A model generated the notes under the pieces. That model was not told the origin of the DNA. It ran no database searches and worked only from the letters and a program-made list of their open reading frames with translations. Below, piece after piece: positions 1 through 64,000 of a DNA stretch of 64,000 nt; within the stretch, counting starts at the first letter, position 1; each line of letters starts with the position of its first letter. The position numbers and the translations under genes were made by a program. This DNA comes from Patescibacteria group bacterium (lineage in GTDB: Bacteria > Patescibacteriota > Microgenomatia > PFEM01 > JAHIFH01). The stretch lies in contig DATKWU010000009.1 in NCBI GenBank assembly GCA_035529375.1, positions 289,111 through 353,110 of the forward strand. Reading direction: 5' to 3'.

Positions 1-521
1 GTTAGAGTCACTTCTTTTTGTTTTTGAAAGCGTGGCAAGCCAAATTTAACCACTAAAAAAACAAGACCAATTACTACAATTAAACCTAAAATAATAGGCA
101 AAATCTTTTTTAATCCCCCTAAAGGAGATTTACTTTGAGAGTGATAAGCTTGGACCGGACCCGAAGGCTCTTCTGGGATTTCTTCAGGAGGAGATTCAAC
201 TGGAGCTTCAACTAAAGGTGGAACATTAGGAATTGGTATTTCTACTGGCGGTGTTTCTGGTAAAGAGGGTTCGGTTGACAGATCAGTTTCTTCTGGAACT
301 TCAGTCGTTTCGGGAATTTCAGTCATTGTCTCCTTCGGTAATTCTTCTGCCCCGAGTGCTGGAGTAATTTCAACTGCGGGTCTCTCTTCCTTCAAAGCTT
401 CGGCTAAATCAGTCTCCTCTCCCGATTTTTCCTCTTCTCTTTGCCAGGGGGGCTTCACATTTGAACTTGAATCCGGAAATGGCTTTTCTCCAAAAGTTCG
501 ATCTTGGTTTGGGTCAGGCAT
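1..521 (-). CDS. Partial ORF (runs off the window start): Pro/Glu-rich protein with a C-terminal hydrophobic anchor
   Basis: ATG at 519-521 on the minus strand (MPDPNQDRTFGEKPF...). The frame stays open to position 1. Composition is acidic/proline-rich (PETPPVEIPIPNVPPLVEAP), then a hydrophobic stretch (ILPIILGLIVVIGLVFLVV). It is absent from the ORF track, presumably because it is incomplete. Confidence 0.35.
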   Translation of the reverse strand, partial: MPDPNQDRTFGEKPFPDSSSNVKPPWQREEEKSGEETDLAEALKEERPAVEITPALGAEELPKETMTEIPETTEVPEETDLSTEPSLPETPPVEIPIPNVPPLVEAPVESPPEEIPEEPSGPVQAYHSQSKSPLGGLKKILPIILGLIVVIGLVFLVVKFGLPRFQKQKEVTL

Positions 522-544
522 ATCTTAATGTTATCATATAAAAA

Positions 545-2296
545 ATGAAGAACAAATTGCAAGCCATCCGTTTAAGGCTCTTATTCTCAATTATTTTGGC
601 GATGATTGCCTTTTTGAGTTTGGTTTTTATTAGTTATCACCTTGCTTATTGGCAAAAGATTTATCCAGGCGTAACTGTCCTTGATCAATCTGTTGGTAAC
701 CAAAATTTAGAGACTGCTAATTTCACTATCAGCCGGATTATTAATCAAGCTAGCCCTAGTGCTAACTTGACCCTAACCCTAGAAGAACGAACTTGGTCGC
801 TAGAATTAAGGGATCTCCAATACCAACCAGAAAAAACAGCCGAAAAAGCCTGGCAAATTGGTCGGAGCAACAATCCTCTGAAAAATCTCCAAGAAAAATA
901 TGAGGCCTGGATGGGTAAAATTAACCTTCCTTTGGAATATTCACTAGACAACGCTGTTCTTGATGAACAATTAGACCAAATCGCTGATCAGGTCTTTGTC
1001 CCGATGATCGAGCCGGCGATTAAAATAGACGCCCAAAAGCAAATTCAGATTGAACCTGGAAAATCAGGTTTAAACTTAGATAAAACCAGTTTATCTTCAA
1101 CGGTTAACTCTCAATTAACTTATTTGAACTTTGAATCCATTGGATTGCTAACAATTCAGGCTTCTCCCCAACTAACTGAAAAACAGATAGAAGAAACTCG
1201 ATCCCGAGCCGAAAAATTCCTTAATAAAAAACTCATCCTTATTAACAATGAAATGACTTGGGAATTAGATGATGAACAACTTATTCAACTACTTTCCTTT
1301 ACTAATGGTTTCAACCAAGAAAAGATTGCCAGCTGGTCAGCCAATCTTGCTTCAGCCATCAACCATCCACCTCAAAACGCGGCTTTTGAGTTCAATCAAG
1401 GCCGAGTCACCCAATTTCGAGCCGCTAAAGATAGTCTCAATCTTGAAGAACAAAAAACCATTGATTTGATTGCTCATTCTTTAACCGAATTGGAAAATAA
1501 TAAAGAAACAATCACGACTCAACTCCCGATTATCACCACGCCACCCCAAATTGCTACGGCCGAAGTTAACAATCTTGGTATTCAGCAATTAGTTGGTCGG
1601 GGTATCTCTTATTTCCGAGGTTCAATCAGTTCTCGAATTCACAACATCCAATTAGCGGCTTCGAGATTAAATGGCCTCCTGGTTGCCCCGGATGAAACTT
1701 TTTCCTTTAATCAATCCTTGGGTGAGGTTTCACCAACTACTGGTTTTCAACAAGCTTATATTATTAAAGAAGGTCGGACAGTTCTGGGCGATGGCGGTGG
1801 AGTTTGCCAAGTCTCCACCACTCTTTTTCGAGCCGCTTTAGATGCTGGCCTACCCATTATTGAACGCCAGGCTCATGCTTATCGCGTCGGCTATTATGAA
1901 CAAAATTCGACCGTCGGTTTGGATGCGACCGTCTTTGATCCAACGGCTGACTTAAAATTTAAGAACGATACCCCCGCCTACTTATTAATTCAGACTCAAA
2001 CTGACACTAAAAACCAAAAATTAACCTTTGAACTCTATGGAACCTATGATGGCCGAGTCACAACCATCTCCGAATCAAGAATTTGGGACCAAATCCCACC
2101 TCCCCCTGATCTTTATCAGGATGATCCTACTCTCCCGGCTGGCCGAATAAAACAGATTGATTGGCAAGCCTGGGGCGCGAAAGTTGCTTTTGACTATCGG
2201 GTTGAACATAACGGAGAAACTCTTCAAGACCGAACCTTTTATTCTAACTATCGTCCTTGGCAAGCAATTTACCTTCGGGGTACCGGCAATCAGTAA
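545..2296 (+). CDS. VanW-family protein with an N-terminal TM anchor
   Basis: N-terminal TM (LLFSIILAMIAFLSLVFISY). VanW-domain signature GDGGGVCQVSTTLFRAALDAGLPIIERQAHAY. Confidence 0.7.
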   Translation: MKNKLQAIRLRLLFSIILAMIAFLSLVFISYHLAYWQKIYPGVTVLDQSVGNQNLETANFTISRIINQASPSANLTLTLEERTWSLELRDLQYQPEKTAEKAWQIGRSNNPLKNLQEKYEAWMGKINLPLEYSLDNAVLDEQLDQIADQVFVPMIEPAIKIDAQKQIQIEPGKSGLNLDKTSLSSTVNSQLTYLNFESIGLLTIQASPQLTEKQIEETRSRAEKFLNKKLILINNEMTWELDDEQLIQLLSFTNGFNQEKIASWSANLASAINHPPQNAAFEFNQGRVTQFRAAKDSLNLEEQKTIDLIAHSLTELENNKETITTQLPIITTPPQIATAEVNNLGIQQLVGRGISYFRGSISSRIHNIQLAASRLNGLLVAPDETFSFNQSLGEVSPTTGFQQAYIIKEGRTVLGDGGGVCQVSTTLFRAALDAGLPIIERQAHAYRVGYYEQNSTVGLDATVFDPTADLKFKNDTPAYLLIQTQTDTKNQKLTFELYGTYDGRVTTISESRIWDQIPPPPDLYQDDPTLPAGRIKQIDWQAWGAKVAFDYRVEHNGETLQDRTFYSNYRPWQAIYLRGTGNQ

Positions 2297-2318
2297 AATA
2301 AATTATAATAGCAAAAAA

Positions 2319-3314
2319 ATGAAGATCTTAGGTATTGAAACTAGTTGTGACGAAACAGCGGCAGCCGTAGTCGAAAACGGCACTAAAATCCTTTCAAACG
2401 CAGTTGCTTCTTCGATCGAACTTCATCAAAAAACAGGTGGGATCATTCCCGAAGTAGCTGCCCGAGAACAAGTTCGGTGTATTATTCCGATTATCAAAGA
2501 AAGTCTCAAAAACAGTCAAGAAATTGATGCTTTAGCCGTAACTGTTGGCCCAGGTTTGATTGGTTCTCTTTTAGTCGGCGTCGAAACCGCTAAAACCTTA
2601 GCCTATGTTTGGAAAAAACCAATTATTCCCGTTAATCATCTCCAGGCGCACCTCTACGCTAATTGGTTAGAAAAAAAGAAACCTCAATTTCCAGCTATTG
2701 GTCTAGTTGTTTCTGGCGGCCACACTGATTTAGTTCTCTTAAAAAACCATACCAAAATAAAATGGCTTGGTGGTACCCGTGATGATGCGGCTGGTGAATG
2801 TTTTGATAAAACTGCTCGTCTTCTTAATTTAGGTTACCCTGGCGGTCCTAAAATCGCTAAATTAGCGGAAAAAGGTAATCCTCAAGCTTATGATTTACCC
2901 AGACCAATGATGAGACAGGAGAATTTGGATTGTTCTTTTTCTGGTTTAAAAACTGCGGTTATTAATCTTAAAAGAAAAGAGAAAAAAATTAACAAAGCTA
3001 ACTTAGCCGCTTCTATTCAACAAGCAATTATTGATGTTTTGGTTAAAAAAACAATCAGAGCAACAAGAAAACACCAAGTTAAAAGTGTTCTTCTCGCTGG
3101 GGGTGTAGCAGCTAATAAACAATTGCGAGAACAAATGGAAGTCGAAATCTCTAAATTAAAACCCCGGGTTAAATTTTTTGTCCCCTCACCCCAACTTTGC
3201 ACTGATAATGCTGCCTATATTGCTGCCCAGGCTTTTTTTAATTACCAACCTCTTCCTTGGCAAAAAATCCAAGCCAATCCTAGTCTCAGTATCGAAGAAG
3301 CTACTTCTTCTTAA
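2319..3314 (+). CDS. tsaD: tRNA N6-adenosine threonylcarbamoyltransferase TsaD (Kae1/Gcp family)
   Basis: MKILGIETSCDETAAAVVENG... plus GVAANKQLRE motifs. The track ORF starts at 2157 inside the upstream gene; the homologous N-terminus begins at ATG 2319. Confidence 0.9.
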   Translation: MKILGIETSCDETAAAVVENGTKILSNAVASSIELHQKTGGIIPEVAAREQVRCIIPIIKESLKNSQEIDALAVTVGPGLIGSLLVGVETAKTLAYVWKKPIIPVNHLQAHLYANWLEKKKPQFPAIGLVVSGGHTDLVLLKNHTKIKWLGGTRDDAAGECFDKTARLLNLGYPGGPKIAKLAEKGNPQAYDLPRPMMRQENLDCSFSGLKTAVINLKRKEKKINKANLAASIQQAIIDVLVKKTIRATRKHQVKSVLLAGGVAANKQLREQMEVEISKLKPRVKFFVPSPQLCTDNAAYIAAQAFFNYQPLPWQKIQANPSLSIEEATSS

Positions 3315-3858
3315 TTAAAAAAAGACCTAATTTGGGCAAAGCCAAACTGACTTCTAAGTTTAGGTTTTTAAGTTTAGTAGTCCACCAATTTGATTTTTTA
3401 ACATTAACATGCGTTGAGTCTAAAAGATAATGCTTACCCTCAAAAGGATTATCTTTAACGCAGATTTGAAGTAAAACATATTTCTGAGAAACCCGCAAAA
3501 GTTCTTTTAAAGCAAAATCTGTCCTCTTAACTTCGATATGTTCCATTAAGGCTAGACAAGTTACTACTTCAAACTGACTGTTTTTAAAAGGCAGTTTCAA
3601 GATATCCCCTATTTGACACCGGGCTTGAACAATTGGTTTTGCTTTTACAAATCCTTGAGAACTAATATCCACACCAAGAGCTTCAATTTTCCATTTCAAC
3701 GCCCATTTAACTAGCTTTCCCTCAGCACAACCCACATCAAGTAAATTTTTTGGTCTCAAGAATAATTTAATAAAAATGACATAAAAACAACTTTTAATCC
3801 CAGAAAAAAGAGGATTTCTTCTCTCAAAATAGGCTTGATTATAGCTTTTCCCTTTCAC
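3301..3858 (-). CDS. Class I SAM-dependent methyltransferase (small)
   Basis: Motif I LDVGCAEGKL, then VDIS and ALMEHIE. The track ORF extends to 4077 and overlaps the valS start; the extension has no recognisable features. The true start is probably internal (a GTG at 3858 gives a ~186-aa product); start uncertain. Confidence 0.55.
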   Translation of the reverse strand: MKGKSYNQAYFERRNPLFSGIKSCFYVIFIKLFLRPKNLLDVGCAEGKLVKWALKWKIEALGVDISSQGFVKAKPIVQARCQIGDILKLPFKNSQFEVVTCLALMEHIEVKRTDFALKELLRVSQKYVLLQICVKDNPFEGKHYLLDSTHVNVKKSNWWTTKLKNLNLEVSLALPKLGLFLIKKK

Positions 3859-3921
3859 TATAAATAGTTTAGCAGGCTTGAGACCAAGAACAAAGTCAGC
3901 TATAATTAGTCCAGCAAGTTT

Positions 3922-6132
3922 ATGGATAAAAATTACCAACCTCAAAAAGTTGAAAAGAAAATCTATCAATTTTGGGAAAAAAGTGGCTTTTTTACGCCTA
4001 AAATTGAACCCAAAAAGAAACCTTTTACCATTCTTCTTCCTTTGCCCAACGCTAATGATCCTCTCCACATGGGACACGCTATCTTTACGGTAGAAGATAT
4101 TTTAACCAGGTATCATCGAATGTTAGGTGAACCTACCCTTTGGCTGCCAGGGGGTGATCACGCAGGAATTGAAACCCAATTTGTTTTTGAAAAAGAACTG
4201 GCAAAAAAAGGTAAAAGCCGTTTTGACTTCGATAGAGAAACACTTTACAGAATGATTGCCGATTTTGCAGAGAAAAATCGAGATATCAACAAAAAGGAAT
4301 TAAGAAAGATGGGTTTTTCCCTTGACTGGACAAGATACCACTATAGTCTTGAACCCGAGATTATCGAGATTGTTTTTAAAACCTTCAGAAAATTACATCA
4401 AGATGATTTGATTTATCGAGGAGAGAGAATCGTTAATTACTGCACCCATTGTGGCACAGCTTTTTCCAATTTAGAAGTTAAATACAAAGAAAAGAGAGAT
4501 CATCTTTATTACCTTGATTATGGGCCTCTTCAGATTGCCACTACCAGACCAGAGACAATTTTTGCTGATGTTGCTGTCGCAGTCCATCCCGAAGACAAAA
4601 GATATAAAAAAATTACTGGGAAAAAGGCTACTATTCCCTTAATTAATAAAAAAATCCCGATTATAACCGATAAGGTCATTGATATTAAGTTTGGTACTGG
4701 GGCTTTAAAAGTAACGCCTGGCCACGATCAAATTGACTTTGAGATCGGCCAAAGGAATAACTTAAAAATTATCAAGGTCATCAATCAAGAGGGAAAAATG
4801 ATTAATCTTCCCAAAAAATACTTGGACATGAACATTAGTCAGGCTCGAGAAGAAACAGTTAAAGATCTGAAAAAAGAAAAAAAATTAGTAAAAACCGTAC
4901 CTCTCAAGCATATGGTAAGTTTTTGTTATCGATGTGGGACCACAATCGAACCACTGACCATGCCCCAATGGTTTGTTAAAACCAAACCCCTGGCCAAGCC
5001 TATTATTAAAGCAGTCAAAGAGGGTAAAACTAAAATTGTTCCTAAAAAACGGTTCGAGAAAATGTACTTTGACTGGATGGAGAATATCTACGACTGGAAT
5101 ATTAGCCGGCAAATTGTTTGGGGACCAAGAATCCCTGCCTGGTACTGCCTAGACTGTAATCCCGAGATAGTCATCGATTTTCTCGACAAAAAAAATAAAA
5201 AGACCTCAGGTAAATATAAGGATTTAAAAGAAGTGTTCAGCTTTACTGAAATCAAAAAAGGCCTTCAACAATTAATTGCTCCTAAAGAGGCGTCTTATTC
5301 ATTAGATAACCAGTTTTGCGAAAAATGTAAAGGTAAAAATATTCTTCAGGAAACAGACACTTTTGATACGTGGTTTCTATCTGGACAGTGGCCTATTTCT
5401 ACCTTAGGTTTTCCTGATAGTCAAGATTTTAAGTATTTTTATCCGACTTCTGTCTTAGATACACTTTGGGATATTCTTTTTTTCTGGGTAGCGCGAATGA
5501 TGATGCTTGGTTTTTACATGACCAAAGAGGTTCCCTTCCGCGTAGTTCATCTTCATGCGCGAGTGGTGGATGAACACGGACAAAAGATGAGCAAAAGCAA
5601 AGGGAATGTTATCAGCCCAACAGATATGATCGAAGAATATGGGGCCGACGCTTTAAGAATGGCCCTGACAGTTGGAGTTTCGCCAGGAAGTGACGTGGTT
5701 CTCTCCGATAATAAAGTTAGAGCCATGAGAAATTTTGCTAACAAAATCTGGAATGCCAGTCGGTTTATCTTATCCTACAAAGGAGAGGTTAAAAAAGACA
5801 AGAAAAATAAAGATGATCTGTGGATTTTAGGCGAATTGGAGAAAACTAACAAAAAAGTAACTAATCTAATTAATCGTTACCGTTTTGATCTGGCATCTGA
5901 AGAAATTTATCATTTCTTCTGGCATACCTTTTGTGATCAATATTTGGAAATGAGTAAAAAACGACGTGATGAAGCCCAGCCTACCCTGCTTTATACTCTG
6001 GAAACCAGTCTTAAACTCCTCCACCCTTTTATGCCCTTTATCACTGAGGAAATCTATCAACGTCTACCAAAACATAATCAAGCTCTTATTATCGAAAAAT
6101 GGCCAAAATTCCAAAAGGACTCAAAAAAGTAA
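3922..6132 (+). CDS. valS: Valine--tRNA ligase (short form, 736 aa)
   Basis: Class I aaRS HIGH-type motif PNANDPLHMGHA and KMSKS (KMSKSKGNVISP). ValS-type DTWFLSGQWPISTLGFP. Shorter than typical ValS; the C-terminal coiled-coil appears absent. Confidence 0.85.
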   Translation: MDKNYQPQKVEKKIYQFWEKSGFFTPKIEPKKKPFTILLPLPNANDPLHMGHAIFTVEDILTRYHRMLGEPTLWLPGGDHAGIETQFVFEKELAKKGKSRFDFDRETLYRMIADFAEKNRDINKKELRKMGFSLDWTRYHYSLEPEIIEIVFKTFRKLHQDDLIYRGERIVNYCTHCGTAFSNLEVKYKEKRDHLYYLDYGPLQIATTRPETIFADVAVAVHPEDKRYKKITGKKATIPLINKKIPIITDKVIDIKFGTGALKVTPGHDQIDFEIGQRNNLKIIKVINQEGKMINLPKKYLDMNISQAREETVKDLKKEKKLVKTVPLKHMVSFCYRCGTTIEPLTMPQWFVKTKPLAKPIIKAVKEGKTKIVPKKRFEKMYFDWMENIYDWNISRQIVWGPRIPAWYCLDCNPEIVIDFLDKKNKKTSGKYKDLKEVFSFTEIKKGLQQLIAPKEASYSLDNQFCEKCKGKNILQETDTFDTWFLSGQWPISTLGFPDSQDFKYFYPTSVLDTLWDILFFWVARMMMLGFYMTKEVPFRVVHLHARVVDEHGQKMSKSKGNVISPTDMIEEYGADALRMALTVGVSPGSDVVLSDNKVRAMRNFANKIWNASRFILSYKGEVKKDKKNKDDLWILGELEKTNKKVTNLINRYRFDLASEEIYHFFWHTFCDQYLEMSKKRRDEAQPTLLYTLETSLKLLHPFMPFITEEIYQRLPKHNQALIIEKWPKFQKDSKK

Positions 6133-6710
6133 AAATTCAACCAGTTAAGCCCTGGTTCGCTAACAAGATTACTGAAGCCAGAAAGCTGAGTGAACATCGA
6201 GCGGCAAGGGCAGCCCGCCGCTGGGGCGCCCCTACGGGTGTGGCTATCCTAATTTTGATTATCCTTGGTTCTCTCTTTACTCCTAAAGATAATTTCCAAA
6301 AGGCTAAAGATAATCTCCTTAAAAACCCTAAAGATTTCCAAGCCCAGATTACCCTAGCGGAAACACTTCTCGCCAATAACCAATTTGAGGAAGCAGAAAA
6401 AACCCTTCTTTTAGCAGAAAGCCAAATGAAACAGACTAATGAACAAATTCTCGGTGAGCAAACTAATTTAAAACTCGAAGAACTTTGGCAGAAAAAATCT
6501 TACTCAGATCCAAATGATATTGAAAAACTCATTGCGGCTTGGGAAAAAATTATTGAAGAGAAATCTGATTACCGTGACGGTTATCTTCAACTCGCTTATC
6601 TTTATTATCAACTTTACGAGAACGAAAAAGCAGAAAAGTATCTTAAAAAAGCGATTGAGTTAGATCTGAATTATCAACCGGCAAGAGCGCTTGAGAAGTT
6701 AATCCAATAA
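6099..6710 (+). CDS. TM-anchored TPR-like repeat protein
   Basis: Single TM (GVAILILIILGSLF), then TPR-like helical repeats (LAETLLANNQFEEAEK..., YLQLAYLYYQLYENEKAEKYLKKAIELD). Confidence 0.5.
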   Translation: MAKIPKGLKKVKIQPVKPWFANKITEARKLSEHRAARAARRWGAPTGVAILILIILGSLFTPKDNFQKAKDNLLKNPKDFQAQITLAETLLANNQFEEAEKTLLLAESQMKQTNEQILGEQTNLKLEELWQKKSYSDPNDIEKLIAAWEKIIEEKSDYRDGYLQLAYLYYQLYENEKAEKYLKKAIELDLNYQPARALEKLIQ

Positions 6711-6718
6711 TCAATCTT

Positions 6719-7465
6719 TTATTTATTATCTGATTCTTGACTCTTTTCTTTTTTTGCTGAGGTTTCTGGTTCTTTAGAGGGTTGTTTTTCTTTTTCCTCT
6801 CCGACTGGTTGCTTGGTCTCTTCTTCAGATGGTTTCTCTTCAACTTCTACTCCGACTGAGACTTCCTCTTCAGGTGGCGGGGCAATTTCCTCCTCTTCCG
6901 CTAGTGGTTCAATCTTAGCTAAAACTTCTTTCTCTAAAACTAATATTTTGATTCCTTTTGGTACCTTTAGGTCGGCGACAGAGACAACGTCATCTACTTT
7001 TTCTAAACTCGAAACGTCTAACTCTAACTTATCGGGTAATTCAGCAGGTAAAGCTTCAACTTCTACTTCAGTTAAGGGCTGAATTAAAATCCCTATTTTC
7101 CCTTTAACGGCAGGCGCTTCGCCGACCAATTCAATCGGGACTTCTATAGTTACTTTCTCTTTCAAATCTACTTGATAAAAATCTACATGAAGGGGCCGAT
7201 CGGTCACCGGATCGAGCTGAACATTATGAATTAGAATCGGACGAAACGTCTTTTCATCTTTGATCTTGAGTTTAACAATCCCTGTTTCTCCTGTTTCCCT
7301 ATAGGTATCAAGGAATAACTTGAGGTTAAGCTGAACAGCTAAAGACTTGACCTTCTTACCATAAATATTCGCAGGTAATAAATCCCCTTTTCGCAAGGAT
7401 TTAACTTTTCGACCAACAACTTTCCGTTTTTCGGCACTTAATTTTATTTCTTCTTTTTTCGCCAT
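6719..7465 (-). CDS. rplY: 50S ribosomal protein L25 / general stress protein Ctc with an acidic/Pro-rich C-terminal extension
   Basis: MAKKEEIKLSAEKRKVVGRKVKSLRKGDLLPANIYGK... is typical L25/Ctc. C-terminal low-complexity tail EEEEIAPPPEEEVSVGVEVEEKPSEEE... Confidence 0.85.
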   Translation of the reverse strand: MAKKEEIKLSAEKRKVVGRKVKSLRKGDLLPANIYGKKVKSLAVQLNLKLFLDTYRETGETGIVKLKIKDEKTFRPILIHNVQLDPVTDRPLHVDFYQVDLKEKVTIEVPIELVGEAPAVKGKIGILIQPLTEVEVEALPAELPDKLELDVSSLEKVDDVVSVADLKVPKGIKILVLEKEVLAKIEPLAEEEEIAPPPEEEVSVGVEVEEKPSEEETKQPVGEEKEKQPSKEPETSAKKEKSQESDNK

Positions 7466-7521
7466 AGCAAGCTCCTATCTTAGCATCCTTCTCCGCTCAA
7501 AACAAGAGTTAAGGAAAACCC

Positions 7522-10437
7522 TCAAAAGGAAACCTCAAAAACTAAATCCTGATTGAATTGAGGAGCAAAAATCACTAATCCTGAAGCTAAGCTTGCTTCT
7601 GGACGAGTCGAAACTACGATCGTCCCTGATGGCGGAACTAACCAAAGATTAAAAATTTTATCCTCAATACCCGGTTGCTTTTGGAGGTAAAGTAAATACT
7701 GATTGCCAGAATCTGCGGGTAACTTGTCAGCTAATTGATAGCTTATCTCGACTGTCTTCTTAGTTTGAATCGGCACTTCCACTAGAAAACCAAAAGACGA
7801 TTTTCCCTTTTCCTCAGTCTTATCAATTTTACCTTCATCGATTTCCTTTCCATCAATTACCACCCGCCTAAGCATTGTCTCCGGTGGCGTCAAAATCCGG
7901 AGATAATTCTTGTAATCCCCCGCTGGAAAAACTTCTGACTGACTCTGGTTATGGTAATCAATTCTTAAAACTTCTTCCACCTCTCCAGTCAAACTGAATT
8001 TAACCTGATGAGTTAGATTTCTCTTAACAAAATAGTTGGCTTTGTTGACACCATAATTAGATTCAACGATCATCAAATAATCAACCAAACACTTACCCTT
8101 CTCAGCCAAACAATTGACATTTCTTAATCCCCCATCCCAACTTAAATCAGCTAAAATTTTTGCCGCCTCCTGATTATTAAGGAAAATCAACAAATCCTTT
8201 GATTCGAGTGATTGATAGAAAGCCCGGCCGAGAGCCAACCATTTGTCACTCCCGGCTGTCCGAATTTCCTCAAAAAGAGCATTGGCTAAAGCTCCCAAAA
8301 AATCCCTTTTCTGAGTAGACCCGGGAAAGAAATTAACCTCAGAATAATATTCAGCTCTTTCAAAAAGGTTATCAGCATTAATTTCCTCCTGGTAATCAAT
8401 TAATTTAACTGGTCCAATTGTTTGTAAAATACGCTGGGCTAAAAATAAATCAATGCCAATAACTCCATCCACTTTCCTGCCAATTTCCTTTTCTAAAAAC
8501 CAGCTTGCCCGACTGGCAGAAACAGGAAAGTCCGGACTGAAATTAGAATCACGAAGATACCAACCGGCTTCACCAAGATAACGACGAATTGGTTCCGGCG
8601 GTTCAACATGGCCCTTAAGCTGACCGTCCGCAGAATAAACATCCAACACTTGAAAATCAATCAGCCTCCCCTCCTCTAAAGTCGCTAGAGCAAACGAACC
8701 GATAAAACCACCCGTTGGTCTCAATTCCATGTTATTTTGAAAGAGAATTAAATAAGTTTTCTTGGTATAAACGCCAGCTAAATCTGGCAATAACTTAACG
8801 CCTTCTTTGGCTTGTAAAAGCATTTCCCTAACAGACTTTAAGTTCTCCATTGGTTGATTATTAAATCTAGTAGCCAAGAATTGTTGGGCTCTGGGTTTTG
8901 ATTTTAATTGGCCCTCAAGATAAGATAATTCACGATAGGCCGAATCAATCCCAGCACTAATTTCAAAAGATAATTCTTGAATATCAACCTTTTGATTTTG
9001 AAAAATCGTCTGACCAACCTGACTCATCTCTTGAGCGATTTCACCTAGAATAACGACACTTCTGCCGGCCTGCTGACCGAGAGTCAAGTAACCTTCTATT
9101 TTATTTTGAAGTTTTCTTTGCCCTACAAAAGTAAGCAAAGGTCCAAGCGATTGTAAGTTTCCTTGAGTCCGATTGAAATCTCTTTTAGCGGCATTAGCCG
9201 AGGCAGTCGTCTTAGTGAAATTACCAGCCAAAGTATTTTGATAGGCCGCATAGAGATTTTTAATCCCCAAAAGGCTATTGAAAACCAAAAGGCCTGGCAA
9301 AGAAAAAACAATAAGTAAGAAGATTAAGGTTAAACCAATAATTAATTTTTTCTGTCGGCTAATTGAAAAATTTTTCTTTTTCTTAACTTTCCTTTCTTTT
9401 TTCTCAGTCTTTTTTTCTTTATCCTCTTTATCTTCTTCCGTCTCTCTTTTAACTTCCTTTTTAATTCTTTCCCGAAAATAGGCCAAGGTCTGTTCTAAAC
9501 CTCCACTTAAGTTAATTTTTGGTGTCCAATCTAACTTCCCTCCTTTACCCAAATCTGGCTCTAGTTCGAAAACAGGAAATTCTTCCTCAGCAACATATTC
9601 TATCTTCAAATTTTGACCAATAATATTTTGAAGTTGATGAGCCACTGATAAAACGGTTTCTTCCGTAGGATTTATGAGATTAAAGATTTTTCCTGAGGTG
9701 CCCGAGCTAAACATTGCTTTCGAAAGACCATAAACAACATCACTGATAAAAGTTGGTCTAATTCTTTGGGAACCATCCCCCGGGATAGCCAGAGATTCAT
9801 TTTTAACTGCCTGTTTAATCAGTTGGGTTAAAATTCCTCCTTGCTCTAAATTCATCCTCGGTCCGTAGACCCAATTGAGACGAACAATTCGTGCGTCTAT
9901 CTTCTCATTATCCATATATTCACTTACTAAGGCTTCGGCTGAACGCTTGGCTTCGGCAAAACTGGCCATTTTCGCTGCCGAACCTTGGCCAAAATAATCA
10001 ATTAATTTTTGGGTTGAGATCTTGGCTTCAAAAACTTTGGGACTTGATCCAAGTAAAAATTTAGCCCCAGTTTCTTCAGCCAACTTTAGAAGGTTGATTG
10101 TTCCGGAGACATTGGTCAAAAAGGTCTCCAGAGAAAAATCACTTTCACCAACATAAGGATCAAGGGCGGCTAAATGAAAGATATAATCAAGGCGACTAGT
10201 TTCTAAATTGAGTGGTTGATTGAGATTTTGTTTTACAAAAATGAAGTTTTTGTTATTAAGAAGATTAGCAATGTTTTTTTTAGAGCCAGTGATTAAATTG
10301 TCAAGACAGATAACTCGACAATTTTGTTGGACAAGCAACTCGCTAAGAAAAGAGCCGATAAAACCCGCACCGCCTGCCACTAAAATCAGTGGTCTGTCTT
10401 GAATGTTATCTGAATTGTGAAAAGATTTTTGGGTCAT
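7522..10437 (-). CDS. Fusion protein: N-terminal NAD-dependent sugar epimerase/dehydratase (SDR), TM segment, C-terminal DUF4012-like domain
   Basis: N-terminus ILVAGGAGFIGSFLSELL (Rossmann) ... YGPRM (YxxxK region). Lys-rich linker and TM (LIIGLTLIFLLIVFSLPGLLVF). C-terminal domain carries the RPTGGFIGS motif I recall as characteristic of DUF4012. Confidence 0.6.
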   Translation of the reverse strand: MTQKSFHNSDNIQDRPLILVAGGAGFIGSFLSELLVQQNCRVICLDNLITGSKKNIANLLNNKNFIFVKQNLNQPLNLETSRLDYIFHLAALDPYVGESDFSLETFLTNVSGTINLLKLAEETGAKFLLGSSPKVFEAKISTQKLIDYFGQGSAAKMASFAEAKRSAEALVSEYMDNEKIDARIVRLNWVYGPRMNLEQGGILTQLIKQAVKNESLAIPGDGSQRIRPTFISDVVYGLSKAMFSSGTSGKIFNLINPTEETVLSVAHQLQNIIGQNLKIEYVAEEEFPVFELEPDLGKGGKLDWTPKINLSGGLEQTLAYFRERIKKEVKRETEEDKEDKEKKTEKKERKVKKKKNFSISRQKKLIIGLTLIFLLIVFSLPGLLVFNSLLGIKNLYAAYQNTLAGNFTKTTASANAAKRDFNRTQGNLQSLGPLLTFVGQRKLQNKIEGYLTLGQQAGRSVVILGEIAQEMSQVGQTIFQNQKVDIQELSFEISAGIDSAYRELSYLEGQLKSKPRAQQFLATRFNNQPMENLKSVREMLLQAKEGVKLLPDLAGVYTKKTYLILFQNNMELRPTGGFIGSFALATLEEGRLIDFQVLDVYSADGQLKGHVEPPEPIRRYLGEAGWYLRDSNFSPDFPVSASRASWFLEKEIGRKVDGVIGIDLFLAQRILQTIGPVKLIDYQEEINADNLFERAEYYSEVNFFPGSTQKRDFLGALANALFEEIRTAGSDKWLALGRAFYQSLESKDLLIFLNNQEAAKILADLSWDGGLRNVNCLAEKGKCLVDYLMIVESNYGVNKANYFVKRNLTHQVKFSLTGEVEEVLRIDYHNQSQSEVFPAGDYKNYLRILTPPETMLRRVVIDGKEIDEGKIDKTEEKGKSSFGFLVEVPIQTKKTVEISYQLADKLPADSGNQYLLYLQKQPGIEDKIFNLWLVPPSGTIVVSTRPEASLASGLVIFAPQFNQDLVFEVSF

Positions 10438-10539
10438 TAATTTTCTTCACTATCATCATAACCCAAAAAAAAATTTCGTTCAACGAAAAAGCCCATAAGA
10501 AAAATTACTGTCCAGCACGTGAAAGAGTAGTTTAATATA

Positions 10540-10959
10540 TTAAAGTAGTCTTTTGTTAAGAGTTTGATTGACTAAAGTATCAGCCAATGAATTTTCTTTC
10601 CTTGGAATTAATTGATAAGAAACACCTTTCTCTAATTCTCTTTCCAATTGACGAACTTTAATAACTAAGTTTCTCATTTTAACTTCTTTAACTTTGAAAA
10701 GGCCATTAAGCTGATTGACCACTAATTTTGAGTCAAGAAAAAATTGGACGCCACTAACCGAAAATTTGGATTTGTCCACTAACCATTTTAAAGCTTCAAT
10801 TACTGCTTGATATTCTGCGACATTGTTAGTGGTTCTACCAATATATTTTCCTTGCTGATAGACAGTTTTCCCCATCTTGTCTTTAACAACAAAACCTATG
10901 GCCGCCGGGCCAGGATTGCCTCGGGATCCACCATCAGCGAAAACTAAAAAATCTTTTTT
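10540..10959 (-). CDS. rnhA: Ribonuclease HI
   Basis: FADGGSRGNPGPAAIGFVV and NNVAEYQAVIEAL motifs. Start placed at MKKDFLVF (the track ORF begins 13 codons earlier). Confidence 0.85.
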   Translation of the reverse strand, partial: KKDFLVFADGGSRGNPGPAAIGFVVKDKMGKTVYQQGKYIGRTTNNVAEYQAVIEALKWLVDKSKFSVSGVQFFLDSKLVVNQLNGLFKVKEVKMRNLVIKVRQLERELEKGVSYQLIPRKENSLADTLVNQTLNKRLL

Positions 10960-10963
10960 CATT

Positions 10964-12295
10964 TCAAAAAATCTTACCACGATTCTTAATAAATTCAACC
11001 ACTGTTTTTGGAAATTGAATAGGTGAAGGAATAATTCCTAATAAGCGGAAAATAAAAATTGTTGTAATTAACAAAACAAGTCCTTCAGTAAAAATGGTTA
11101 CGACCGCTGCCCCATAGTAAGAGAATTGAGGTATAATCAAAGCATTACTAACTACGTTAAAAATTAAAGCTCCAAAGGCAATGAAAAAATAACGACGCTG
11201 TTTTCCTAGGGCAACAATGGTATAGCCAGTTAGATGATTAAGATAGGCCAAGAAAAGAGCTATGGCTAATAATCTTAAAACAATGACAGAATCGCCAAAT
11301 TCCGAAAAACGTTTCTGGGTGATCAATTTAACAGCCAAAGGGGCAAAAAACCAGACACTAATCATTGCCGTCAAAGACATTAATAATAAAATGTCAAAAG
11401 ACTTCTGATAAATATTTTTTACTTTTTCTTTCCATTTATTCAAATCAGAATAGCGAGAGAGAACAGGAAGAAGAGCAATCATAAAATAAGCAGCTCCTAA
11501 AATTAAAACATCATAAATCCGATAGGCAGCCGCATAAATCCCTACTGCCCCACTGCCCTTAATTGAACCCAACATAACCGTATCAATTTTATTATCAATA
11601 GTAAAAATCAAAAGGATCGCCCCCATAGGGAAGGATTCAATTAACAATTGCTTGACAAATCCCCTATCGAATCGCCAATCAAATCTAATTGTCCTGGTAA
11701 CTAAGAAAAAACCAATCACTATTCCTATCAAATTAGCCAAAACAATCGCCCCAATAAGTGGGATTAATCCTTGGCCTTGCTGGACCAAGAGAAAGCTGAT
11801 TAACAAAATGAGAATACTGGTTACCAAATCAATTACGGTTTGTTTTTGGAGTTGTAATTTAGTTTGGAAAATAACTAACAAAGAGGCTTTGATTGTATTG
11901 AGAATTAAAATCAAAGAACCAAGCATAATTGCTTGGCGAACAATTAATGGTTGGTTTGTTTGAAGAGGAATAATAACCGCAGCGCCGACCATGATTAAAG
12001 CTGCCACTAAGGAAAAAAACATTCTTACTAAAAAGATATTAGCTAAAACTCGACCCTGATCTTTTCTTTCTTTGACTGCCTCACGGGCACCAATCGTAGC
12101 TGTTCCCCAATCGGCAAAAGCCCCAAAGATAATTGCTAAGGCAACCACATACATGTAGTTACCAAAACCTTCAGGTCCTAGATAACCAGTCAAAAGAATG
12201 GTTACCAATAAACCAAAAAAAACGGTAATCGCTTTAGTCCCAATCTGGACAGCTGTGTTAAAAGCTACTTTCTGAGAGAGATTCATTATTCCCAT
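10964..12295 (-). CDS. Polysaccharide/oligosaccharide flippase (MOP/Wzx-type polytopic membrane protein)
   Basis: ~12 predicted TM helices with MOP-flippase-like organisation. Start trimmed to MGIMNLSQ to avoid a 64-nt overlap with the upstream gene (uncertain). Confidence 0.65.
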   Translation of the reverse strand: MGIMNLSQKVAFNTAVQIGTKAITVFFGLLVTILLTGYLGPEGFGNYMYVVALAIIFGAFADWGTATIGAREAVKERKDQGRVLANIFLVRMFFSLVAALIMVGAAVIIPLQTNQPLIVRQAIMLGSLILILNTIKASLLVIFQTKLQLQKQTVIDLVTSILILLISFLLVQQGQGLIPLIGAIVLANLIGIVIGFFLVTRTIRFDWRFDRGFVKQLLIESFPMGAILLIFTIDNKIDTVMLGSIKGSGAVGIYAAAYRIYDVLILGAAYFMIALLPVLSRYSDLNKWKEKVKNIYQKSFDILLLMSLTAMISVWFFAPLAVKLITQKRFSEFGDSVIVLRLLAIALFLAYLNHLTGYTIVALGKQRRYFFIAFGALIFNVVSNALIIPQFSYYGAAVVTIFTEGLVLLITTIFIFRLLGIIPSPIQFPKTVVEFIKNRGKIF

Positions 12296-13521
12296 GATAA
12301 ACCAAAAACTATTGCCAATAAAAGCTGAGATTGTTGAAGAGTAAACCAATAATGATCAAAAAGACCTAATGACAAAACAACACTGAGAGCCAAAATTAAT
12401 TGCCAGGAGCTAGTTGTCAATAACCTTCTAAAAGTTAAACCGAGAAGCCAGAAGAAAATCAAAAGCCCAACGAAACCAGTTTCAGCTAAGATAAGTAAAT
12501 AAATATTATGGACTGGCTGCAACCAGTAAGTTGTTCCAAATTGCTGCCAATAAAAAGGCAATTGGGGAATAAAATTATTAAAACCAATACCTGAAAGGGG
12601 ATTAGCTCGTATCATTTTAATTGCCACTTGGGCTAGAGAAAAGCGCTGCCAAACAGTCTCCCTACCAGAGAGTGGTAAAGCGATCTGGTAGTAAAAACCA
12701 CTGATTAAGAGCAGACTAATAATGGTGATTATCACTAAAACTGACTTTCTCCTTTTTTGCCACTGATTCTTAATCACTAATCCTAGGCCAACTAAAATAC
12801 TTATTAGCCAAACAGAGCGAGAAAAAGAAAAAATAATGGCGACCCCACCTAAAATTAAGGCAAACCAGGTAATCACTTTTCTAAATCCTTGCCTTCTTAT
12901 ACCTAAGCCAATTAAAATCATTGAAACCAAAATAAAACCTGCCAAAACATTAGGATGGGGAAAAGTAGCGTAGGGTCGAAGAATTAAACGGCCACCAATA
13001 ATGGTTTTGGCAATTCCGGGCGTAATCAAACTAAAGTTCCTTTCTCCCAACCACCAAAAAAGACCACCAACCGTCCCCTGTTTAATAAATTGGGTTAAAG
13101 TAATTAAAGCACTATAAATTATTGCTCCGCTTAAAGGAAGAATAATCTCGTTTATTTTATATTGTTCTTTGAATACATAGAATCCAAGAAAGACAAACTC
13201 AATTACTTTAGCCAATTTGAAAATAGCCGCTTCTTTATTAGGAGCCAAAAGGGCATTGACCAAAAGAAAAAGAAAAATTGCTAAAAACCACCAATTATTT
13301 TTCAACCAATCGACAGCTTTTTTTAATCTTAACGGAGATCTCGTCTCAATCAACCAGAAAAGAAGAATAACAAAAACTAGCAAGTCAGTTAAATAAATAG
13401 TTGGGGATAGATAATCAATCGGTAGACCTAAAACTTGGGTCCATTCCGGCCAGAAATGGCGACCGAGCTGAATGGGCAATAAAAAAACTAAAAGCCCAAA
13501 CAAATAGCGATGTAATTTCAT
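12286..13521 (-). CDS. O-antigen ligase / Wzy_C-family polytopic membrane protein
   Basis: Multi-TM protein with a central loop IIFSFSRSVWL typical of the O-antigen ligase family. Adjacent to the flippase. Confidence 0.55.
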   Translation of the reverse strand: MKLHRYLFGLLVFLLPIQLGRHFWPEWTQVLGLPIDYLSPTIYLTDLLVFVILLFWLIETRSPLRLKKAVDWLKNNWWFLAIFLFLLVNALLAPNKEAAIFKLAKVIEFVFLGFYVFKEQYKINEIILPLSGAIIYSALITLTQFIKQGTVGGLFWWLGERNFSLITPGIAKTIIGGRLILRPYATFPHPNVLAGFILVSMILIGLGIRRQGFRKVITWFALILGGVAIIFSFSRSVWLISILVGLGLVIKNQWQKRRKSVLVIITIISLLLISGFYYQIALPLSGRETVWQRFSLAQVAIKMIRANPLSGIGFNNFIPQLPFYWQQFGTTYWLQPVHNIYLLILAETGFVGLLIFFWLLGLTFRRLLTTSSWQLILALSVVLSLGLFDHYWFTLQQSQLLLAIVFGLSWE

Positions 13522-13985
13522 AGCTTAGGCCGAACCACCACATACCGATTCCGGCCTTCTCCTTCAGAAACCGTTTCGATATCAGCCTCATCCGCTAGAA
13601 CTAGATGGATTATTCTCCTTTCAGAAGCAGGCATTGGTGGTAAAGATTGAGCCTCTTTAGAAAAACGCGCTTTTTGAGCCGCAATCTTAGCCATCTTCTC
13701 TAAAGTCTCTTGTCTTCTCTGACGGTAATCACCAACATTAACTGTTATCTTCACCCACTCTTCTCTTTTTCGATAAATAATCATGGCCACTATCCTTTGA
13801 ATTGCCCTTAAGGTTTCACCATGATAACCAATAAGAATACCAGGATCATTGGTCTCTAGTTGAATCTGGTAGAGTTCTTTATCTGAACTAACATCTACTT
13901 CTGCTTCAACCCCAAGAAGGTTAAGGAGATTTTTAACAATTTCTTTGATTTCTGTTATTTTTTGATCTTTAGTTTTTTGAGCCAT
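13518..13985 (-). CDS. jag: Jag/KhpB-like RNA-binding protein (KH + R3H domains)
   Basis: KH-like ILIGYHGETLRAIQ and R3H PPMPASERRIIHLVL. Conserved position next to yidC. Confidence 0.8.
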   Translation of the reverse strand: MAQKTKDQKITEIKEIVKNLLNLLGVEAEVDVSSDKELYQIQLETNDPGILIGYHGETLRAIQRIVAMIIYRKREEWVKITVNVGDYRQRRQETLEKMAKIAAQKARFSKEAQSLPPMPASERRIIHLVLADEADIETVSEGEGRNRYVVVRPKL

Positions 13986-14767
13986 GGTTCAACGCCGCCC
14001 CAACCGCCAATGAAATATTGTTGGATAATCATTATCAGCGAAAAGGCAGACCAATAGAGAACCAAACCAGAAGGAAAAGAATAACCAATAAGAATCGTCA
14101 ATAAAGGAAAAAGATAGGTCATTTGAGTTTGCATTGAAGTCGCCATATCATCAGCTTTACCTGGCGTTTTGGCTGCTTCTTTTTGGGCAGTGGCTAAAGC
14201 CGGCATCATCATTTTCGAAGAAATTAACTGCGACAAAGCAGCCGCTAATAAAAAGAAACCTGGCAGGGGAAAAGGCAAACCAGCGATTGGGAAAACATCT
14301 GGTTTCGCCAAATCTAAGTACAAAAATTTCGTATTGATGACTGTTTCTACTGGCAACCGTAATTGGGAATAAAGGATTTCGTTAAGTTTTTGAATAACAT
14401 CTCCATCAATCCTTAAAACCTGGATAAAAGCTTGATAAAGAGCAATTAAAACAATCAATTGAATAATTTGGGGAAAACAGCCAGCAGCCGGATTGGCTCC
14501 GTGTTTTTTATAAAGATCCATTTGGGCTTTGGTATAAGCTTGTTTATCCTTACCATATTTCTTTTTAAGCTTTTCCAGCTCAGGCGCGAGTTCTTTCATT
14601 TTATTAGTCGCTTTCATTGAAGATTGAGTTAAAGGTAAAAGAAGGAGGCGAATCCCAACGGTCAAAACAATAATTGCCAGACCAAAATTATGGAAAAGTA
14701 ACTGGTAAAGAAAAATCAAAGCGTTAACCAGGGGTTGATATAAAAGCAAGTGCCAGAGTTCTCTCAT
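13955..14767 (-). CDS. yidC: Membrane protein insertase YidC/Oxa1 (short form)
   Basis: PLLTILIGYSFPSGLVLYWSAFSLIMIIQQY is the conserved YidC C-terminal region; multi-TM. Confidence 0.9.
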   Translation of the reverse strand: MRELWHLLLYQPLVNALIFLYQLLFHNFGLAIIVLTVGIRLLLLPLTQSSMKATNKMKELAPELEKLKKKYGKDKQAYTKAQMDLYKKHGANPAAGCFPQIIQLIVLIALYQAFIQVLRIDGDVIQKLNEILYSQLRLPVETVINTKFLYLDLAKPDVFPIAGLPFPLPGFFLLAAALSQLISSKMMMPALATAQKEAAKTPGKADDMATSMQTQMTYLFPLLTILIGYSFPSGLVLYWSAFSLIMIIQQYFIGGWGGVEPWLKKLKIKK

Positions 14768-14787
14768 TTTAAATTTAACAAAATAAT

Positions 14788-15024
14788 TTATCTAACTGGA
14801 TCATCGCCTCCTTTGTTCCAGGGATGACACCTTATAATTCTTCTTAAGCCTAAAAGGCTGCCTCGGATTATACCATAGCGTTCGACTGCTTGATAGGTGT
14901 ATTCAGCACAAGTTGGCTGAAAACGACAGGCAGCATCCGACAAGAAAAAAAACTTAAGAAGCGATGAGCGAAAAAACCAGGATTTTTTGTAGGCTTTAAT
15001 TAGAGCCAAAAAGACTTTCTTCAC
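14788..15024 (-). CDS. yidD: Membrane protein insertion efficiency factor YidD
   Basis: [34 protein letters not shown] is the YidD signature. Sits between rnpA and yidC. Confidence 0.85.
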
Positions 15025-15363
15025 TTATTCAATCACCCCCACCTTGAGAAAAAGTTTCTTAATTTCCGCTCTAATCTCTTGATCATCAACATTAATAATC
15101 TTTTTTTTAGCTAAAAAAACAACATCAAAACTAGGTTTAATTTTTAAAGTCATAATCGTTTCACTTAATAATCTCTTCACTCGATTTCTCTTAACGGCTT
15201 TTTTATGAATTTTAGAGGAAATGATGAAACCAAAACGTGTTGGTTGGCTTTTACTAGATTTACTTACCTGGAGACTAAATAATTTTCCTTGAATAAGTCT
15301 GCCTTCTTTTTTAACTCGCTTTAATTCCGTTCTTAGGGGAAGACGGTATTTTTTAGGTAACAT
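15025..15363 (-). CDS. rnpA: Ribonuclease P protein component
   Basis: MLPKKYRLPLRTELKRVKKEGR... is basic RnpA-like. Conserved rpmH-rnpA order. Confidence 0.85.
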   Translation of the reverse strand: MLPKKYRLPLRTELKRVKKEGRLIQGKLFSLQVSKSSKSQPTRFGFIISSKIHKKAVKRNRVKRLLSETIMTLKIKPSFDVVFLAKKKIINVDDQEIRAEIKKLFLKVGVIE

Positions 15364-15501
15364 TTAAACATTAAGTTTCTTTCGTCCTTTAAGGCGGCGT
15401 CTTTTAATAACCTTCCTACTATTTCCTGTCTTCATTCTTGCTCGAAAACCGTGACTTTTCTTTCTTTTTTTACTTTTGGGTTGATAGGTTCGTTTTGGCA
15501 T
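15364..15501 (-). CDS. rpmH: 50S ribosomal protein L34 (45 aa; below the ORF-track cutoff)
   Basis: My translation of the minus strand gives [45 protein letters not shown]. This matches the L34 consensus (KRTxQP...HGFRxRM...GRxVLxxRRxKGR). It lies immediately upstream of rnpA. Confidence 0.85.
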
Positions 15502-15550
15502 AGTCTTAGGATACTAGGAAATAAATAAAGAAACAAGAGTATTTTCCTTC

Positions 15551-15579
15551 TTGACATTCTGTGGATAAGTTGTTTAAAC
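15551..15579 (+). promoter_or_regulatory. Putative dnaA promoter with an embedded perfect DnaA box (TGTGGATAA, i.e. TTATCCACA on the minus strand, at 15560-15568)
   Basis: TTGACA-17 nt-TTAAAC, with the consensus DnaA 9-mer between the hexamers, 40 nt upstream of the dnaA start codon. This is the classic autoregulatory arrangement. Confidence 0.45.
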
Positions 15580-15618
15580 TGGAAATCACCCCTGCTCCAC
15601 GGTAATTAATCTTTAAAC

Positions 15619-16998
15619 ATGGAAAAAGATAAACTCTGGCAAACCGTTTTAGAAAATTTAAAACTCACTCTCTCTTCAGCTAATTTCGCCACTTGGTTTC
15701 CCCAAACATTCATCAATAAGGTAAAAGAAGTTAATAAAGAACATCAGATTATCGAAATTGCTTCACCTTCTTCCTTTATTAGAGACACCATTGAAAATCG
15801 CTATTATGGTTTAATCAAAGAAGCTTTGGATAAAACAACAAAGAAAAAAAATGATTTGACCTTTATTATTAAACAGTCCAAGAAAACTAAAGGTGAAACT
15901 GTAAGGGCAACTAAAGAAGGGCCTCTCTTTGAAAAAACAAAACCAGAAAAATCGGTCACCCAGGAAGCGATCATTCGGGCCGGTCTCCGGCCAGATTTTA
16001 ATTTTGAAACTTTTGCTGTTAATACCACTAACCAAATGGCTCATGCAGCTGCCAGAGCAGTCGCTGACTCACCTGGTAAGGCCTACAACCCACTTTTCCT
16101 TTATGGTGGGGTTGGCGTTGGGAAGACTCATCTGATGCAAGCTATTGGAACGGCTGTCCTTGAACGCCGCCCAAGGACAAATATTATCTACTGTATGGGT
16201 GAGGAATTCACCACTGAAATTGTAGACGCTATTCGGAAGAAAACGACCAAACAATTTAAAGATAAATATCGATCGGCCAAGATCCTTTTAATTGATGATA
16301 TTCAATTTATTGCTGGAAAAACAACTGTTCAGGAAGAGTTCTTTCATACTTTCAACGCTATTTGGCGGGCCGGAGGCCAAATTGTGATGATTTCTGATCG
16401 ACGACCTGATGAAATTAGCAATCTTGAAAACCGTCTTCGCTCCCGTTTTGAAGGCGGCTTAATTATTGATATCCAAGATCCTGATTTTGAATTAAGAACA
16501 GCTATTGTCCTTATCAAAGCCCAACAGCGAAGAGTTAAATTGCCGATGGACGTTGCTCAGTTAATTGCCGGCAATATCACTTCTACTCGTCGTTTGGAAG
16601 GTTTTCTTATTCGTTTAATTACCGAAACAAAAACAAAAAACGAACCGATTACTCCCGAATTGGCTTCAGCTATCTTAGGCACAACTAACACTGAATCAAT
16701 ACCTAAAAGAATTGTTAAACCAAAAGAGGTTCTGAGCGCCGTCGCCGGTTTTTACAATTTTAAAAATCGCGACCTCCTAGGACCAAGAAGGCCAAAAAAA
16801 TTAGCCTTATGTCGTCAAGTCTTAATGTATCTTCTACGGACGGAATTAAAAATGCCTTTGATGGATATTGGTCAATTTCTTAATAATCGCGACCACACTA
16901 CGGTGATGTATGGGGTTGAAAAAATTACTAAACTTTTACCTGAATCTGAAGATTTACGAGTGGATATTGTGGGGATAAAACAAAAACTTTATGGATAA
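15619..16998 (+). CDS. dnaA: Chromosomal replication initiator DnaA
   Basis: AAA+ Walker A GGVGVGKTHLMQAIG, sensor motifs, and the C-terminal DnaA-box-binding domain (LGPRRPKKLALCRQVLMYLLR). Confidence 0.95.
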   Translation: MEKDKLWQTVLENLKLTLSSANFATWFPQTFINKVKEVNKEHQIIEIASPSSFIRDTIENRYYGLIKEALDKTTKKKNDLTFIIKQSKKTKGETVRATKEGPLFEKTKPEKSVTQEAIIRAGLRPDFNFETFAVNTTNQMAHAAARAVADSPGKAYNPLFLYGGVGVGKTHLMQAIGTAVLERRPRTNIIYCMGEEFTTEIVDAIRKKTTKQFKDKYRSAKILLIDDIQFIAGKTTVQEEFFHTFNAIWRAGGQIVMISDRRPDEISNLENRLRSRFEGGLIIDIQDPDFELRTAIVLIKAQQRRVKLPMDVAQLIAGNITSTRRLEGFLIRLITETKTKNEPITPELASAILGTTNTESIPKRIVKPKEVLSAVAGFYNFKNRDLLGPRRPKKLALCRQVLMYLLRTELKMPLMDIGQFLNNRDHTTVMYGVEKITKLLPESEDLRVDIVGIKQKLYG

Positions 16999-17198
16999 AA
17001 ATTTCTAGTTATTAACTTATCCACCAAAGAGTGAAAAATATTAACCAAGATTTGAACAAAAAGAAAAACCGAAAAGTAGGTTAATTGGCAAACAAATATT
17101 CACTTGTCAACAAACCAACAACAACAACAATTATTAATAATAAGATTAGGTCCTTGAGATCTTAAAAAATTAAAAGTAAAATTGGGGAGAAGCTTTAA
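16999..17198. promoter_or_regulatory. Candidate oriC / DNA-unwinding region between dnaA and dnaN
   Basis: 200-bp AT-rich intergenic region with a near-consensus DnaA box TTATCCACC (17017-17025), a weaker one at about 16991-16999, and an (AAC)n/AT-rich tract. Gene orientation switches here: minus-strand genes to the left, plus-strand dnaA/dnaN to the right. Confidence 0.4.
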
Positions 17199-18326
17199 AT
17201 GAAACTTTCAACTCTTCAAGAAAATCTTGCTAAAGGTTTAACAACAGCCAGTCGTTCGGTTGCTAGCCGGGCGCAGTTACCGGTTCTAAATAATATCCTT
17301 CTAGTAACTGACCGGGGTCGGTTAAAACTTTCGGCTACCAATTTAGAAACAGGTGTTAATTATTGGCTAGGAGCTAAGGTTGAGAAAGAAGGGACTCTCT
17401 CGGTTCCGGCTAAGGTTTTTACTGAATTTATTACTTCTTTACCAGCGGAAAAGGTTGAATTAGAAGCTAAAGAGAATAATTTGTTAGTTAATTGTGGTTC
17501 TTATCAAGCTGAATTTAATGGTTTAGCCGCCACTGAATTTCCCAAAATTCCTTCAATCAAGGGTAAGACTGATTTAAGTTTTGTTTCTACTGAATTAATT
17601 GAATCGATCAATCAGGTTGCTTTTGCGGCTGCCCAGGATGAAGGCCGGCCTGTTTTGACTGGCGTTTTGTTGGCGATTGAGGGTAAAAATTTAAGCTTAG
17701 TGGCTACGGATGGTTATCGTTTAAGTTTGAAAAAGATACCGAGTACTAAAGGAATTGCTCAATCTAAAGAATTGAAGAAAGGTTTGATTATTCCTTCGCG
17801 AACTTTGATTGAGTTAGCCCGAACGATTGGCGATTCTGGTCAAGGAAAAGATATTGGTTTGACCATCACAGAGAAATCAAATCAAGCCATTTTTTCCACA
17901 ACTGATATTGAGATAATCTCTCGTTTAATTGAAGGTAAGTATCCTGATTACAAACGGATTATTCCTGATAAAGGCAAGACAAATATTATTCTTGACACCA
18001 CTGAATTGACCAGAGCCATTCGAGTGGCTGCCATCTTTGCCAGGGAAGCAGCTAATATTATTCGCCTTAACATTGACAAAAAAGGTTTAGAAATTACCGC
18101 CAATACGGCTCAGGTAGGCCGAAACAGAGTTCGTCTTGAAGCTAAAGTCAGTGGTCCTGGTGGTAAGATTGCCTTTAATTCTCGTTATCTTTTGGATTTA
18201 TTAGGAGTGGCTAATAGTGAACAGATAAACTTAGAAATGGCTGGTTCTCTGAATCCAGGTGTTTTCACCCTGGTAGGTGAGAAGTCTTATCTCCACATTA
18301 TTATGCCGGTTAGAGTCCAAGAATAA
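17199..18326 (+). CDS. dnaN: DNA polymerase III beta sliding clamp
   Basis: Three-domain beta-clamp pattern (MKLSTLQENLAKGL..., ...GSLNPGVF). Canonical position after dnaA. Confidence 0.9.
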   Translation: MKLSTLQENLAKGLTTASRSVASRAQLPVLNNILLVTDRGRLKLSATNLETGVNYWLGAKVEKEGTLSVPAKVFTEFITSLPAEKVELEAKENNLLVNCGSYQAEFNGLAATEFPKIPSIKGKTDLSFVSTELIESINQVAFAAAQDEGRPVLTGVLLAIEGKNLSLVATDGYRLSLKKIPSTKGIAQSKELKKGLIIPSRTLIELARTIGDSGQGKDIGLTITEKSNQAIFSTTDIEIISRLIEGKYPDYKRIIPDKGKTNIILDTTELTRAIRVAAIFAREAANIIRLNIDKKGLEITANTAQVGRNRVRLEAKVSGPGGKIAFNSRYLLDLLGVANSEQINLEMAGSLNPGVFTLVGEKSYLHIIMPVRVQE

Positions 18327-18333
18327 ATTAGGA

Positions 18334-19413
18334 TTAAAAATGTTCTTGAGTAGGCTTCAAATACTCTGAAGAAATAGCTGGGAGAGTAAGAACAGCTTGA
18401 TAGCGATTACTATCTCTTAGAGTGACGTCACCTTTTAAAAGAAAAACTGGCTGGTGATATTCTTGAACTTCAGTGGTTTCGTAATAGGCAATTGAAACCG
18501 AGGAGATTTTGACTTCTCGGATTTCTTCTGGAAAAGGGATGATTTTATAGTCTCCGCTTTCAGTCATTAATTCAATGATTTGAGCTTGACCCTCTTTAAT
18601 TTCGTTGATAACTTCTTCATAAGATTTAAGAGGATATTGACTGATGACTTCCTGGTCTGTTTGGTGAAGCGAGAAAAAGAGATTAAGGAGATTGCCTTGG
18701 TTATCAACTTTAGCTTCAAGTAAATTTCGAACTTGACCAATGCCAACTAGAGGATAGCCATTAAGACTGGATTTAAAAGTGATATTAAAAATAGTGGCTT
18801 GATCAAGATTGATAACTGGGTTTAATTCCATTCCTACAGGAACAAAGCCGGTCATTACTTCCACCTCTGGCTTACTGGCAGTTAGGCCCCAGGTTTTAAT
18901 TTTTTCGGCTACTAGATCACCAATTTTGGTAGAACTAGTGGTTTGATTTTGGACTAAAGGACTTTTGCCGATAAAAGAAAATTGACCAGAAGAAAGATTG
19001 ACTTTAAGGTAATTTTCTTCCTCTCGCCAGATAAGAAAGTTTCCTTCTTTTCTTTGTTGTTCTTCGGGTGTTCCTAGAAAACCAAGGTCAACAATCATTT
19101 TCGAAAGACGAGAGAGAATTTCTTCCTGGGCGAATTTTTTGATTTGATAAACCGCTAGGGATTTAGGGAAACTGGCAAAATCATTTTCTGAGAGTAAAAC
19201 ATCGTAAATTGGTTCTTTACCCAGTGGTTGACTTAACTCTGATTGGGGTTGAGATAGAGAACCAAATTGAGGTGTTGGTAGGGGCTGAGAAGAAGGAGAG
19301 GTTGGTCGATAGATAAACCGGATGGCCAAAAGGCTGACCACGATAGTGGCTAGTAAAATGAAAAGCCAATAACGTTTAAAAAAATTAAGAATGTTTTCTT
19401 TTTTTATTGACAT
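18334..19413 (-). CDS. Hypothetical N-terminally TM-anchored extracytoplasmic protein (last gene of the T4SS-like operon; possible VirB8/PrgL-position protein)
   Basis: N-terminal TM WLFILLATIVVSLLAIRFIY, then a P/S-rich linker and a ~300-aa domain. The functional guess rests only on synteny with prgI-prgJ-prgK-prgL-type operons. Confidence 0.45.
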   Translation of the reverse strand: MSIKKENILNFFKRYWLFILLATIVVSLLAIRFIYRPTSPSSQPLPTPQFGSLSQPQSELSQPLGKEPIYDVLLSENDFASFPKSLAVYQIKKFAQEEILSRLSKMIVDLGFLGTPEEQQRKEGNFLIWREEENYLKVNLSSGQFSFIGKSPLVQNQTTSSTKIGDLVAEKIKTWGLTASKPEVEVMTGFVPVGMELNPVINLDQATIFNITFKSSLNGYPLVGIGQVRNLLEAKVDNQGNLLNLFFSLHQTDQEVISQYPLKSYEEVINEIKEGQAQIIELMTESGDYKIIPFPEEIREVKISSVSIAYYETTEVQEYHQPVFLLKGDVTLRDSNRYQAVLTLPAISSEYLKPTQEHF

Positions 19414-21932
19414 AGAGGTAAACCTTGACAGGCTTCGTCGACGCTGTGATATTCGCAGCTGTCACTACAAATTAAATAATCACAAGGATCAGGCGTTTTA
19501 CCGCCATCAATAAAGCAGTTTAATTCACCGCAGCTACTAAAGCCAAGGTGGAGGTGACAACCAGTTGATCTGGTGCCCGTAGAGCCAATGTAGCCGATAA
19601 TTTCGTCTCGCTCAATTGTTTGACCAGGACTAACTTCCCAGGACTCTAAGTGGGCGTAAAGACTATAGAGACCGTTGTGTTTAATAACCACATAATTACC
19701 ATAACCATCGGCTCGACCAGCGGCCTGGATAGTGCCTTTGGCGGTCGGATAAACAGCAATTCCACAGGAACTGGTTTTGGGCTGAGGTGTCACAATATCA
19801 ATACCAGTGTGATATTGACAGCAAGGAATGGCGGCAACAGGGTTGCTGCGGTAACCAAAATTTGATGAACAATAAGCAGCATTTCTAATTGGCCACTGAA
19901 AACCTAGACCAGCTGGAGGTTTGATAACCGGTGGTTCTTTTGGTGGTGGATAGGCTTGACTTATTTCTGTTGGGCCGATGGGAAGGATAAAAGCACCGGC
20001 GGTCGTCATAACAATAAAAAAGGTTAAAACCATGGAGGTACCAATTGTGCCCACCACTAGCAAAATAATGGCGCTACTAGAAATGGGGGCAACTGTTAAG
20101 GAGGTGAAGAAAGCAATTACGCCACCACCCAAGCCACCGACAATCGAACCAGCGCTGGCAACTCCCCAACCAATTAAACCAATAATCCCGACCGTAGCTA
20201 CTCCGACGCCAATAGCAACTAAAGGTCCAGAAAAGGAAAAGAGAGCGGCGATGCCGATGCCACCAAAAGCAAGGGCTAAAGATTTTTCTGGATCTCTAAG
20301 GACGGATTTGATTCCATCCCAGATACCTTGAAGACGAGCTTTGATAAAGTCGATGGCTTTACCAACCGCGAGACCAATGACTGTCCCTACTCCAGGCGCT
20401 AAGGCGGTTCCAGCGGCAGCAGCACCAAATTGAACACCTAACTTGGTGGCAATCCAAGTAGCGGCCTTAGTTACTAATTTACTGCTTAAGATTTTTTTGG
20501 CAATCGGGGTGAAAAATCTTCCCAACGACTTTTGGTAAAGAGTGACACCTAATTGTTTAAAGGATTCAAAACGACCAAAAGAAATGAATTTAATAATTCG
20601 GTTCGGTAAAGTGAATCGAATTATGTTTTTACCTGGACCAACGGTTATGGTTTCATAAATTCTGCTCCCTAGACCGATCTTATTTAGAACCTGATGGAGT
20701 CCCCAAGAGTAACCGCTTTTTTCTGACCAATCAGGAGCAGGTGAGGTTTGGTAAAAAATACCTGAGGCTTCATCTTGGGCAAGATGAAAGCCGGTTCGTT
20801 TGGGAAAGCTATACCACTGTTTGAGAATAGAGGCGGCCGGTTTATCTTGATAGTAAAAGGTTCTATCCGGACGAACGATTTTGATTTTTTGTTGGGCGCG
20901 GAATTTAAGGCCTTTATCGTTTAAATATCTGATAATAGGGTCACTGTCTTTTAAACCTAATTCTTTTAGCTTACTAATGGTGGTTTCAATATCTTCAGAA
21001 AAAACTCCTTTTTCAATCATTTCCCGCCATTCGGGGGTCATTTCAGGTGTTCCTGCCGCGATTCTCATTATGCCGACTGGTACGGCATAGGGAATTCTCC
21101 TGACATAAGAAACGCCCGCTTGGGGTTGGAGTAAAGAATAGAGAGTTAAGGAGGCGACACCATCGGTTTCGAGATTTAATTGTCTAATAATATCTTCAGG
21201 TAGTTTCAGATCTTCTGGTTTGATTGTTTTATCAGCAACGGCAGTCGCTTTCGCGATTCTTTCTCGAGGGGTTATAGCAACTTCTCTTGCTTGTTCTAGA
21301 GTATCTTTAGAAGCTTCTTCAACAAAATTTTCGGCAACAACTTTTGGTTCTTTCTCTCCAATCCTTCTTAAATTTTGGCTAATTTCTTTTTTGGTTTGGA
21401 CAAGGATTTGGTGATATTCTTCTTCGGTCAAAGCAACCTTAAGAGCGACAGGTTCGAGTTTGTCAGTAATGTTTTTGGTGATTTCTTCAGTGACTGCCTC
21501 TTGAAGGAGAGGATTATCTCTAAATTTTTCTGTGATTTTTTCAGATTGTTCGCCAATTTCCTGGGCAATTCTCTGCTGAAGAAGTTTAAATCTTTCTCGA
21601 TATTCAGGTGGGGCTTTTTCCGACTCTAGAATTTGACGTTTCTCTAGATATCGCTCGTAATCTTCTCTTAATTCTCGGACTTTAATGGGATCAAGAAGGC
21701 TGGTGTCTAGAACTTTATCACGGTCAGCTAGAAGATCAGCAATTTTATCAATTAGTTTGATAAGGAAGTCTTTGTCTTTGGGGCTAATATCAAGACTTTG
21801 AGCGGCGAAGACAACTTCGTTTTTGGCTTCGCCTTCATCTCCAAGTTCAGCCGGCCAGGTTCCCAATTGAAGAAAAAAAGCCAAACGTTGAATATGTTGG
21901 TAATACTCTTGAAGCTCTTCTTTATTCATCAA
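19404..21932 (-). CDS. Large membrane protein with a C-terminal M23 (LytM-type) peptidase domain; candidate T4SS-associated cell-wall hydrolase
   Basis: N-terminal coiled-coil, then Gly-rich TM helices (GAAAAGTALAPGVGTVIGLAVG..., IGIAALFSFSGPLVAIGVGVATVGIIGLIGWGVASAG). C-terminal M23 motifs YHTGIDIV, GNYVVIKHNGLYSLYAHL and GSTGTRSTGCHLHLG. Confidence 0.7.
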   Translation of the reverse strand: MMNKEELQEYYQHIQRLAFFLQLGTWPAELGDEGEAKNEVVFAAQSLDISPKDKDFLIKLIDKIADLLADRDKVLDTSLLDPIKVRELREDYERYLEKRQILESEKAPPEYRERFKLLQQRIAQEIGEQSEKITEKFRDNPLLQEAVTEEITKNITDKLEPVALKVALTEEEYHQILVQTKKEISQNLRRIGEKEPKVVAENFVEEASKDTLEQAREVAITPRERIAKATAVADKTIKPEDLKLPEDIIRQLNLETDGVASLTLYSLLQPQAGVSYVRRIPYAVPVGIMRIAAGTPEMTPEWREMIEKGVFSEDIETTISKLKELGLKDSDPIIRYLNDKGLKFRAQQKIKIVRPDRTFYYQDKPAASILKQWYSFPKRTGFHLAQDEASGIFYQTSPAPDWSEKSGYSWGLHQVLNKIGLGSRIYETITVGPGKNIIRFTLPNRIIKFISFGRFESFKQLGVTLYQKSLGRFFTPIAKKILSSKLVTKAATWIATKLGVQFGAAAAGTALAPGVGTVIGLAVGKAIDFIKARLQGIWDGIKSVLRDPEKSLALAFGGIGIAALFSFSGPLVAIGVGVATVGIIGLIGWGVASAGSIVGGLGGGVIAFFTSLTVAPISSSAIILLVVGTIGTSMVLTFFIVMTTAGAFILPIGPTEISQAYPPPKEPPVIKPPAGLGFQWPIRNAAYCSSNFGYRSNPVAAIPCCQYHTGIDIVTPQPKTSSCGIAVYPTAKGTIQAAGRADGYGNYVVIKHNGLYSLYAHLESWEVSPGQTIERDEIIGYIGSTGTRSTGCHLHLGFSSCGELNCFIDGGKTPDPCDYLICSDSCEYHSVDEACQGLPLCQ

Positions 21933-21947
21933 TTAAATAATAGCAGA

Positions 21948-23885
21948 TTACAACGGCGTTATCTCGGTTTTTTCTTCTCGGTCGGTGGTTTTGCTTTCTT
22001 GACTTTCGGTTTCCTTAGCTTCCTCTATTTTAAGTAGCTCCTCGGGTTTAGAGGTGATTAATTGGTGTTCTTCTTTTGAGGCAACCACTCTGATGGCAAC
22101 ATGATTAGGACCGGCAAAGAAAATACCTTCGCCGACATCAGCGCTTAAGAGAAGGTGTTTTTCACCCTCAGAGAGATAAAAGATTTCAGCAACCTTATCA
22201 ATAGCAGCCGGTGACATTTTCATTAAAGTTTGAATTGAAGAGTTTTGGATAATGGCTTTACCGTGTTCGGAAACCAGGAAATCCTCAACGTCTTGGGTAA
22301 TGGTAGTTAAGCCCAGATAATATTTTCTGGCTCTTTTGGCAATTGAGTAAAGGAAGTTGGCCGAATCTGGATACTGCATTAGATACCAAGCCTCATCAAC
22401 TATCAAAATTCTTTTTTTCATTTCTTTTTTGACCTTGGTCCAAATGTAGTCCAGAATAATAAACATGGCAATTGGTCTTAAAGCGTCTTCTAGATCCCTA
22501 ATCGAAAAAACAGTGAATTTATTTTTAATGTCCACGTTTGAGCGTTGATCAAAGATACCAGAGAAGGACCCTTTGACAAATTTTTCAATCCGGTCGGCCA
22601 AGGAGGAAGCTTCAGGCTCTTCCATACCTCTTAAAGCCTTATATAAATCTTCCATTAAAGGCGGTTCTTTTTTCTGGGTGGCTGGGTCTGGGGTAATCCC
22701 TTTCATTTTGTAAGTTAGGATTAAAGCTCGATCAAGAACCGCTTCTTCAGTGGCTGAAAGGTTGCCCATAATGACTTTAAATAGAGAGTGCAGAGAAAGA
22801 ATTTTTAGGCCTAATTCGTTCTCGCCTTCTTCATAAATCGCTGAGAGATCAAAAGGGTTGATTTTCGAGGGTGAATTAAAACCAAAGGTAATGTATTCAC
22901 CGCCAACTGCTTCGGCTAAAACTTTATATTCAGATTCGGGGTCAATGGCGATAATCTCCGTACCAAACAAAAGAGAACGTAAGGCTTCAAGTTTGACCAT
23001 GTAAGATTTCCCGGCTCCTGACTTGGCAAAGATGACTGAATTGGCGTTTTCCAGTGTAAAGCGGTCGAAAACAACCAAAGAATCATTATGTTCGTTAATT
23101 CCATACATGATCCCTTCATTGGCCGTTAATTCCGAGGAAGTAAAGGGAAAGGTGGTGGCCAAGGAAGTGGTATCCATATTTCGGGTGATCATCAGTCGGT
23201 CGACACAAGTTGGGATGGTAGCTCGAAAACCATCTTCCATTTGAAGAGTGGCGTGTTTAGAAATAATTAATAAAGAACCAAGAGCTGATTCAATTTCTTT
23301 GGAGGCTTGATTTAGTTCTTCGAGTGAATCGGCCGGAATGGTGATGTAAAGACCGAATTGGAAGAAACGTTCGGCACCTTTAACCAGCTGCTCTTGGAGA
23401 GTCCGGGCATCTTCAAGTTTGGCTTGGGTTGCCGGATCAACAATCTTACCACGCTGCATATCGGTTTGAATTTCCGCTTCCATTTCGGCAATCTTACGCC
23501 GCAATTCATCAAGGATTGATTTACCTTCAACCGGATAAACGTACATCGCCACGTCCAGGGAGTGATCAAAATTAATCAAGGGCGCTAGCCAATTAGCGGC
23601 CACAAAACGGGGATAGCCGGCCACAAATAAAGTTCTGAAATATTTATTGCCTATTTTCAAATGATCAAAGTCAACCTCAAGCGCACCAGGAGCAATCACG
23701 TCCTGAACAGAAACCATGCCTTCAGCGAGTTGGGTAATTGGGTCGACGGGTAGTTTGGTCACCACTTGAGGTGATTCAGGCATTTTTCCTTTTTCTTCTG
23801 GTTTACCCTGGGCCAAAGGCAGGCCAATCTTTGAAGACCCCTTTTTACTAATATCGGCGATTTTGTTAAGACCCGGTATTTTCAT
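21948..23885 (-). CDS. virB4: VirB4/TraE/PrgJ-family type IV secretion ATPase
   Basis: Walker A FAKSGAGKSY, Walker B ILIVDEAWYLM. N-terminal region GALEVDFDHLKIGNKYFRTLFVAGYPRFV is typical of Gram-positive VirB4-like ATPases. Size is similar to pIP501 TraE. Confidence 0.8.
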   Translation of the reverse strand: MKIPGLNKIADISKKGSSKIGLPLAQGKPEEKGKMPESPQVVTKLPVDPITQLAEGMVSVQDVIAPGALEVDFDHLKIGNKYFRTLFVAGYPRFVAANWLAPLINFDHSLDVAMYVYPVEGKSILDELRRKIAEMEAEIQTDMQRGKIVDPATQAKLEDARTLQEQLVKGAERFFQFGLYITIPADSLEELNQASKEIESALGSLLIISKHATLQMEDGFRATIPTCVDRLMITRNMDTTSLATTFPFTSSELTANEGIMYGINEHNDSLVVFDRFTLENANSVIFAKSGAGKSYMVKLEALRSLLFGTEIIAIDPESEYKVLAEAVGGEYITFGFNSPSKINPFDLSAIYEEGENELGLKILSLHSLFKVIMGNLSATEEAVLDRALILTYKMKGITPDPATQKKEPPLMEDLYKALRGMEEPEASSLADRIEKFVKGSFSGIFDQRSNVDIKNKFTVFSIRDLEDALRPIAMFIILDYIWTKVKKEMKKRILIVDEAWYLMQYPDSANFLYSIAKRARKYYLGLTTITQDVEDFLVSEHGKAIIQNSSIQTLMKMSPAAIDKVAEIFYLSEGEKHLLLSADVGEGIFFAGPNHVAIRVVASKEEHQLITSKPEELLKIEEAKETESQESKTTDREEKTEITPL

Positions 23886-24798
23886 CTTTATTAACAGCTT
23901 GTTTAACTAAACCATTAATTTGATTTCTAATTGAATCTTGATTTGGGATTATCTCCTCGGTTGTTGATGATTGGGCGGTTGAGTCGATTGGTGTTGTCTC
24001 AATCTTAATTTCTCCTTGAAGTGAGGTTGTTCTTCTAGGTGGTTCGGCTTGGCTTTCTGTTGTTTCCGGCATTGTTTTTGTTATTGAGCTTCTTTCTTGG
24101 GTTGTTTCCATAGCTGCTTCCATGATTGGTGTCTGGTATTGCTTAGAACCAGTCATTTGCTGACCTTTAACTTCAGGATTGTAAATATTGAAGTAGAGCT
24201 GAATAAGTTCCTGAGTGTTAAGCTGTTTGCCTTTGAGACCTAAACGAGCGAGTTGTCTTAAAATATGATCCCTTTTAGGATAGAGGTTGGTCTTGGCTTT
24301 TTGGAGAATGTAGCTCTTATCAAAAGGGAGTTTCTTTCTAGAAAAGGTAGAAGTGAGGATCTGTTTGACGCCTAGTTCTAAGGCACTCATGGGAATGACG
24401 AGATAAAACTTTTTATCAAGAACATTGTTTCTGGCAACCGTTTCTTCGATAAACTGGCGATATTTTTGAATCTGAATTTTAATCTCGTCTTTGGTTTCTT
24501 TTTCTTCGGCTCTTTTGATTAATTTAAGATAGCCGGAAATATCTTTTCTTTGGGAGCAAAGAACGATTTGAATAGAAAAAGTGAGTGAGTTTAGAAGGCC
24601 GGCATAAGCGTAGATGGTGGCTTCCTGTTCTCTTTCTGAAAGGAGACCAAAGTTAATCGCCGTGGTAGCAATCGCCAAACAACAGCTACCGTCTTTGAGA
24701 ATAACAATCCCGTCTTGGATATCCTCAATATCAAGATGTTCTTGAGTTGAAGCTCTAATCGGTATTTTGGTTGGATCAAGTGTTTTGGGCAGGTTCAT
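23866..24798 (-). CDS. Hypothetical protein, translationally coupled upstream of VirB4 (T4SS-associated)
   Basis: 310 aa with no TM helices. Overlaps the virB4 start by 20 nt and the upstream gene by 23 nt, suggesting operon coupling. Confidence 0.5.
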   Translation of the reverse strand: MNLPKTLDPTKIPIRASTQEHLDIEDIQDGIVILKDGSCCLAIATTAINFGLLSEREQEATIYAYAGLLNSLTFSIQIVLCSQRKDISGYLKLIKRAEEKETKDEIKIQIQKYRQFIEETVARNNVLDKKFYLVIPMSALELGVKQILTSTFSRKKLPFDKSYILQKAKTNLYPKRDHILRQLARLGLKGKQLNTQELIQLYFNIYNPEVKGQQMTGSKQYQTPIMEAAMETTQERSSITKTMPETTESQAEPPRRTTSLQGEIKIETTPIDSTAQSSTTEEIIPNQDSIRNQINGLVKQAVNKDENTGS

Positions 24799-25765
24799 GG
24801 ATTTTTCCTTTGGTGCGAATCTCTAAGGGTTCGACGATCGCGCCAGTAAGATTGGTTTTAATAATATCAAATTGATAACCTTCTTTTTCAGCTTCAATTT
24901 CGTATTGACCGTTATCTAGGGGAGTGACGCTTCGAAATTGGCCTAATTTATTAGTTTTCAGAGCCCTGACTGGAATTCCCTGAGTATTTCTGATTTCTAT
25001 AATCGCATTTTCAATAATTTTGCCCTCAAGGTCAAGAACCATTCCCACAAGAGTATTAGGTTGAGTAGGAGCTTGAGGAAAAGGTAGTTCAGGACTGAAT
25101 TTAGCTTCCACCGTGGGTTTTCTAGGTTGAGCTGGTTGTTTGGGTAAGACAAAAGGTTTTCTTTTGGGAGTACTTGTTTTTTGAGGATAGCTAATTTTTG
25201 GTTTAAAAGTTGTTTCAGGCTTGGTTATTGGTTGGAAAGGTTGCCGAATGGGCGGAATCTTTTCTGTTGGTTGAGCCATATTCGCCGGCATTTTGGTTAA
25301 TTGGAACATATTAAGAGATTTTTTAATAAAGTTTTCTTCTTGTTGGTCAAGTTGACTTTGAGATTCGGTTGGGAGAGTTGAGAGGTATTCTCTTAATTGT
25401 TTTTTATTTGGTGGTGGGGCGGCCTTTTTTTGAAAAACAACCTTTTTGTAACCAGTTTTGAAGATATCAGGCTCCTTAGCTTGTCTTTCCCAGACGAATT
25501 GAGTTGGTGAGAAAATAGCTTTGATAAAGGCAACAATCCACTTATCAAGCGGCCTTTCCTGAATCGGCATAAAAGCCATGGCAAAACCAAGAAAAACAGC
25601 CAGAGCCACCAAAGGCCATTTAATGATTGGCACGAGGGGAGTGGCATAGAGAATCAAGCCAATAATACAACCACCAGCCAAAAAGCCAAATTGTCGAACG
25701 GTCATATCACCAACCAGACGGAATTGGTAAGAAGAAATGTGTTGTGGTACTGGATGTTGTTCCAT
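24776..25765 (-). CDS. PrgI/VirB3-like small-TM-domain protein with a Pro-rich linker and a C-terminal extracellular domain
   Basis: N-terminal YQFRLVGDMTVRQFGFLAGGCIIGLILY plus a second TM (WPLVALAVFLGFAMAF), resembling PrgI-family (VirB3 analogue) topology. It is the first gene of the minus-strand operon. Confidence 0.4.
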   Translation of the reverse strand: MEQHPVPQHISSYQFRLVGDMTVRQFGFLAGGCIIGLILYATPLVPIIKWPLVALAVFLGFAMAFMPIQERPLDKWIVAFIKAIFSPTQFVWERQAKEPDIFKTGYKKVVFQKKAAPPPNKKQLREYLSTLPTESQSQLDQQEENFIKKSLNMFQLTKMPANMAQPTEKIPPIRQPFQPITKPETTFKPKISYPQKTSTPKRKPFVLPKQPAQPRKPTVEAKFSPELPFPQAPTQPNTLVGMVLDLEGKIIENAIIEIRNTQGIPVRALKTNKLGQFRSVTPLDNGQYEIEAEKEGYQFDIIKTNLTGAIVEPLEIRTKGKIHEPAQNT

Positions 25766-25867
25766 GACTACCTCTCTATTCTAAAGTGATTTTAAACTCG
25801 ATTCAACCGTTTCAAACTAGGTCAAATTACAAGGAAAATAGGGCAATTGTCGTTGAAAAGAGTTCTA

Positions 25868-25876
25868 TGATATAAT
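25868..25876 (+). promoter_or_regulatory. Extended -10 promoter element (TGATATAAT) directly upstream of the 768-aa ORF
   Basis: TGnTATAAT sits 10 nt upstream of ATG 25886, implying a very short leader. Confidence 0.3.
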
Positions 25877-25885
25877 CCAATCAGC

Positions 25886-28192
25886 ATGGCTGGAGAGGAA
25901 ACATATATTCCAAAACCTAAAGGTCTGGAGGAGATGACTGGAGGTAGTTTACCAGAAGGAAGAGACGAGGAAATTAGGAGAATGGTTGAAGAAAGACCAA
26001 TTAGCGGTGGTCAGGATGTGCCTGAGGATGAAGGCAAGGTTGATATTAGTGAATTAGTTAAAGCCCAGGTAGAAGCGGCGGTCGCTAGTGTGAGAACGGA
26101 ATTATCAGACCAAATTTCTGGTTTACAAACCAAACTTCAAGTGAGTGAAGCCCAAAAAGAGGCTTTAGAAAAGAGAATGGAAGGTTTAGAGGGTATCGAG
26201 GGGCTAAAAAGACCACTTAATAAAATTCTTAAGGCAATAGAGAGAACGGCTGTGGGAGCAGAAAGAACTGCGGCTAGTGGACAGGCTTCGTCTGAAAGAC
26301 TTTTAATCCCCGAATCAGAAAGGCCCAAAACAAAAGAAGGCTGGGCTGATTTGGCAAGAGAAGAATTAACAGTTTTAAGAGATCGAGGTGAATCCCCTTA
26401 TTCTCCTTTTCTATGGGGAGAGAGACCTGAAGTTAAAAGAGTTCTTGAGAGTATTCCTAAAAAAGATTGGGAAGGTATTTCAGCTAAAGAATGGGAAAAA
26501 TTACAAAAAGAATTAGAAAAAGAGATTTGGGTGATTCAAAAAGAAGACGGTTTAGCAACCCAGTGGTCTCAAAGGTCTAGTAATTTAAAAGCGTTAGGAG
26601 AATTAACTGACCTTATTTCGGCCACGGGAGTAGCCTTAGATCCCGAAAAACTAAATGCCTTATCTAGTCTTGCTCCAGCCAAGACACCCGAGTATCTAAA
26701 AGAAGAAGGAAAAGAAATTATTCCTGAGGGAGAAAGTATGTCTATCCAGGTTAGTAGAGCCCTTCACATTTACGCTAAATATTTTGGTGTTTGGGCTGAG
26801 GAGATAGCTAATGAGATGGATAAACCAGGGGGAATAGAAGATAGACTAAGAACAAGGTGGCTAAAAGGTGACTTTAGCAAGGATAAAAAGAAATGGGGGA
26901 AAGCGGTTGATGACGAGATAGATGCGTTTGATTATCGAAATAATTCTAAACTAAGTAAAGCGGGTAAAGAAGTTTTAGAGAGATTAGGATTCGGTAGTGA
27001 CGGAAAAATTCCTTATAAAACTTTACAAGAAATTTTTAAAGAGATGCCTGATGAGGCTAGTAAGGAAAGGAAATATCAAGATTTGAAGAAGCAGATTGAT
27101 GATGCTGTTAAAGCTAAAGATACAGGTGGTCTTTCTCTGGCTGAACTTTTCGATAGAAATATATTTTGTCAAAATATTAATGTAAGTGAATCAAGATATA
27201 CTCAGTGGTTAGTGGCAATGCTCGCTGGTAGTGAATATGCTGGTGAGTCGGCTATGAGATTTTTAAGATATACCGGTGAATCAGGGGAGATGAATACAAC
27301 TCATGTTCCAGGCGCTTGGGTGAGTGATGGTTTTACTCGTATTCCTTGGATAGAAAGAAGAAGGTTGTCAGAAGCGAGGAAGAGGCGAGTCCGTGGCCCT
27401 AATATAACTTTAGGCAGGTATAAATTTCCTATTGAAAGAGAGGGAAAAGAAAGAGGTCTATGCCACAGTTGGGTAAGAGAAGCAGAAGTTAAAATTGGAG
27501 ATAAAAAGATGAAAATAATTGAGCTTTTAAGAGGCGATAATCGTTGGTTTCATGAGATTCCTTGGGACCAATTGGGTCAAGAGACTTATATTAGTAATTT
27601 TACTTTGGCTGTCACTCACGGTGTGAATATTTTTGGATTACTTACCAATCCTAATATTGAATTAACTGGAAGAGAGGGATTACTTAGTCAAGCAGAAGAA
27701 TTAAAAAAATTAAATAAATCGATGCAATATTCATTTAAAGACTGGGAAAGTGGGGAAATCGCTCTCAAAAAAGAAGACGGGACACCAATAGATGGTGATG
27801 GTGGTTGGGAGAAGAGAGAGAATTGGGCTCAATATTGGTTAGAAAAAGTTAAGTCTATAAAAGGATTGTCTGCGTTTGGGAAAAGTCTATGGAGTCCTTG
27901 GTTTACTTTTTACCTTGGGGCAATTTATGAACATCATCCGAATCGAAATCTTCCCCAAAGGGAAATTCATTCCCCCACCGGAATCTATAGGAAGAGAAAA
28001 ATTCCCCATTCTCGAAGATGGAATGAAGAAAGAGAGACGGCTGAGGGAGGGCGTATCTATAGGGAAAATTCGGTTGCCGATTTTATCGGTGAGGGAGTAG
28101 AGCAAGAAGTTTTAACTCCAGGGGAAGCAGAACTTCTTATAGCTGTTTGCCAGATATCTAAAGTAAAAAAAGCCGATATTTTGGGTCTTTAA
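25886..28192 (+). CDS. Hypothetical 768-aa soluble protein encoded on the opposite strand inside the T4SS-like locus
   Basis: No TM segments; charged and coiled-coil N-terminal third. I recognise no ATPase or relaxase motifs. Confidence 0.5.
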   Translation: MAGEETYIPKPKGLEEMTGGSLPEGRDEEIRRMVEERPISGGQDVPEDEGKVDISELVKAQVEAAVASVRTELSDQISGLQTKLQVSEAQKEALEKRMEGLEGIEGLKRPLNKILKAIERTAVGAERTAASGQASSERLLIPESERPKTKEGWADLAREELTVLRDRGESPYSPFLWGERPEVKRVLESIPKKDWEGISAKEWEKLQKELEKEIWVIQKEDGLATQWSQRSSNLKALGELTDLISATGVALDPEKLNALSSLAPAKTPEYLKEEGKEIIPEGESMSIQVSRALHIYAKYFGVWAEEIANEMDKPGGIEDRLRTRWLKGDFSKDKKKWGKAVDDEIDAFDYRNNSKLSKAGKEVLERLGFGSDGKIPYKTLQEIFKEMPDEASKERKYQDLKKQIDDAVKAKDTGGLSLAELFDRNIFCQNINVSESRYTQWLVAMLAGSEYAGESAMRFLRYTGESGEMNTTHVPGAWVSDGFTRIPWIERRRLSEARKRRVRGPNITLGRYKFPIEREGKERGLCHSWVREAEVKIGDKKMKIIELLRGDNRWFHEIPWDQLGQETYISNFTLAVTHGVNIFGLLTNPNIELTGREGLLSQAEELKKLNKSMQYSFKDWESGEIALKKEDGTPIDGDGGWEKRENWAQYWLEKVKSIKGLSAFGKSLWSPWFTFYLGAIYEHHPNRNLPQREIHSPTGIYRKRKIPHSRRWNEERETAEGGRIYRENSVADFIGEGVEQEVLTPGEAELLIAVCQISKVKKADILGL

Positions 28193-28370
28193 ACTTTTCT
28201 AAAGAAATTTTCAAGAAATTGCCTTTTCAAAGAGGGAGCGTCGTTGGGTTTTTGAGGAGCTACTTTTTCTAAGACATCTTTTTTGGTTATTTTAAGAACA
28301 ATTTTCCCGGTTTCAGTAATTGGTCTTACTACTCTCTTGATGCTATTTTCCATTTGATCTACAACGCTTT

Positions 28371-29909
28371 TTAACCTGAGACTTTTTTACTAAGTACTTC
28401 AATAACGCTCGAAATGCCCGTTTCTAAGCTTTTTGGTTTCTCGCCGCTTCCCCTTCCCTCCTTTCCCCATGTGATTCTTTCTGCTATTTTTGGACCAGCA
28501 CCCATCATCGCCATACCTGCTACTCCCCTTATTGGACCAACTGCTTCGCCAATAGCTGCTCCATATTCAAACGGCTTACCGGCAAGAAAAGCTTTAATTA
28601 TATCTGTGACTTTTGGGGTGAGGGCAAGAATGCCAATACTAATAAAGAGCATAATGATGGTCGATATAACATTAGCTGAACCCAAATTCCGAAATGCTGC
28701 AACAAGATCCTCTAAAAAAGTAGAACTGGTATTACCTTCGATACTGCTTACAACTAAGCTTCCTAAATTAGATTTTCTAAAAAGCGGAGCAATAGCCAAA
28801 TAACCAGAGAGAAAAATCATTGCTATCGTGGCTGGCAGAACAACTAAGTTGGCAATGAGATTTCTAAACCAGCTGGAAATAGCGTTACTTCCTGGCAGAA
28901 TACCAACTAATATTTCGAAGGGAGCAAAAATTAAATGAAGGACAACCATAACATAGGCCTTTAAGAGTGCCCATAAGATACGGATGTAGATAATAAGAAA
29001 AATGATAGCCAAAAGAAAAAGAATTGTTACGTTTAAGCCTATTATCATAGGAGATATAGGCCATAAGATAATGCTAGTAATTATGGTAGGGGTAGAAGTG
29101 ATAATGGTAAAGGTTAGAAAAGTAGCAAAGGCAGGCCCGAGTAAGATTATGAAGATACCAGCAGCCAAATGACTAGCATCAGTAACAGCTTGAGCAGTAA
29201 TTAGTCGAGAGAGCCATTGAGGAAAATTCGGGTCTGTATCAGGGATGTGTTTGAAAGTAAAAATAATCAGATTTGTAAAGACCCACATAAAATCAATCAT
29301 GAGGCCAACGATTGCGTAAGAGAAGGTTATTAAAATAAGGCCAATGACTACTTTTGGAAGAGCTGATTGAATGGTGATTACAGTTTGAGGATTGATTTTA
29401 ACCCGGAACATAATAGCAAACCCCATAAAGACAAGGATGAGAACAAAGAAAACATAGGTAATATTTCGAAAGGTTTTCCAGAGAGGGAGATAGTCAGCCA
29501 TTCGTTCGAATCCAGTATCTTCTTGGGCGTAGGTTGGTTTGACAACTCTCAGTTTTTCACCGATGCTTGCTAAATATTGAATCCCAGAAGCAGGCGGGGT
29601 AGCGTAAATATAGGCGATAAAACTGCCGATAGTTCTAATCATTCCTGTTTGGTTTTGGTTTTGTTCTCCCTGGTTCAAGACAACACCGAAAATAAAATGA
29701 ACGATCGAGCCAAAGATTGCTTTGATTGTTTCGTAAACAAAACTTTGGAGGTTCATTTCTTCTGAATTGATAGCGCTTTCAAATTGAAATTGGTAAGTAC
29801 TTTCAGGTGTGGAAAATGCTTGAATCGGGCCAGATAAGATAAAGGAGAATAGAAAGAAGAAAAGGAGAGTTAGAGTAATTTTTTTCTTGGTAAATAATTT
29901 GGTTAACAT
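28371..29909 (-). CDS. VirB6/TrbL-like polytopic membrane protein (candidate T4SS channel subunit)
   Basis: Signal/TM N-terminus, then at least 8 TM helices with large loops and a hydrophilic C-terminal tail. This architecture resembles VirB6/PrgH-like proteins. Confidence 0.4.
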   Translation of the reverse strand: MLTKLFTKKKITLTLLFFFLFSFILSGPIQAFSTPESTYQFQFESAINSEEMNLQSFVYETIKAIFGSIVHFIFGVVLNQGEQNQNQTGMIRTIGSFIAYIYATPPASGIQYLASIGEKLRVVKPTYAQEDTGFERMADYLPLWKTFRNITYVFFVLILVFMGFAIMFRVKINPQTVITIQSALPKVVIGLILITFSYAIVGLMIDFMWVFTNLIIFTFKHIPDTDPNFPQWLSRLITAQAVTDASHLAAGIFIILLGPAFATFLTFTIITSTPTIITSIILWPISPMIIGLNVTILFLLAIIFLIIYIRILWALLKAYVMVVLHLIFAPFEILVGILPGSNAISSWFRNLIANLVVLPATIAMIFLSGYLAIAPLFRKSNLGSLVVSSIEGNTSSTFLEDLVAAFRNLGSANVISTIIMLFISIGILALTPKVTDIIKAFLAGKPFEYGAAIGEAVGPIRGVAGMAMMGAGPKIAERITWGKEGRGSGEKPKSLETGISSVIEVLSKKVSG

Positions 29910-29956
29910 GATTCAATTCAACGATAACATTCCCTAAAAATTATTTCAACTTACTT

Positions 29957-32941
29957 TTATTGAACAATTGTTCCCCATAGCCATTGCAAAAGGTTTTTAC
30001 CTTCGTCTTTGGGTACAAGTGATTTAGTTACCCATTCTTTGGCTAATTGAACACCACCAAGGTAGTTGTAATAGAATCTGCCTTCTGAGGGAGTAATATC
30101 TTCTGGGCTTTGGCTGTCTTTGTAATAGAACTGAATTTCACTGGCCGCATCCATTTCTCGGAATTCCGGCCAGGTGGCTGGGCGGAAAATATTAAAGAGA
30201 CCATTGGTGTCTAATTTACCGGTTTGTTCCCAGATCTGGGTTAGGTAAGGATGAAGGAGACGGGTGCCAAAATCCCTTTTAACCGATCTCTCAATAATCT
30301 CCTTGCAGGGATCTTTACATTTCTCGCACTCGTTAGGATCTTTTGATTTAGGGTCGAGTACGCAACCAGGAATTGGTTTACAATCGAGACCTTCTTGACG
30401 GCACTTTTCGTATTCAGGATTTTCCCAAGCATCAACAGCTACCAGAGGAATATTGATTTTGCATTCTTCATCACAACAAAGCTTGTCATTATCATTAGGG
30501 TCTGTAATCGCTGGCAATTCACAGTTAGATACTTGAACAAGAGGACCAGAAACACCACAAGTTGCTGGCGGTTCATAAGGTTCGCCTTTGCAAGAACCTG
30601 TTCCGTTCTCATCAAGAGTCATACAACAACCTTCACTAACTCCAACGTGTCCAGTGGAAGTTCCAATATTATAGTTGATGGCACTGACATTAATGCAAGC
30701 TGTTCCGCCAGGTCCAGGAGAACCTATGTGGTATTCTAGACCCGGACCGAGATTGTTTATTCCCATGAATTGGCCGTTGATTTCCACCCAGACATGACCA
30801 TCACCAGAGGCATCAATAATGATTGTACAGCCTCCTCCTGAACAAGTGATAGACCTAATATTAATACTTGAACATTGGTCGCCGTCAGGATCACAGCCAC
30901 TAGCTTGAGCTAGAAGTTTTTTCTCTCCTGGTGAAGCGATAATAAGGCTTGTTTGATTTTGGGCATACATTAAACTGCTATCCCATTGCGTTAAAAGCAT
31001 GTTATTTAGTTCCTGAGTGGCTTCATTCAGGCGAGCAACATGAGGAACATCTTCTACCTGCGGTTCAATATTTTTGGGAATATCATCAGATTTATAGCCG
31101 TAATAGGGCATAATCCAGCCAATGGTATCATCACGACTGATCAAGGGAGCGACCACCCAGAGATTGGACCATTTACCGTTTTCTGCTTCTTTCCATTCTT
31201 GATATTTTATTTCGTAATTTTCCTCTTCAGGGTCTGGAGGAAGATGATCAGCCAGACTCGTTAAAGTGCTGGTAGCTCCAGTTTCGTCCCAATGAGAAAT
31301 TTTAATAGGGGAACTATCAAGAATAGTCTTAACTCCAGCAATCAAAGCATCATCCAAGGGATTTAAAGTTTTATCACTAAAGAGACAGTAGTTAGAAAAT
31401 TCTTCAGCCTTTTTAACGACAATATTACTACCTGTTAGTTTTCCTGCTATTGTGATAAGGGCTTCCGCCCAAAAAGGCGCGTCCCAACAAAGGCGGCCAA
31501 TATAATTAAGGTTGTAATCGTGAACGCCACCTTCGTGGATATTTTTTTCTATAGTTTCTTTTGCTCTCTTGACCATGTTTTTCTTCAGCTCGTCTTGGTA
31601 GGCCATAGGGGTTAATTTGCGAAGAACACCAGCGTGGTTAACCCAATCTAGCCAGTATTGCCCATAGTTCTGGTAGTATTCATTGGTTCCTTCGAAGTAG
31701 TCAGCCAAATATTTTTGTTCGTAATCGGATTTATCATCAACGCCCTCGCCTTTATAACCAACAAAAGGGATAGTGGTATCTGAAGGATCGATAGTGACGA
31801 TTCCCCCCCATTTTCTACTGACACAATGAGGCGGTTCTTCAGTGCCGTCACCCCGTTCATAAGTAACGGTATCGTGAACTGTAAAACTCGTGGCGCATGA
31901 AGGACAGTAATTGTGGGTATCGTCACAAGAATCGCAAGGAACCGGTCGGGAATCATAATCGCCGCCGTCGGAGGGGTTACAGGTGGGTGGCGGGGCGACA
32001 ACGACATAAGGTGATGGGGTAGGGATGGGAAAGGGAATAAATTCAAAATCAGGAATAATTCCTTCAAGCAAGGCCGCATAAAGTTGAAAATAGAAAAATG
32101 CCAATTTGGGATTACCAAAAATATCTACTAAGCCAAAACCCGGTCCGCCGAAGTCCGAAAAGGTATACCAAAGAACGGTCGCCACCTCATTACCGAATTC
32201 TCGGGCAACTAATTCATAAACGGCTTTAAGATAATCAGCCTGGAGTTGTTGATCAGCTACTTCCCAGCCAAATTCAGTTATCCAGAGAGGTTTACCCTCT
32301 GAGACCGCTAAAAAATTTAAAAGAGTTTGTCTAACTAGATTGATGTCAAGAGTGTAGGGGTGAACCCCAACCCCATCAGCCGGCAAGCCACCAGCAATTT
32401 CAATTACTTTTATTAGATAATTTGGGTCGCCAGCCACCATTCCTCCGGTGACAACAAAACTATTTGAATTTTCATTTATAGCGTTATAGGCAGCTGCCAA
32501 AAGGGCGGCATAATTTCCAGGGGGAATATAAATTGAGGCAACATTATTTTGAGCGTCTTGCTCATTCCAGATTTCATAAGCGGCTACCCTATCCCCGAAG
32601 CGAGCTGCGGTCTCAGCTGCCATGTTGGCAAAATTATTTACATAATTAGAATTAATTTCTAAGTTTGGCGGCCAAAGTGTTTGCTGGTTTAGAACCATAA
32701 CAACATCGATTCCCGCCTGATTAAGTTCATTTATATAGGAATCGTAGTTGAAACCAGAATCGGGCACATAAACAAATCTTACCCAACTAGCCCCCAGAGC
32801 TTGAAGGTCGCTGGCACTTGGTCTTGATTGGGGATTAATAGGACCAATATTAATCCCCGCGCCCCCTGCTTGAGCAGAAACTTTTTGGGGAGAAACAAGG
32901 AAAAAGAAAAGTAGTAATATTCCTAGGCAGATTTTTTTCAT
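29957..32941 (-). CDS. Secreted 994-aa protein: N-terminal clan GH-A (GH5-like TIM-barrel) glycoside hydrolase domain plus Cys-rich C-terminal modules
   Basis: Signal peptide MKKICLGILLLFFFLVSPQKVSAQA. Catalytic-acid-like motif YEIWNEQD and nucleophile-like LWITEFGWE. Downstream clusters of paired Cys (CDSCDDTHNYCPSC, CCDEECK, CEKCKDPCK). Confidence 0.6.
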   Translation of the reverse strand: MKKICLGILLLFFFLVSPQKVSAQAGGAGINIGPINPQSRPSASDLQALGASWVRFVYVPDSGFNYDSYINELNQAGIDVVMVLNQQTLWPPNLEINSNYVNNFANMAAETAARFGDRVAAYEIWNEQDAQNNVASIYIPPGNYAALLAAAYNAINENSNSFVVTGGMVAGDPNYLIKVIEIAGGLPADGVGVHPYTLDINLVRQTLLNFLAVSEGKPLWITEFGWEVADQQLQADYLKAVYELVAREFGNEVATVLWYTFSDFGGPGFGLVDIFGNPKLAFFYFQLYAALLEGIIPDFEFIPFPIPTPSPYVVVAPPPTCNPSDGGDYDSRPVPCDSCDDTHNYCPSCATSFTVHDTVTYERGDGTEEPPHCVSRKWGGIVTIDPSDTTIPFVGYKGEGVDDKSDYEQKYLADYFEGTNEYYQNYGQYWLDWVNHAGVLRKLTPMAYQDELKKNMVKRAKETIEKNIHEGGVHDYNLNYIGRLCWDAPFWAEALITIAGKLTGSNIVVKKAEEFSNYCLFSDKTLNPLDDALIAGVKTILDSSPIKISHWDETGATSTLTSLADHLPPDPEEENYEIKYQEWKEAENGKWSNLWVVAPLISRDDTIGWIMPYYGYKSDDIPKNIEPQVEDVPHVARLNEATQELNNMLLTQWDSSLMYAQNQTSLIIASPGEKKLLAQASGCDPDGDQCSSINIRSITCSGGGCTIIIDASGDGHVWVEINGQFMGINNLGPGLEYHIGSPGPGGTACINVSAINYNIGTSTGHVGVSEGCCMTLDENGTGSCKGEPYEPPATCGVSGPLVQVSNCELPAITDPNDNDKLCCDEECKINIPLVAVDAWENPEYEKCRQEGLDCKPIPGCVLDPKSKDPNECEKCKDPCKEIIERSVKRDFGTRLLHPYLTQIWEQTGKLDTNGLFNIFRPATWPEFREMDAASEIQFYYKDSQSPEDITPSEGRFYYNYLGGVQLAKEWVTKSLVPKDEGKNLLQWLWGTIVQ

Positions 32942-33246
32942 TATTCAAACTTAAACTCAAGCAATCCTTCGATGCCAGTAAAGTCAGCAATGAATTTAAG
33001 AATGAACCAAGCAATGATAATCAAGACTAGACCAAGAATGGCATAGGTAATTGTGTTCCTTGCTGATTCAACTGCCTTAGGATCACCACCAGAAGTCAAC
33101 CATTTGAAGCCACCAAGAATAATCATGATGAAAGTAGCAATTCCGGCTAAACGAATAGCCAAATTTAGAAGATTCCACATGATTTGAATTAGGTCTGAAA
33201 TTCGAGCTGGATCTTCCATTAAACTAACTTTACAACACCAAAACAC
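32941..33246 (-). CDS. VirB2/TrbC-like pilin-type small membrane protein (paralog 1 of 8)
   Basis: TM1 (GIATFIMIILGGFKWL), loop TSGGDPKAVESARN, TM2 (ILGLVLIIIAWFILKFI). Shares a family motif with the other seven paralogs. Confidence 0.5.
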   Translation of the reverse strand: MFWCCKVSLMEDPARISDLIQIMWNLLNLAIRLAGIATFIMIILGGFKWLTSGGDPKAVESARNTITYAILGLVLIIIAWFILKFIADFTGIEGLLEFKFE

Positions 33247-33319
33247 CTACCGTCAAGGGTAGGTGTCGGTACGCACTTTAATTATTTAAACCGCTTCTAT
33301 ATAAGGATTAGATTCTTTA

Positions 33320-33697
33320 TTATTTAATCGTTGGAATTGCTAGTCCGGTGAGAATATGAATTCCAAAGAATGTCTCCAATAATCTAATGATGGCCCAGGA
33401 GGCAAAAACAATTGCTAGACCAATTAGAGCGGCCGTGAGCGTGCTTTGAGCATTGGCCGTTCCTTCTTTGTCACCACCAGAGGTAATCCATTTAATCCCA
33501 CCAATGATGAGAAAGAAAAAGGAAATCAGAGCTGCCACTACCAAGAGCAATTTAATAGCAGCAGAAATTATACCCGGAATAGTAATAGTGCCTAAAGCCC
33601 CAAAGTCTTCACCTGTAGGTAAGATGCTAATGGTATCACTAGCCGCCAAAGCAGGAGCAATCATTAAGTAATTTGTCAATTCTTTAATTTTCTTCAT
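33320..33697 (-). CDS. VirB2/TrbC-like pilin-type small membrane protein (paralog 2)
   Basis: Signal peptide MKKIKELTNYLMIAPALAAS, then TM1 and the loop WITSGGDKEGTANAQSTLTAALIGLA, then TM2. Confidence 0.5.
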   Translation of the reverse strand: MKKIKELTNYLMIAPALAASDTISILPTGEDFGALGTITIPGIISAAIKLLLVVAALISFFFLIIGGIKWITSGGDKEGTANAQSTLTAALIGLAIVFASWAIIRLLETFFGIHILTGLAIPTIK

Positions 33698-33716
33698 TTT
33701 TTCACCCCCTTTCCTT

Positions 33717-34115
33717 TTATTTGATTAGATAAGGCGAAATATCAAAAAAGAGATTCTCGAGCGCCTCAATCCCAAAGAAACTCCCAATTAATTTGATTAT
33801 AGCAAAGACAGCAAAAAGAGCAATTAGACCAACAATCGCACTGACGACTTTACCTCGGGCTGACTCTAGAGCCGCCTTGTCGCCGCCAGCGGTCATCCAT
33901 TGAATCGCCCCAACCACCAGAAAAATGAAAGCAACGATAACCCCGACGATAAGAAGAATGGCGATAATATTACCCAGGAAAAGGTTAATAATATCAAGGC
34001 CTTCACCAGTACCAACCAGAGGATTAAGAGCAGGATTGTAAATACCTTCTTGGTATTCGCCTGCGCCTCCTCCTTCACCTGGTGTCGCAGCAGCTAAATA
34101 GATTTTTTCTATCAT
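33717..34115 (-). CDS. VirB2/TrbC-like pilin-type small membrane protein (paralog 3)
   Basis: WMTAGGDKAALESARGKVVSAIVGLI between two TM helices. N-terminus MIEKIYLAA is shared with paralog 4. Confidence 0.5.
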   Translation of the reverse strand: MIEKIYLAAATPGEGGGAGEYQEGIYNPALNPLVGTGEGLDIINLFLGNIIAILLIVGVIVAFIFLVVGAIQWMTAGGDKAALESARGKVVSAIVGLIALFAVFAIIKLIGSFFGIEALENLFFDISPYLIK

Positions 34116-34117
34116 TT

Positions 34118-34507
34118 TTAGGGCCCTAGTTGTTCAATAATTTCTTGAGGATTAAGAATGTCAAATCCTAAAAAATTGCCGATAAGAGAAATAAGAGCAT
34201 AGGCGAGAACAATAACAATCAGGCCAGTCAAGCCATTACTGATTCTTTTAGTAGCCCCTTCAACTGCTTTAGAATCACCACCAGCCGTTAAATAGCCAAA
34301 AGCGCCGATAACAAGAATGAAGAAGAACCAAATACCGGCAATAACGGTCATAATGCCGATGATTTTTGAAAGGATTGAAGTGAAGTGTCTGGCGGCAACA
34401 CCAACATTACTGAATCGGTAGAGAGCTCCCCAGGGACCGAAACCTTCACTGGGGTCTCCGCCAATGGGACCAAGATCAACTTCAGCGGCAAAGATTTTTT
34501 CTATCAT
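34118..34507 (-). CDS. VirB2/TrbC-like pilin-type small membrane protein (paralog 4)
   Basis: YLTAGGDSKAVEGATKRISNGLTGLI between two TM helices. N-terminus MIEKIFAA. Confidence 0.5.
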   Translation of the reverse strand: MIEKIFAAEVDLGPIGGDPSEGFGPWGALYRFSNVGVAARHFTSILSKIIGIMTVIAGIWFFFILVIGAFGYLTAGGDSKAVEGATKRISNGLTGLIVIVLAYALISLIGNFLGFDILNPQEIIEQLGP

Positions 34508-34510
34508 TTT

Positions 34511-34864
34511 TTAAGGCCCGTAAATTTTCGGATTAAGAATGGCGCTGGCATTGCCAAATAACAAATAACCAAAAATGGCAGCTAGAACAAAAGAGCCCAG
34601 AATAAACAAAAGCCCCATCAGTGATTGCCAGATTCTCGCCCAAGCTGCCCCCATTTTTTTAGGATCATCACCCGCACTTAAAAAACCATAGCCGGCAATG
34701 ATTAAGTTAAAAAAAGCAAAAAGACCGCCGACAACAATTAAAAGACGGATAATATTATTCAAAAACTTGATCATCCCAAAATTTGGCCCAGGCTCGCCAG
34801 CATAGCCAGTAATCCCCATTTTGGTAAAAGGATTTTCAATGGCTCCAAAAATTTCGAAAATCAT
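34511..34864 (-). CDS. VirB2/TrbC-like pilin-type small membrane protein (paralog 5)
   Basis: FLSAGDDPKKMGAAWARIWQSLMGLL between two TM helices. Confidence 0.5.
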   Translation of the reverse strand: MIFEIFGAIENPFTKMGITGYAGEPGPNFGMIKFLNNIIRLLIVVGGLFAFFNLIIAGYGFLSAGDDPKKMGAAWARIWQSLMGLLFILGSFVLAAIFGYLLFGNASAILNPKIYGP

Positions 34865-35229
34865 ATGCCTAAACCCCCACTAAGAAAATCAATACCGGTA
34901 ATAACTTTAATAATTTGTATTATCCAATAACTGGCAAAAATAATCAAGAAACCAATTAGAGCGGCGGTCACCGCCTGGGTTCCTTTAGCCGCTCCCTCAG
35001 GATTTTCCTGGCCAGCGCTGATAAGGAACATCAACCCACCACCAATCAGAAGAAAGAAGAGAATAATACCAGCTAAAACATAGATGTTGGGTAGAAGATT
35101 GGAGATAATGCCCCCCAAAGTCATACTCGTACTCAAACCTGAGTGTTCGCCAAAAAGGGCTTTGCCAATTTCGAAATTCTGCATCACATTTAGTCTATCA
35201 ATATCAAATTTAAGTGTCAACTTTTGCAA
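34861..35229 (-). CDS. VirB2/TrbC-like pilin-type small membrane protein (paralog 6, divergent loop)
   Basis: FLISAGQENPEGAAKGTQAVTAALIGFL between two TM helices. 4-nt overlap with paralog 5. Confidence 0.45.
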   Translation of the reverse strand: MQKLTLKFDIDRLNVMQNFEIGKALFGEHSGLSTSMTLGGIISNLLPNIYVLAGIILFFLLIGGGLMFLISAGQENPEGAAKGTQAVTAALIGFLIIFASYWIIQIIKVITGIDFLSGGLGI

Positions 35230-36326
35230 GTGGTCAAGATTTTGTTATACTTCTCGCCATGGAAGCAAAGGCTTATCTTCAAGATTACGTTAAAAAAACA
35301 GAGCCACTATTAGATTCCTTTTTTAAAACTAAGGAGAAAGAAGCGGCTGAGATTTCACCCCTGGCCGCAGAAATGATGAGAATTTATCGTCAGTTTATGG
35401 GTGGCAAAAACATTCGTGGAGCTCTGGTCAAATTAGGTTATGAATGTTTTGGTGGTAAGAATGAAAAAGCGATTCTTGAAGCCTCTTTAATGGTGACTCT
35501 GACTCACGCTTTTATTTTAATCCATGATGACGTGATGGATCGGGATGTCTTAAGAAGGAACAAACCAACCATTCATGTTCAATATAGTAATCTCTACAGA
35601 AAACGTCATCAAGATAAAAGAGATCAGGCCGAGCATTATGGTCTGAGTATGGCGATTGATCTTGGTGATATTGGTTTTACTCTGGCCCATCTCCTTTTGG
35701 TTGATACCGATTTTAGTGATGAGATTAAAACCAGAGTTTTGAGAAGATTTAATCAACAGATTTTGACAACCGCTTTTGGTCAGGCTCTTGATGTCACTCT
35801 TGAAGCCACTGATAAGCTCTCAGAAAAAGATATTACCAAGATTCATCATTACAAAACAGCCGACTACACGGTTACTGGTCCCTTACAGTACGGGGCTTTG
35901 TTCGCTGGTGCAAATGAAAAGGAAATAAAAAAGATAGGGAAATTTGGTTTACCAGTTGGGATTGCTTTTCAGTTGCGGGATGATGAATTAGGTCTTTTTG
36001 CTGATGAAAAAATTTTAGGCAAACCAATTGGCAGTGATGTTAAGGAAAACAAAAACACAATTCTTCATCTTAAGGTTCTAGGATTAGCTAAGGGAAAAGA
36101 GAAACAATTTATTCAACAAGTTTATGGCAAGAAGAATCTGACTAAAAAAGAACTGGAAAGAGTCAGGCGGATTACTGAAGAGACTGGGGTTTTAGCTTAT
36201 TCCCAAAAAATGGCGAAGAGTTTGGTTGAAAAAGGCAAGAAATATATTTCCCAAATTACTCGGAAACCTGAATTAGCCGATACTTTAAGAAAAATGGCTG
36301 ATTTTATGATTGAACGCGAGAGTTAG
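35214..36326 (+). CDS. Polyprenyl diphosphate synthase (trans-isoprenyl diphosphate synthase; GGPP/FPP-synthase-like)
   Basis: First Asp-rich motif LIHDDVMDRD and second FQLRDDELG. Confidence 0.85.
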   Translation: MSTFASGQDFVILLAMEAKAYLQDYVKKTEPLLDSFFKTKEKEAAEISPLAAEMMRIYRQFMGGKNIRGALVKLGYECFGGKNEKAILEASLMVTLTHAFILIHDDVMDRDVLRRNKPTIHVQYSNLYRKRHQDKRDQAEHYGLSMAIDLGDIGFTLAHLLLVDTDFSDEIKTRVLRRFNQQILTTAFGQALDVTLEATDKLSEKDITKIHHYKTADYTVTGPLQYGALFAGANEKEIKKIGKFGLPVGIAFQLRDDELGLFADEKILGKPIGSDVKENKNTILHLKVLGLAKGKEKQFIQQVYGKKNLTKKELERVRRITEETGVLAYSQKMAKSLVEKGKKYISQITRKPELADTLRKMADFMIERES

Positions 36327-36328
36327 GA

Positions 36329-37120
36329 GTGGTAGAATCCAGTCCGATGCCGAAAAAAACTTCTAAGACCAAAATAGATAAAAAAAATCTTCCCAGACAT
36401 ATTGGCATTATTATGGATGGTAACCGACGTTGGGCTGCAAAAAGAGATTTGACACCAATGGAAGGCCACCAAGCCGGAGTCAAAGCCCTAATCAAAATTG
36501 TGGATTATTGTTTGGATCTGAAGATAGAAACCTTAACGATTTATGCTCTCTCAACCGAAAATTGGCGGAAAAGAGCCAAGAAAGAAGTGGAAGGACTTTT
36601 TAACTTGTTGGTCAGAGCCGTGGAAGAGAAAAAAGAAGAGTACAAAGAAAAAGGCGTCAAGTTAGTGGTTTTAGGCAATTTTCAGGCTTTTCCTAGGAAA
36701 GTCGTTCGGGCGATTGAAGAGATGTTAGCCATTGTTAAAACTCATGAGAGATTAAAGGTCAATGTCGCTTTAAATTATGGCGGTCGAGACGAAATTATTA
36801 GGGCCATCAAGAAAATTGTTGAAGATGAAGTTCCGCCCAAAAAGATTAATGAAAAAATGTTTGGTAAATTCCTTTACACTAATGGCGAACCAGACCCCGA
36901 CTTAATTATTCGGACTGGCGGCGAATCAAGGCTTTCTAATTTTCTTCTCTGGCAATCTAGCTATTCCGAGCTTTATTTTACTAAAACTCTTTGGCCAGAC
37001 TTTTCTCCAGCCAAGCTCGACAAAACAATTCTTGCTTATCAAAAGCGGACCAGAAGATTTGGTGGGGGTACGTTTGCTATCTACAGGAAGAAAGCTAAAA
37101 AATCTTCAAGCCAAAAATAA
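36329..37120 (+). CDS. uppS: Undecaprenyl-diphosphate synthase (cis-prenyltransferase)
   Basis: HIGIIMDGNRRWA and RTGGESRLSNFLLWQSSYSELYF are UppS hallmarks. Confidence 0.9.
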   Translation: MVESSPMPKKTSKTKIDKKNLPRHIGIIMDGNRRWAAKRDLTPMEGHQAGVKALIKIVDYCLDLKIETLTIYALSTENWRKRAKKEVEGLFNLLVRAVEEKKEEYKEKGVKLVVLGNFQAFPRKVVRAIEEMLAIVKTHERLKVNVALNYGGRDEIIRAIKKIVEDEVPPKKINEKMFGKFLYTNGEPDPDLIIRTGGESRLSNFLLWQSSYSELYFTKTLWPDFSPAKLDKTILAYQKRTRRFGGGTFAIYRKKAKKSSSQK

Positions 37121-37415
37121 CTTCCAAAATTTGAATCAGCCAATAGGCAACAAAAATAATAACAAAGCCGATGACAGCGCCCGTGAGTCTTCCTTTAGCT
37201 GACTCCATTTTCTTTGGGTCACCAGCCGAAGTCATCATTTCAAAGCCAGCCCAAATCAGGATTAAAAGCAAAGCCAAACCAGCCAAAGCAAAAATATAGG
37301 GGATCAGGTCATTGATAATATTGCTAATATTCCCACTGGCAAATGCAAAGCTAGGTGGATCATTAATTGATTCGCCGCCAGGAAAAGTTAAAGCTAATTT
37401 TTTCATTTTATTCAA
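37095..37415 (-). CDS. VirB2/TrbC-like pilin-type small membrane protein (paralog 7)
   Basis: MMTSAGDPKKMESAKGRLTGAVIGFV between two TM helices. Confidence 0.5.
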   Translation of the reverse strand: MNKMKKLALTFPGGESINDPPSFAFASGNISNIINDLIPYIFALAGLALLLILIWAGFEMMTSAGDPKKMESAKGRLTGAVIGFVIIFVAYWLIQILEVIFGLKIF

Positions 37416-37761
37416 ATCCTGGGATAGCTAATATTTCCACTCCAATAATTCTTAAAATAAAAACAGCAAAAACAATTAGTAAGAGACCAGAGATCGCCGA
37501 AGTGATGAGCTCTTTACCTGATTGGACTTTTTCCGGATTACCTCCAGAAGTTAAGACCTGAAGCCCTCCAAAGATAATTAAGAGAGTAGCAATCCCACCG
37601 CCAATACCAATGGCGAAAGCTAGAATTCTACTAACGAAAGCTTGGGGACTTTCAACATTAATTGGCCCAATGGCGGTATTAATAATTGCTTCAGCTAGGG
37701 TTGGACTGGCGAGAATAAAAATTAAAGCAAACAATAAGACGGTCACAGCTAGTTTTTTCAT
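37408..37761 (-). CDS. VirB2/TrbC-like pilin-type small membrane protein (paralog 8)
   Basis: Clear signal peptide MKKLAVTVLLFALIFILASPTLAEA. The mature part is TM1 - VLTSGGNPEKVQSGKELITSAISGLL - TM2, a two-TM pilin-like topology. Confidence 0.5.
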   Translation of the reverse strand: MKKLAVTVLLFALIFILASPTLAEAIINTAIGPINVESPQAFVSRILAFAIGIGGGIATLLIIFGGLQVLTSGGNPEKVQSGKELITSAISGLLLIVFAVFILRIIGVEILAIPGFE

Positions 37762-37837
37762 CAGCTAAAGTTTAACATAATTCCTTTTCAAGAGGCAACC
37801 TAAGTTGAATTAGCCTCTATGATATACTTTTATCAGA

Positions 37838-39541
37838 ATGAAAAAGGTAAAAGTTTTGATCAGTCTCTTAATGGCTTCTTCAATTTTAATTTTTCTTTTT
37901 TCTCATTCTTTTATTGTTCAGGCTGCTTGTCCGGAAAGTGATTATGATTGTCAATTTGAGGAAATTCAAAAAATCATTGATGCTCTCGCCCCAGCCCACG
38001 AACAAAACAAAACCGAATTAGCCAAACTTAAAACTCAATTAGCCGATCTTCAGAAAAGGCTTGATGCCATTACCTTGGGTTTGAAACAGCTTGAGAAGAG
38101 TATTCTTGAGAGGGAGGTTGATTTGGCTTTTCAGGAAAAAATTTTAGCGGCTAAGGTAAGAAGTTATTATATTCAAAGCCAAAAATCTTCTCCCTTTCTC
38201 TTGTTTTTGTCTTCGAATAATGCTCAAGAACTGGCTCGAGAATTAGCTTTCCGGCTTAAAGTTGTTAATCAAGACAGATTGACGATTGTTCAAATTTCGG
38301 CTGATTTGAAGAAACTTCAAGAGGATAAGATTACTTATGAGCGAAGTCAAGCGAGTTTAGCCCAAGCCCAAAAACAGGTTGATGATCGGGCCACTTTTTT
38401 AGAAGGAGAAGTCGAGAAGGTTGAGTCAGCCATTGCCTCTTTGACCGCTAAGCAACAACAAATATTAGCCCAAAAATTAGCCAGTTTAAATCTTCCCACC
38501 ACCTTAGGTGCTGGGCCTTTGGTTTGTGTTGATGATCGAGATCGAGATCCTGGTTTTCGTCCCGCTTTTGCTTTTTTTACTTACGGGATTCCTCATCGAG
38601 TGGGGATGAATCAATACGGAGCTTACGGTCGGGCCAAGGCCGGTCAATCATACCAAGAGATTCTTAAAATTTATTACGAAGGGATTACGATTGAAAAGAA
38701 ACCCAACGTTAGTCTCCAAGTTCAAGGTTATGGAGCGATGCCTTTAGAACAGTATTTATTAGGGATTTACGAGATGCCTGAAAGTTGGCCAATCGAAGCC
38801 CAAAAAGCTCAAGCGGTGGCGGCCCGGTCTTATGCCTTGGCCTATACTGACAATGGGTCTAAAGAAATTTGCACCAGTCAACAATGCCAAGTTTATAAGG
38901 GAGGCAATAAAGGCGGTAATTGGGAAGCAGCGGTCAAAGCAACAGAAGGCGAAGTTGCCGTTCATAGCGGTCAGGTGATTACTGCTTGGTATGCTTCAAC
39001 CGCTGGTGGTTACACTTTTTTTTCTTCTGATGTCGGTTGGAGTCAGCGGCCTTGGACCAAAAGATTACGAGACACCAGTGGTGAAGTCAGTAGTTTTGCT
39101 GATCTTCAGGGTAAAGCCTATGATAAAGACTCACCTTGTTTTTATGCGGCTCAAGGTTGGCGGAAAGAGTATGCTAGTTCTGCCTGGTTAAAATCTGAAG
39201 AAGTGACTGATATTATCAATGTTCTGCTTTTAGCTAAAGCTGATCCTTCAAGTCAACAACACCTGGCCCAGGTGGATAAACCTAATCCTGATGGAGTGGA
39301 TACTTGGGATGCTGGTCGAGTTAAACAAGAATTAAAGAGTCGAGGGATTACCCCTTTTGATAATGTCTCTAGTGTTTCTGTCGGTTGGGACAATGGTCTG
39401 GGAAGAACAACCTCTGTCAGTGTTTCTGGCAGTGCTGGTAATCAAACTTTTGATGGTCCGGAGTTCAAAAACTTTTTTAATCTTCGAGCGCCGGCTAATA
39501 TCCAGATTGTTGGGCCGTTGTTTAATGTTGAGAAAAAGTAG
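37838..39541 (+). CDS. Secreted SpoIID/LytB-domain protein with an N-terminal coiled-coil (putative peptidoglycan lytic enzyme / amidase enhancer)
   Basis: Signal peptide. Coiled-coil (LADLQKRLDAITLGLKQLEKSILEREVDL). SpoIID/LytB motifs GMNQYGAYGRAKAGQSYQEILKIYY, AQKAQAVAARSYALAY...CTSQQCQVYKGG and WYASTAGGYT. Confidence 0.75.
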   Translation: MKKVKVLISLLMASSILIFLFSHSFIVQAACPESDYDCQFEEIQKIIDALAPAHEQNKTELAKLKTQLADLQKRLDAITLGLKQLEKSILEREVDLAFQEKILAAKVRSYYIQSQKSSPFLLFLSSNNAQELARELAFRLKVVNQDRLTIVQISADLKKLQEDKITYERSQASLAQAQKQVDDRATFLEGEVEKVESAIASLTAKQQQILAQKLASLNLPTTLGAGPLVCVDDRDRDPGFRPAFAFFTYGIPHRVGMNQYGAYGRAKAGQSYQEILKIYYEGITIEKKPNVSLQVQGYGAMPLEQYLLGIYEMPESWPIEAQKAQAVAARSYALAYTDNGSKEICTSQQCQVYKGGNKGGNWEAAVKATEGEVAVHSGQVITAWYASTAGGYTFFSSDVGWSQRPWTKRLRDTSGEVSSFADLQGKAYDKDSPCFYAAQGWRKEYASSAWLKSEEVTDIINVLLLAKADPSSQQHLAQVDKPNPDGVDTWDAGRVKQELKSRGITPFDNVSSVSVGWDNGLGRTTSVSVSGSAGNQTFDGPEFKNFFNLRAPANIQIVGPLFNVEKK

Positions 39542-39585
39542 TTATCTTGTTTCTCTTGGATCTGAAATGATAAAATACTAGAACA

Positions 39586-40257
39586 ATGCCTGATATTTAT
39601 ATTGCTAAAGACAAAGAAAAAAAAGCTGCTGAAGAAACGTCTAAATCTAAAAAAGAAAAAACCGAGTCAGTTGCTGATAAACTTAAGAATCAAAGAACAA
39701 CCAATCCTTTTGCTTCTTTAGTGATTCGGCCCCAAAAACTTACTTTTGAGACTCAAGATAAAGAAGAAAAGGTAATTCTTTTAGCTCGCCAGCACCTGAT
39801 TACTAATATTAAATGGATTTTAGCCGCCGTGGCCATGCTTTTTGGGCCAAGCCTTATCTTTATGATTTTTCCTGATTTTTTTAGTTCTTTTCGATACCGA
39901 TCGCTTTTGAATTTAGTTTGGTATTTATTAACTTTTTCTTTTGTTTTTCAACGCTTTCTCAGATGGTTTTTCAATGTTAGTATCATCACTGATGAGAGAG
40001 TGGTTGATATTGACTTTCCTAGTCTTCTTTATCGAGATATCTCCAGCACCAAAATTGATATGATTCAGGATGTCAGTGTTAAGATGGGTGGTTTTGTTCG
40101 TTCCCTTTTTAATTATGGTGATGTCCACATTCAAACAGCGGCTGAACAAAAAGAGTTTATCTTTGAAGCAATTTCCCAGCCTGAGAGAGTAATTAAGATT
40201 CTTAATGAGCTGATTACTGAAGAGGAACAGGAGAAAATAGAAGGGAGGGTACGATGA
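39586..40257 (+). CDS. Hypothetical two-TM membrane protein
   Basis: Lys/Glu-rich N-terminus, then two adjacent TM helices (ILAAVAMLFGPSLIFMIF / LVWYLLTFSFVF) and a ~90-aa C-terminal domain. Confidence 0.5.
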   Translation: MPDIYIAKDKEKKAAEETSKSKKEKTESVADKLKNQRTTNPFASLVIRPQKLTFETQDKEEKVILLARQHLITNIKWILAAVAMLFGPSLIFMIFPDFFSSFRYRSLLNLVWYLLTFSFVFQRFLRWFFNVSIITDERVVDIDFPSLLYRDISSTKIDMIQDVSVKMGGFVRSLFNYGDVHIQTAAEQKEFIFEAISQPERVIKILNELITEEEQEKIEGRVR

Positions 40258-40496
40258 CGCCTTTCGAAAGGTTGATTGAACAATTGGTAACCGTCAGTTT
40301 TAGTTTCCATTGGGTTTTTAAAGCGATTCTCTTAATCGGGATGTTTTTCTATTTGGCTTTTGGCGTGATTGTTGTTCGTCAGGTAAGCTTGATGGCCAAG
40401 ACTCTCAACGGCGCTTTTGCCTCGCCAATTAAGGTGATTGCCTGGATTCAATTGGGACTGATTATTGGTTTATTTTTGATTATTCTTCTTGCTTAA
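40254..40496 (+). CDS. Small (80 aa) two-TM membrane protein, translationally coupled
   Basis: Overlaps the upstream stop codon by 4 nt. Two hydrophobic helices. Confidence 0.4.
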   Translation: MTPFERLIEQLVTVSFSFHWVFKAILLIGMFFYLAFGVIVVRQVSLMAKTLNGAFASPIKVIAWIQLGLIIGLFLIILLA

Positions 40497-40502
40497 CGAG
40501 TA

Positions 40503-42431
40503 ATGAAAAAATTTCTTCTCGAAACTGCCAAAATCGTCGGAACCACCACTGACCAAGCCTGGTCACAAGTTCACACTTTTTCTCCGACCGAAGAGAAAAA
40601 ATTAGCCAGACGTGGTCAATTTTTAGCGGTCATCAGTCTCTCTGGATTGGAAGAAGGGATTGAAACTGTGACGGTTGGAAAAGAAATTCTTTCTCGTCTT
40701 CATGAAGAATATTATGGTCATTTAGAAGCAAAGGCAATTGACCAATTAAAAAAAGCCTTAGAACAAGTAACAAGAGAAACAGAAGGCGAAGTTCAAATAG
40801 AGATTGAAGCCGCGGTTTTAATAGGCGAAATAATCTATTTTGCGGTGGCCGGTGAGGGCAGGATTTTGGTTCAGCGAGAAGGGAAAACGGCGACGGTTTT
40901 ATTGGGAAATAAAGGTGAAGTCGAAATAGCCAGTGGCCGGGTGGTTAAAGATGATGTTTTTCTTTTGGGTAATCCAAGATTTTTTTCTTTTCTCGCCGAA
41001 GGCGCTATTAGTGCCGCTCTATCAATGGGCTCGGTTAATGAGGCGGCTGAATCATTAACACCAATGGTTCATGGCCAGGAAAAAGACGGGATTGCAGCCG
41101 CCGTTATTTCAAAAATTATTGGTCCAAAAGAAGAAGAGGTGCCAACGACCACACCCTCAGATAAAGAACAGGAGAAGCCAGGCGAGTCTTCTTTTAAAGT
41201 CTCGGGTTTAAAAACAGGTTTAAAAGATAAATTGACTGATTGGTTAAAAGTCGGAGCAAAAATAGGACGAGGATTTCTTTTCAAGATTGAAAAAAAACTT
41301 AAGCGCCGGGCAATTTACTTAGAAAAAGAAAATAAAGAAAAGGAAAAAACCCGTCGAACTTTAATCACTATTGCTGCTATTTTACTTGTTTTGCTAATGG
41401 TCAGCATTGTCTTAGGGATCAGGCAGCGAGGCCGAGGTCAGACGAGCAGCGGTCAAAACGCTATTTTACAACAGGCTCAGATTAAGAAAGAAGAAGGCGA
41501 GGCTTTGATTGATCTTAATCCGATTAGAGCTCGCCAATTATTACTTGAAGCAAGAGATTTAATTGATGAGATTGAGCCTGAAGAAGCGAATCAGGCCGTC
41601 CTTGATTTTCGGGAAGAATTAGAAGCTTCCCTTTCTTTGGTGATGCGGGAGCATGAGGTCGAACCAAAAGCTTTCTTTGAATTAGGTATTATTAAGGATG
41701 GGGCGAAAGGGGATGATTTAGCGGTTTCAGGCAAGGAATTAATTCTTTTTGATCGCGGTAAACAGGCTATTTACAGCTTGGAGATAGACAGCAAAAAGTC
41801 GGCGATCCTAGCTGGTGGAGAGAACTTAGCCGATGGTCACCAAGTGGCCGCCTTTTTACCGAAAATTTTTCTTTTAACCGAGAGAGGGATTGTCCAATTT
41901 GATAAAGAGACTAAAAGAGAAGAATTGGTTATTGAGACTGATGAGGAATGGGGAGAAATTGTTGATTTAAGAGCCTTCGGCGGCAATCTTTATTTGCTTG
42001 ATAAAAAAGGCGAGATTTGGAAATATCCGGGGATTGAAGGGGGTTTTGGGGCTTACCGGCGTTGGCTTCAAGGAAGCGAGGTCGATTTTAGTAATGCCGT
42101 GGGGATGAGTATTGACGCTTCGGTCTGGATTCTCAAAAGCAATGGTTCTGTTCTTAAATACACTCAGGGATTGAAGGATGGTTTTACGATTTCTGGCTTA
42201 GACAAGTCTTTTAGTAATCCGACCGCTATTTTTACTGACGATGACCAGGAGAATCTTTACATTCTTGATCAAGGTAATTCCCGAGTGGTAGTGATCAATA
42301 AATCTGGGGAATATTATTCTCAGTATCGTTGGGAAGGGATGAACCAGGTCACTAGTTTAATGGCCTCGGAAGAAGAGGGCAAGATTTTCCTTCTGGCGGG
42401 TGATAAGATTTATCAGATTGACCTAAAATAA
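40503..42431 (+). CDS. Hypothetical 642-aa protein with a central TM segment
   Basis: N-terminal ~270-aa cytoplasmic domain, TM (LITIAAILLVLLMVSIVLGI), then a C-terminal ~300-aa domain with repeated beta-strand-like segments. Confidence 0.5.
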   Translation: MKKFLLETAKIVGTTTDQAWSQVHTFSPTEEKKLARRGQFLAVISLSGLEEGIETVTVGKEILSRLHEEYYGHLEAKAIDQLKKALEQVTRETEGEVQIEIEAAVLIGEIIYFAVAGEGRILVQREGKTATVLLGNKGEVEIASGRVVKDDVFLLGNPRFFSFLAEGAISAALSMGSVNEAAESLTPMVHGQEKDGIAAAVISKIIGPKEEEVPTTTPSDKEQEKPGESSFKVSGLKTGLKDKLTDWLKVGAKIGRGFLFKIEKKLKRRAIYLEKENKEKEKTRRTLITIAAILLVLLMVSIVLGIRQRGRGQTSSGQNAILQQAQIKKEEGEALIDLNPIRARQLLLEARDLIDEIEPEEANQAVLDFREELEASLSLVMREHEVEPKAFFELGIIKDGAKGDDLAVSGKELILFDRGKQAIYSLEIDSKKSAILAGGENLADGHQVAAFLPKIFLLTERGIVQFDKETKREELVIETDEEWGEIVDLRAFGGNLYLLDKKGEIWKYPGIEGGFGAYRRWLQGSEVDFSNAVGMSIDASVWILKSNGSVLKYTQGLKDGFTISGLDKSFSNPTAIFTDDDQENLYILDQGNSRVVVINKSGEYYSQYRWEGMNQVTSLMASEEEGKIFLLAGDKIYQIDLK

Positions 42432-42432
42432 A

Positions 42433-42876
42433 GTGAAAGTTATTAACCGTCGAGCTCGCTATGATTACTATCTTTTAGAGAAGTTTGAAGCAGGCATTGC
42501 CTTAACTGGCTCAGAGGTCAAATCAGTTAAGGCAAGCAAACTAAGCCTTAACGAAGGCTTTGTTAAGATAATTGGAGGCGAGGCTTGGTTACTTAATGCC
42601 TATATCAACCCTTATCCTTATGCCGATAATCGAGATTATGATTCCAAGCGTAACCGGAAGCTGCTTTTACATAAAAACGAGCTCCTAAAATTAAGCCAGC
42701 AAACTAAGGAAAAGAATTTGACGATTGTACCTGTTTCGTGCTATACTAAGGGTCGAAAAATCAAACTAGAGATTGCCTTAGCTAGAGGGAAAAAGAAGTA
42801 TGATAAAAGAGAAACAAAGAAACGCAAGGCAATTGAAAGAGAAATTGAACAGACATTAAAAGATAAGGGGATGTAA
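42433..42876 (+). CDS. smpB: SsrA-binding protein SmpB
   Basis: VINRRARYDYYLLEKFEAGIALTGSEVKSVK... is an SmpB signature. GTG start. Directly upstream of the tmRNA. Confidence 0.9.
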   Translation: MKVINRRARYDYYLLEKFEAGIALTGSEVKSVKASKLSLNEGFVKIIGGEAWLLNAYINPYPYADNRDYDSKRNRKLLLHKNELLKLSQQTKEKNLTIVPVSCYTKGRKIKLEIALARGKKKYDKRETKKRKAIEREIEQTLKDKGM

Positions 42877-43236
42877 GTCTCGACGGGAAGGGTTCTTTAA
42901 AAACAGCAAGCCGACCTGAAATAAGCCGTTAAAAGGTTTCAAAAAAAATATAACTGGCAACCCAAAAGTTGCTAATTATGCTTATGCTTACGCTTAAAAG
43001 CGCTTGGGCATAAGCCATTCATAGTTTTTTCTCCTGGTGAGAAACTATGGGTGACAACCCAGCCAGGATACAATTCAATTGGTTTGGCTAGACTGATTGA
43101 GCCAAGTTTAATTAGCCTTGGTTTTAACTTTCCGGTTGACAGGATCAGGTTAAGACGACAATTAAGAGTCAACTAAGCTTGTAGAAGTTTTTAGAAATTC
43201 TTTTCGGACGCCGGTTCACTCCGGCCATCTCCACCA
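42867..43236 (+). ncRNA. ssrA: tmRNA (ssrA), ~370 nt, not in the ORF track
   Basis: 5' end GGGGATGTAAGTCTCGACGGGAAGG (compare E. coli GGGGCUGAUUCUGGAUUCGACGGGAU). 3' tRNA-like end GGACGCCGGTTCACTCCGGCCATCTCCACCA. The 7-bp acceptor pairing GGGGATG/CATCTCC is preserved. Internal tag ORF GGC AAC CCA AAA GTT GCT AAT TAT GCT TAT GCT TAC GCT TAA (42956-42997) encodes GNPKVANYAYAYA*. Confidence 0.75.
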
Positions 43237-43277
43237 GATCATCTTTAATTCTTAATAGACTTAAGAAATAGAAACTA

Positions 43278-43447
43278 ATGAAAGAGGGGGGTCCCACCGC
43301 TGCCGAAATCATCGCAATTTATGACGAAGTCCGTGGTTACTTCCGGACTCCTCAGGCAATTAAAGGTATCTCTCCTGAGAAAGAAGAAAAACTTCCTACT
43401 AAACAAACTCCTGAACAAGTCCAAGATAAAACTTCTCCTAAGAAATA
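43278..43447 (+). CDS. Possible small ORF (56 aa) between tmRNA and comF
   Basis: My translation gives MKEGGPTAAEIIAIYDEVRGYFRTPQAIKGISPEKEEKLPTKQTPEQVQDKTSPKK. No homology evidence. It is below the ORF-track length cutoff. Confidence 0.2.
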
Positions 43448-43468
43448 AACCCTGTTAAAATTAGTTTA

Positions 43469-44137
43469 ATGCTGCTCGATCTCTTTTTTCCTCGTCGTTG
43501 TTTGGGTTGTGGTGCTTGGGGTAATTACTTTTGTCGAGATTGCCAGCAAGAGATTAAAACCATCAAACTCCAGATTTGCCCGATTTGTCAAAAACCAGCT
43601 CTTCAAGGTCAGACTCATCCAGTTTGTCAAACGCCTTACTCTCTTGATGGTTTAACTTCAATTTTCACTTTTGAAGGGGTGATTAAAGAAGCGATTGGCA
43701 AATTAAAGTATTGGTTAATTACGGATCTAATTGAGGAACTGGTGGCTCTTAGTGTTGATCAAATGCCTCGTAAATTAACCCGATCTTTAATTCTCGTTCC
43801 CATTCCCCTTCATCCGCGCCGCCAACGCTGGCGAGGTTTTAATCAAGCAGAGCTTTTAGCAAAGATTCTAGGTAAACAGTTTAATTGGCAGATCTCCACT
43901 GATTATCTAATCCGTTCTAAAGCCACTCAACCCCAAATTAAGTTAAAAAGCAAAGAAAGAAAAATAAATGTTCAAAAAGCTTTTAAACTTAATCCCAAAG
44001 CTAGAGCTAAAGTGAGAAACAAAAAATTGATTGTTTTTGATGATGTTTGGACGACTGGTTCCACTCTACGTCAGGCTGCACAGGTTTTAAAAAGAGCCCA
44101 GGCTCAAGAGGTTTGGGGTTTGACCTTAGCTAGGTGA
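43469..44137 (+). CDS. comF: ComF-family protein (double zinc ribbon + phosphoribosyltransferase domain)
   Basis: N-terminal CLGCGAWGNYFCRDC...CPIC zinc ribbons. C-terminal PRTase PRPP loop LIVFDDVWTTGSTLRQA. Confidence 0.8.
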   Translation: MLLDLFFPRRCLGCGAWGNYFCRDCQQEIKTIKLQICPICQKPALQGQTHPVCQTPYSLDGLTSIFTFEGVIKEAIGKLKYWLITDLIEELVALSVDQMPRKLTRSLILVPIPLHPRRQRWRGFNQAELLAKILGKQFNWQISTDYLIRSKATQPQIKLKSKERKINVQKAFKLNPKARAKVRNKKLIVFDDVWTTGSTLRQAAQVLKRAQAQEVWGLTLAR

Positions 44138-44173
44138 AAAAAGGCTAGTTTTTTGCTAAAATAGGAACCATTA

Positions 44174-44262
44174 GGAAGGATGCCAGAGTGGTTAAATGGG
44201 ACGGTTTGCTAAACCGTTGGTCTGAAAGGACCGCGTGGGTTCGAATCCCACTCCTTCCGCCA
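44174..44262 (+). tRNA. tRNA-Ser (anticodon GCU), type II with long variable arm, CCA encoded
   Basis: GGAAGGATGCCAGAGTGGTTAAATGG... Anticodon loop TTGCTAA. Variable arm TGGTCTGAAAGGACCGC. T-arm GTGGGTTCGAATCCCAC. Acceptor GGAAGGA/TCCTTCC. Confidence 0.85.
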
Positions 44263-44349
44263 GGTGGGGTGCCGGAGCGGCTAAACGGCCCGGTCTTGAA
44301 AACCGTGGAGAAAGCAATTTCTACGTGGGTTCGAATCCCACCCCCACCG
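44263..44349 (+). tRNA. tRNA-Ser (anticodon UGA)
   Basis: GGTGGGGTGCCGGAGCGGCTAAACGG... Anticodon loop CTTGAAA. Long variable arm. GTGGGTTCGAATCCCAC. Acceptor GGTGGGG/CCCCACC. Confidence 0.85.
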
Positions 44350-44402
44350 CCTCTCCCATCATTAACAAAAATTTGCTATCATAGAAATAAGGAAAACTAA
44401 TT

Positions 44403-44927
44403 ATGCCTGCTCAAAACAATCAACCAGAAATAAAACCACGTACTTTAAAAACTTTGTTAGCCTGGAAAGCACCAGAACGACATTTTAAAAAGCGAACGCG
44501 GGAATATTTTACAACCATTGGCGCGATTATCTTTTTAATTGGTGTTATTCTCCTTTTCCTCCAAGAATGGCTTTTGATTGTCGTGATGGTGGCTTTGGTT
44601 TTTGTGGCCTACATTCTTTCGACAGTAGCGCCGCGGGAAGTAGAACATCAAATTACTAATCGATGGATTGTGACCGGTGGGAGGAGATATTATTGGGAAC
44701 AATTAGGCCGTTTTTGGTTTACTGAAAAGCAGGGCCAAGAAGCTTTGATGGTCGAAACATTTTTTGGTTTACCCGGCCGTTTAATCTTGCTCTTAGGCGA
44801 GGTTAAGAAAGATCAGGTTAAGAAAATTCTCTCTGAATACCTCCCCTTTGAGGAACCAGAAAAAACCTGGATCGATAATGCTAGCGATTGGATCTCGCGG
44901 CGGGTTCCTTTAGAGTCGTCTTCTTAA
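44403..44927 (+). CDS. Hypothetical two-TM membrane protein
   Basis: Hydrophobic pair IGAIIFLIGVILLFL / LLIVVMVALVFVAYILS. Sits between tRNA genes. Confidence 0.5.
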   Translation: MPAQNNQPEIKPRTLKTLLAWKAPERHFKKRTREYFTTIGAIIFLIGVILLFLQEWLLIVVMVALVFVAYILSTVAPREVEHQITNRWIVTGGRRYYWEQLGRFWFTEKQGQEALMVETFFGLPGRLILLLGEVKKDQVKKILSEYLPFEEPEKTWIDNASDWISRRVPLESSS

Positions 44928-44933
44928 GAATCA

Positions 44934-45007
44934 GCGCCCGTAGCTCAATTGGACAGAGCATCTCGTTGCGGACGAGAAGGTTGTGAGTTCGAGTCTCACT
45001 GGGCGCA
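44934..45007 (+). tRNA. tRNA-Arg (anticodon reads GCG; atypical)
   Basis: GCGCCCGTAGCTCAATTGGACAGAGCATCTCGTTGCGGACGAGAAGGTTGTGAGTTCGAGTCTCACTGGGCGCA. Anticodon loop TTGCGGA. Confidence 0.75.
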
Positions 45008-45012
45008 CTTGT

Positions 45013-45099
45013 GGTGGGATGCCGGAGTGGTCTAACGGGCTGGTTTCGAAAACCAAGCGTTCTGTAAAGGACACGGGGGTTCGAATCCCTCTCCCACCG
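45013..45099 (+). tRNA. tRNA-Ser (anticodon CGA)
   Basis: GGTGGGATGCCGGAGTGGTCTAACGG... Anticodon loop TTCGAAA. Long variable arm. TTCGAATCC T-loop. Acceptor GGTGGGA/TCCCACC. Confidence 0.85.
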
Positions 45100-45107
45100 C
45101 TTTGCAG

Positions 45108-45181
45108 GCGCTCGTAGTTCAATTGGATAGAACGTCGGATTCCGGATCCGAAAGTTGGGGGTTCGAATCCCTTCGGGCGCA
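45108..45181 (+). tRNA. tRNA-Arg (anticodon CCG)
   Basis: GCGCTCGTAGTTCAATTGGATAGAACGTCGGATTCCGGATCCGAAAGTTGGGGGTTCGAATCCCTTCGGGCGCA. Confidence 0.8.
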
Positions 45182-45184
45182 CCG

Positions 45185-45661
45185 ATGACCAAGAAAAAAC
45201 CAGTTAAAAGGGAATTTTCCGCTGGTGGGGTGGTTTTCAAAAAAGAAAAGAAAAAAACTCTTTGGCTAATCATTCAACCTGAAATTAAGGATGAACTTTG
45301 GCGTCAAGACAGATGGCAGCTGCCTAAAGGTTGGATTGATGAGGGTGAAACTGGTTCTCAGGCGGCTTTAAGAGAAGTTAAGGAAGAAGGCGGTGTTGAA
45401 GTTGAGGTAATTGAAAAAATCGGTCGGATTAATATTTTCTTTTACAACGAAGAAAAGCAGAAGGTCCTTAAAAACATTGTTTTTTTCTTAATGGAATACC
45501 AAAAGGGAAGCATCAGAAATCATTCTTGGGAAACAAAAGAAGCGATTTGGTTGCCTTTTCAAAAGGCTTCCAAGAGATTAACTTTTGATTCAGAGAAGAA
45601 AATTTTAAAAAAAGCCAAAGAACTTTTAGAAGCAAAAGAGAAACAACCGAAACTGATTTAG
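45185..45661 (+). CDS. NUDIX hydrolase
   Basis: Nudix box GWIDEGETGSQAALREVKEEGGVEV. The start codon is placed after the tRNA-Arg; the track ORF begins at 45155 inside the tRNA. Confidence 0.8.
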   Translation: MTKKKPVKREFSAGGVVFKKEKKKTLWLIIQPEIKDELWRQDRWQLPKGWIDEGETGSQAALREVKEEGGVEVEVIEKIGRINIFFYNEEKQKVLKNIVFFLMEYQKGSIRNHSWETKEAIWLPFQKASKRLTFDSEKKILKKAKELLEAKEKQPKLI

Positions 45662-45747
45662 GAGAGGTGGCAGAGTGGTCAAATGCGCACGCTTGGAAAG
45701 CGTGTATGGCGGCAACGTCATCGTGGGTTCGAATCCCACTCTCTCCG
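45661..45747 (+). tRNA. tRNA-Ser (anticodon GGA)
   Basis: GGAGAGGTGGCAGAGTGGTCAAATGC... Anticodon stem-loop CACGC-TTGGAAA-GCGTG. Long variable arm. GTGGGTTCGAATCCCAC. Confidence 0.85.
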
Positions 45748-45791
45748 CTAGTCTGCGGAAATAATGCGGTAAATATGCAGGAAATAATTTT

Positions 45792-47594
45792 ATGCCAGAT
45801 GATCAATTAGAAGAAATTCGGCGAAAAATCGATATCATTGAACTGATTAATGAATACACGCCTTTAAAGAAAACCGGCCGTAATTTCAAGGCGCTTTGTC
45901 CTTTTCATTCAGAAAAAATTCCTTCTTTTGTCGTTTCGCCAGAAAGACAGATTTTTAAATGTTTTGGCTGTGGGGCTGGTGGCGATATCTTTAGATTTTT
46001 AATGCTGACTGAAAACATGGAGTTTGGTGAGGCCCTGCGGACTTTGGCGAAACGAGCCGGGGTTAAATTACGTCATTACCAACCTTCAGAAGGGGAAAAA
46101 CAGAAACAACTTTTTTATGAAATTAATCATTTAGCCAGTGAATATTATCATTATCTTTTAACCAAACATGCGGCCGGTCGGAAAGCTTTGAACTACATTT
46201 TGGGTCGGGGAATTACCCGCGAGTCTTTGGCTCGTTTTAAGATTGGCTATTCGCCTAATTTATGGGAAGCCCTTCAGGATTTTTTGGTTAAAAAGAAAAA
46301 TTATCGAGGTGAAGATTTGGAAAAAGCCGGCTTGGTGATTAAGAGTCAAAGGGGTCGGGGTTTTTATGATCGTTTTCGGGGGAGATTGATGTTCACTTTA
46401 CGAGATCATCGGAATAATGTGGTTGGTTTTGCCGGTCGAACCTTGGATCCTAAGCAAGAAGAAGCCAAATACATTAACACTCCAGAGACCTTGGTCTATC
46501 ATAAATCAGACTTGCTTTATGGTTTAGTCGAGACCAAAGAAGCCATTAAAAAAGAGGATGAAGCCATTGTGGTTGAAGGCGAACTTGATGCCGTTTCTTC
46601 TTTACAGGCAGGGGTGGAAAATGTCGTCGCCCTTAAAGGCACGGCTTTAACCCAAGGTCAGATAGATTTAATTAGTCGGTTTACCGAGAATCTTATTTTA
46701 GCCTTGGACCGAGACTTGGCGGGTGATCAGGCGGCTCGTCGGGGGATTGAATTAGCGGATGCTGCTAATCTAGCCATTAGAGTGGTCGAATTAGAAGGGG
46801 GTAAAGATCCTGATGAAGTCGCTCAAAAGAACCCAAGTCAGTGGCGTCAATTAGTTAAACAAGCCGTCCCTATTTATGATTACTTTATTGATTCGGCTTT
46901 GAATCGGTTTGATGGTCGAACTGCAGACGGGAAGCGAAAAATCAGCCTGGAGTTAATTCCGGTTTTAGCCAAAATTAGCAACAAGGTGGTTCAGGCTCAT
47001 TACGTCCGTTTGTTGGCGGAGCGATTCAGAGTTGATGAAGAAGCGGTGGTGGCGGAAATGGCGAAATTTATTGATAAAGAAAGCGCTAAAGCACCTTTAG
47101 AGAGAACTGATTACAAGAAAGAGGAAAAGCTAAGTCGTCAGGAAATTTTGGAAGAACATTTATTAGCCCTGGCGTTTCAATCAGGCAACTGGCCGCTCTT
47201 AAGAAAAAGAAAGATTCAGGCCTTGATCAAAACGTCTCACTTTCAGAAGATTGTTGAGGTTTTAGGTAAGTATCTAAAGCGCTATAAAACTTTTGAGAGC
47301 CAGCGCTTGGCCAAGCTGTTGCCCGCCGAATTAAAAGAAACCTTTGACAAACTTTATTTACTGGAAATGGTCGATTTGCTGGAGAACGAAGAAAAGCTGG
47401 AGAAAGAAATTGAAAAAACAAAAAAAGAATTAGAAAAGCTTGATTCAAGAGGAAGATTAAGAGAAATCGGTCAAGAAATCAGCGGTTCAGAAAGAAAAGA
47501 AAAACCTAATCAGACAGAAAAAAAGAAATTAAACAAACTCCACGAACAGTTTCGAGATTTATCTGGAGAATTAGCTAAACTTGAAGCCGAGTGA
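45792..47594 (+). CDS. dnaG: DNA primase DnaG
   Basis: CHC2 zinc finger [30 protein letters not shown]. Toprim EGELDAVS...DRD...GG. Confidence 0.9.
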
Positions 47595-47622
47595 AAATTG
47601 TAATAATCTAGAAGCAAGAAAA

Positions 47623-48708
47623 ATGGCCAAAAAGAGAGTTGATACCAAAAAAATCATTGAAAAAGGAGGAAAGCAGGGTTTCATTACCCAAGAAGAAATC
47701 CTCAAGCTTTTTCCTGATGCCGAAGAAAGGGTCGAAGAATTAGACGAACTCTACGCTAATTTATTGGCTGAAGGGGTTGATGTTTTTGAATCCGTTACTG
47801 AAGAAGAGATGGCTGAAGATGAAAAAGCGACCACGGAATTAGCTAAAGAACTAGAGGTTCTAGCGACCCTGGAAGACAAAACCCTAACCGATCCGGTCCG
47901 AATGTACCTTAAAGAAATAGGGAGAATACCTCTTTTAACGGCGGAGCAAGAAATTGACCTTGCTCAAGGAGTGGAGAAAGGCAGTCGGGCGGCTAAAAAG
48001 AAATTGATTCAATCCAACTTAAGACTGGTGGTTTCGATTGCCAAAAAGTATGTAGGTAGAGGGATGAGCTTCCTTGATCTTATTCAAGAAGGTAATCAAG
48101 GTTTGATGAGAGCGGTAGAAAAATATGATTGGCGGCGAGGCTATAAATTCTCCACTTACGCCACCTGGTGGATTAGACAGGCGATTACCCGAGCGATTGC
48201 TGACCAAGCCAGAACCATTAGAATTCCGGTTCATATGGTCGAAACGATTAACAAACTGATTCGAACCTCAAGAAAACTAGCTCAACAATTAGGCCGAGAA
48301 CCAATGGCTGAGGAAATTGGTAAAGAAATGGAACTCGAGCCAGATCGAGTCAGAGAGATTTTTAAGATTGCCCAAAACACCACTTCCTTAGAAAAACCAG
48401 TCGGTGATGAAGAAGATTCTCTTTTAGGTGATTTTATCGAAGACACCTCTCAACCTTCACCAGTGGACCAAGCTTCAAAACAGCTCTTAAAAGAAAACAT
48501 TGAAGAAGTTTTAGAAAGCCTTTCGGACAGAGAAGCCAGAGTCTTGAAAATGAGATTTGGTTTAGATGGTTATCAACCAATGACCTTAGAAGAAGTAGGC
48601 AGAGAATTTGGGGTGACCAGAGAAAGAATTAGACAAATTGAAGCCAAAGCCCTAAGAAAACTCAAACACCCTTCAAGAAGAAAAAAACTTCAGGATTATC
48701 TTGAGTAA
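47623..48708 (+). CDS. rpoD: RNA polymerase sigma factor RpoD (primary sigma-70 family)
   Basis: Region 2 [56 protein letters not shown]. Region 4 [31 protein letters not shown] at 47623 preferred over the TTG at 47581 given in the track. Confidence 0.9.
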
Positions 48709-48726
48709 GAGCGATAGTTACTCAAC

Positions 48727-49449
48727 TTGATTTACTTTGTTCGATATGCTAAAAATGGATTAATGGGGTATGCAGGTAAGTTAGAAGAAAAAAGACAAGC
48801 TCTTGAACTTCGCCAAAAAGGCATTTCTTATGGTGAAATCCAAAAAAAAGTTCCAGTTTCTAAAGACACACTCAGTCGTTGGTGTCGAGATGTAATCCTG
48901 GTTCCCTCTCAGATGGAGAGATTGAAAAAGAGAAGACTAAGAGGAGCAGAGAAGGGAAGAATAATTGGTGCAAAAAAACAACAACGGGATCGAATTAAAA
49001 GAACCAAAAGATTAATAAAGGAAGGCAAAAGAGAAGTTGGAAAATTGGCCAAGAGAGATAGATTTACGGCTGGAATAGCCCTTTATTTGGGTGACGGGTA
49101 CAAATCAGATAAAAGCATTGGTTTTTCAAATTCTAATCCTCAAATAATTTCTTTTATGATGAGATGGTTTCGGGAGTTTTGCCAAGTTCCTGAAGAAAAA
49201 TTTCGTGGACAAATTTGGATTCATGAAGGTTTGGATGAATTGAAAGCAAGAAGATATTGGTCGAAAATTACCAGTATTCCAATAGGTCAGTTTCAAAAAA
49301 GTTATATTGCTAAGAATAAAAAAGAAAGCAGAAAAGTTAGGAAAAAATTACACGATTATGGTGTATTTGCAATTAGAATCTCTAGTGCGGAGAGACAGAG
49401 AAAAATTCTTGGTTGGATAGCTGGTATTTTAGGCAAGGAATTAGTATAA
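48727..49449 (+). CDS. HTH-domain protein with a LAGLIDADG-like motif (candidate free-standing homing-endonuclease-like protein)
   Basis: N-terminal HTH (LELRQKGISYGEIQKKVPVSKDTLSRWCRD). Basic linker. Then TAGIALYLGDGYKSDKSIGFSNSNPQIISFMMRWF, which resembles the LAGLIDADG block. Ends 20 nt before the intron-containing tRNA. Confidence 0.45.
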   Translation: MIYFVRYAKNGLMGYAGKLEEKRQALELRQKGISYGEIQKKVPVSKDTLSRWCRDVILVPSQMERLKKRRLRGAEKGRIIGAKKQQRDRIKRTKRLIKEGKREVGKLAKRDRFTAGIALYLGDGYKSDKSIGFSNSNPQIISFMMRWFREFCQVPEEKFRGQIWIHEGLDELKARRYWSKITSIPIGQFQKSYIAKNKKESRKVRKKLHDYGVFAIRISSAERQRKILGWIAGILGKELV

Positions 49450-49468
49450 TATCGTTGTATTTTGACAA

Positions 49469-49753
49469 TCCGCGGTAGCTCAATGGTAGAGCGACTGCCT
49501 GTCAATTTGGCAGCTTTTCGCTGAAAGGCGAATTGAAAAACCGGGTGAATTCAGGGAAACCTAAATCTTTTTGATATGGTAATCCTGAGCCAAGTCCGCC
49601 CAGGCGGAAAGGTGCAGAGACTAGGTGAGTACACCTTAAAGCGCCCGGCACCTAAAGCTTAAAGCTACGGTGATGAGATAGTCCACACCTTTTGGAAACA
49701 AAGGGATTTGTGTAAGCAGTTGGTTGTAGGTTCGAATCCTACCCGCGGAGCCA
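49469..49753 (+). tRNA. tRNA (Asp-GUC or Asn-GUU; exon junction ambiguous) interrupted by a ~210-nt group I intron in the anticodon loop
   Basis: 5' half TCCGCGGTAGCTCAATGGTAGAGCGACTGCCTGTCAA (acceptor, D-arm, 5' anticodon stem ACTGC, loop CTGTC...). 3' half (A)AGCAGTTGGTTGTAGGTTCGAATCCTACCCGCGGAGCCA (3' anticodon stem GCAGT, T-arm, acceptor CCGCGGA pairing perfectly with TCCGCGG, discriminator G, CCA). The two halves are separated by ~210 nt. Confidence 0.7.
49504..49715 (+). other. Group I self-splicing intron (putative) within the tRNA anticodon loop
   Basis: Contains the conserved group I core elements R (GCAGAGACTAGG, 49615-49623) and S (GATGAGATAGTCCAC, 49676-49684), whose GACTA/TAGTC segments can form P7. 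The sequence GGCAG at intron nt 4-8 is complementary to the exon anticodon-stem CTGCC (possible P1/IGS). Exact boundaries +/-3 nt. Confidence 0.55.
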
Positions 49754-51298
49754 GTTGGAACTTAATATACCAAGTTTAGCCTCATTCAAAACTTGGAGTG
49801 CCGGAGTGTATTCGACCTCCATTATTTTCTTATCTTGTACCCATATCTTTTGGAAGAAAAAGTGTAAATAAGCACGCTTGTGATCAATGTCCGAATCCTC
49901 ATAGGTTTGAACAATATTTCGAGTTAGTTTAAGTACTTCATTTATGATCGAAGTATCAATGGTATTGGTCTTATCCTGTTCCACAAGTTCTTTCTGAATG
50001 ACTAGAGCTTCTGCATCTAGTTGAGTATTATATTTTTGGAGTTGTTCGACAGGAAGTTTGTTATCAAAGTAGTCTTTTTCAATCTTTATTCTTTTTTGGT
50101 CAACTGCATCCCTTTTGTTATATAGAGCTTTTTTAGCGCGCTGAATACGATCAATACTTTCGTCATAAACACGAGTGATATTGGTTTCTACTGCTTGGAT
50201 GAATTCATCAGTAAAGGCTAGCTTATCGACCTCTTGTTTTACTTGGTCCTCAAGATTAGTGAGTAATACATATCTTGAAGGGCAACCACCACGCTTACCA
50301 GTTTGAGAGCAGTGATACATTCCAATCTTTCCATTACCAGTTTTATATTTTTCGTGATAATGCCACTCTGCAACATAACGTCTGCCACAGTCTTTGCAAA
50401 AGACAACGCCCCGAAGAAGAAAGTTGTGTTTTCTCTTGCGAAGACCATAATCGCCTTTTTCTGAGAGTATCTTTTGAACTAAATCAAAAGTCTGCTTATC
50501 AACTAGAGGTTCGTGTTTCCCCATACCTTCATGTCCTCCGTGTTTCATCCAACCCCAATAAAATGAATTCTTAAGCATATTGCCAACAATAGAGTATTGA
50601 ATCGGTTTCCCTTTTCTACCTGTTACTCCATTTTTGTGGAGGTACTGGCGAATATCATAAATTGCATAGTCACGAGTTGCATACAATTTATAAGCCTGTC
50701 GAACAAAAGGAGCTATAGCAGGATCAGGAATGACAATCTTTTTGTCGTAAGAGCCTTCAGGATTTTTATTGACAACATTTAAGTAACCCAATGGCGCCCA
50801 CGAAGGATAATATCCTGCTTTAAACTTTTCAGAAGCTGTTTGTTTGACCTTGTAGCTAGTCATACGAGGAAAGAAAGCGTTCATTACCGCCATCATTTCA
50901 TTCATGGTTCTACTTACTGGATCACCATTAATTACTCCTGAAAGAGGAACGATTTTAACTCCACATTTTTCTAGTTCGCTAACAATGAAACAGTATTCGA
51001 AAGTGTCACGAGAGAGTCGGGATATGTCTTGCACAACAAGATACGCAATATCTTTTTTGTAACATCTACTTAGTAATGCTTGGAAGCTTGGTCTGTTTAA
51101 AGTAGTACCTGAAATCCCATTATCAACGTAGCAATCCTCAGCTAGGTACCCACCTAACTCTTGAATCTTCTCTAGTGCCTTTATTTGTTGGGTTTCAATA
51201 CTAAGATTATCTACCTGATCCATTGTGGACACTCTAGCGTAGATGATGCATTTTGGTTTACTTCCGTGATCGCTATTTATATCTTGTTTTAACTGCAT
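49739..51298 (-). CDS. Large serine recombinase (resolvase-type catalytic domain + recombinase domain + zinc ribbon), integrase of the element
   Basis: N-terminal IYARVSTMDQ catalytic-Ser motif and SRLSRD. Large C-terminal domain with CKDCGRRY...C zinc ribbon and a coiled-coil. Its 3' end overlaps the left direct repeat and the tRNA 3' exon. Confidence 0.85.
   Translation of the reverse strand: MQLKQDINSDHGSKPKCIIYARVSTMDQVDNLSIETQQIKALEKIQELGGYLAEDCYVDNGISGTTLNRPSFQALLSRCYKKDIAYLVVQDISRLSRDTFEYCFIVSELEKCGVKIVPLSGVINGDPVSRTMNEMMAVMNAFFPRMTSYKVKQTASEKFKAGYYPSWAPLGYLNVVNKNPEGSYDKKIVIPDPAIAPFVRQAYKLYATRDYAIYDIRQYLHKNGVTGRKGKPIQYSIVGNMLKNSFYWGWMKHGGHEGMGKHEPLVDKQTFDLVQKILSEKGDYGLRKRKHNFLLRGVVFCKDCGRRYVAEWHYHEKYKTGNGKIGMYHCSQTGKRGGCPSRYVLLTNLEDQVKQEVDKLAFTDEFIQAVETNITRVYDESIDRIQRAKKALYNKRDAVDQKRIKIEKDYFDNKLPVEQLQKYNTQLDAEALVIQKELVEQDKTNTIDTSIINEVLKLTRNIVQTYEDSDIDHKRAYLHFFFQKIWVQDKKIMEVEYTPALQVLNEAKLGILSSNWLRG
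49748..49771. repeat. Left copy of the 24-bp direct repeat GAGCCAGTTGGAACTTAATATACC (tRNA 3' end + 18 nt); putative attL
   Basis: Exact 24/24 match to 60378-60401. The match extends (with a 1-nt indel) by AAGT. Confidence 0.6.
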
Positions 51299-51349
51299 AT
51301 GTTTTACTTACTTCTAAGTGAAATGCCCTATATCTATATGATCAAGCAT

Positions 51350-51658
51350 TTACTCACTAAAGGCACTCCGTAAGGGCTTTCTGATTCGTTCTTCCTGTAC
51401 TTGATCAATTAACAACTGACACCATTGTTGGGCAAGACTATCAATGTCGATACGGGGGGTAGTATCTTTAGAAAAAGGCAACGGGCAAGATAACTGTGTC
51501 GCTTTAGTGGGCTTGTTAACCCTTCCTTTTATCCCTCTTTTTGATTTCATAAGGGCAGGTGTACTACTTTTTTCATTTCTATTAACTTTTTTATTAGAGT
51601 CTTGAAACTCAAGGCTATTGACTCTTGAAATAGTGTTGTTTTCTAATTTTGTAGTCAT
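51350..51658 (-). CDS. Hypothetical small basic protein (element cargo)
   Basis: 102-aa ORF, K/R-rich (SKRGIKGRVNKPTKA). Confidence 0.4.
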   Translation of the reverse strand: MTTKLENNTISRVNSLEFQDSNKKVNRNEKSSTPALMKSKRGIKGRVNKPTKATQLSCPLPFSKDTTPRIDIDSLAQQWCQLLIDQVQEERIRKPLRSAFSE

Positions 51659-51689
51659 AGGTTTATAGTCAATAAATCAATACAATCTT

Positions 51690-52421
51690 TTAGTTTTCTG
51701 AGCTAATAATTAAATGTTTCTGATATTCATTCCAATCACCATCAAAAAACACATCGACAATATTTTTCTCTTGTTCATTATTTTCGATTGCTACCTTTTC
51801 AGTTACGTTTTCATCAATCCACCTCATATCATCAGGAGTCAAACCTTCATAATGACCTTCTTTATAAATCTTTTGATATTCGGAGTCGCTTCTAACATCT
51901 TGTTGAATAAGAACCATCCTATTAGAACCAATAGGAAAAGAACCTAACTCACCCTTAAAGGAACCTAAAGCTTTAGAGGGTATATTCAAGGCCAAATCCG
52001 TTACTTTTTTAGGAATTATTTTCGCTTTTTCAGGATAAAAACAGACATTTTGAAGAATATTATCGAGAGTTTGAGAAAGTTTTTCCGATTTAGCAAAGTC
52101 AGCCGCTCTGCCTCCAAATGAAACACCGTATCGTTCAGGGAATTTTATTTTGAAAACTGATCTTTTCTTATCAACTATTTCAATGAAGCTTTTATTAAGA
52201 AGTCCATTACGCCAATCATTAACAGTTTCAATACCTTTATTGAAATATTCTGCTACGACTTCGGGATAAGCGATGAATTGACCATAGTTATCGTGTTTAT
52301 GGTCAAAATCCATTGAGTCTAGGTAGTATTCAAACAATAGAAATTCTTGAGAGGTTAAGATTCTCTTTTGCAGGAGAATCCATCTGTTTCTGTGTGTTAC
52401 TCGATAACCATTTAACTTCAT
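51690..52421 (-). CDS. Hypothetical protein (element cargo)
   Basis: 243-aa ORF. No recognisable motifs. Confidence 0.45.
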   Translation of the reverse strand: MKLNGYRVTHRNRWILLQKRILTSQEFLLFEYYLDSMDFDHKHDNYGQFIAYPEVVAEYFNKGIETVNDWRNGLLNKSFIEIVDKKRSVFKIKFPERYGVSFGGRAADFAKSEKLSQTLDNILQNVCFYPEKAKIIPKKVTDLALNIPSKALGSFKGELGSFPIGSNRMVLIQQDVRSDSEYQKIYKEGHYEGLTPDDMRWIDENVTEKVAIENNEQEKNIVDVFFDGDWNEYQKHLIISSEN

Positions 52422-52485
52422 GAGAACATTCTCTCTAAAAGCAAATGGGAGTTTTATACCGATTCAGAAGCCTGTAAATTGCAGG

Positions 52486-53271
52486 TTAGCGAGTGAGAAG
52501 ATTGGAATATGTTTTTACTGCCTTGAGAACATCAAGATCAGTGGTCAATTCGTTCTCGTATTTTTTGACGTATTCATCGGCTATTTGTTGATATGTTTTT
52601 CCTTTTATCCTCTCCCAGTACCATTCACGGTATTTTCGAGTGTTAGGAGTAACATCAACTCTTGGTCTATAGTATGACAATCGCTTATCAGTTTTCATCA
52701 GTTCTTTTGCTTTGCGGAATTCTTCTTTTACTTCCTCATAAGTGGATGTTGGGGACACAAATATTGCAACTCGTTCAAATGTTTCCCATGCCCCCATTTC
52801 ACCGAAATTAACCACTTTTGCTTCCGTGGGTTTAAAGTGTTTGTCATCAACTGCACCGCAGAATATTGCTTGTTCGATAGCTTCGACAAAATAGGTTGGC
52901 CTGTTAAATTCAAAGCAGATAAAGTTACATTCAGCATCTAGCATTATTGGTATATCGTTTTTGATACTAATAAGTTCGTAGAAATTAGGAAATGACTCCT
53001 CAAGTTCGCCGATTTTAGAATACTTAGCCAAGTTAACCTCAACAGCTTCTTGAAAATGTGTGTCGAACAGATGTGAATCAAATTCTTCGTCAAAATCATT
53101 AACAGAGAATAAGTTGGGAACAAAATATGTCCTTCTTAGGTCAGGAAGTAAATCAATGAAGGCAGGCTTGTCGAACAGGAAAGCAAGCTCTTGATAGTAA
53201 ACGTCGTTGTTTGTTCTTATGTCGATTTTGAAGTCTTGAAGATAGGCTTTGTCGTTCTTTCTAATTTTCAT
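52486..53271 (-). CDS. Hypothetical protein (element cargo)
   Basis: 261-aa ORF. No recognisable motifs. Confidence 0.45.
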   Translation of the reverse strand: MKIRKNDKAYLQDFKIDIRTNNDVYYQELAFLFDKPAFIDLLPDLRRTYFVPNLFSVNDFDEEFDSHLFDTHFQEAVEVNLAKYSKIGELEESFPNFYELISIKNDIPIMLDAECNFICFEFNRPTYFVEAIEQAIFCGAVDDKHFKPTEAKVVNFGEMGAWETFERVAIFVSPTSTYEEVKEEFRKAKELMKTDKRLSYYRPRVDVTPNTRKYREWYWERIKGKTYQQIADEYVKKYENELTTDLDVLKAVKTYSNLLTR

Positions 53272-53379
53272 AATTGTCTGTTTCTATTCTACTAAAAAGA
53301 GTCATCGGTTACGATGACTCTTATAAAAATTACGAAAGATTAAAAGAGAGTGGATTATTTATTTCACAAATAGTATTGA

Positions 53380-55107
53380 TTAGTTACTAGTGTGTTGTGG
53401 GGCTCTTTTTAATAGATTGAGTAGTTCTCCTTTTTGAATTTGAGCTACTTGTTCGGGCATAAGAGTAAACGAAAATTTAGGATTATCTGATTCGGCTGCT
53501 AAAATAGCCGTACCGATTCTTGTATCATCAATATAAATACTCACAAAATAAATTCCTGGTTTTGGTATTTTAAAAATCATATCACCATCTACGGGACTGA
53601 TGACAAAACTGGAAGAAGAAACAACTGTGGCTGTGTCAACAAGAAATGACTCTCTTGTTGAAGCATTAACTAGCCTAATTTCAAGATGATGCGTTCCTAT
53701 TGGTAGCCTAAAAGCACTTGCAATATGTGCTCTGAGCGGAAGTGGATAGTTTTTCCAGTACGACACCATAAATTGATTTTCAAACTTTAGATAGGATTCT
53801 TCGTATATGGACTTTTCACAGATAGTAAAGTAAACCAGTTCAGCTTTGCCAGACTTTTCAATCACTTCGTCTACGCATTTCCTTAAATGATCCATCATTA
53901 TTTCTTGTTGTTTTTTCATAAACACATCTTTTTTATCAGGGGAGGGAACATCTTCTTTAACATGACCAAAATACATTGCACGCCTTCCTATTAATTGTTT
54001 GTCAATATAACATTCCAATATTGCTGGACCAGGTTTTTCTACGGATAAGTAAATCTTGGAAACAGTATCAATTTCTTCTGGTAAATACTCAATGTGAACA
54101 TCTTGACTATATACTTCTTTTTCTTCGAAATTTTTCAATACGAATCTTAGCTTATGATCACCAGCAGAACCCCAAAGACCAACTGCCGCAATTAACTCAA
54201 CCGAAAAAGGGAATTTATGCGAAGCAATATTCGTTAGTGGATTAAAAAATTCAATAGTTCCTGGACTAATTTTAATTCCGGTGCAAGTTAAAAAATAAGT
54301 TAGGTGCCATTTAACAGCTGATTCTCCAGGAGGCATTTCAAAATCATGAAACTGTAACCTTTTTGCAGGTTCAGTGATTAATTTTATTGGCTCAACTAGT
54401 TGAGTGGTTATATTTTTAGTTAAATCGTGTTGCGTCCAAACACCCTTTTCCATTTCAATGCTTTTAGAGTTAGGTTCTTTATCTGGGTCAATGTCAACAA
54501 ATCCATACCACAAGGGTCTTATCCCATCTGATTCGATTAAGATTGTCTGGAATAATCCCCCAACGGTATCTATTCCCTGTCTTCCTAACTCACTTCCTAG
54601 ATTAATGTAGAGCAAATCAGCCTTTTGTTTTAAAGATTGATTAGGTTTTTCAAATAGGTTTGCGTTTTTTCGAAGATAACCAGCAACGATATTACCTGAA
54701 CCAATAACTGTAAATCCTTCATTGACTTTTTGGGGAGCAAAGGATGGAAACTCAAAAGAAGATACTTCAATTTTGCCTGAATTATTAATTGTTCCAAGGA
54801 TAAAAGCTAAGGGCTCTTTTATTTTTTTATAATAGAATTTTGCTATCCTACATAGCTCTGATACCATTACGTTAGGAATATTTAACTTTGATTTTTTCTT
54901 TAGCGTTCCTCTTAGGCTATTTATCACTAACGCTGCTGTTTTAACATCACCAGCGTATCCAATTACCATTCTATTTCCTAAAGGCAATATTTTTTGTAAT
55001 TTATCCTCAAGAATGTTAGCGTTGATTCTTTTATCCACCCAAGTCGCTCGGCTATCAGAAATCATCACTGTTCCTTCTTTGAATTTGTAGGCTAAAACCA
55101 TTGTCAT
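53380..55107 (-). CDS. HslV/proteasome-beta-like Ntn-hydrolase domain fused to a ~370-aa C-terminal domain of unknown function (element cargo)
   Basis: N-terminus M-TMVLAYKFKEGTVMISDSRATW (Thr directly after the initiator Met, D-x-R/Q-AT). RMVIGYAGDVKTAALVINSL and TVIGSGNIVAGYL parallel HslV TTIVSV...AGDGQATLG, VIAGFAGGTADAFTLFE and IAIGSGGNYALSAA. Confidence 0.6.
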   Translation of the reverse strand: MTMVLAYKFKEGTVMISDSRATWVDKRINANILEDKLQKILPLGNRMVIGYAGDVKTAALVINSLRGTLKKKSKLNIPNVMVSELCRIAKFYYKKIKEPLAFILGTINNSGKIEVSSFEFPSFAPQKVNEGFTVIGSGNIVAGYLRKNANLFEKPNQSLKQKADLLYINLGSELGRQGIDTVGGLFQTILIESDGIRPLWYGFVDIDPDKEPNSKSIEMEKGVWTQHDLTKNITTQLVEPIKLITEPAKRLQFHDFEMPPGESAVKWHLTYFLTCTGIKISPGTIEFFNPLTNIASHKFPFSVELIAAVGLWGSAGDHKLRFVLKNFEEKEVYSQDVHIEYLPEEIDTVSKIYLSVEKPGPAILECYIDKQLIGRRAMYFGHVKEDVPSPDKKDVFMKKQQEIMMDHLRKCVDEVIEKSGKAELVYFTICEKSIYEESYLKFENQFMVSYWKNYPLPLRAHIASAFRLPIGTHHLEIRLVNASTRESFLVDTATVVSSSSFVISPVDGDMIFKIPKPGIYFVSIYIDDTRIGTAILAAESDNPKFSFTLMPEQVAQIQKGELLNLLKRAPQHTSN

Positions 55108-55252
55108 AACTCTCTTTTTCCTCCTCTTGTATTATATCCGAACTATGAGTTTATATACCCGAATAAATTTATTACAATACAAAAAGAAAACTAAAGAAAA
55201 TTCAACCTTTGTCGTTGTGTTATTTCCCCATTTTTGGTTTAATATAAACCAT

Positions 55253-58000
55253 ATGAGCAACATGGGAGAACCATTATCAGGAGCAACACCACTTGAAGCA
55301 ATAAAACCGCCAGTTGTTGCCACTTCTCCAGAAAATCAACCCATTAACCCACTTGCTGAACAATACCAATCTAAAGCACAAGAACTAAAGATTAAACCTG
55401 TGCAGAGTGGTGAGTGGATTGCAACTGATGGCGTTGAATATATTCAATGGGGTGATGAGAAACATCAGTTTGCTTCCAATACAGATGAACAAACTTTCCC
55501 AACCAGATTAAATCAAGTCGGAACCTATGATTCTAATAATGGCACGCTTGCTTTTGTTGATGAAAAAGGCGTAATGCATGCAGGACACTCAACGGATGCA
55601 AATTTTCAAGCATTAGAACAGGCAGGATATAGACGTGGTGGTATTTGGGTTCCATTCTCCAACGGAGAAGTGCCAGCAGATCCAGAATTAAGAAAGCAAT
55701 ATATAGAACTTAGGGAAAAGGGGAGAGAAATAAATAAAAAAGCAAATATTGAACGACACCTTCATGTTTATAGTGAAACCGCTGAGAGAAAAGGAATAAA
55801 ACCTGTTGAGGGGGGTCTGTTTATGATGGTTGATGGTATTGAATACAGACATTGGGGAAACGAAACAGGGACAATAGACACCAATACAGACGGTTATAAC
55901 ATGGCTATTCGAAGAGTTGAACAAGTGGGAACTTTCGATGGTAATAACGGAAGAATGGCTTTTGTGGATGGACAAGGAAGAATGTGGGCTGGTGCAGCTA
56001 CTAGCGAAAACTATGAAGCAATAAATAAAGCTGGTTATACAAGGGGTGGTATCTGGGTTCCCTTCTCTAATGGAGAAATGCCAACCGATAGAGCAACTTA
56101 CGAACAACTAAGGGATGTTTTAACTGGAAAACACGCAGAACAATTAAAAGCCGAAAGGGATGCTAGGGTTGAAGAAATAATTGAAGGAAGAAAAGTTTTA
56201 TTTGGTGATACTGCGATATTGCCAGATAGGAACGAACTATTTGTCAAAGTTGCAGATAGAGCAGAGCGACAATACATAAACGAAGCTGAATTAGTTAAGG
56301 AAAAGTTACAACCCAGAACTGAAAAAGATAACGCTGGTTTTGAACGAAGTATATATACAATTAACGGTGTTACCTTTTCTTTTAAAGGTCGAGAAGAATT
56401 ACCAACTTATCAAACATTAACAAGTTCAAGAACTACGCTATTGGGAGAGGCTCCGAATTGGGTTGAAGTAGAAGATTATCAAAAATATCAAGAACAATTA
56501 AGACAAACTCAAACCCAAGAAGGTGCTACACAACATTTTGTAACAAATAAAACGCTTCTAGGTGTTGTTGAATTAGCAATAACATTAGGAAGTAAAGATA
56601 GTTCACTAACACAACTTCGTGGGGAATTATATAAAGGAGTTTATAGCCAAAGAGCATTGACACTATTAGATGCTTTAGTTGATTCTAATTATGGTGATTC
56701 GATCAGATATGGTGGTAAACCAGAAAGCCAAGCTGAAGCGGTGGTTTTATTATCTTTACTTGGTGATATTCAAGCACAAACTGCTGTTGCTGAAAATGTT
56801 GAGTCGCAAAGAGAATACGAGACAAGCAAACAAGCTCATCGTGAGCGAAGAAAAATTGACAATGAACCATTAAAACCACAGGAATTGTGTGCCGTACATG
56901 CTACAAGGTATAAGCCAGAAGCTACAGAAGATGGGGATTTTTTAATTCCTACTACTTTTGATGCAACTAAAGGAAAGGTATTGCGAAATACAGTTCACAC
57001 AGCGTTAAATCACAAAGTTGCAGGTCATATGTATGGTTCTTGGGGCGATGCGGGATATGTGGTTATTTCGCCATTTGAGAAAATGATGGAAGCAAATGGA
57101 GTTCCAGCAGTTTTGAATACCGTTGATACCTATTGGGCAACTAACCCTGGCGAACCATTAGTTTTTGCTAACGGAACTCTTGTGGCTCCTGGTGGTAATG
57201 AAGTTCAAGGATTGTATCAGCAAGAAGGAAATGTTGTAAAGTTTAAATCGTCTGGTTTAGATAGACAGGATTTAATAAATCTAACTGCCTATTCTAGGCA
57301 AAATGGTTATCAAGATAGTTTTTCAAGAAGTATAGACGAAGCATTAAGCGGAGCGTTACATCCTTATGGTTCTGCTATGGAATTAGCAGATCAGTGGGAT
57401 TTTAGTACTACCCAACTAGCTCTAAATCAATTCCTTTACCATGCAGATAATAGTTATGGTCATCAACCTGCACTTCTAAATTTGTTGACAGTAGAAATTG
57501 AGGGTCAACCGGAATCAAATATCGAAACCAGACTCAAAAATTTAATTGAGCAGTCAGGGGCAATATCGGGATTAAAGCCAGAAGTTACTGATAAAGATAG
57601 TGCTGTTACTACATTTGCAAAAACTCTCGCTGATAGAATTAGGTCAACAATGTTTTCTGAATTGAATGAGTTAACGGTTAGGGAGGCAATTAGACAGAGG
57701 GGATTTGCAGTTCAACCTGGAGGAATGTGGGCTTGGGGTGATAGTTGGACGGTAACTGCAGAAACAGGTGCTTTAGGAGAAGAATTAGGAGTGCCTGTTG
57801 GAGCGCATACCAACATGGTAGACCATACGTTAACAGAAAGATTTTCTGGAGCGATTAGTCAAGCCACAGAGGGAGAACGTGGTAATGGGAAATTTAATTG
57901 GACAAAATATAATGCAAACTATGATGATTTAGTAAAGGACTTGGACCCAAAAACTCGCAGAGTTCTTTATGCTTCAGGACTTTTGACCGCTAGAGGATAA
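55253..58000 (+). CDS. Large hypothetical protein with two tandem ~125-aa repeats (element cargo; divergent from the Ntn-hydrolase gene)
   Basis: Repeat 1 GVEYIQWGDEKHQF...NNGTLAFVDEKGVMHAGHSTDANFQALEQAGYRRGGIWVPFSNGEVP. Repeat 2 GIEYRHWGNETGTI...NNGRMAFVDGQGRMWAGAATSENYEAINKAGYTRGGIWVPFSNGEMP. Start moved to ATG 55253 (MSNMGEPLSG), preceded by TTGGTT-17-TATAAA. The track ORF from 55127 would leave only 19 bp to the divergent gene. Confidence 0.55.
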   Translation: MSNMGEPLSGATPLEAIKPPVVATSPENQPINPLAEQYQSKAQELKIKPVQSGEWIATDGVEYIQWGDEKHQFASNTDEQTFPTRLNQVGTYDSNNGTLAFVDEKGVMHAGHSTDANFQALEQAGYRRGGIWVPFSNGEVPADPELRKQYIELREKGREINKKANIERHLHVYSETAERKGIKPVEGGLFMMVDGIEYRHWGNETGTIDTNTDGYNMAIRRVEQVGTFDGNNGRMAFVDGQGRMWAGAATSENYEAINKAGYTRGGIWVPFSNGEMPTDRATYEQLRDVLTGKHAEQLKAERDARVEEIIEGRKVLFGDTAILPDRNELFVKVADRAERQYINEAELVKEKLQPRTEKDNAGFERSIYTINGVTFSFKGREELPTYQTLTSSRTTLLGEAPNWVEVEDYQKYQEQLRQTQTQEGATQHFVTNKTLLGVVELAITLGSKDSSLTQLRGELYKGVYSQRALTLLDALVDSNYGDSIRYGGKPESQAEAVVLLSLLGDIQAQTAVAENVESQREYETSKQAHRERRKIDNEPLKPQELCAVHATRYKPEATEDGDFLIPTTFDATKGKVLRNTVHTALNHKVAGHMYGSWGDAGYVVISPFEKMMEANGVPAVLNTVDTYWATNPGEPLVFANGTLVAPGGNEVQGLYQQEGNVVKFKSSGLDRQDLINLTAYSRQNGYQDSFSRSIDEALSGALHPYGSAMELADQWDFSTTQLALNQFLYHADNSYGHQPALLNLLTVEIEGQPESNIETRLKNLIEQSGAISGLKPEVTDKDSAVTTFAKTLADRIRSTMFSELNELTVREAIRQRGFAVQPGGMWAWGDSWTVTAETGALGEELGVPVGAHTNMVDHTLTERFSGAISQATEGERGNGKFNWTKYNANYDDLVKDLDPKTRRVLYASGLLTARG

Positions 58001-58065
58001 CTATAGAAAAGAAAAAAGACCAATGATTAGTCGGTCTTCTTTCGAATATACCTTTTCCAAATTTC

Positions 58066-58317
58066 TCACTTTTTGGAAACTGCTTCTTTTTTAATTTTAA
58101 CCTCTTTAATTTCGTTATTCACCGTTGTTGTTTCTTGAACCTGTTTTGCTTCTAGTTTCTTTGCTTTGCGTCTTGCTAAATATTCCTTGTGTTTGGCACG
58201 ACCTTTTTCACTTTGTTGGTAGCGAAGCCTTGCCTCTTTCCCTTTTGAACTTTGAGCGTATTTTTTTTGGGCTTGTGTCCAACCTTTCTGTTTTTTGTTT
58301 TTAGTCGTTTCTTCCAT
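58066..58317 (-). CDS. Small lysine-rich basic protein (83 aa; element cargo)
   Basis: Strong SD AAGGAGGTGA 7 nt upstream of the ATG. K/R-rich (KKQKGWTQAQKKYAQSSKGKEARLRYQ...). The alternative overlapping frame 58176-58418 lacks an SD. Confidence 0.5.
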   Translation of the reverse strand: MEETTKNKKQKGWTQAQKKYAQSSKGKEARLRYQQSEKGRAKHKEYLARRKAKKLEAKQVQETTTVNNEIKEVKIKKEAVSKK

Positions 58318-58520
58318 GTTTTCGTCACCTCCTTACTTGGTCTAAATGTGTTAATATAATAATTATCAAACACCCTATAAAAGGGTTCACGGGGTAAGAC
58401 TAGGTAAGACGGGGGCAATTCTTCAAGGTTTAGTAAAAGTTCGTAGTGTTTCCTGAAAATTAGGACAATAAAAGAAAATTATGAAAATATCTTTTTATTG
58501 TTATTAATTAAGGAGGCATT

Positions 58521-59429
58521 ATGAAAAATATTTCAATATTATTTCCCAAATCGGAGTTTACGTCCGATCAACTGCAAAAATTAGGTTTCGCAGGACAAGT
58601 TTCTTTTATAGAAAGTGGTAGTGAGAGTTCACTAAAAGATTTAATTAAGCTCTCAAAAGATGCCGACATACTTGCGTTTAGCCCAGATAAAATTGGCAAG
58701 TGTGCTTCAGAATGGTTGCTCAAAATACTTGAAGCCTCACCGAAAGTAAAAGGGTTAGCTTTAAATACAACCCATGCTAACTATGTTGATATGGGTTATT
58801 GCAACGAAAGACGCATAAGAGTTTTTACAATTCTTGATGACTCTGCTGAGGCAATCGCCGAGCATGTCATATTACTTATCTTAGGCTGTGCTAAAAGATT
58901 GTTTATTAATGATCGAAGAACTTACAGGCGAAAGTACCAACCAGAACTAGGATTTGAAATCAGAGGTAAAAGCCTAGGCGTTATCGGTTCAAATTTGGAG
59001 GCGCAAAGGGTTGTGTCGCTAGCAAAAGCAATAGGAATGACAGTATATGCGACAGAACGCCTTGAGGGAGCAATTAGGAAACCATCCGTGCTTCAATCAG
59101 ACATTATTACAATTCATTTACCTGATACAGAAGAAAATAAAAAGTATTTGTCTAAAGAAAAAATTGCACTACTAAAAGATGGGGCGATTGTCATAAATCT
59201 TTCGAGCAGGGATATAGTCGATGAAAAAGCTATGGCGGAAGCATTAAAGAAAAGACTGGTTGACCAATATGCTTTTGAGGCGGAAAGCATGAAGAAATCA
59301 CCGCTTGGGGAAAGTGAATTTGCTCTAATGTTTAAGCCATTTTGTAAATTCACAAAAGAATCACTTAGGAGAAACAGGAGTCTGTGGGTCATAAATATTT
59401 CTAACTTGGCTGGGAAACCGACTTCCTAA
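58521..59429 (+). CDS. D-isomer-specific 2-hydroxyacid dehydrogenase-family protein (NAD-binding domain; possibly non-catalytic)
   Basis: GKSLGVIGSNLEAQRVVSLAKAIGMTVYATER (Rossmann), then ITIHLPDTEENKKYLSKEKIALLKDGAIVINLSSRDIVDEKAMAEAL, which matches the 2-Hacid_dh_C pattern. SD AAGGAGG. Confidence 0.55.
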   Translation: MKNISILFPKSEFTSDQLQKLGFAGQVSFIESGSESSLKDLIKLSKDADILAFSPDKIGKCASEWLLKILEASPKVKGLALNTTHANYVDMGYCNERRIRVFTILDDSAEAIAEHVILLILGCAKRLFINDRRTYRRKYQPELGFEIRGKSLGVIGSNLEAQRVVSLAKAIGMTVYATERLEGAIRKPSVLQSDIITIHLPDTEENKKYLSKEKIALLKDGAIVINLSSRDIVDEKAMAEALKKRLVDQYAFEAESMKKSPLGESEFALMFKPFCKFTKESLRRNRSLWVINISNLAGKPTS

Positions 59430-59595
59430 CCGAGTATATGCGATAGAAATCAATTGTGAGCCATTCTTATAAGAGGTGAAACAATGCGATACCTAAAACA
59501 GGTATCTTTCATTCGTTTAGCCTCAAACGCTTGTTTAATCGCATTGTACGAGGTTATCGCTATGGTAATTAGCCTGAAAGTATTAAAATATAGCT

Positions 59596-60255
59596 ATGGA
59601 CATGTTTATTAAATGGCTATCAGAAAATTACGGGTGGGTTGTAAGCCTACTGATACAAGGCTTTATCGCATATCATGTTTTCTTTCTTTCTCAGAAGTTA
59701 TCAAGTAAGGCTAGATTAGAACATAAAGAATCGATAAAGCGTAAGGCAGATGAGTTGTTGTCAGAAGTACGAAGGAAAAAACTAAATAGTGAGGTTTATT
59801 TAGTAAACATTAATAGATATTTCAAAGACTACCCATCAAACACAGAAAAAAGATTTGAAGGATATTCCCATATCAGAGCTGAAATAAAATCAACAAGATT
59901 TGATGGAATTGAGTTTTTTGCTGAACCACCCGTAGAAGTGTATAAAAAATCAAACGGAAGCCTATCTTTCAAGGGGACTAAGAAAGAAAAAGTATTTAAT
60001 GCTTATCCCGTTGGGGTTGTTCCTTATGAGTGGATTGAACATGTTGATATAAGTGGGGATGAATACGCTTATGTTCCATTATTCTATTGTTACTACAAAG
60101 GCAAAACAAACTGGAAGTTTTGGAAACGCTTCTTATTCTTTGGCTACCCCTATAAAAAGATGCTCTACTATAAATTGAGTGATGTGTATGACGAAAGAAA
60201 TGATCCTAGCGAAATGAAGTACTCGTATATCGATCAACCTATTGGGAAATTCTAA
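59596..60255 (+). CDS. Hypothetical N-terminally TM-anchored protein (element cargo)
   Basis: TM WVVSLLIQGFIAYHVFFL. Aromatic-rich C-terminus. Confidence 0.45.
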   Translation: MDMFIKWLSENYGWVVSLLIQGFIAYHVFFLSQKLSSKARLEHKESIKRKADELLSEVRRKKLNSEVYLVNINRYFKDYPSNTEKRFEGYSHIRAEIKSTRFDGIEFFAEPPVEVYKKSNGSLSFKGTKKEKVFNAYPVGVVPYEWIEHVDISGDEYAYVPLFYCYYKGKTNWKFWKRFLFFGYPYKKMLYYKLSDVYDERNDPSEMKYSYIDQPIGKF

Positions 60256-60264
60256 CTAACCGCC

Positions 60265-60382
60265 AGGCAAGGTTTCACTTTTTCTATTTCCTCTCTGATT
60301 TGAGCTACAAGCCTAAAGTCAGAGAAAGCCTTGATAATACAAGATAATTGCGTGGTTATATTAGAGGTGCGATCCTCGAGCC
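60265..60382. repeat. ~120-bp att-proximal sequence, copy A (partner at 63124-63250, ~70% identity)
   Basis: AGGCAAGGTTTCACTTT...CCTTGATAATACAAGATAATTGCGTGGTTATATTAGAGGTGCGATCCTCGAGC versus AGGCAAGGCTTCACTTT...CCTTGATAATATGGGAAAAACTCTTGGTTATATTAAGGTTTCGCCCTTCGAGC. Confidence 0.4.
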
Positions 60383-60401
60383 AGTTGGAACTTAATATAC
60401 C
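60378..60401. repeat. Right copy of the 24-bp direct repeat; putative attR
   Basis: Identical to 49748-49771. Confidence 0.6.
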
Positions 60402-60541
60402 CAAGTGCTTGTTAATACTTCAATAAAAACAAGCCTTAAATCGCCTCTAATAAAATCCCTTAGTTGTAAGGAAAAGTTGAAGCTAAACTTATAATTTTCT
60501 TTTGCTTGAGGTAAAATATAGGAAAGTGATATATTAGCGGT

Positions 60542-61003
60542 ATGAACAAAAATCTTTGGAACAAACAGACATTTTTGACTCTTGCCGGTATGTTGGCATT
60601 ATTTGCCGGACTTGCCGCCTTTTTTTATTATGAAGGCCTTGCGGGCAGGCCAATATACCTATTTGCAATAATAGCAGTGGCTGTTATCGTCGCTGCCGTT
60701 GCCGCGGTTTATTTGTACCTGTTGTCAAAGGGTAAAATCCAGCAAACAGGTCCGGATTACCGTTCTCTTTTTTTCTTGGGCCTTATGTTTTTTATCTTCG
60801 GCTCGCCAGAAAACCCTGCCTTTTATGCTATTGGCCTTGTGTTTGTTATTGCCGCTTTGGTCAACAGAAAGAAATGGAAAAAACAGCCCAAGCTAAGCGA
60901 ATTATCCCCAGCTCAAAGAAAATTCAGAATTGCCCTGATGATAGCTTTGGGGTTTTTGGTATTGGCTGGTTTTGTGGCTTGGTGGTGGTTCGATAAAATG
61001 TAA
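60542..61003 (+). CDS. Hypothetical polytopic membrane protein (4 TM)
   Basis: Four hydrophobic helices. Basic loop NRKKWKKQPK. Confidence 0.5.
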   Translation: MNKNLWNKQTFLTLAGMLALFAGLAAFFYYEGLAGRPIYLFAIIAVAVIVAAVAAVYLYLLSKGKIQQTGPDYRSLFFLGLMFFIFGSPENPAFYAIGLVFVIAALVNRKKWKKQPKLSELSPAQRKFRIALMIALGFLVLAGFVAWWWFDKM

Positions 61004-61061
61004 GTGTTGAAAATAAGTGCAAGACTAAATTTTCAATATTTGTTATTATGAACTTAACAAT

Positions 61062-61457
61062 ATGCAAAGCAGTGAATGGTATCAGCAATTAATTAGACCG
61101 TCGTGGTCTCCACCGTCTTGGCTTTTTGGTCCGGTTTGGACTTTTCTATATATTTTAATCGCTGTTTCCTTTTTTAAAGTATTTCAACTAACTTTTCAAA
61201 AAAAAGCCGCGTTTATTGTCGCACTCCCGTTTATTCTTAATCTCATCTTTAACTTTGCATTTACTCCCTTACAATTTGGATTAAGAAACAACTTTCTAGC
61301 TGCAATTGACATCCTCCTTGTTTTGGGCACTCTTGTTTGGGCAATGATTGCCATTTATCCTCATGCAAAATGGATTACTTTTATTCAAATTCCATATTTA
61401 TTGTGGGTTAGTTTTGCGACTGTTTTGCAGTTAACAATTACTTATTTAAATCGTTAA
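61062..61457 (+). CDS. TspO/MBR-family (tryptophan-rich sensory protein)-like membrane protein, short
   Basis: WYQQLIRPSWSPPSWLFGPVWTFLYILIA matches the TspO N-terminal signature. Only 131 aa. Confidence 0.55.
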   Translation: MQSSEWYQQLIRPSWSPPSWLFGPVWTFLYILIAVSFFKVFQLTFQKKAAFIVALPFILNLIFNFAFTPLQFGLRNNFLAAIDILLVLGTLVWAMIAIYPHAKWITFIQIPYLLWVSFATVLQLTITYLNR

Positions 61458-61458
61458 G

Positions 61459-61851
61459 ATGTTTATAAAAACTTATTTAATCACCCTGCCGGTATTTTTG
61501 GCAATCGACTTGGTTTGGCTGAGCCTAATCGCCAGGAAATTTTACGCCCAATACCTAGGTTATTTGATGAAGACAAATGTCAATTTTGCGGCAGCTGGCC
61601 TATTTTATTTGCTGTTTGTGGTTGGTTTGGTGATTTTCTCGGTTCTACCGGCACTAGAGAAAAATTCTTGGATTCAGGCTCTTTTTTTGGGAGCTTTACT
61701 CGGACTTGTCTCCTATGCCACCTATGATTTAACGAATTTAGCTACAATCAAAGACTGGCCGTTGTTGGTTACGATTGTAGACATAGTATGGGGAACAGTT
61801 TTGGGGGCCTCAGTTTCTCTGATTAGCTATTTTATTGCCACAAAAATATAG
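61459..61851 (+). CDS. Small polytopic membrane protein (DUF2177-like; assignment tentative)
   Basis: Four TM helices. 2-nt gap after the upstream gene. Confidence 0.4.
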   Translation: MFIKTYLITLPVFLAIDLVWLSLIARKFYAQYLGYLMKTNVNFAAAGLFYLLFVVGLVIFSVLPALEKNSWIQALFLGALLGLVSYATYDLTNLATIKDWPLLVTIVDIVWGTVLGASVSLISYFIATKI

Positions 61852-61857
61852 AAGAAA

Positions 61858-62634
61858 TTATCCTTTTTGAGGTAGGGGGATTAAAATACTAGTTTTCTTT
61901 TTATAATTCTGATACTTCTTGTTATCAGCAAATTTTTTGTCATATCTTTTTTCGAGTGGGGGAATGCCACTAACGAATAAGAGTATGAAGGTGATAAAAA
62001 ATGGGCCAATGATGGTTAACCATGACATTCCCCGGATGAAGGGTAGAACGAAAATAAATATTCCCCACCAACAAAGCATTTCCCCAAAATAATTAGGATG
62101 TCTTGAGTATTTCCACAAGCCCGTTTGAATCCACAGATTTTTATTCTTTGGCTTGTTTTTGAAGCTGAACTTTTGCCAATCAGAAATTGTTTCAATTATT
62201 AAGCCCAGAGCCCAAATTGCAACTCCTAAAATCATAATAAAATTTATTGTTTTATGTTCGGTGATACTTAATAAATAAATTGATGGCAGCATGATTGCCC
62301 AGACGACTAGGCCTTGGAAGAGCCAAAACTTTAAAAATTGGAGTGGTTTTTCTCTGATATTGTCAAAACGACTATCCTTTTTAATTTTTAAGATTCTAAT
62401 TAGGAGGTAAGAAATAAGTCTTATACCCCAAAAAATAACCATTACCGTTAGTAATATCTGGTAAAAATAGAATGTCTGGTTTTTAAGAAGGAATAGAAAA
62501 GCAAGTATAATAAAGGTCAGACCGTAGGTAAAATCAGTAAACTTGTCTGTTTTAAAAGAACTGGCTAAAACAAAAAATATGAGATTTATTCCTAGGCTGA
62601 CAAGTAAAGCTAGAAGGTAAATATTTATCATCAT
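61858..62634 (-). CDS. DUF1295/ICMT/PEMT-like polytopic membrane protein (steroid-5-alpha-reductase-like fold family)
   Basis: C-terminal WKYSRHPNYFGEMLCWWGIFIF (RHPxYxGE motif) after about 6 TM helices. Confidence 0.55.
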   Translation of the reverse strand: MMINIYLLALLVSLGINLIFFVLASSFKTDKFTDFTYGLTFIILAFLFLLKNQTFYFYQILLTVMVIFWGIRLISYLLIRILKIKKDSRFDNIREKPLQFLKFWLFQGLVVWAIMLPSIYLLSITEHKTINFIMILGVAIWALGLIIETISDWQKFSFKNKPKNKNLWIQTGLWKYSRHPNYFGEMLCWWGIFIFVLPFIRGMSWLTIIGPFFITFILLFVSGIPPLEKRYDKKFADNKKYQNYKKKTSILIPLPQKG

Positions 62635-62668
62635 GTCTTTATTATAAGTAAAATAAAGAATTATTGAT

Positions 62669-63106
62669 ATGCGATTATGGAGCCTACATCCTAAGTATTT
62701 TGATACAAAAGGTTTAGTTGCGGTCTGGCGAGAAAGTTTGCTGGCAAAAAAGGCTTTACAGGGTAAAACAAAAGGTTATACCAAGCACCCACAACTTATC
62801 CGCTTCAAAAATCACCCTTCTCCTTTAGAAGCTATTGATTGTTATTTATCTCACATATTCTTTGAGGCCAAAAAAAGAGGCTATAACTTTGAGAGAAGGA
62901 AAATTGGTAGGGTTTCTAGAAATATTAAGAAAATAAAAGTAACTTCAGGCCAAGTCGATTATGAGCTTAATCATTTAAAAAACAAGCTAAGGAAAAGAGG
63001 CTCTACCTTATGCAATAAAACAGTTAAAACTAAAAAGATTAAAGTTCACCCGTTATTTACAATCGTCATCGGTGACATTGAACCCTGGGAAAGACAAAAG
63101 CCCTGA
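62669..63106 (+). CDS. Pyrimidine-dimer DNA glycosylase-like protein (T4 endonuclease V-related family)
   Basis: N-terminus MRLWSLHPKYFDTKGLVAVWRESLLAKKALQGKTKGYTKHPQLIRF matches the family signature. Confidence 0.55.
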   Translation: MRLWSLHPKYFDTKGLVAVWRESLLAKKALQGKTKGYTKHPQLIRFKNHPSPLEAIDCYLSHIFFEAKKRGYNFERRKIGRVSRNIKKIKVTSGQVDYELNHLKNKLRKRGSTLCNKTVKTKKIKVHPLFTIVIGDIEPWERQKP

Positions 63107-63123
63107 AATGACTATTTTAGGAA

Positions 63124-63250
63124 GTTAAAGCTAGGCAAGGCTTCACTTTGGCAATCTCTTCCCTCAATTCCTGTACAAACCTGAAATCTTCAAAAACCTT
63201 GATAATATGGGAAAAACTCTTGGTTATATTAAGGTTTCGCCCTTCGAGCT
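63124..63250. repeat. ~120-bp att-proximal sequence, copy B (degenerate)
   Basis: See copy A. It ends ...CCCTTCGAGCTAGCC, a degenerate version of the attR junction ...ATCCTCGAGCCAGTTGG. Confidence 0.4.
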
Positions 63251-63304
63251 AGCCTCAGAAAGCTCCATTTATTGGATTTTTTTGGTCTGATATAATAAAA
63301 ACAT

Positions 63305-63792
63305 ATGAATACAGATTTAACTCCTGAGGAGAAAGGATTAGTAGAATACTCAAAAAAGCAGTTGTTAAATACAACAAAATCCGTCACGCAAATGGTGGTA
63401 TAGACACTCTTTATGCTTTCGTTTTATCAGATAGAGGTAACATCCACGATGGTGCGTGTTACGAGCCCAACATCGCTCAAGCCACTGTTTGTGGGGAACG
63501 AAGTGCTATTGCTAATATGGTTTTGCAGGAGTCATATAAAGCTAAAATTAAAAGTATTGTAATAGCAGACCCAGTCCCAGAAGTTCAGGAACGCGGGACA
63601 CCGCCTTGTGGGACTTGTAGACATCTTATTTGGTCTCACGGAACACCAGAAACGACAGTTATCCTTATGCAATATATTCCAGGTAAAGACGGTTGGACTT
63701 TCCCGAAGTTAGAGAAATATACGATAAAGGACTTTTACCCGCTTCCCTATGAGCCGAAGGAAAGACTTTGGGACAATTGGCAACCCAAGTAG
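63305..63792 (+). pseudogene. cdd: Cytidine deaminase (cdd) with an apparent -1 frameshift near an A6 run (pseudogene or sequencing/assembly error)
   Basis: Frame A runs ATG 63305 MNTDLTPEEKGLVEYSKKQ... to stop 63401-63403. Frame B is open 63328-63792 and carries the CDA zinc motifs CGERSAI and PCGTCRH. The frames overlap around AAAAAA at 63352-63357. The track shows only the C-terminal 91 aa (63517-63792). Confidence 0.45.
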
Positions 63793-64000
63793 CCAGAGGT
63801 TTATGTCAATACGAATGCTGGTTTGCTTTGGTTAATTCCGAAATTTTCAAACATAATTTTGATGTCATTTAGGGTAATATCAAACTCAATATTTCTGTTG
63901 CAGAATAAGTCCTTTAGGGGGAGCCAGGAATAGAAAAGCCCAATTTAATGGGCTTTTCTGATTTGGTAAAATAGGAGTATGGGAAAGGAAAATGATATTT

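What the first reader, a model, noticed from the sequence alone, without database searches (positions are those of the whole stretch)
29957..32941. 994-aa secreted protein combining a clan GH-A glycosidase domain with Cys-rich modules inside the T4SS locus
A signal peptide is followed by a TIM-barrel glycoside hydrolase signature (…YEIWNEQD… acid/base and …LWITEFGWE… nucleophile). About 650 aa then follow with repeated Cys pairs (CDSCDDTHNYCPSC, CCDEECK, CEKCKDPCK). A large extracellular polysaccharide-degrading or adhesin-like protein sits between the VirB6-like gene and the pilin array. It could act on host surface glycans or the organism's own envelope.
Basis: partly seen in the sequence, partly recalled or inferred. 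Interest (0 to 1): 0.6.

Follow-up and report, generated by a model that had tools for sequence, protein, structure and literature searches.

The report
Glycosidase-headed protein in T4SS pilin operon
This gene from an ultra-small (Patescibacteria) bacterium encodes a secreted protein whose conserved, previously undescribed body is nearly always encoded right after the pilin genes of the cell's type IV secretion system, and whose swappable front end is here an intact sugar-chain-cutting enzyme, which makes it a good candidate for how these bacteria get their secretion pilus through a polysaccharide barrier.

Summary
The 994-aa ORF (29957-32941, minus strand) has a Sec signal peptide, a ~276-aa clan GH-A barrel and ~675 Cys-rich residues, and lies between a six-gene VirB2-like pilin array and a 10-segment polytopic protein.

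The GH domain is well supported. N126/E127, H194/Y196 and E223 are invariant in 17 homologous domains. The best solved relative by sequence profile (E 4.9e-27) and by predicted fold (TM 0.74) is PslG, a GH39 retaining endo-beta-glucosidase.

The emphasis needs correcting. The "Cys-rich modules" are not repeats. They form a conserved two-part core (aa 321-680 and 791-980, ten conserved Cys) around an optional beta-sandwich-like insert, with no Pfam, NCBIfam, PDB or viral-structure relative. This core is the constant, T4SS-linked element (about 350 representatives). In 23 of 24 loci examined it directly follows the pilin array, usually translationally coupled.

The GH domain is a swappable head. 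A relative with 96.7% identical pilin and 79% identical core carries an unrelated head, with sharp DNA breakpoints.

Most likely the core is a T4SS/pilus-associated extracellular protein that here presents a glycan depolymerase. Neither the target (host or own envelope) nor the core's biochemical role is resolved.

The parts
32870..32941 (-). Signal peptide (aa 1-24; likely cleavage after VSA, aa 23). The start codon overlaps the stop codon of the upstream pilin gene (TAATG).
   Evidence: Only hydrophobic segment in the protein. Junction sequence read directly. An MKK... N-terminus is conserved in homologs.
32042..32869 (-). N-terminal head: compact PslG-like clan GH-A (beta/alpha)8 glycoside hydrolase domain (aa 25-300), Cys-free.
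   Evidence: AF2 model with pLDDT 88.2, pTM 0.88 and 8 beta/alpha units. Foldseek top PDB hit is PslG 4zn2_A, E 7.9e-13, TM 0.74, and all other top hits are clan GH-A. Profile against PDB sequences: PslG E 4.9e-27. On the query itself Pfam PF11790 is just below threshold.
32561..32566 (-). Codons for N126-E127 (WNE motif directly after beta-4), the predicted general acid/base.
   Evidence: Invariant in 17/17 domains. E127 aligns with PslG Glu165. Position relative to strand E97-100 of the model. Coordinates checked.
32354..32362 (-). Codons for H194-P195-Y196 (beta-6 HxY motif of clan GH-A).
   Evidence: H and Y are invariant. Coordinates checked.
32273..32275 (-). Codon for E223 (ITEFG, end of beta-7), the predicted catalytic nucleophile.
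   Evidence: Invariant. Aligns with PslG Glu276. Lies at the end of strand E195-200 of the model.
31982..32041 (-). Pro-rich linker (aa 301-320, FIPFPIPTPSPYVVVAPPPT, 40% Pro). This is the 3' boundary of the exchangeable head cassette.
   Evidence: Composition. DNA similarity to L025 resumes at window 31969.
30902..31981 (-). Core module A (aa 321-680): long beta-hairpin plus helical/mixed domain. Conserved Cys at 321, 336, 339, 349, 485 and 519. Highly conserved Glu/Tyr-rich stretch KYLADYFEGTNEYY (aa ~410-423) and a second conserved motif, VPHxARLxE in the family consensus, with H634, R637 and E640.
   Evidence: BLAST domain map; alignment A2; AF2 model with pLDDT mostly 80-96. No Pfam, NCBIfam, PHROG, PDB or BFVD relative.
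30572..30901 (-). Variable insert (aa 681-790): Gly-rich (20%), all-beta, probably an Ig/FN3/CBM-like sandwich. Absent from the ~570-630-aa 'minimal' family members.
   Evidence: Column occupancy 0.33-0.56. Strands E373-456 of the model. The only weak Foldseek hits are FN3- and CBM31-like sandwiches; assigning those hits to this segment is an inference.
30002..30571 (-). Core module B (aa 791-980): alpha/beta domain. Conserved Cys at 807, 822, 847 and 879. Conserved H897, W904, N917, R920, Q965 and K968.
32941..35229 (-). Context: array of six VirB2-like pilin genes directly upstream on the same strand. Each product has two hydrophobic helices.
   Evidence: Pfam PF18895; hydropathy; a six-pilin run is conserved across loci.
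28371..29909 (-). Context: downstream co-directional gene, 47 nt away, with no terminator predicted in the gap. The 512-aa product has about 10 hydrophobic segments. It is VirB6-like by topology and position only and has no Pfam hit.
   Evidence: It is conserved immediately downstream of the family gene in most loci where the contig continues.

Best explanation
The gene encodes a Sec-exported, disulfide-stabilised extracellular accessory protein of the Microgenomatia-type Patescibacteria type IV secretion/pilus system.

The family-defining part is the C-terminal core (modules A and B). It is co-transcribed, and usually translationally coupled, with the last gene of a six-pilin array, and it precedes the polytopic VirB6-like gene. 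I infer that it works at or with the T4SS pilus or channel outside the membrane.

An exchangeable N-terminal 'head' sits on this core behind a Pro-rich linker. In this genome the head is a compact, catalytically intact, PslG-like clan GH-A retaining beta-glycosidase. The most likely job of the fusion is to hold a polysaccharide depolymerase at the T4SS/pilus. There it would locally cut an envelope or extracellular polysaccharide that blocks the pilus. That role is functionally comparable to VirB1-type 'hole-punchers', and architecturally comparable to phage tailspike depolymerases (conserved anchor plus variable enzymatic head). I favour a foreign (host-cell) glycan as the target over the bacterium's own, but only weakly.

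Shown: the architecture, catalytic-residue conservation, fold, synteny and coupling, and cassette exchange. Inferred: enzymatic activity, physical association with the T4SS, the disulfides, and the target.
For: Architecture and secretion.

GH domain: invariant N126/E127, H194, Y196 and E223. They sit at beta-4, beta-6 and beta-7 of a confident 8-fold beta/alpha model. PslG is the best match by sequence profile (E 4.9e-27, full domain; E127 and E223 align with PslG Glu165 and Glu276) and by fold.

Core as the T4SS-linked unit: all 23 loci in which the core was detected by probe search have pilin genes immediately upstream on the same strand, typically a run of six. The polytopic gene follows, then PrgI-like, TraC-like, VirB4-like and M23 genes. 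This holds for head-less members (P0018, P0076) and for a member with a different Cellulase-type head (P0073). The family gene starts -4 to +9 nt from the last pilin stop in 15 of 21 loci, and in the window the two overlap as TAATG.

Head is a cassette: against L025, DNA identity is 92.6% through the pilin and signal-peptide codons, absent across the GH-coding region, and 77-81% in the core. The pilin proteins are 96.7% identical and the cores 79%. Head and core identities are discordant across the family.

Envelope-acting context for this GH subfamily: elsewhere it is fused to GH25 lysozyme in a phage-like region, to Amidase_2, and in about 100 mostly Chloroflexi proteins to SH3b and/or M23.

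Extracellular and disulfide-rich: 10 Cys are at least 90% conserved.

Literature: the Patescibacteria T4SS and its pilins are essential for epibiotic growth, and glycan-binding or glycan-degrading envelope proteins are proposed to target host glycans (PMC10633639). No adhesin or clear VirB1 equivalent has been found in many classes (PMC12102498).
Against: There is no direct evidence that the protein binds the pilus or the T4SS; gene order is the only link.

One divergent GH+core member (P0058) lies among glycolysis, DsbD and glutaredoxin genes with no T4SS genes nearby. The GH+core unit can therefore exist away from the locus.

The query's own Pfam GH scores are just below threshold (17.8 and 20.5 bits against a cutoff of 21). 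No CAZy/dbCAN assignment was possible, and the substrate is unknown.

About 35 family members have no head, so the glycosidase is not needed for the core's function.

The genome has its own Wzx/Wzy-type polysaccharide cluster about 15-20 kb away. PslG-type enzymes classically act on the producer's own exopolysaccharide, so a self target is quite possible.

Confidence: 0.5

Rival explanations
1. Self-directed envelope remodelling (a VirB1 or PslG analogue). The GH head trims the bacterium's own surface polysaccharide or wall glycan so that the T4SS pilus can be assembled through its own envelope.
For: PslG and similar GHs normally process the producer's own exopolysaccharide (PMC11912335). A Wzx/Wzy/epimerase polysaccharide cluster lies at 7.5-14.8 kb in the window. 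The T4SS locus already groups wall-remodelling enzymes (M23 at 19404-21932, SpoIID at 37838-39541). The survey paper notes that other glycosidases might replace VirB1 in Patescibacteria. GH+SH3b+M23 relatives look like autolysins.
Against: Near-identical strains (pilin 96.7%, core 79%) carry unrelated heads, and many members have none. That is unexpected for a housekeeping assembly factor, unless the strains' own surface glycans also differ, which could not be checked. The enzyme is tethered to a large conserved extracellular body and is not a small periplasmic-type lysin.
Confidence: 0.25
2. Nutrient scavenging. A secreted polysaccharide-degrading enzyme feeds a fermentative, auxotrophic cell, and its place in the T4SS locus is incidental.
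For: Pfam relatives include Cellulase/GH5, GH39 and GH128-type families. P0058 sits among glycolysis genes. Patescibacteria depend on external carbon (established knowledge).
Against: The conserved partner is the core, which is tied to the pilin array in 23 of 24 loci and usually translationally coupled. Head-less members keep the same position. The GH subfamily's other architectures are wall-hydrolase-like (SH3b, M23, GH25, amidase), not CBM-rich cellulolytic ones. No sugar transporter or catabolic genes are adjacent in the window.
Confidence: 0.1
3. Adhesin or lectin role. The barrel serves mainly to bind a glycan receptor (host recognition) with little or no turnover, and the core is the pilus-tip adhesin scaffold (a VirB5 or PrgB analogue).
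For: Position next to the pilins and before the VirB6-like gene recalls virB5-virB6. The heads are variable, and some members have Ig-like or CarboxypepD_reg/Big_1 domains instead. About half of the dominant alternative head group appears to have lost the N-E pair. No PrgB-type adhesin is known in Patescibacteria.
Against: In this protein and all 16 aligned relatives every catalytic residue is retained, which argues for catalysis. The core shows no similarity to any solved adhesin or VirB5.
Confidence: 0.12
4. The core itself is an uncharacterised enzyme or assembly factor (for example a pilin-processing or pilus-polymerisation chaperone), and the heads are secondary decorations.
For: Many invariant or nearly invariant polar residues in the core (E408, D414, E417, E421, R441, K442, H634, R637, E640, D819, H897, N917, R920). 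Head-less members exist. Strict coupling to the pilin array.
Against: There is no recognisable catalytic motif or fold relative. This rival concerns the core's role and is compatible with the main explanation.
Confidence: 0.2

Closest known systems
PslG of Pseudomonas aeruginosa (CAZy GH39; PDB 4zn2/5bx9), a retaining endo-beta-glucosidase acting on the Psl exopolysaccharide
   Same: Best match of the head by sequence profile (E 4.9e-27 over the whole domain) and by predicted fold (E 7.9e-13, TM 0.74). Same N-E acid/base after beta-4 and Glu nucleophile at the end of beta-7, aligned to PslG Glu165 and Glu276.
   Different: Only 22% identity. The head is shorter (about 276 aa) and lacks PslG's C-terminal beta-sandwich domain; a Pro linker and the unrelated core follow instead. 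It is not encoded in an exopolysaccharide synthesis operon. The query does not reach Pfam GH39 or any other GH Pfam threshold. Substrate unknown.
T4SS-associated cell-wall hydrolases (VirB1; PrgK of pCF10; TraG of pIP501)
   Same: A glycan- or wall-cutting enzyme encoded inside a T4SS locus, plausibly clearing a path for the apparatus (functional analogy; literature summarised in PMC12102498).
   Different: Those enzymes use SLT/lysozyme-like, CHAP or M23 folds acting on peptidoglycan. This is a clan GH-A barrel fused to a large novel core. The locus also has a separate M23 protein next to VirB4.
Phage tailspike and tail-fibre depolymerases (receptor-binding proteins)
   Same: The design logic: a conserved anchoring module plus an interchangeable glycan-degrading or glycan-binding head, swapped by recombination at a sharp boundary. 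The same GH subfamily occurs with GH25 in a phage-like region, and GH-A domains of this general type occur on viral contigs.
   Different: No sequence or fold similarity of the core to viral proteins. The polarity is reversed, with the variable head N-terminal. The protein is Sec-secreted and encoded in a T4SS operon. No trimeric beta-helix.
T4SS pilus-tip and surface adhesins (VirB5/TraC; PrgB)
   Same: A secreted protein encoded beside the pilin genes and before a VirB6-like gene. A possible role at the pilus-target interface.
   Different: No detectable sequence or structural similarity. The protein is about four times larger than VirB5, has no LPXTG anchor, and carries an enzymatic head.
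Chloroflexi/Anaerolineae GH + SH3b +/- M23 proteins (annotated 'cellulase family glycosylhydrolase', 'SH3 domain-containing protein' or 'M23 family metallopeptidase')
   Same: Closest large group of relatives of the GH head outside the family (25-32% identity, bit scores 240-317 against the profile). They have the same catalytic motifs and an envelope-hydrolase domain context.
   Different: They lack the core and are not shown to be T4SS-linked. Their function is also untested.

Membership tests
Clan GH-A glycoside hydrolases (4/7 superfamily) | (beta/alpha)8 barrel fold | tested here: met
   AF2 model with pLDDT 88.2 and eight alternating strand-helix units. There are 563 Foldseek PDB hits at E<=0.001, and the top 50 are all GH-A families (GH39, GH1, GH5, GH2, GH10, GH53, GH30).
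Clan GH-A glycoside hydrolases (4/7 superfamily) | Asn-Glu (general acid/base) at the C-terminal end of beta-4 | tested here: met
   N126-E127 are invariant in 17/17 domains and lie directly after model strand 97-100.
Clan GH-A glycoside hydrolases (4/7 superfamily) | Glu nucleophile at the C-terminal end of beta-7 | tested here: met
   E223 is invariant and lies at the end of model strand 195-200. It aligns with PslG Glu276.
Clan GH-A glycoside hydrolases (4/7 superfamily) | Retaining double-displacement hydrolysis of a beta-glycosidic bond | not testable with these tools
   Needs enzymology.
CAZy GH39 (PslG-like) | Significant match to the family's sequence model (dbCAN/CAZy, or Pfam PF01229) | tested here: not met
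   dbCAN is not available. The query has no PF01229 hit, and only 3 of 17 homologous domains hit PF01229.
CAZy GH39 (PslG-like) | Closest characterised or solved relative belongs to the family | tested here: met
   PslG is top by profile (E 4.9e-27), followed by GH39 xylosidases at 1e-14 to 1e-11. PslG is also top by Foldseek.
CAZy GH39 (PslG-like) | C-terminal beta-sandwich domain packed on the barrel, as I recall for PslG and the GH39 xylosidases (from memory, not checked here) | tested here: not met
   The barrel ends at about aa 295 and is followed by a Pro-rich linker.
GH128 / Pfam Glyco_hydro_cc (PF11790) | Score at or above the Pfam gathering threshold (21 bits) | tested here: not met
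   17.8 bits for the full protein and 20.5 bits for the domain alone. 16 of 17 homologous domains match at E<0.01, so the relationship is at clan level and family membership is unproven.
GH5 / Pfam Cellulase (PF00150) | Match to the family model | tested here: not met
   No hit for the query. 11 of 17 homologs match.
VirB1/PrgK-type T4SS peptidoglycan hydrolases | SLT/lysozyme-like, CHAP or M23 catalytic domain | tested here: not met
   No such Pfam domain in this protein. The M23 domain is on a separate protein (19404-21932).
VirB5 / PrgB-type T4SS adhesins | Sequence or fold similarity to solved members | tested here: not met
Unnamed Patescibacteria (Microgenomatia-type) 'pilin-array-linked core' family defined here | N-terminal signal peptide, then modules A and B with conserved Cys (321, 336, 339, 349, 485, 519, 807, 822, 847, 879) | tested here: met
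   Alignment A2 of 52 sequences. 352 representatives at E<=1e-3 in the 50%-identity clustered library.
Unnamed Patescibacteria (Microgenomatia-type) 'pilin-array-linked core' family defined here | Encoded immediately after a same-strand array of about six VirB2-like pilin genes and before a polytopic membrane protein | tested here: met
   The window and 23 of 24 related loci. The exception is L026.

The most novel reading that the evidence does not exclude
The conserved core is a previously unrecognised structural subunit of the Patescibacteria T4SS pilus, for example a tip or cap complex assembled with the six pilin paralogues. It would display interchangeable glycan-degrading or glycan-binding heads that determine which host envelopes the epibiont can penetrate. 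That would make it a bacterial T4SS counterpart of phage receptor-binding depolymerases, with host range re-programmed by cassette recombination between the conserved signal peptide and the core. The dominant, unannotated head type may itself be a very divergent GH-A barrel, in which case glycan cutting or binding would be the general theme of the family.
Probability: 0.25. Interest if true: 0.85.

Novelty: new variant of a known kind. Interest (0 to 1): 0.62.

Why it matters
The Patescibacteria T4SS and its unusual pilin array are essential for epibiotic growth in the one genetically tractable species. What the system does, and how it engages the host envelope, is unknown (PMC10633639, PMC12102498, PMC12857230). 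The published survey found no adhesin and often no VirB1 equivalent.

This work identifies a conserved secreted protein family that is not annotated by Pfam or NCBIfam and is not described in the published survey read here. The family is translationally coupled to the pilin array in Microgenomatia-type loci. It carries recombining heads, of which this window's is a catalytically intact PslG-like depolymerase.

That gives a concrete, testable candidate for the host-contact or barrier-clearing component of the system. It also gives a handle for predicting host or glycan specificity from metagenomes (head typing), and a compact exopolysaccharide-hydrolase scaffold of possible anti-biofilm interest.

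Tried and rejected
1. Direct Pfam and NCBIfam scans of the whole protein gave only sub-threshold GH hits. A GH57 hit in the core (E 0.16) was dismissed as noise.
2. PHROGs scans of the head and the core found nothing.
3. Sequence-profile search of the core against the PDB found nothing; the best hit was a ribosomal protein at E 1.8.
4. Foldseek of the core model against the PDB and the BFVD viral structures gave no hit at E<=0.001. Only generic FN3/CBM/Ig sandwiches appeared, which I attribute to the insert.
6. The single-sequence homolog search with the GH domain returned almost nothing because of the word-index limitation. The alignment-based search worked.
7. I tested whether the dominant alternative head is a diverged GH-A barrel. 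hhalign gave probability 24-31% and E 5e-4 to 8e-4, with the three motifs in register, but a PDB profile search was negative. I left this as a hint only.
8. The viral-contig scan for the core was negative.
9. Promoter- and terminator-like sites in 28-36 kb are not more frequent than in shuffled sequence, so I made no regulatory claim.
10. Misassembly or an artefactual fusion was rejected. The identical protein is on record from several sources, and 50%-identical homologs share the full architecture.
11. A lipoprotein or a C-terminal anchor was rejected. There is no lipobox, no second hydrophobic segment and no LPXTG.


Full report
OBSERVATION. The only strongly hydrophobic stretch is the N-terminus (MKKICLGILLLFFFLVSPQKVSA|QA), which is a Sec-type signal peptide. 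There is no second membrane segment, no lipobox and no LPXTG. The quoted motifs are present (YEIWNEQD with N126/E127; LWITEFGWE with E223). Of the 28 Cys, one is in the signal peptide, none is in the GH domain and 27 lie after aa 320. The identical protein is on record as a hypothetical protein of a 'Patescibacteria group bacterium' MAG, seen on three contigs from several sources, so the ORF is not an assembly artefact.

LOCUS. On the same strand, directly upstream, lie six PF18895 VirB2-like pilin genes (32941-35229). Two more pilin genes lie at 37095-37761, beyond an oppositely oriented polyprenyl synthase/UppS pair, and a SpoIID-domain gene follows. Downstream, 47 nt away with no terminator predicted in the gap, is a 512-aa protein with about 10 hydrophobic segments. 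It has no Pfam hit and is VirB6-like only by topology and position. Next come an oppositely oriented 768-aa protein with no Pfam hit, a PrgI/VirB3-like protein, a 310-aa protein whose counterparts in related loci are called TraC-like, a VirB4-like ATPase and an 842-aa M23 peptidase. dnaN and dnaA flank the locus. This matches the published observation that Patescibacteria T4SS loci tend to be origin-proximal (PMC12102498). The stop codon of the last pilin gene overlaps the start codon of this gene (TAATG).

THE N-TERMINAL DOMAIN IS A PslG-LIKE CLAN GH-A GLYCOSIDASE. On the query alone, Pfam gives only a sub-threshold Glyco_hydro_cc hit (17.8 bits for the whole protein, 20.5 for the domain, gathering score 21). 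Homology makes the case. In an alignment of 17 homologous domains (28-79% identity), N126, E127, H194, Y196 and E223 are invariant and W258 is nearly so. A profile of that alignment matches PslG (PDB 5bx9/4zn2) over the whole domain at E 4.9e-27. The next matches are an uncharacterised protein (5jvk, 2e-23), GH39 beta-xylosidases (1e-14 to 1e-11), and then GH128, GH10, GH5, GH1 and GH53 members. The AlphaFold model (pLDDT 88.2, pTM 0.88) has eight strand-helix units. WNE lies directly after beta-4, HPY after beta-6, TE at the end of beta-7 and the conserved Trp at the end of beta-8. Foldseek puts PslG first (E 7.9e-13, TM 0.74, 22% identity), and every other top hit is a clan GH-A barrel. PslG is a CAZy GH39 retaining endo-beta-glucosidase with acid/base Glu165 and nucleophile Glu276 (PMC11912335). 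In the HMMER alignment those two residues (chain positions 139 and 250, a consistent offset of 26) align with the query's E127 and E223. Clan GH-A membership therefore passes every testable criterion. Assignment to GH39 specifically is not established: there is no PF01229 hit, dbCAN was not available, and the barrel is not followed by the accessory beta-sandwich that I recall PslG and the GH39 xylosidases having (that recollection was not checked here).

THE CORE, NOT THE GLYCOSIDASE, IS THE T4SS-LINKED ELEMENT. I used the window's own proteins as phmmer probes on all fetched loci. Every locus in which the core was detected (21, plus L025 and L027) has same-strand pilin genes immediately upstream, typically a run of exactly six. 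Where the contig continues, the polytopic protein follows, then the PrgI-like, TraC-like, VirB4-like and M23 genes. This is true for head-less members (P0018, P0076), for the Shapirobacteria member P0051, and for P0073, whose head is a different Cellulase-type GH. In 15 of 21 loci the family gene starts between -4 and +9 nt from the stop of the last pilin gene. There is one exception. P0058 is a 1304-aa GH+core protein only 27-28% identical to the query. It lies among glycolysis, DsbD and glutaredoxin genes, with no T4SS genes within the fetched flanks. The 2025 survey of Patescibacteria T4SS does not describe this family. It reports no PrgB-like adhesins and suggests that other glycosidases might substitute for VirB1.

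THE HEAD IS AN EXCHANGEABLE CASSETTE. Of 159 family members whose module A start could be located, about 35 have only a signal peptide in front of it. Another 89 share a different head of 150-400 aa with no Pfam hit, and 7 carry this PslG-like GH. Two further small groups (4 and 2 members) each include a member with a Pfam Cellulase hit. The rest have small beta-sandwich-type or unique heads. The closest relative of the query's core, P0002, has the other head. At the DNA level the window and its contig (L025) are 92.6% identical through the last pilin gene and the signal-peptide codons (window 33250-32890). They share nothing across 32890-31969, which is the GH-coding region. From 31969 onward they are 77-81% identical. 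The pilin proteins are 96.7% identical and the cores 79%. Conversely, P0003-5 share a 73-78% identical GH head with the query, but their cores are only 40-52% identical, no closer than the cores of members without this GH head (48-63%). Head and core therefore have different histories, with breakpoints at the signal peptide and at the Pro-rich linker.

WHAT THE HEAD PROBABLY ACTS ON. Outside this family, the same GH subfamily appears C-terminal to a GH25 lysozyme in a phage-like region (Bro-N and HTH genes, many small ORFs). It also appears with Amidase_2. In about 100 mostly Chloroflexi/Anaerolineae proteins it is fused to SH3b wall-binding domains and/or M23 endopeptidases. The query profile already contained five sequences of that last type, so that search is biased towards them. 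These are envelope-hydrolase architectures and not cellulolytic ones. Together with the PslG relationship, they point to a bacterial envelope or exopolysaccharide substrate. Two observations favour a foreign target: the heads differ between near-identical strains, and they are dispensable for the core. Two observations keep a self target alive: the genome carries its own Wzx/Wzy polysaccharide cluster at 7.5-14.8 kb, and PslG-type enzymes usually act on the producer's own polymer. In Southlakia, Wang et al. found the T4SS and its pilins essential. They speculated that essential envelope proteins with glycan-binding or glycan-degrading domains target host glycans (PMC10633639).

MECHANISM PROPOSED. 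(i) Sec export and signal-peptide cleavage (inferred from sequence). (ii) Oxidative folding of a disulfide-rich core outside the membrane (inferred from the conserved Cys). (iii) Association of the core with the T4SS pilus or channel, in amounts tied to the last pilin through translational coupling (inferred from conserved gene order and overlap). (iv) Retaining hydrolysis of a beta-linked polysaccharide by the tethered head, using E127 and E223 (inferred from invariant residues, fold and the PslG alignment). (v) Local clearance of a glycan barrier so that the pilus or T4SS can reach or cross the target envelope (hypothesis). My confidence in the whole chain is about 0.5. The architecture, synteny and cassette behaviour are solid. 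The activity, the association and the target are not demonstrated.

COMPARISON AND NOVELTY. The head is a new member of a known kind (clan GH-A, nearest to GH39 PslG). The whole protein works, at most, like VirB1/PrgK hole-punchers or phage tailspike depolymerases, but it fails the membership tests for those families and for VirB5/PrgB adhesins. The core is an unannotated family with no detectable fold relative, and I did not find it described in the T4SS literature I could read. I rate the finding a new variant of a known kind: a T4SS accessory enzyme or adhesin built on a novel pilin-operon-linked scaffold with recombining heads.

Noticed in passing
L025:370-1320 (head of P0002) and 88 other family members: The dominant alternative head (150-400 aa, no Pfam hit) may be a very diverged GH-A barrel. 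hhalign against the GH profile gives probability 24-31% and E 5e-4 to 8e-4, with TWNEWN/IWNEQD, NVY/HPY and IISEAG/ITEFG in register. Some members have textbook 'PWNEPNH'. About half of the group has replaced N-E by S-G, which could mean loss of catalysis.
   Followed up: partly
L026:9001-12915 (P0058): A divergent GH+core paralogue (1304 aa) lies outside any T4SS locus, next to DsbD_TM and glutaredoxin genes and a glycolysis cluster. The adjacency to disulfide-handling genes is notable for such a Cys-rich secreted protein, but it may be chance.
   Followed up: partly
window 33219-33320 (minus strand; hairpin at 33267-33242): A 10-bp-stem hairpin followed by a T-rich run sits between the fifth and the last pilin gene. 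It could attenuate transcription, so that the last pilin, this gene and the polytopic gene form a lower-expressed sub-operon. Terminator-like sites in the region are not enriched over shuffles. The annotated GTG start of the last pilin is probably too far upstream, since the L025 homolog is 92 aa.
   Followed up: no
window 15619-18326: dnaA and dnaN lie immediately beside the T4SS locus, so the locus is origin-proximal. This is consistent with the published pattern for Patescibacteria.
   Followed up: yes
window 7522-14767: A surface-polysaccharide biosynthesis cluster: a 971-aa epimerase/DUF4012 fusion, a Wzx-type flippase, a Wzy_C/O-antigen-ligase-like protein and others. It is a possible source of a 'self' substrate for the GH head.
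   Followed up: partly
window 32941-35229 and loci L001-L027: The pilin run directly upstream of the family gene is exactly six genes in most loci. A second pair of pilin genes lies beyond a conserved oppositely oriented polyprenyl synthase/UppS pair and next to a SpoIID gene. Six divergent pilins are also reported for Southlakia, which suggests a fixed multi-pilin stoichiometry.
   Followed up: partly
window 25886-28192 (+) and 18334-19413 (-): Two further conserved T4SS-locus proteins (768 aa with no TM segments; 359 aa) have no Pfam hit. The 768-aa one is conserved in the same opposite-strand position in related loci (for example L027).
   Followed up: no
L006:13492-15078 and 18684-22735; L001:2507-2884, 9182-9559, 17021-17514 and 18097-18510: Related T4SS loci are peppered with small inserted genes: 23S_rRNA_IVP four-helix-bundle proteins, AbiEii, HEPN/MNT and HicA toxin-antitoxin modules, and a PDDEXK protein inside the pilin array. 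The locus seems to tolerate or attract selfish or defence cassettes.
   Followed up: no
L007:8001-10574 (P0083): An 857-aa protein with a GH25 muramidase domain and this GH-A subfamily at its C-terminus lies in a phage-like region (Bro-N and HTH regulators, many small ORFs). It is a possible two-activity lysin or depolymerase of a phage.
   Followed up: partly
window 42867-45748: A tmRNA gene (tag GNPKVANYAYAYA) is followed by a tight cluster of six tRNA genes (four Ser, two Arg).
   Followed up: no
window 49739-58000: A large serine recombinase (519 aa) lies at the edge of a lower-GC stretch (0.35-0.37). That stretch contains a 575-aa protein with a proteasome-subunit-like N-terminal domain plus DUF6941, and a 957-aa protein with no Pfam hit. 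It may be an integrated element.
   Followed up: no

Follow-up and report, generated by a model that had tools for sequence, protein, structure and literature searches.

Which tRNA is encoded by a gene whose anticodon loop is interrupted by 210 nucleotides, what is the interrupting sequence, and can a functional tRNA be made from such a gene? These questions are raised by a locus in the 64,000-nucleotide stretch of DNA analysed here (the window), whose host is a bacterium of the Patescibacteria, probably of the Microgenomates lineage; the five window proteins that were looked up are all named 'Patescibacteria group bacterium' at NCBI, and the clusters of two of them have members named Microgenomates or Roizmanbacteria. 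As the sequence-only reading of this DNA had described, complete tRNA halves that form a perfect acceptor stem are separated by an insert of about 210 nt, and the intron-split gene at 49469-49753 consists of the following parts:

49469-49753, forward strand: tRNA-Asn(GUU) gene, intron-split (sequence; cloverleaf after joining)
49469-49502, forward strand: exon 1 of tRNA-Asn, TCCGCGGTAGCTCAATGGTAGAGCGACTGCCTGT (sequence; cloverleaf after joining; matches L127:10950-10983)
49503-49712, forward strand: group I intron, 210 nt, ORF-less, ending in the omega-G, G49712 (RF00028, covariation, U•G pair in P1, intron-less ortholog)
49713-49753, forward strand: exon 2 of tRNA-Asn, TAAGCAGTTGGTTGTAGGTTCGAATCCTACCCGCGGAGCCA (sequence; cloverleaf after joining; ortholog in L127)

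Exon 1 contains the 5' strand of the acceptor stem, the D-arm, the 5' strand of the anticodon stem and C32-U33-G34-U35, the last base being the splice-site U. Exon 2 continues with U36-A37-A38, the 3' strand of the anticodon stem, the variable loop, the T-arm and the 3' strand of the acceptor stem: this stem has seven perfect base pairs, from U1-A72 to G7-C66, and leads into G73 and a CCA that is part of the gene. When the two halves are joined at 49502|49713, the resulting 75 nt fold into a cloverleaf, which ARAGORN identifies as tRNA-Asn(gtt). The pair U1-A72 and the base G73, which had been said to fit Asn, are both in the sequence and make the body of the tRNA resemble tRNA-Asn rather than Thr or Asp; U1 is present in 88/88 members of the intron class to which the gene belongs (see below). 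When the spliced sequence was compared with a phage collection, the best 25 matches listed included 17 tRNA-Asn and 4 tRNA-Arg, but no Thr or Asp. The tRNAs of E. coli were too distant for typing (the top matches were tRNA-Arg, with 77% identity), and the phage collection and a syntenic ortholog were used instead.

The identification of the insert as a group I intron in the anticodon loop is supported by its sequence and by its structure. A search with the Rfam model RF00028 (Intron_gpI), which the sequence-only reading had proposed as a check, gave a significant match at 49493-49705 that spans the whole model (positions 1-253 of 253), with a score of 99.2 bits (gathering score 50) and an E-value of 1.9e-24. 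The R and S elements of the catalytic core are where they had been seen, as GCAGAGACTAGG at 49615-49626 and GATGAGATAGTCCAC at 49672-49686. The fold from P1 to P9, the other check that had been asked for, could be modelled and is made up of the following elements:

49499-49513, forward strand: P1, exon C49499-U49500-G49501-U49502 and intron C49503 paired with G49509-G49510-C49511-A49512-G49513 (Rfam alignment)
49517-49532, forward strand: P2 hairpin with GAAA loop at 49523-49526 (6/6 pairs compensatory; 97% of cells paired)
49541-49547 with 49642-49648, forward strand: 5' and 3' strands of P3 (4/7 pairs compensatory; 97% of cells paired)
49551-49588, forward strand: P4 (49551-49556 with 49583-49588), which encloses P5 (4/6 pairs compensatory; 99% paired)
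49560-49579, forward strand: P5, CCUAAA...UAUGG (base pairs invariant)
49589-49591 with 49611-49613, forward strand: P6 (one-sided change in one pair; the other two invariant)
49595-49599 with 49604-49608, forward strand: P6a (4/4 counted pairs compensatory; 94% paired)
49617-49623, forward strand: 5' strand of P7 (G49617, bulged A49618, G49619-A49623), within GCAGAGACUA (pairs with 49679-49684)
49624-49635, forward strand: additional hairpin, GGUG-AGUA-CACC, located like P7.1 between P7 and P3' (homolog comparison)
49651-49670, forward strand: P8, CCUAAAGC...GCUACGG, receptor-like (proximal pairs 99% paired, one of them compensatory; distal part poorly aligned)
49679-49684, forward strand: 3' strand of P7, UAGUCC (conservation)
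49688-49705, forward strand: P9 hairpin with GAAA loop at 49695-49698 (7/7 pairs compensatory; 75% of cells paired on the structure-unfitted alignment)

Covariation was assessed with 48 homologs in a MAFFT alignment that was not fitted to the structure, and over the 47 distinct homologs where stated. In the P1-P9 model, 90.2% of the cells are paired, as compared to 33-45% when the partners are slid, and 451 cells are doubly changed as compared to 155 in shuffles; none of 500 shuffles reached 451. Compensatory changes are present in P2, P3, P4, P6a, P8 and P9. P1 is short, with four pairs on the exon side and one or two on the intron side, and its exon-side pairs are invariant in 47/47 distinct homologs. 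The strands of P7, which form a pseudoknot with P3 in the model, are complementary in 99.6% of the cells: five of the six pairs are invariant, the sixth is paired in 46/47 distinct homologs, and the motifs AGAGACTA and TAGTC occur in 87/88 and 88/88 homologs, respectively. With hardly any variation in P7 or on the exon side of P1, it is conservation alone that supports these two elements. The extra hairpin between P7 and P3' is shared with the loci L005, L028, L035, L061 and L078 and with a published intron from a member of the Microgenomatia (GCA_016700135.1), whereas the other homologs have no hairpin or two hairpins in its place. The CCUAAA...UAUGG element of P5 resembles the 11-nt receptor for GAAA tetraloops.

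The intron is inserted between anticodon positions 35 and 36, and the mature anticodon is GUU; both the pairing of P1 and an intron-less relative support this assignment. In the conserved register of P1, the exon bases C32-U33-G34-U35 pair with the intron bases G-C-A-G (49510-49513), which places the wobble pair U35(49502)•G49510 at the splice site. This pairing, with the U35•G wobble and at least four exon-side pairs, is found in 86/88 homologs. The sequence-only reading had pointed to a GGCAG that is complementary to exon CTGCC; this CUGCC/GGCAG register is indeed present in the window copy, but the conserved P1 is the one formed by GCAG with C32-U35 instead. The junction that it had favoured, ...CCUGU|...G|UAAGCAGU with the product Asn-GUU, agrees with the register found in the 86 homologs as well as with the intron-less ortholog. 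Moreover, all 88 members of the class read ...CUGU|...G|UAA, the terminal G and UAA having been a criterion of their selection. In most homologs, P10 is weak or missing, without a single pair in 53/88, and it was thus dropped as an argument for the 3' splice site.

The intron-less ortholog is found in L127, a relative with about 93% identity (92.7% nucleotide identity through rpoD), where a tRNA-Asn(GTT) gene lies at the syntenic site, 33 nt after rpoD. The product of splicing at 35/36 differs from this tRNA at 3/75 positions: two of them make up a compensatory exchange in the anticodon stem (a U-A versus a C-G pair), which indicates that the two exons have kept pairing, and the remainder lies at the CCA end. 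By comparison, a junction that yields tRNA-Asp results in four differences and one that yields tRNA-Thr in five, each with a changed anticodon, and the 35/36 product alone reproduces the tRNA-Asn of L127.

It is a tRNA-Thr that ARAGORN reports in its intron mode (-i), as tRNA-Thr(tgt) i(33,210), the default run having failed to detect the split gene. The same 210-nt intron would then be located two bases upstream (33/34), with exon 1 ending at U49500 and the intron at G49710, in a tRNA-Thr(UGU) gene; with this junction, too, a U precedes the intron, a G ends it, and the cloverleaf of the product is unchanged. However, U49500 is located opposite A49512 rather than a G, there is no alternative P1, and at least four exon-side pairs in the 33/34 register are found in 9/88 homologs as compared to the 86/88 for 35/36. 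In addition, two of the five differences from the syntenic intron-less ortholog fall into the anticodon, and U1-A72 and G73 fit Asn. The same two-base error has been documented by Nakagawa et al. (PMC13011429) and by Williams, and the Thr assignment was refuted via sequencing of the spliced product. We regard a tRNA-Thr at this locus as extremely unlikely. A junction one base downstream, with exon 1 ending at C49503, would give a tRNA-Asp(GUC): the joined sequence folds and is called tRNA-Asp by ARAGORN, and Patescibacteria do have tRNA-Asp genes with 35/36 introns. Yet, an exon ending in C and an intron ending in U break both splice-site rules of group I introns, the first base of the published tRNA-Asp examples is G1 (GGGGTCG...), whereas the window gene has U1, and the anticodon of the intron-less ortholog is GTT. 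The probability of this assignment is practically negligible.

Taken as a whole, we are highly confident that the locus is a functional tRNA-Asn(GUU) gene split at 35/36 by a self-splicing intron, an explanation to which a more guarded proposal on an adjacent open reading frame is added below. Judging from the intron family, splicing would proceed as follows: the precursor would be transcribed, and the internal guide GCAG would pair with C32-U33-G34-U35 to form P1, with U35 in the U•G wobble. An external guanosine at the P7 site would attack after U49502; subsequently, the terminal G49712 would take the place of this guanosine, and the 3'-OH of U35 would attack before U49713. Ligation of the exons would yield a tRNA of 75 nt whose anticodon loop reads C-U-G-U-U-A-A. 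That the window copy itself is catalytically active is suggested by the behaviour of two further introns at 35/36: Nakagawa et al. 2026 (PMC13011429) reported precise self-splicing in vitro for one tRNA-Asn and one tRNA-Asp 35/36 intron, with omega-G mutants as controls, and the tRNA-Asn intron validated in this way is that of GCA_016700035.1 (PMC13011429). Alternatively, the gene might be a decaying pseudogene with an intron that no longer splices, its role being served by another tRNA-Asn gene elsewhere. Our view is limited to 64 kb of the genome, so that a second, intron-less tRNA-Asn gene could lie outside, and the split tRNA adjoins mobile DNA, i.e. an integrase island and an endonuclease-like ORF. 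However, all conserved core elements of the intron are intact, and the exons differ from L127 only in the compensatory stem pair and at the CCA end, which makes a pseudogene very unlikely.

It had been assumed that a tRNA-Asn or tRNA-Asp host is unusual and that such introns are rare. This does not hold: tRNA-Asn(GUU) split at 35/36 is the commonest intron-containing tRNA of the Patescibacteria, accounting for 15 of the 22 tRNA genes with introns that are published for 95 complete genomes. The class was listed in 2020 as Asn.4Ug (Williams, bioRxiv 10.1101/2020.01.27.920355), and our scan of reference genomes revealed at least 87 further examples. The split tRNA of the window is an apparently unannotated further case of this published class and not a rarity. 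It shares with the Asn.4Ug introns the tRNA-Asn host, the 35/36 site, the U35|...G|U36 rule and the GCAG guide, the core elements GAAUUC-P4, AGCCAAG, GCAGAGACUA and GAGAUAGUCC, the lack of an internal ORF, and even the mis-call as tRNA-Thr by ARAGORN. The window precursor is 66% identical to a published copy from the Saccharimonadia and 70% identical to one from the Microgenomatia, and the mature tRNAs agree at 59/75 and 52/75 positions, respectively. The Microgenomatia intron (GCA_016700135.1) and that of the window have a common GGTGAGTACACC hairpin after P7; between P7 and P3', there is one hairpin in the window intron but two in the Microgenomatia copy. With 210 nt, the window intron is among the shortest of the class (190-346 nt in our sample). 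It differs from the published copies in organism and sequence, it is apparently unannotated in the NCBI record, and it has an ORF with an HTH and a LAGLIDADG fold directly upstream, whereas the published search for endonuclease genes covered the inside of the introns only.

Small group I introns in the anticodon loop are also known from other bacteria, namely those of subgroup IC3 in tRNA-Leu(UAA) of Nostoc PCC 7120 and tRNA-Ile of Azoarcus. The Nostoc intron and that of the window have long identical stretches in P4-P6 and P7 (TCAGGGAAACCTAAATC, AATCCTGAGCCAAG and GGAAGGTGCAGAGACT), with an overall identity of 57% between the precursors. The IC3 introns are, however, inserted at 34/35 or 36/37 in other host tRNAs, and the hairpin between P7 and P3' is extra in the window intron as compared to those of Nostoc and Azoarcus. 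The GAAA loops of P2 and P9, together with the receptor-like CCUAA.../UA(U/C)GG elements in P5 and P8, recall the architecture of the Azoarcus intron. The published Asn 35/36 introns have been labelled IA1/IA2 and not IC3; the window intron has one hairpin where IA introns have P7.1/P7.2, and its P4-P6 core is close to IC3.

The split tRNA itself, one more ordinary member of a class already in the literature, is useful mainly for annotation: default tRNA finders miss the gene, and the intron-aware mode of ARAGORN gives it the wrong name. The NCBI record of this metagenome-assembled genome appears to be without a tRNA-Asn at the locus, which would lower the apparent completeness of the genome.

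What, then, is the ORF that precedes the tRNA gene? Two features are located immediately upstream:

48763-49449, forward strand: ORF of 228 aa, HTH at the N terminus followed by one LAGLIDADG-fold domain with the motif GIALYLGDGY (candidate free-standing homing endonuclease)
49445-49450, forward strand: perfect TATAAT 18 nt before the 5' end of the tRNA, which may be the -10 element of the tRNA promoter (sequence only)

Between the end of the ORF and the tRNA gene lie 19 nt. The C-terminal domain of the ORF has an alpha-beta-beta-alpha-beta-beta-alpha fold with the motif helix at the start, and this fold as well as a motif helix ending in G-(D/E)-G are shared with the single-motif LAGLIDADG homing endonucleases I-CreI, I-MsoI and I-CeuI, with I-DmoI, and with WhiA, a regulator derived from LAGLIDADG proteins. 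The acidic residue at the catalytic position of the motif, which reads LYLGDG in the window, is present in 61/61 distinct homologs (D in 25, E in 36). In contrast to these proteins, the ORF has no match to a Pfam LAGLIDADG model, and its identity to the solved structures is 5-14%: searches of Pfam and NCBIfam with E-values up to 10 returned only HTH and transposase-HTH matches, and nothing beyond a weak HTH and no significant LAGLIDADG match was obtained from Pfam, NCBIfam, PHROGs and phmmer against the PDB. With a profile of the family, the sole match in the PDB was I-DmoI, on the LAGLIDADG motif and marginal (E 0.026); a Foldseek comparison was indecisive. The ORF also differs from the LAGLIDADG enzymes in that an HTH is attached N-terminally via a 30-residue helix and in that the gene is free-standing, i.e. 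neither intron- nor intein-encoded. These ORFs seem to form an undescribed HTH-LAGLIDADG family.

This family, which is large and unannotated, occurs almost exclusively beside tRNA-Asn. Among the metagenome loci with enough flanking sequence, a tRNA-Asn directly follows the ORF in 71/72, at a distance of 5-355 nt (median 27 nt). Some 64 of these tRNA genes (about 90%) are intron-split, as compared to a published baseline of about 16% of genomes. After de-duplication, 51 of the ORF loci are intron-split and 2 are intron-less, which differs strongly from the 15 in 95 of this baseline (Fisher p = 1.6e-23). ARAGORN alone missed 6-7 split tRNAs; these were found via Rfam or by eye. Conversely, a full-length homolog of the ORF is missing from 83/87 reference-genome examples of the intron class, with loci of up to 8 kb considered. 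The ORF is present or absent between near-identical loci, as seen for the window and L127 and for L078 and L028 (92% identity). The L127 locus is devoid of both the intron and the ORF; since the two relatives are only 7% apart in their DNA, a recent gain or loss is directly visible.

Less certain than the fold and the linkage to tRNA-Asn are the enzymatic activity of the ORF and its coupling to the intron. It is most likely that the ORF is, or has been in the past, a free-standing homing endonuclease, the spread of which is coupled to that of the intron. An arrangement of this kind is known as collaborative homing from F-CphI beside the psbA intron of a cyanophage and from mobE of phage T4 with the I-TevIII intron, where an endonuclease-like gene likewise lies beside a gene with an ORF-less intron (PMC3984707, PMC6083498, PMC2790892). 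At the window locus, the ORF is outside and adjoining an intron without an endonuclease of its own, and, again as in collaborative homing, ORF and intron are both missing in the close relative L127. F-CphI and MobE, however, are HNH or Endo VII-type enzymes of phages and concern protein-coding genes, whereas the window locus is part of a bacterial chromosome and has a tRNA gene as the putative target and a LAGLIDADG-like ORF with an N-terminal HTH as the putative enzyme. The stronger proposal that the ORF is an active endonuclease that mobilises the ORF-less 35/36 intron of tRNA-Asn is tentative, and we give it somewhat less than an even chance. Such an enzyme would recognise the nearly palindromic DNA of the anticodon arm in intron-less tRNA-Asn genes; the break would be repaired from the allele that carries ORF and intron, so that the intron would be carried along, and the intron, by interrupting the target site, would make its own allele resistant. 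At three distinct loci, L162, L177 and L202, the ORF adjoins an intron-less tRNA-Asn, and there a nuclease for this very site would have to be inactive or the site immune.

The same three loci, at which the ORF is tied to tRNA-Asn even without an intron, would fit a functional linkage rather than mobility: the ORF might be a trans-acting maturase that assists folding of the intron or a WhiA-like DNA-binding regulator of the tRNA-Asn locus, and the distance between its end and the tRNA, 27 nt in the median, and its overlap with the putative -10 element point in the same direction. In maturases and WhiA, the acidic residue of the motif tends to be lost, but the 61 homologs all keep it. Moreover, the ORF behaves as an insertion or deletion between near-identical loci (the window and L127, L078 and L028) and is often found on contigs of about 1 kb, like strain-variable elements; and as far as a maturase is concerned, related introns splice in vitro without protein, and most split tRNA-Asn genes lack the ORF. 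A maturase or regulator is therefore rather unlikely, though it deserves consideration. Whether as a mobility or as a maintenance factor, the ORF family is a testable candidate for a component that has been missing. If homing is true, the absence of intron-encoded endonucleases, which had suggested an immobile relic, would be misleading: the commonest tRNA intron of the Patescibacteria would be one half of a two-part mobile element of a type undescribed for any bacterial tRNA gene.

Some minor observations concern the surroundings of the gene. The TATAAT at 49445-49450 overlaps the stop codon of the ORF, and motifs similar to TGTTATAAT occur at the same place in L152, L153, L154 and L216; a scan for consensus promoters found no matching pair of -35 and -10 elements on the forward strand. 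The scan also reported the hairpins of P1 and P9 as similar to terminators, which we take to be artefacts of the intron structure. A DUF5657 gene is located upstream in the window. For the empty site of the neighbouring 10.6-kb island, look-ups of the exact proteins encoded by the flanking genes gave island-carrying contigs only; in another lineage, the island junction is visible in the trio L130/L131/L135.

Two halves of a tRNA gene are found in the sequence where the sequence-only reading had placed them (49469-49753), separated by 210 nt and with an acceptor stem of 7 bp that is perfectly complementary. The insert had been taken for a group I intron, and this is confirmed by Rfam: RF00028 matches positions 49493-49705 over the full model length with 99.2 bits (E 1.9e-24; gathering score 50), the sole group I match within the 64-kb window. 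ARAGORN in its default mode called no gene at 49469-49753. Locus-tag and protein-accession arithmetic suggests that the split tRNA-Asn is also unannotated in the NCBI record of the MAG: The five locus-tag steps from VMY36_03040 to VMY36_03065 are all taken up by five proteins, so that an RNA gene lying after the upstream ORF and before the integrase would have no tag.

Split gene, read from the sequence
49469-49502, forward strand: tRNA 5' half
49713-49753, forward strand: tRNA 3' half with encoded CCA

The halves can be joined at three junctions into a 75-nt tRNA that folds, i. e. Asn-GUU (49502/49713), Asp-GUC (49503/49714) and Thr-UGU (49500/49711), and both the Asn and the Thr junction have U before the intron and G at its end. 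The identity as tRNA-Asn with the junction 49502/49713, as originally proposed, is settled by the P1 register, the shared junction, an intron-less ortholog and the tRNA body. First, the Rfam alignment pairs exon C-U-G-U (49499-49502) with intron G-C-A-G (49510-49513), U49502 forming a U•G wobble. This register, with the intron between anticodon-loop positions 35 and 36, gives at least four exon-side pairs in 86 of the 88 split tRNAs of the class (the window copy and 87 from reference genomes), as compared to only 9 of the 88 for the 33/34 register. Second, the junction ...CUGU/intron...G/UAA is common to all 88 members. Third, a tRNA-Asn(GTT) with no intron is encoded 33 nt past rpoD in the close relative L127 (ENA ERZ28563994), whose gene order (SmpB, tmRNA, six tRNAs, dnaG, rpoD) matches that of the window and whose sequence identity through rpoD is 92.7%. 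Over 75 positions there are 3 differences between this tRNA and the Asn product; the Asp and Thr products have 4 and 5, respectively, and in both of them the anticodon is altered. Two of the three Asn differences are a U-A vs C-G change in one anticodon-stem pair with one base in each exon; the pairing of the split gene has therefore been kept, which argues for function. Finally, U1-A72 and G73 are present, and the best 25 phage-tRNA matches listed for the spliced sequence comprise 17 tRNA-Asn and 4 tRNA-Arg but no Thr or Asp. The Thr call with an intron at 33/34, returned by ARAGORN with introns allowed, is ruled out by the P1 register and the five differences from L127, and the Asp junction by its four differences including the changed anticodon.

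The structure model of the intron was built from the Rfam alignment and by hand, and there is no ORF inside the 210 nt.

Intron elements (forward strand)
49499-49503 / 49509-49513: P1, with U49502•G49510 at the splice site
49517-49532: P2, GAAA loop
49541-49547 / 49642-49648: P3
49551-49556 / 49583-49588: P4
49560-49579: P5, CCUAAA...UAUGG
49589-49613: P6 and P6a
49617-49623 / 49679-49684: P7, bulged A49618
49624-49635: extra hairpin GGUG-AGUA-CACC, between P7 and P3'
49651-49670: P8
49688-49705: P9, GAAA loop
49712: omega-G

In a MAFFT alignment of 48 homologs made without structure fitting, 90.2% of the cells are paired according to this model, vs 33-45% with the 3' partners shifted by 1-3 columns, and 451 cells are doubly changed vs 155 ± 13 after shuffling (0 of 500 shuffles as high). 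Compensatory changes in P2, P3, P4, P6a, proximal P8 and P9 provide the secondary-structure support for a group I intron; the exon side of P1 is invariant and P7 and the base of P6 are near-invariant, so that the backing of these elements is conservation only. The GAAA loops of P2 and P9, together with receptor-like motifs in P5 and P8, are reminiscent of the Azoarcus architecture. A terminator scan scored the hairpins of P1 (49499-49513) and P9 (49688-49705) as terminator-like (a stem with a T-run after it). The result, probably an artefact, prompts the question whether transcription might end within the intron.

The idea that an Asn host tRNA is rare and unusual did not hold. Williams (2020, bioRxiv 10.1101/2020.01.27.920355) extended the intron-interrupted bacterial tRNA types from the four classical ones to 21 cases, and Nakagawa et al. 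(mSystems 2026, PMC13011429) surveyed 95 complete Patescibacteria genomes, 15 of which had a tRNA-Asn(GUU) interrupted at 35/36. They assigned nearly all such introns to subgroup IA and, using omega-G mutants as controls, demonstrated precise in vitro self-splicing for an Asn and an Asp example. Their paper describes Thr(UGU) 33/34 as a frequent mis-call of Asn 35/36 genes by ARAGORN and tFind, and it gives Asn.4Ug as Williams' name for the Asn class, at times mis-scored as Thr.2Ug. Because of these results, the window intron belongs to an already known, experimentally validated kind, and the split tRNA-Asn in itself is of low to moderate interest. The published Asn 35/36 introns carry the labels IA1/IA2; the P4-P7 core of the window intron is very close to that of the cyanobacterial IC3 tRNA-Leu intron. 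A published Microgenomatia intron also has the hairpin after P7, followed there by a second one; other homologs have two hairpins instead, or none.

A pattern scan over 185,579 reference genomes gave at least 120 matches. Among the 120 listed, 107 are split tRNAs and about 75 have record titles naming Patescibacteria lineages; at least 87 scan matches, plus the window copy, obey the Asn 35/36 rule. The window itself is a bacterial chromosome segment (38.9% G+C) with SmpB, tmRNA, a Ser/Arg tRNA cluster, dnaG and rpoD. Its proteins (HUV42847-HUV42860) appear in NCBI as 'MAG TPA: ... [Patescibacteria group bacterium]', and two of their clusters include members named Microgenomates and Roizmanbacteria. 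Four contigs with a Patescibacteria-type split tRNA-Asn (L016, L035, L078, L103), two of which also carry a homolog of the upstream ORF, are titled 'Woesearchaeota archaeon' or 'TPA_asm uncultured Gammaproteobacteria/Pseudomonadales'; their labels or binning look doubtful, and a similar doubt was raised for a 'Pacearchaeota' bin by Williams (2020). Jumbo Klebsiella/Escherichia phages of about 350 kb (MT708547.1, MT446416.1, OP617745.1 and others; H1-H7) contain 75-77% matches to the P3-P6 core at places with no annotated feature, several records being entirely without annotation; the matches probably represent group I introns that were left unannotated.

What heightens the interest is a linked family of HTH-LAGLIDADG proteins, since it offers a testable handle on the movement or persistence of such introns.

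48763-49449, forward strand: upstream ORF, 228 aa, between rpoD and the tRNA

Searches of Pfam, NCBIfam, PHROGs and PDB sequences with this ORF gave a weak N-terminal HTH only. The protein contains the motif GIALYLGDGY, and 266 relatives were found, nearly all of about 225-235 aa, most of them unnamed or 'hypothetical' and many on contigs of about 1 kb. A 30-sequence alignment has the conserved block RDRF-AG--LY--(D/E)G-K, and D or E occupies the catalytic position of the motif in all 61 distinct homologs examined. The sole PDB match of the family profile is I-DmoI (E 0.026-0.26), whose second LAGLIDADG motif is the aligned part. AlphaFold (pLDDT 82.9) predicts an HTH, a helix of 30 residues and a domain with the order alpha-beta-beta-alpha-beta-beta-alpha; Foldseek gave no decisive match for this fold.

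The ORF is tightly linked to tRNA-Asn. A homolog lies directly upstream of the split tRNA in four reference-genome loci (L101, L078, L103, L098), three of which are Asn 35/36 members, and three further homologs from an exact-sequence look-up likewise adjoin a split tRNA, with 19-41 nt from the ORF stop codon to the tRNA start in L129-L135. On a Woesebacteria-like contig (L136, 3175-3443) the two genes are convergent on opposite strands, thus the linkage persists through rearrangement. The ORF family profile fetched 80 metagenome loci, 72 with at least 330 nt downstream. In 57 of these 72, ARAGORN identified a group-I-split tRNA right after the ORF, and 6-7 more were recognized via Rfam or by eye; seven loci (three distinct) have an intron-less tRNA-Asn(GTT) 22-40 nt downstream, and one has neither. 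De-duplication on the ORF sequence leaves 51 split vs 2 intron-less, which against the published 15/95 gives a Fisher p of 1.6e-23, indicative only as the samples were drawn differently. Past another homolog (L174:2690-3260), the 5' half of a tRNA-Asn-like sequence has a palindrome of 18 nt (TCCGCCAGCCGGCGGAGG) inserted in its D-loop region, and the group I intron match follows only about 340 nt beyond, i. e. a more complex or rearranged locus. Two metagenome loci, L162 and L164, have a match to the AdoCbl-II (cobalamin) riboswitch ahead of the ORF homolog (877-949, forward strand), its 36.5 bits being exactly the gathering score.

The ORF is an indel between split tRNA loci that are otherwise 92% identical (present in L078, absent from L028), and the intron-less L127 lacks it entirely. 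All four states are observed: ORF and intron (window), intron without ORF (most loci), ORF without intron, and neither (L127). This pattern fits a homing-element cycle of gain, decay and loss, and resembles the collaborative homing of phages, in which a free-standing endonuclease acts with an ORF-less intron (PMC3984707, PMC6083498, PMC2790892). The loci with ORF but no intron leave room for a maturase or a WhiA-like regulator instead, a reading that we regard as less likely. As a homing target, the anticodon-arm DNA, nearly palindromic with its centre at position 35, would be well matched to a LAGLIDADG enzyme that has a single motif and acts as a homodimer. Nakagawa et al. (PMC13011429) sought endonuclease genes within introns only and do not mention free-standing ones, and our full-text search on LAGLIDADG and Patescibacteria yielded nothing about genes linked to tRNAs; the tRNA-Asn-linked HTH-LAGLIDADG family is undescribed in the literature searched.

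A direct repeat of 24 nt, perfect in both copies (GAGCCAGTTGGAACTTAATATACC; 49748-49771 and 60378-60401), whose first six bases are the final GAGCCA of the tRNA, flanks 10.6 kb of downstream DNA that has the look of an element integrated at the 3' end of tRNA-Asn.

Genes of the putative island
49739-51298, reverse strand: large phage-type serine integrase (phrog_95, E 6e-86), opening the bracketed DNA
53380-55107, reverse strand: 575-aa protein, weak proteasome-subunit and DUF6941 matches
55127-58000, forward strand: 957-aa protein, no Pfam or PHROGs family match

The bracketed DNA, with its large proteins of unknown function, also holds a weak DnaD-like match. Homology between the window and L127 stops exactly past ...GAGC of the tRNA, and three loci with identical ORF, intron and tRNA (L130, L131, L135) continue into three different regions, one with a serine recombinase, breaking exactly past ...GGAGC; thus, integration in these bacteria recurs at the tRNA-Asn 3' end. 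Further upstream, the tmRNA gene immediately follows smpB (42433-42876) and overlaps its end.

42867-43236, forward strand: tmRNA gene, unusual tag peptide GNPKVANYAYAYA

The tag peptide of the L127 tmRNA is GNKKVANYAYAYA.

Follow-up and report, generated by a model that had tools for sequence, protein, structure and literature searches.

A tRNA-Asn-targeting serine recombinase element of a Microgenomates-type CPR bacterium whose attP appears to lie inside its own recombinase gene

Serine integrases are important genome-engineering tools, and the direction in which they react is generally ascribed to separate RDF proteins together with the coiled-coil domain. To our knowledge hardly anything has been described of the mobile elements in CPR bacteria. 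Mageeney et al. 2020 (PMC7192596) describe the use of t(m)RNA genes by serine integrases (S-Int) as unreported, with 14/297 computational calls, and Durrant et al. 2022 (PMC10083194) make no mention of tRNA. Several of the closest described systems are built on tyrosine recombinases. [quoted passage not shown] In the mycobacteriophages BPs, Brujita and Charlie it was shown experimentally that integration removes a C-terminal degradation tag from the repressor (PMC3694055), and in known tRNA arrays tyrosine integrases regenerate the core at both ends (PMC7192596).

The window examined here (the whole stretch of 64,000 nucleotides from a tiny-genome Patescibacteria group bacterium) carries at the 3’ end of a tRNA gene an element of ~10.6 kb, E1 (about 49750-60379), and the original prediction of an integrated element with a large serine recombinase (LSR), which we find to be intact, is supported by composition, domains and a read-through ORF. 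From its sequence we consider it likely that E1 is an LSR-driven integrative element with attP inside its own recombinase gene, and that its terminal repeat stems from insertion beside an older cassette, E2. E1 is compositionally foreign: it is indeed AT-richer than its flanks (GC 0.365 versus 0.393-0.397 in the host), and its tetranucleotide distance to the host is 0.245, whereas size-matched host segments lie at 0.139 +/- 0.014 (max 0.166).

The tRNA noted at the left repeat is real and is tRNA-Asn(GUU), the integration target (49469..49753, plus strand), recognised from an Rfam match and from exons read in the sequence. Its 5’ exon (49469-49502) and 3’ exon (49713-49753) enclose an intron (49503-49712) at position 35/36, matched by the Rfam model RF00028 (Intron_gpI) with 99 bits over 49493-49705, and the exon junction (CTGT, then the intron ending in G, then TAA) gives the anticodon GTT. 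ARAGORN makes no call for this copy because the group I intron interrupts the gene, and its identity was read against intron-less homologs, which ARAGORN calls tRNA-Asn(gtt); owing to the intron, the tRNA-Asn gene of CPR bacteria is often overlooked by annotation. The placement at 35/36 of tRNA-Asn(GUU) in Patescibacteria agrees with PMC13011429. All 9 homolog loci that we inspected have an LSR at tRNA-Asn. An encoded CCA is missing from 5/6 of the other tRNA genes in the window and likewise from most tRNA genes in the genome.

The LSR occupies 49739..51298 on the minus strand as an integrated, truncated form of 519 aa, identical to HUV42856.1. Pfam confirms the catalytic, recombinase and zinc-ribbon domains first read from its sequence, namely Resolvase (PF00239; 3e-26, residues 18-162, with the motif IYARVST), Recombinase (PF07508) and Zn_ribbon_recom (PF13408), and PHROG returns an integrase at 5.8e-86. 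No Phage_integrase domain was found by Pfam in any E1 protein, and no E1 cargo protein matches a known RDF family, RDFs being too diverse for exclusion by sequence. P0020, a homolog with 60% identity, matches the catalytic domain of the TP901-1 integrase (6e-11), and its AlphaFold model resembles full-length integrase-att complexes (Bxb1, phiC31) with a Foldseek E of 1e-21 and shows long helices (367-447) inside the zinc-ribbon region, that is, an embedded coiled-coil. As had been noticed, the gene runs through the left repeat into the tRNA: its C-terminus is ...GILSSNWLRG, of which RG and the stop codon (TAG, 49739-49741, in the tRNA T-arm) come from the tRNA. Most of 120 LSR homologs, including some at only 30-36% identity, also finish in tRNA-antisense residues (e.g. 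...WLPRVDSNHEP). No catalytic or DNA-binding domain is missing from the truncated LSR, and its dN/dS of 0.044 relative to the integrated copy in locus L038 shows purifying selection.

At the far end of E1 lies a detached C-terminal tail, EDRTSNITTQLSCIIKAFSDFRLVAQIREEIEKVKPCLAVS followed by a stop codon (the tail-A module, 60252..60377, minus strand), recognised by frame continuity and homologs. Its reading frame continues that of the LSR across the repeat, giving a 558-aa reconstruction, and the P half-site of attP lies within it. In homologs P0020, P0021 and others the body runs straight on into the tail. In the window and at many other loci the tail stands apart from the body at attR, and in many CPR genomes it is annotated as an orphan ORF of 34-74 aa. 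It is predicted to form a linker and one helix (helix pLDDT moderate, 58-72). About 16 copies of the tail keep the ORF open, and its dN/dS is 0.34 in the LSR frame versus ~1.0-1.25 in 4/5 control frames, the antisense frame that shares its wobble positions also having a low pseudo-dN/dS (0.36). Judged by frame and substitution pattern, the tail belongs to the LSR protein and is under purifying selection.

Several properties of the module would also suit mere genome compaction, under which attP and the 3’ end of the gene simply overlap, the tail is dispensable and the module is kept for a role as DNA (the P half-site, possibly with promoter or accessory sites). Integrated LSRs tolerate arbitrary tRNA-encoded C-termini of 2 to ~40 residues, LSR-less cassettes retain the whole ~130-bp tail module with no gene to complete, and some DNA blocks of tail-A, CCTTGATAAT and TGGTTATATTA among them, do not vary. 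We nevertheless find this account unlikely, because substitutions in the tail are coding-like (dN/dS 0.03-0.16 within subtypes, with conservative replacements and the frame kept open), because at least 4 unrelated tail families are each conserved at the protein level, and because an ‘ENHN’ subtype has lost the att core yet keeps the tail in frame. Since body and tail of this subtype remain fused inside chromosomes, splitting of the LSR gene is not universal in the family.

We next consider the repeat itself. As originally reported, GAGCCAGTTGGAACTTAATATACC is present in two exact copies at the tRNA 3’ end and the right end of E1 (49748-49771 and 60378-60401; 0 expected by chance), and no further copies were found even with up to 3 mismatches. 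The left copy (plus strand), assigned as the attL core from sequence, dyad symmetry and alignment of LSR 3’ ends, begins at tRNA-Asn G71 with the putative crossover dinucleotide GA (49748-49749, tRNA G71-A72, plus strand), continues with GCCA, the tRNA end, and finishes with 18 bp (49754-49771) that make up the P’ half-site and encode LSR residues G-I-L-S-S-N on the minus strand. The right copy falls within attR, a P-O-P’ type junction (60353..60403, plus strand) identified by its inverted repeat, whose arms TGGTTATATTA (60353-60363) and TAATATACCCA (60393-60403) leave a 29-nt spacer centred on 60378. This dyad centre is the first base of the 24-mer, the uninterrupted LSR gene of L028 has the same geometry, and together symmetry and comparison place inverted half-site motifs ~12 bp either side of the crossover. 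Identity between attL and attR begins exactly at 49748/60378.

A repeat of this length had been noted as usual for tyrosine-integrase islands and atypical with a serine integrase; reading it as a long core of the tyrosine-integrase kind is not supported. The dyad at 60378 and the overlap in GAGCCA would fit a short att site of imperfect dyad symmetry with a putative central 2-bp crossover and little attB/attP identity, but the local identity is 24 bp. Two other LSR elements at tRNA-Asn have junction identity blocks of only 9-10 bp (GCGGAGCCA in L004, GGGGGAGCCA in L034), those of three independent elements overlap in GAGCCA, and copies of the right-end tail module diverge straight after GAGC into unrelated DNA. 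Because of this overlap and divergence, the position of the dyad centre and the general lack of an encoded CCA in the tRNAs, exchange probably occurs at GA (G71-A72), on the repeat’s left edge, rather than in a long crossover core. The 18 bp beyond GAGCCA are probably the LSR’s own right half-site and coding sequence, which would recur at the right end because E1 adjoins the older LSR-less cassette E2 with the same half-site.

A different reading takes the 24 bp as a long common core of attB and attP, with the host natively carrying GTTGGAACTTAATATACC after tRNA-Asn, the element bearing a copy of it much as the islands of tyrosine integrases duplicate tRNA ends, and exchange occurring anywhere inside. 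In its favour, tRNA-Asn is followed by the 18-mer and then by unrelated DNA at many loci (L011/L021, L013, L015, L018), and the 18-mer is identical in species that differ in the acceptor stem of tRNA-Asn. However, almost all of these loci hold a tail-A module 0.7-1.9 kb downstream, which marks them as occupied by mini-cassettes rather than empty, and the 18-mer runs on from GILSSN into further LSR-coding homology. Combined with a dyad centre at the edge of the 24-mer instead of within it, the 9-10 bp shared by junctions of other LSR families and the tail modules that leave homology after GAGC, this makes a native core improbable.

The preferred reading, exchange at the left edge beside an existing cassette, draws on the neighbours of E1. 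E2 (60380..63248, plus strand) was recognised by alignment to LSR 3’ ends and by a tail-A module. Its left end is made up of a P’ half-site and the frameshifted remains of an LSR 3’ end (to ~60430), in which two 2-nt deletions show when it is aligned to LSR 3’ ends; E2 then carries genes for a 153-aa protein, TspO_MBR, DUF2177, DUF1295 and Pyr_excise, and its right end is a second tail-A module (63117-63248, minus strand). An E2-like cassette between the same kinds of ends is found in L002, with homologs of the right-flank ORFs of the window (61062-61457 and 61459-61851), and this same pair of ends delimits nine LSR-less cassettes. Behind it lies E3 (63249..63926, plus strand), a short decayed cassette with a deaminase-like ORF that ends in tail B (WLPLKDLFCNRNIEFD..., minus strand, ~63853-63926) joined to GGAGCCA, so that the original tRNA-downstream DNA likely begins at 63927. 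In P0017, P0019, P0050 and P0052 an LSR body runs directly into tail B. Tail B also forms the right end of the tRNA-proximal element in L034, where tRNA-Asn is followed by a second-family LSR, cargo and tail B fused to a window-type LSR body. With E1 in front of the older E2 and the remnant E3 behind E2, the locus is therefore probably a tandem array with the newest element nearest the tRNA.

In the mechanism that we propose, E1 would have been inserted by its own LSR into the 3’ end of tRNA-Asn. Its attP would lie inside the 3’ end of the LSR gene, with the crossover GA (tRNA strand) corresponding to the TC of the Leu codon CTC in W-L-E (TGG CTC GAG), and recombination with attB (tRNA G71-A72) would split a gene of 558 codons. 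Of these, 517 codons would remain beside the tRNA, which adds two residues (RG) and a stop, and because attP lies inside the gene the last 41 codons (linker and one helix) would be detached and come to rest 10.6 kb away at the right end. The exact 24-bp repeat would then be the sum of the 2-bp crossover, GCCA and the 18-bp right half-site P’, with E1 having entered between the tRNA and E2, which on its left bears P’ and a decayed LSR 3’ end. We know of no recombination of attP with attL by canonical LSRs, and serial insertion at the tRNA-proximal junction would thus need relaxed recognition of the right half-site. We prefer the interpretation that loss and gain of the tail would make LSR stability or reaction direction depend on the integration state. 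By analogy the tail might act as a degron; many copies end in small hydrophobic residues (...PAIA, ...PAVA, ...PALA). A bolder version, which we hold only tentatively and think rather doubtful, would have the switch between an excised 558-aa and an integrated 519-aa isoform, not an RDF, set direction or lifetime, with tRNA-Asn of Microgenomates as an integron-like platform on which serine recombinases handle LSR-less cassettes with these two half-sites at their ends, each cassette that enters in front of a resident element giving that element’s LSR a new tail.

The remaining genes of E1 fall into two groups. Conserved core genes with homologs near related LSRs adjoin the LSR (51350..53271, minus strand), namely o102 (51350-51658), o243 (51690-52421, with a weak DnaD-like N-terminus from a weak PHROG match) and o261 (52486-53271), all on the minus strand; such homologs lie beside the LSRs of L029 (o243 58%, o102 46%), L034 and L036 (o261 36-37%) and L038 (o102 83%). 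The variable cargo block (53380..60255, mixed strands) comprises o575, a proteasome-like Ntn hydrolase with DUF6941 (53380-55107, minus), a large ORF of 951-957 aa (55127-58000, plus), o83 (58066-58317, minus), a 2-hydroxyacid dehydrogenase (58521-59429, plus) and o219 (59596-60255, plus). The description of this cargo as uncharacterised is mostly borne out by domain and PHROG searches, and PADLOC matched no defence system in it. The original prediction held that a fixed gene set of uniform composition would speak for an ancient region; we find that relatives carry different cargo at the same tRNA, L038 doing so with an LSR that is 97% identical, and that composition is not uniform. The search for an empty site returned no E1-free allele in the same species, E1 having an identical location on all 9 contigs of the species with the gene. 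Neither an excised circle nor an attP-form of E1 was found; the collection lacks the exact 558-aa protein, and L040 is linear. These nulls, and a tail physically apart from the LSR gene, are what a fixed immobile remnant would leave, its LSR truncated and disabled by insertion like the archaeal ‘suicidal’ integrases and its repeats mere relics, but this is the least probable reading, since the truncated LSR keeps all its domains and its low dN/dS, purifying selection also acts on the detached tail, neither half-site is damaged, the repeats are exact, and LSRs at least 90% identical occupy several different tRNA-Asn alleles with different cargo.

If our interpretation is correct, a gene cut and rejoined by the reaction of its own product would couple the properties of an enzyme to its integration state in a compact and self-contained form, and earlier reports of such an arrangement concern archaeal tyrosine integrases and, in mycobacteriophages, repressors alone. 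What appears to be new here is an attP inside an LSR gene such that integration would place its 41-codon tail at the element’s opposite end. The locus also documents a clade of tRNA-targeting serine integrases, described as essentially unreported, and its cassette arrays mark a hotspot of horizontal gene flow in CPR bacteria. More generally, a long ‘direct repeat’ at a serine-integrase element can be a half-site duplicated by tandem insertion and not necessarily a long core.

Compared with known systems, the window enzyme shares with the LSRs Bxb1, phiC31, A118/LI and TP901-1 the same resolvase, recombinase and zinc-ribbon domains with a coiled-coil insertion, and its element may share with theirs a short dyad att site in which true identity is probably short around a central dinucleotide. 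It differs in targeting a tRNA 3’ end, in having its putative attP within the integrase ORF, so that the C-terminus would change on integration, and in probably forming arrays by serial insertion. Similar to the SSV-type integrases, it has a translated attP in the integrase gene, which is split at a tRNA (PMC7253208), and hybrid integrases from pieces of different origin likewise occur in its family. However, it is a bacterial serine recombinase that loses only its last 41 residues and whose truncated gene is under purifying selection; membership of the SSV type, with a tyrosine fold and both halves as pseudogenes, was considered and rejected on the serine recombinase domains and the dN/dS of LSR (0.044) and tail (0.34). 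As in BPs, Brujita and Charlie, attP would lie in coding sequence and free and integrated forms would differ at the C-terminus, but there the split gene is a repressor and the integrase a tyrosine recombinase, whereas here it is the integrase itself that is split. Finally, the window resembles tRNA island arrays and integrons in serial insertion at one conserved site with the newest unit nearest the target, and in small recombinase-less cassettes with recognition sequences for a recombinase at their ends. Integrons work with IntI and attC, whereas the cassette ends seen here appear to be both halves of an attP for a serine recombinase, and one half is a coding module of 130 bp.

The exact 24-bp direct repeats that the original prediction placed at a tRNA 3' end were confirmed, since in a scan of the window GAGCCAGTTGGAACTTAATATACC occurs at two positions only, 49748-49771 and 60378-60401, and allowing three mismatches adds no further copy, none being expected by chance. 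They bound E1, an element of about 10.6 kb. ARAGORN called no tRNA at the left repeat when run on the window, a gap that was settled by Rfam and manual reading of the sequence: the 5' half begins at 49469, the 3' half ends in CCA at 49753, and between them lies a 210-nt group I intron (RF00028, 99 bits) at position 35/36, with the exon junction CTGT-intron-TAA giving the anticodon GUU. The target is thus a tRNA-Asn(GUU) gene at 49469-49753, and intron-less homologs elsewhere are called as tRNA-Asn(gtt). Among the compared loci, the tRNA-Asn genes of L018 and L038 also contain an intron and those of L003, L010, L022 and L025 do not. A 2026 study (PMC13011429), which leaves recombinases unmentioned, described tRNA-Asn introns of Patescibacteria at position 35/36 that standard tools overlook; the intron class is known, yet its overlap with an integration hotspot has gone undiscussed. 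As 5/6 of the other tRNA genes in the window lack a full encoded CCA, that of tRNA-Asn is plausibly a TGG codon contributed by the element. A tmRNA (tag GNPKVANYAYAYA) lies with six tRNA genes (four Ser, two Arg) at 42867-45748, some 4 kb upstream of E1, and this cluster with its flanking DnaG and sigma-70 genes keeps its synteny in locus L029.

By domain content (Resolvase, Recombinase and Zn_ribbon_recom) and fold the E1 enzyme belongs to the large serine recombinases (LSRs), and the AlphaFold model of P0020, a homolog 60% identical to it, resembles solved full-length integrase-att complexes. Its complete gene (49739-51298, minus strand; HUV42856.1) does read through the left repeat into the tRNA, as was predicted, with the stop codon falling in the T-arm. 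Compared with the 97% identical copy in L038, which likewise adjoins an intron-containing tRNA-Asn and has different cargo past the first neighbouring gene, pS is 0.33, pN 0.019 and dN/dS 0.044, and the integrated, truncated gene is not in decay. Within the LSR cluster of at least 90% identity the C-termini differ by tRNA-encoded residues (WLPR, WLPD, WLPREDSNLEP and WLPHVDSNHEP), so that one enzyme occupies several tRNA-Asn alleles. The majority of 120 homologs terminate in antisense-translated tRNA acceptor and T-arm (...L(P/R)(R/G).DSN..P), including ones at just 30-36% identity, and reading into the tRNA is a clade-wide trait. Five species-representative genomes and 22 stretches of metagenome sequence carry the 24-mer itself, all of them CPR/Patescibacteria-like, with protein matches in Daviesbacteria, Woesebacteria, Roizmanbacteria and Microgenomates; L003, L010, L022 and L038 share with the window a homologous left junction running from tRNA-Asn through the 24-mer into the LSR 3' end. 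Several TPA MAGs titled 'uncultured Gammaproteobacteria' (L001, L002, L003 and L005, one of them a 615-kb chromosome) have these CPR-specific loci, and their titles look like wrong labels.

At the other end of E1, a stretch of roughly 125 bp adjoining the right repeat on its left (60252-60377) recurs at 63117-63248, and copies of this module, tail A, which are 85-93% identical, are present in many further loci. On the minus strand 60252-60377 prolongs the LSR frame through the repeat, and because the frame is continuous an excised circle would encode a protein of 558 aa ending ...GILSSNWLEDRTSNITTQLSCIIKAFSDFRLVAQIREEIEKVKPCLAVS. The predicted attP at the circle junction (60377/60378-60401/49772) would read ...GCGATCCTC GAGCCAGTTGGAACTTAATATACC AAGTTTAGCC... 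and so appears to lie inside the recombinase gene, and the E1-free junction (49747/24-mer/60402) would read ...CCCGCG GAGCCA...ATATACC CAAGTGCTTG.... By length the database homologs form two classes, one of about 520-535 aa with tRNA-derived C-terminal residues and one of about 553-579 aa running on into conserved tails; P0020 and P0021 carry tail A with an NWLE junction identical to the 558-aa reconstruction, and tails B, C, D and E are separate families. We had first read the long proteins with tails B to E as excised forms, a reading given up on the evidence of L034, where the combination of a window-type body with tail B, at least, proved to be a chimera formed at a tandem junction. The 377-aa P0117, in which a tail-C-like peptide (...LRAFENVTQTEFLKIRWQLI...) is joined to DDE transposase domains (PF00665, rve), may be another such att-junction chimera.

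In about 16 independent copies, some unattached to any LSR body, the tail-A frame stays open over 38-59 codons, and its dN/dS (Nei-Gojobori) has a median of 0.34, or 0.03-0.16 within subtypes, compared with 1.0-1.25 in 4/5 control frames, the exception being an antisense frame with common wobble positions. Gene callers annotate detached tails as 34-74-aa orphan proteins in several CPR lineages. In the model of P0020, a natural full-length homolog (pLDDT 82), the att-encoded residues 513-531 form a low-confidence linker and the tail is one helix (528-558) beyond the last zinc-ribbon hairpin. Three options remain for the tail: by analogy with integration-dependent immunity (PMC3694055) it may serve as a stability tag; it may determine the direction of the reaction; or it may have no protein function. 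Many tails terminate in small hydrophobic residues. A by-eye sigma-70 promoter candidate in the module was dropped because of its spacing of about 20 nt.

Right of E1 lie two older cassettes. E2 (60380-63248) has lost its LSR and ends in its own tail-A module, and E3, which follows it to 63926, has at its end a tail-B module attached to GGAGCCA; a hairpin beyond the array (63933-63960) was not called in a terminator scan. L034 offers what we regard as direct support for tandem accretion: a 500-aa LSR from a different family (ending ...SWLPRVDSNHEPCR*) overlaps its tRNA-Asn, and after 6 kb of cargo comes tail B, joined at W-L to an LSR body of the window type. Comparable arrays occur in L033 and L029, the latter with a one-gene cassette between tRNA and LSR. 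At 11540-11690 in L029 a 9-nt in-frame deletion (AAC TGG CTC, residues N-W-L) took out the crossover core and made the fusion of LSR body to tail A permanent. The resulting 'ENHN' junction is also found in P0005, P0012, P0040 and P0066, and its conservation between species, at 52-68% identity, suggests a subfamily of functional full-length enzymes whose att site differs or is gone. Nine LSR-less cassettes of 0.7-2.9 kb, often single-gene, have a P' (right) half-site at one end and a tail-A module at the other (L002 2888-4367, L004 5570-6297, L005 1327-3202, L008(rc) 2788-3501, L010 150-983, L015 81-832, L021(rc) 6585-7429, L027 122-2013 and E2 itself). At tRNA-Asn these mini-cassettes make up arrays like those of integrons, and they are presumably moved in trans. 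The E2 cargo (60542-63106) encodes TspO/MBR, DUF2177, DUF1295 (steroid-reductase-like) and a Pyr_excise pyrimidine-dimer glycosylase and looks light- or UV-related; homologs of its ORFs 61062-61457 and 61459-61851 are held in the equivalent L002 cassette.

The original prediction noted that long direct repeats at a tRNA are usual for tyrosine-integrase islands and atypical with a serine integrase. Its observation stands and its interpretation is partly supported, a reading of the 24 bp as a long core of the tyrosine-integrase kind being the part without support. Inverted-repeat arms TGGTTATATTA (60353-60363) and TAATATACCCA (60393-60403) are spaced by 29 nt, so that the axis of symmetry falls on 60378, where the repeat begins; in L028, whose gene is uninterrupted, the geometry is identical and centred on CTC/GAG. 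Identity between attL and attR starts exactly at the same edge (49747 is g, 60377 is c), in two other tRNA-Asn LSR families it extends over only GCGGAGCCA (L004) or GGGGGAGCCA (L034), and these blocks overlap that of the window in GAGCCA. In several tail-A copies the DNA becomes unrelated right after GAGC. We infer that the central dinucleotide is GA at tRNA G71-A72, in line with LSR expectation. The other 18 bp end exactly at the distal motif CTTAATATACC, encode GILSSN and probably represent the P' half-site. To the right of the second repeat a further 28 nt or so are homologous to LSR 3' ends, with two 2-nt deletions, before sequence common to L025 and L007 begins, and it is this homology past 60401 that marks the right repeat copy as part of the neighbouring E2. 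Judged from these alignments, the length of 24 bp can be explained as the outcome of tandem insertion and half-site duplication.

E1 is compositionally foreign and AT-richer than its flanks, as had been suspected, with a GC of 0.365 versus 0.393-0.397 in the host and a tetranucleotide distance to host of 0.245 versus 0.139 +/- 0.014 for equal-size host segments. PADLOC gave zero matches among the nine E1 ORFs scanned, PHROGs nothing informative on the cargo, and with neither phage structural nor conjugation genes in it E1 cannot be classified as a prophage or ICE. Its cargo includes a 575-aa protein (53380-55107) whose N-terminal domain is proteasome-like (Ntn hydrolase) and which matches DUF6941 weakly, adjoined by a protein of 951-957 aa that has an internal duplication and matches no family. 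The 24-mer had 0 matches in IMG/VR and a protein-based scan there returned relatives at 23-35% only, so no viral episomal form was found; the 558-aa reconstruction was absent from the collection on exact look-up. The 10,618-bp L040, close to E1 in size, was rejected as a circle, being window 49722-60339 with no terminal overlap, and across these searches a circular or attP form of E1 was not found. L040 and L045 (window 48655-49750) are unitigs of an independent sample (Logan SRR8554643); the break at 49750 is 2 nt from the inferred crossover and that at 60339 lies inside the tail module, suggestive only, and compatible with graph branches at element ends or alternative junctions in that population. 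The search for an empty site yielded no E1-free allele of the same species, E1 being in place on 9/9 contigs that carry the gene, and look-ups of the corrected flank protein and first E2 protein matched only E1-containing contigs and short unitigs. Candidate empty sites in L011/L021, L013, L015, L018 and L027 were rejected, most having a tail-A module 0.7-1.9 kb downstream: because LSR-less cassettes sit between P' half-site and tail A, these apparent empty sites of the metagenome scan are occupied. Nearest to an E1-free state is L025 (tRNA-Asn, 24-mer, E2-like sequence), from another organism and on a contig that stops after 80 nt.

Three features of the E1 system are unusual, namely an LSR at a tRNA, attP within the integrase ORF, and integrase-less cassette arrays bounded by attP halves. 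Our literature search, incomplete in coverage so that an earlier description is possible, did not find such elements described in CPR. tRNA targeting by LSRs is stated to be unreported in PMC7192596, which has 14/297 computational cases, and tRNA is unmentioned in PMC10083194. SSV-type archaeal tyrosine integrases likewise have attP in the integrase ORF, their halves becoming pseudogenes, an arrangement 'so far restricted to archaea' (PMC7253208). Canonical LSRs are specific for attP x attB, and the serial tRNA-proximal insertion proposed here, which we infer implies tolerance of very different right half-sites, departs from that.
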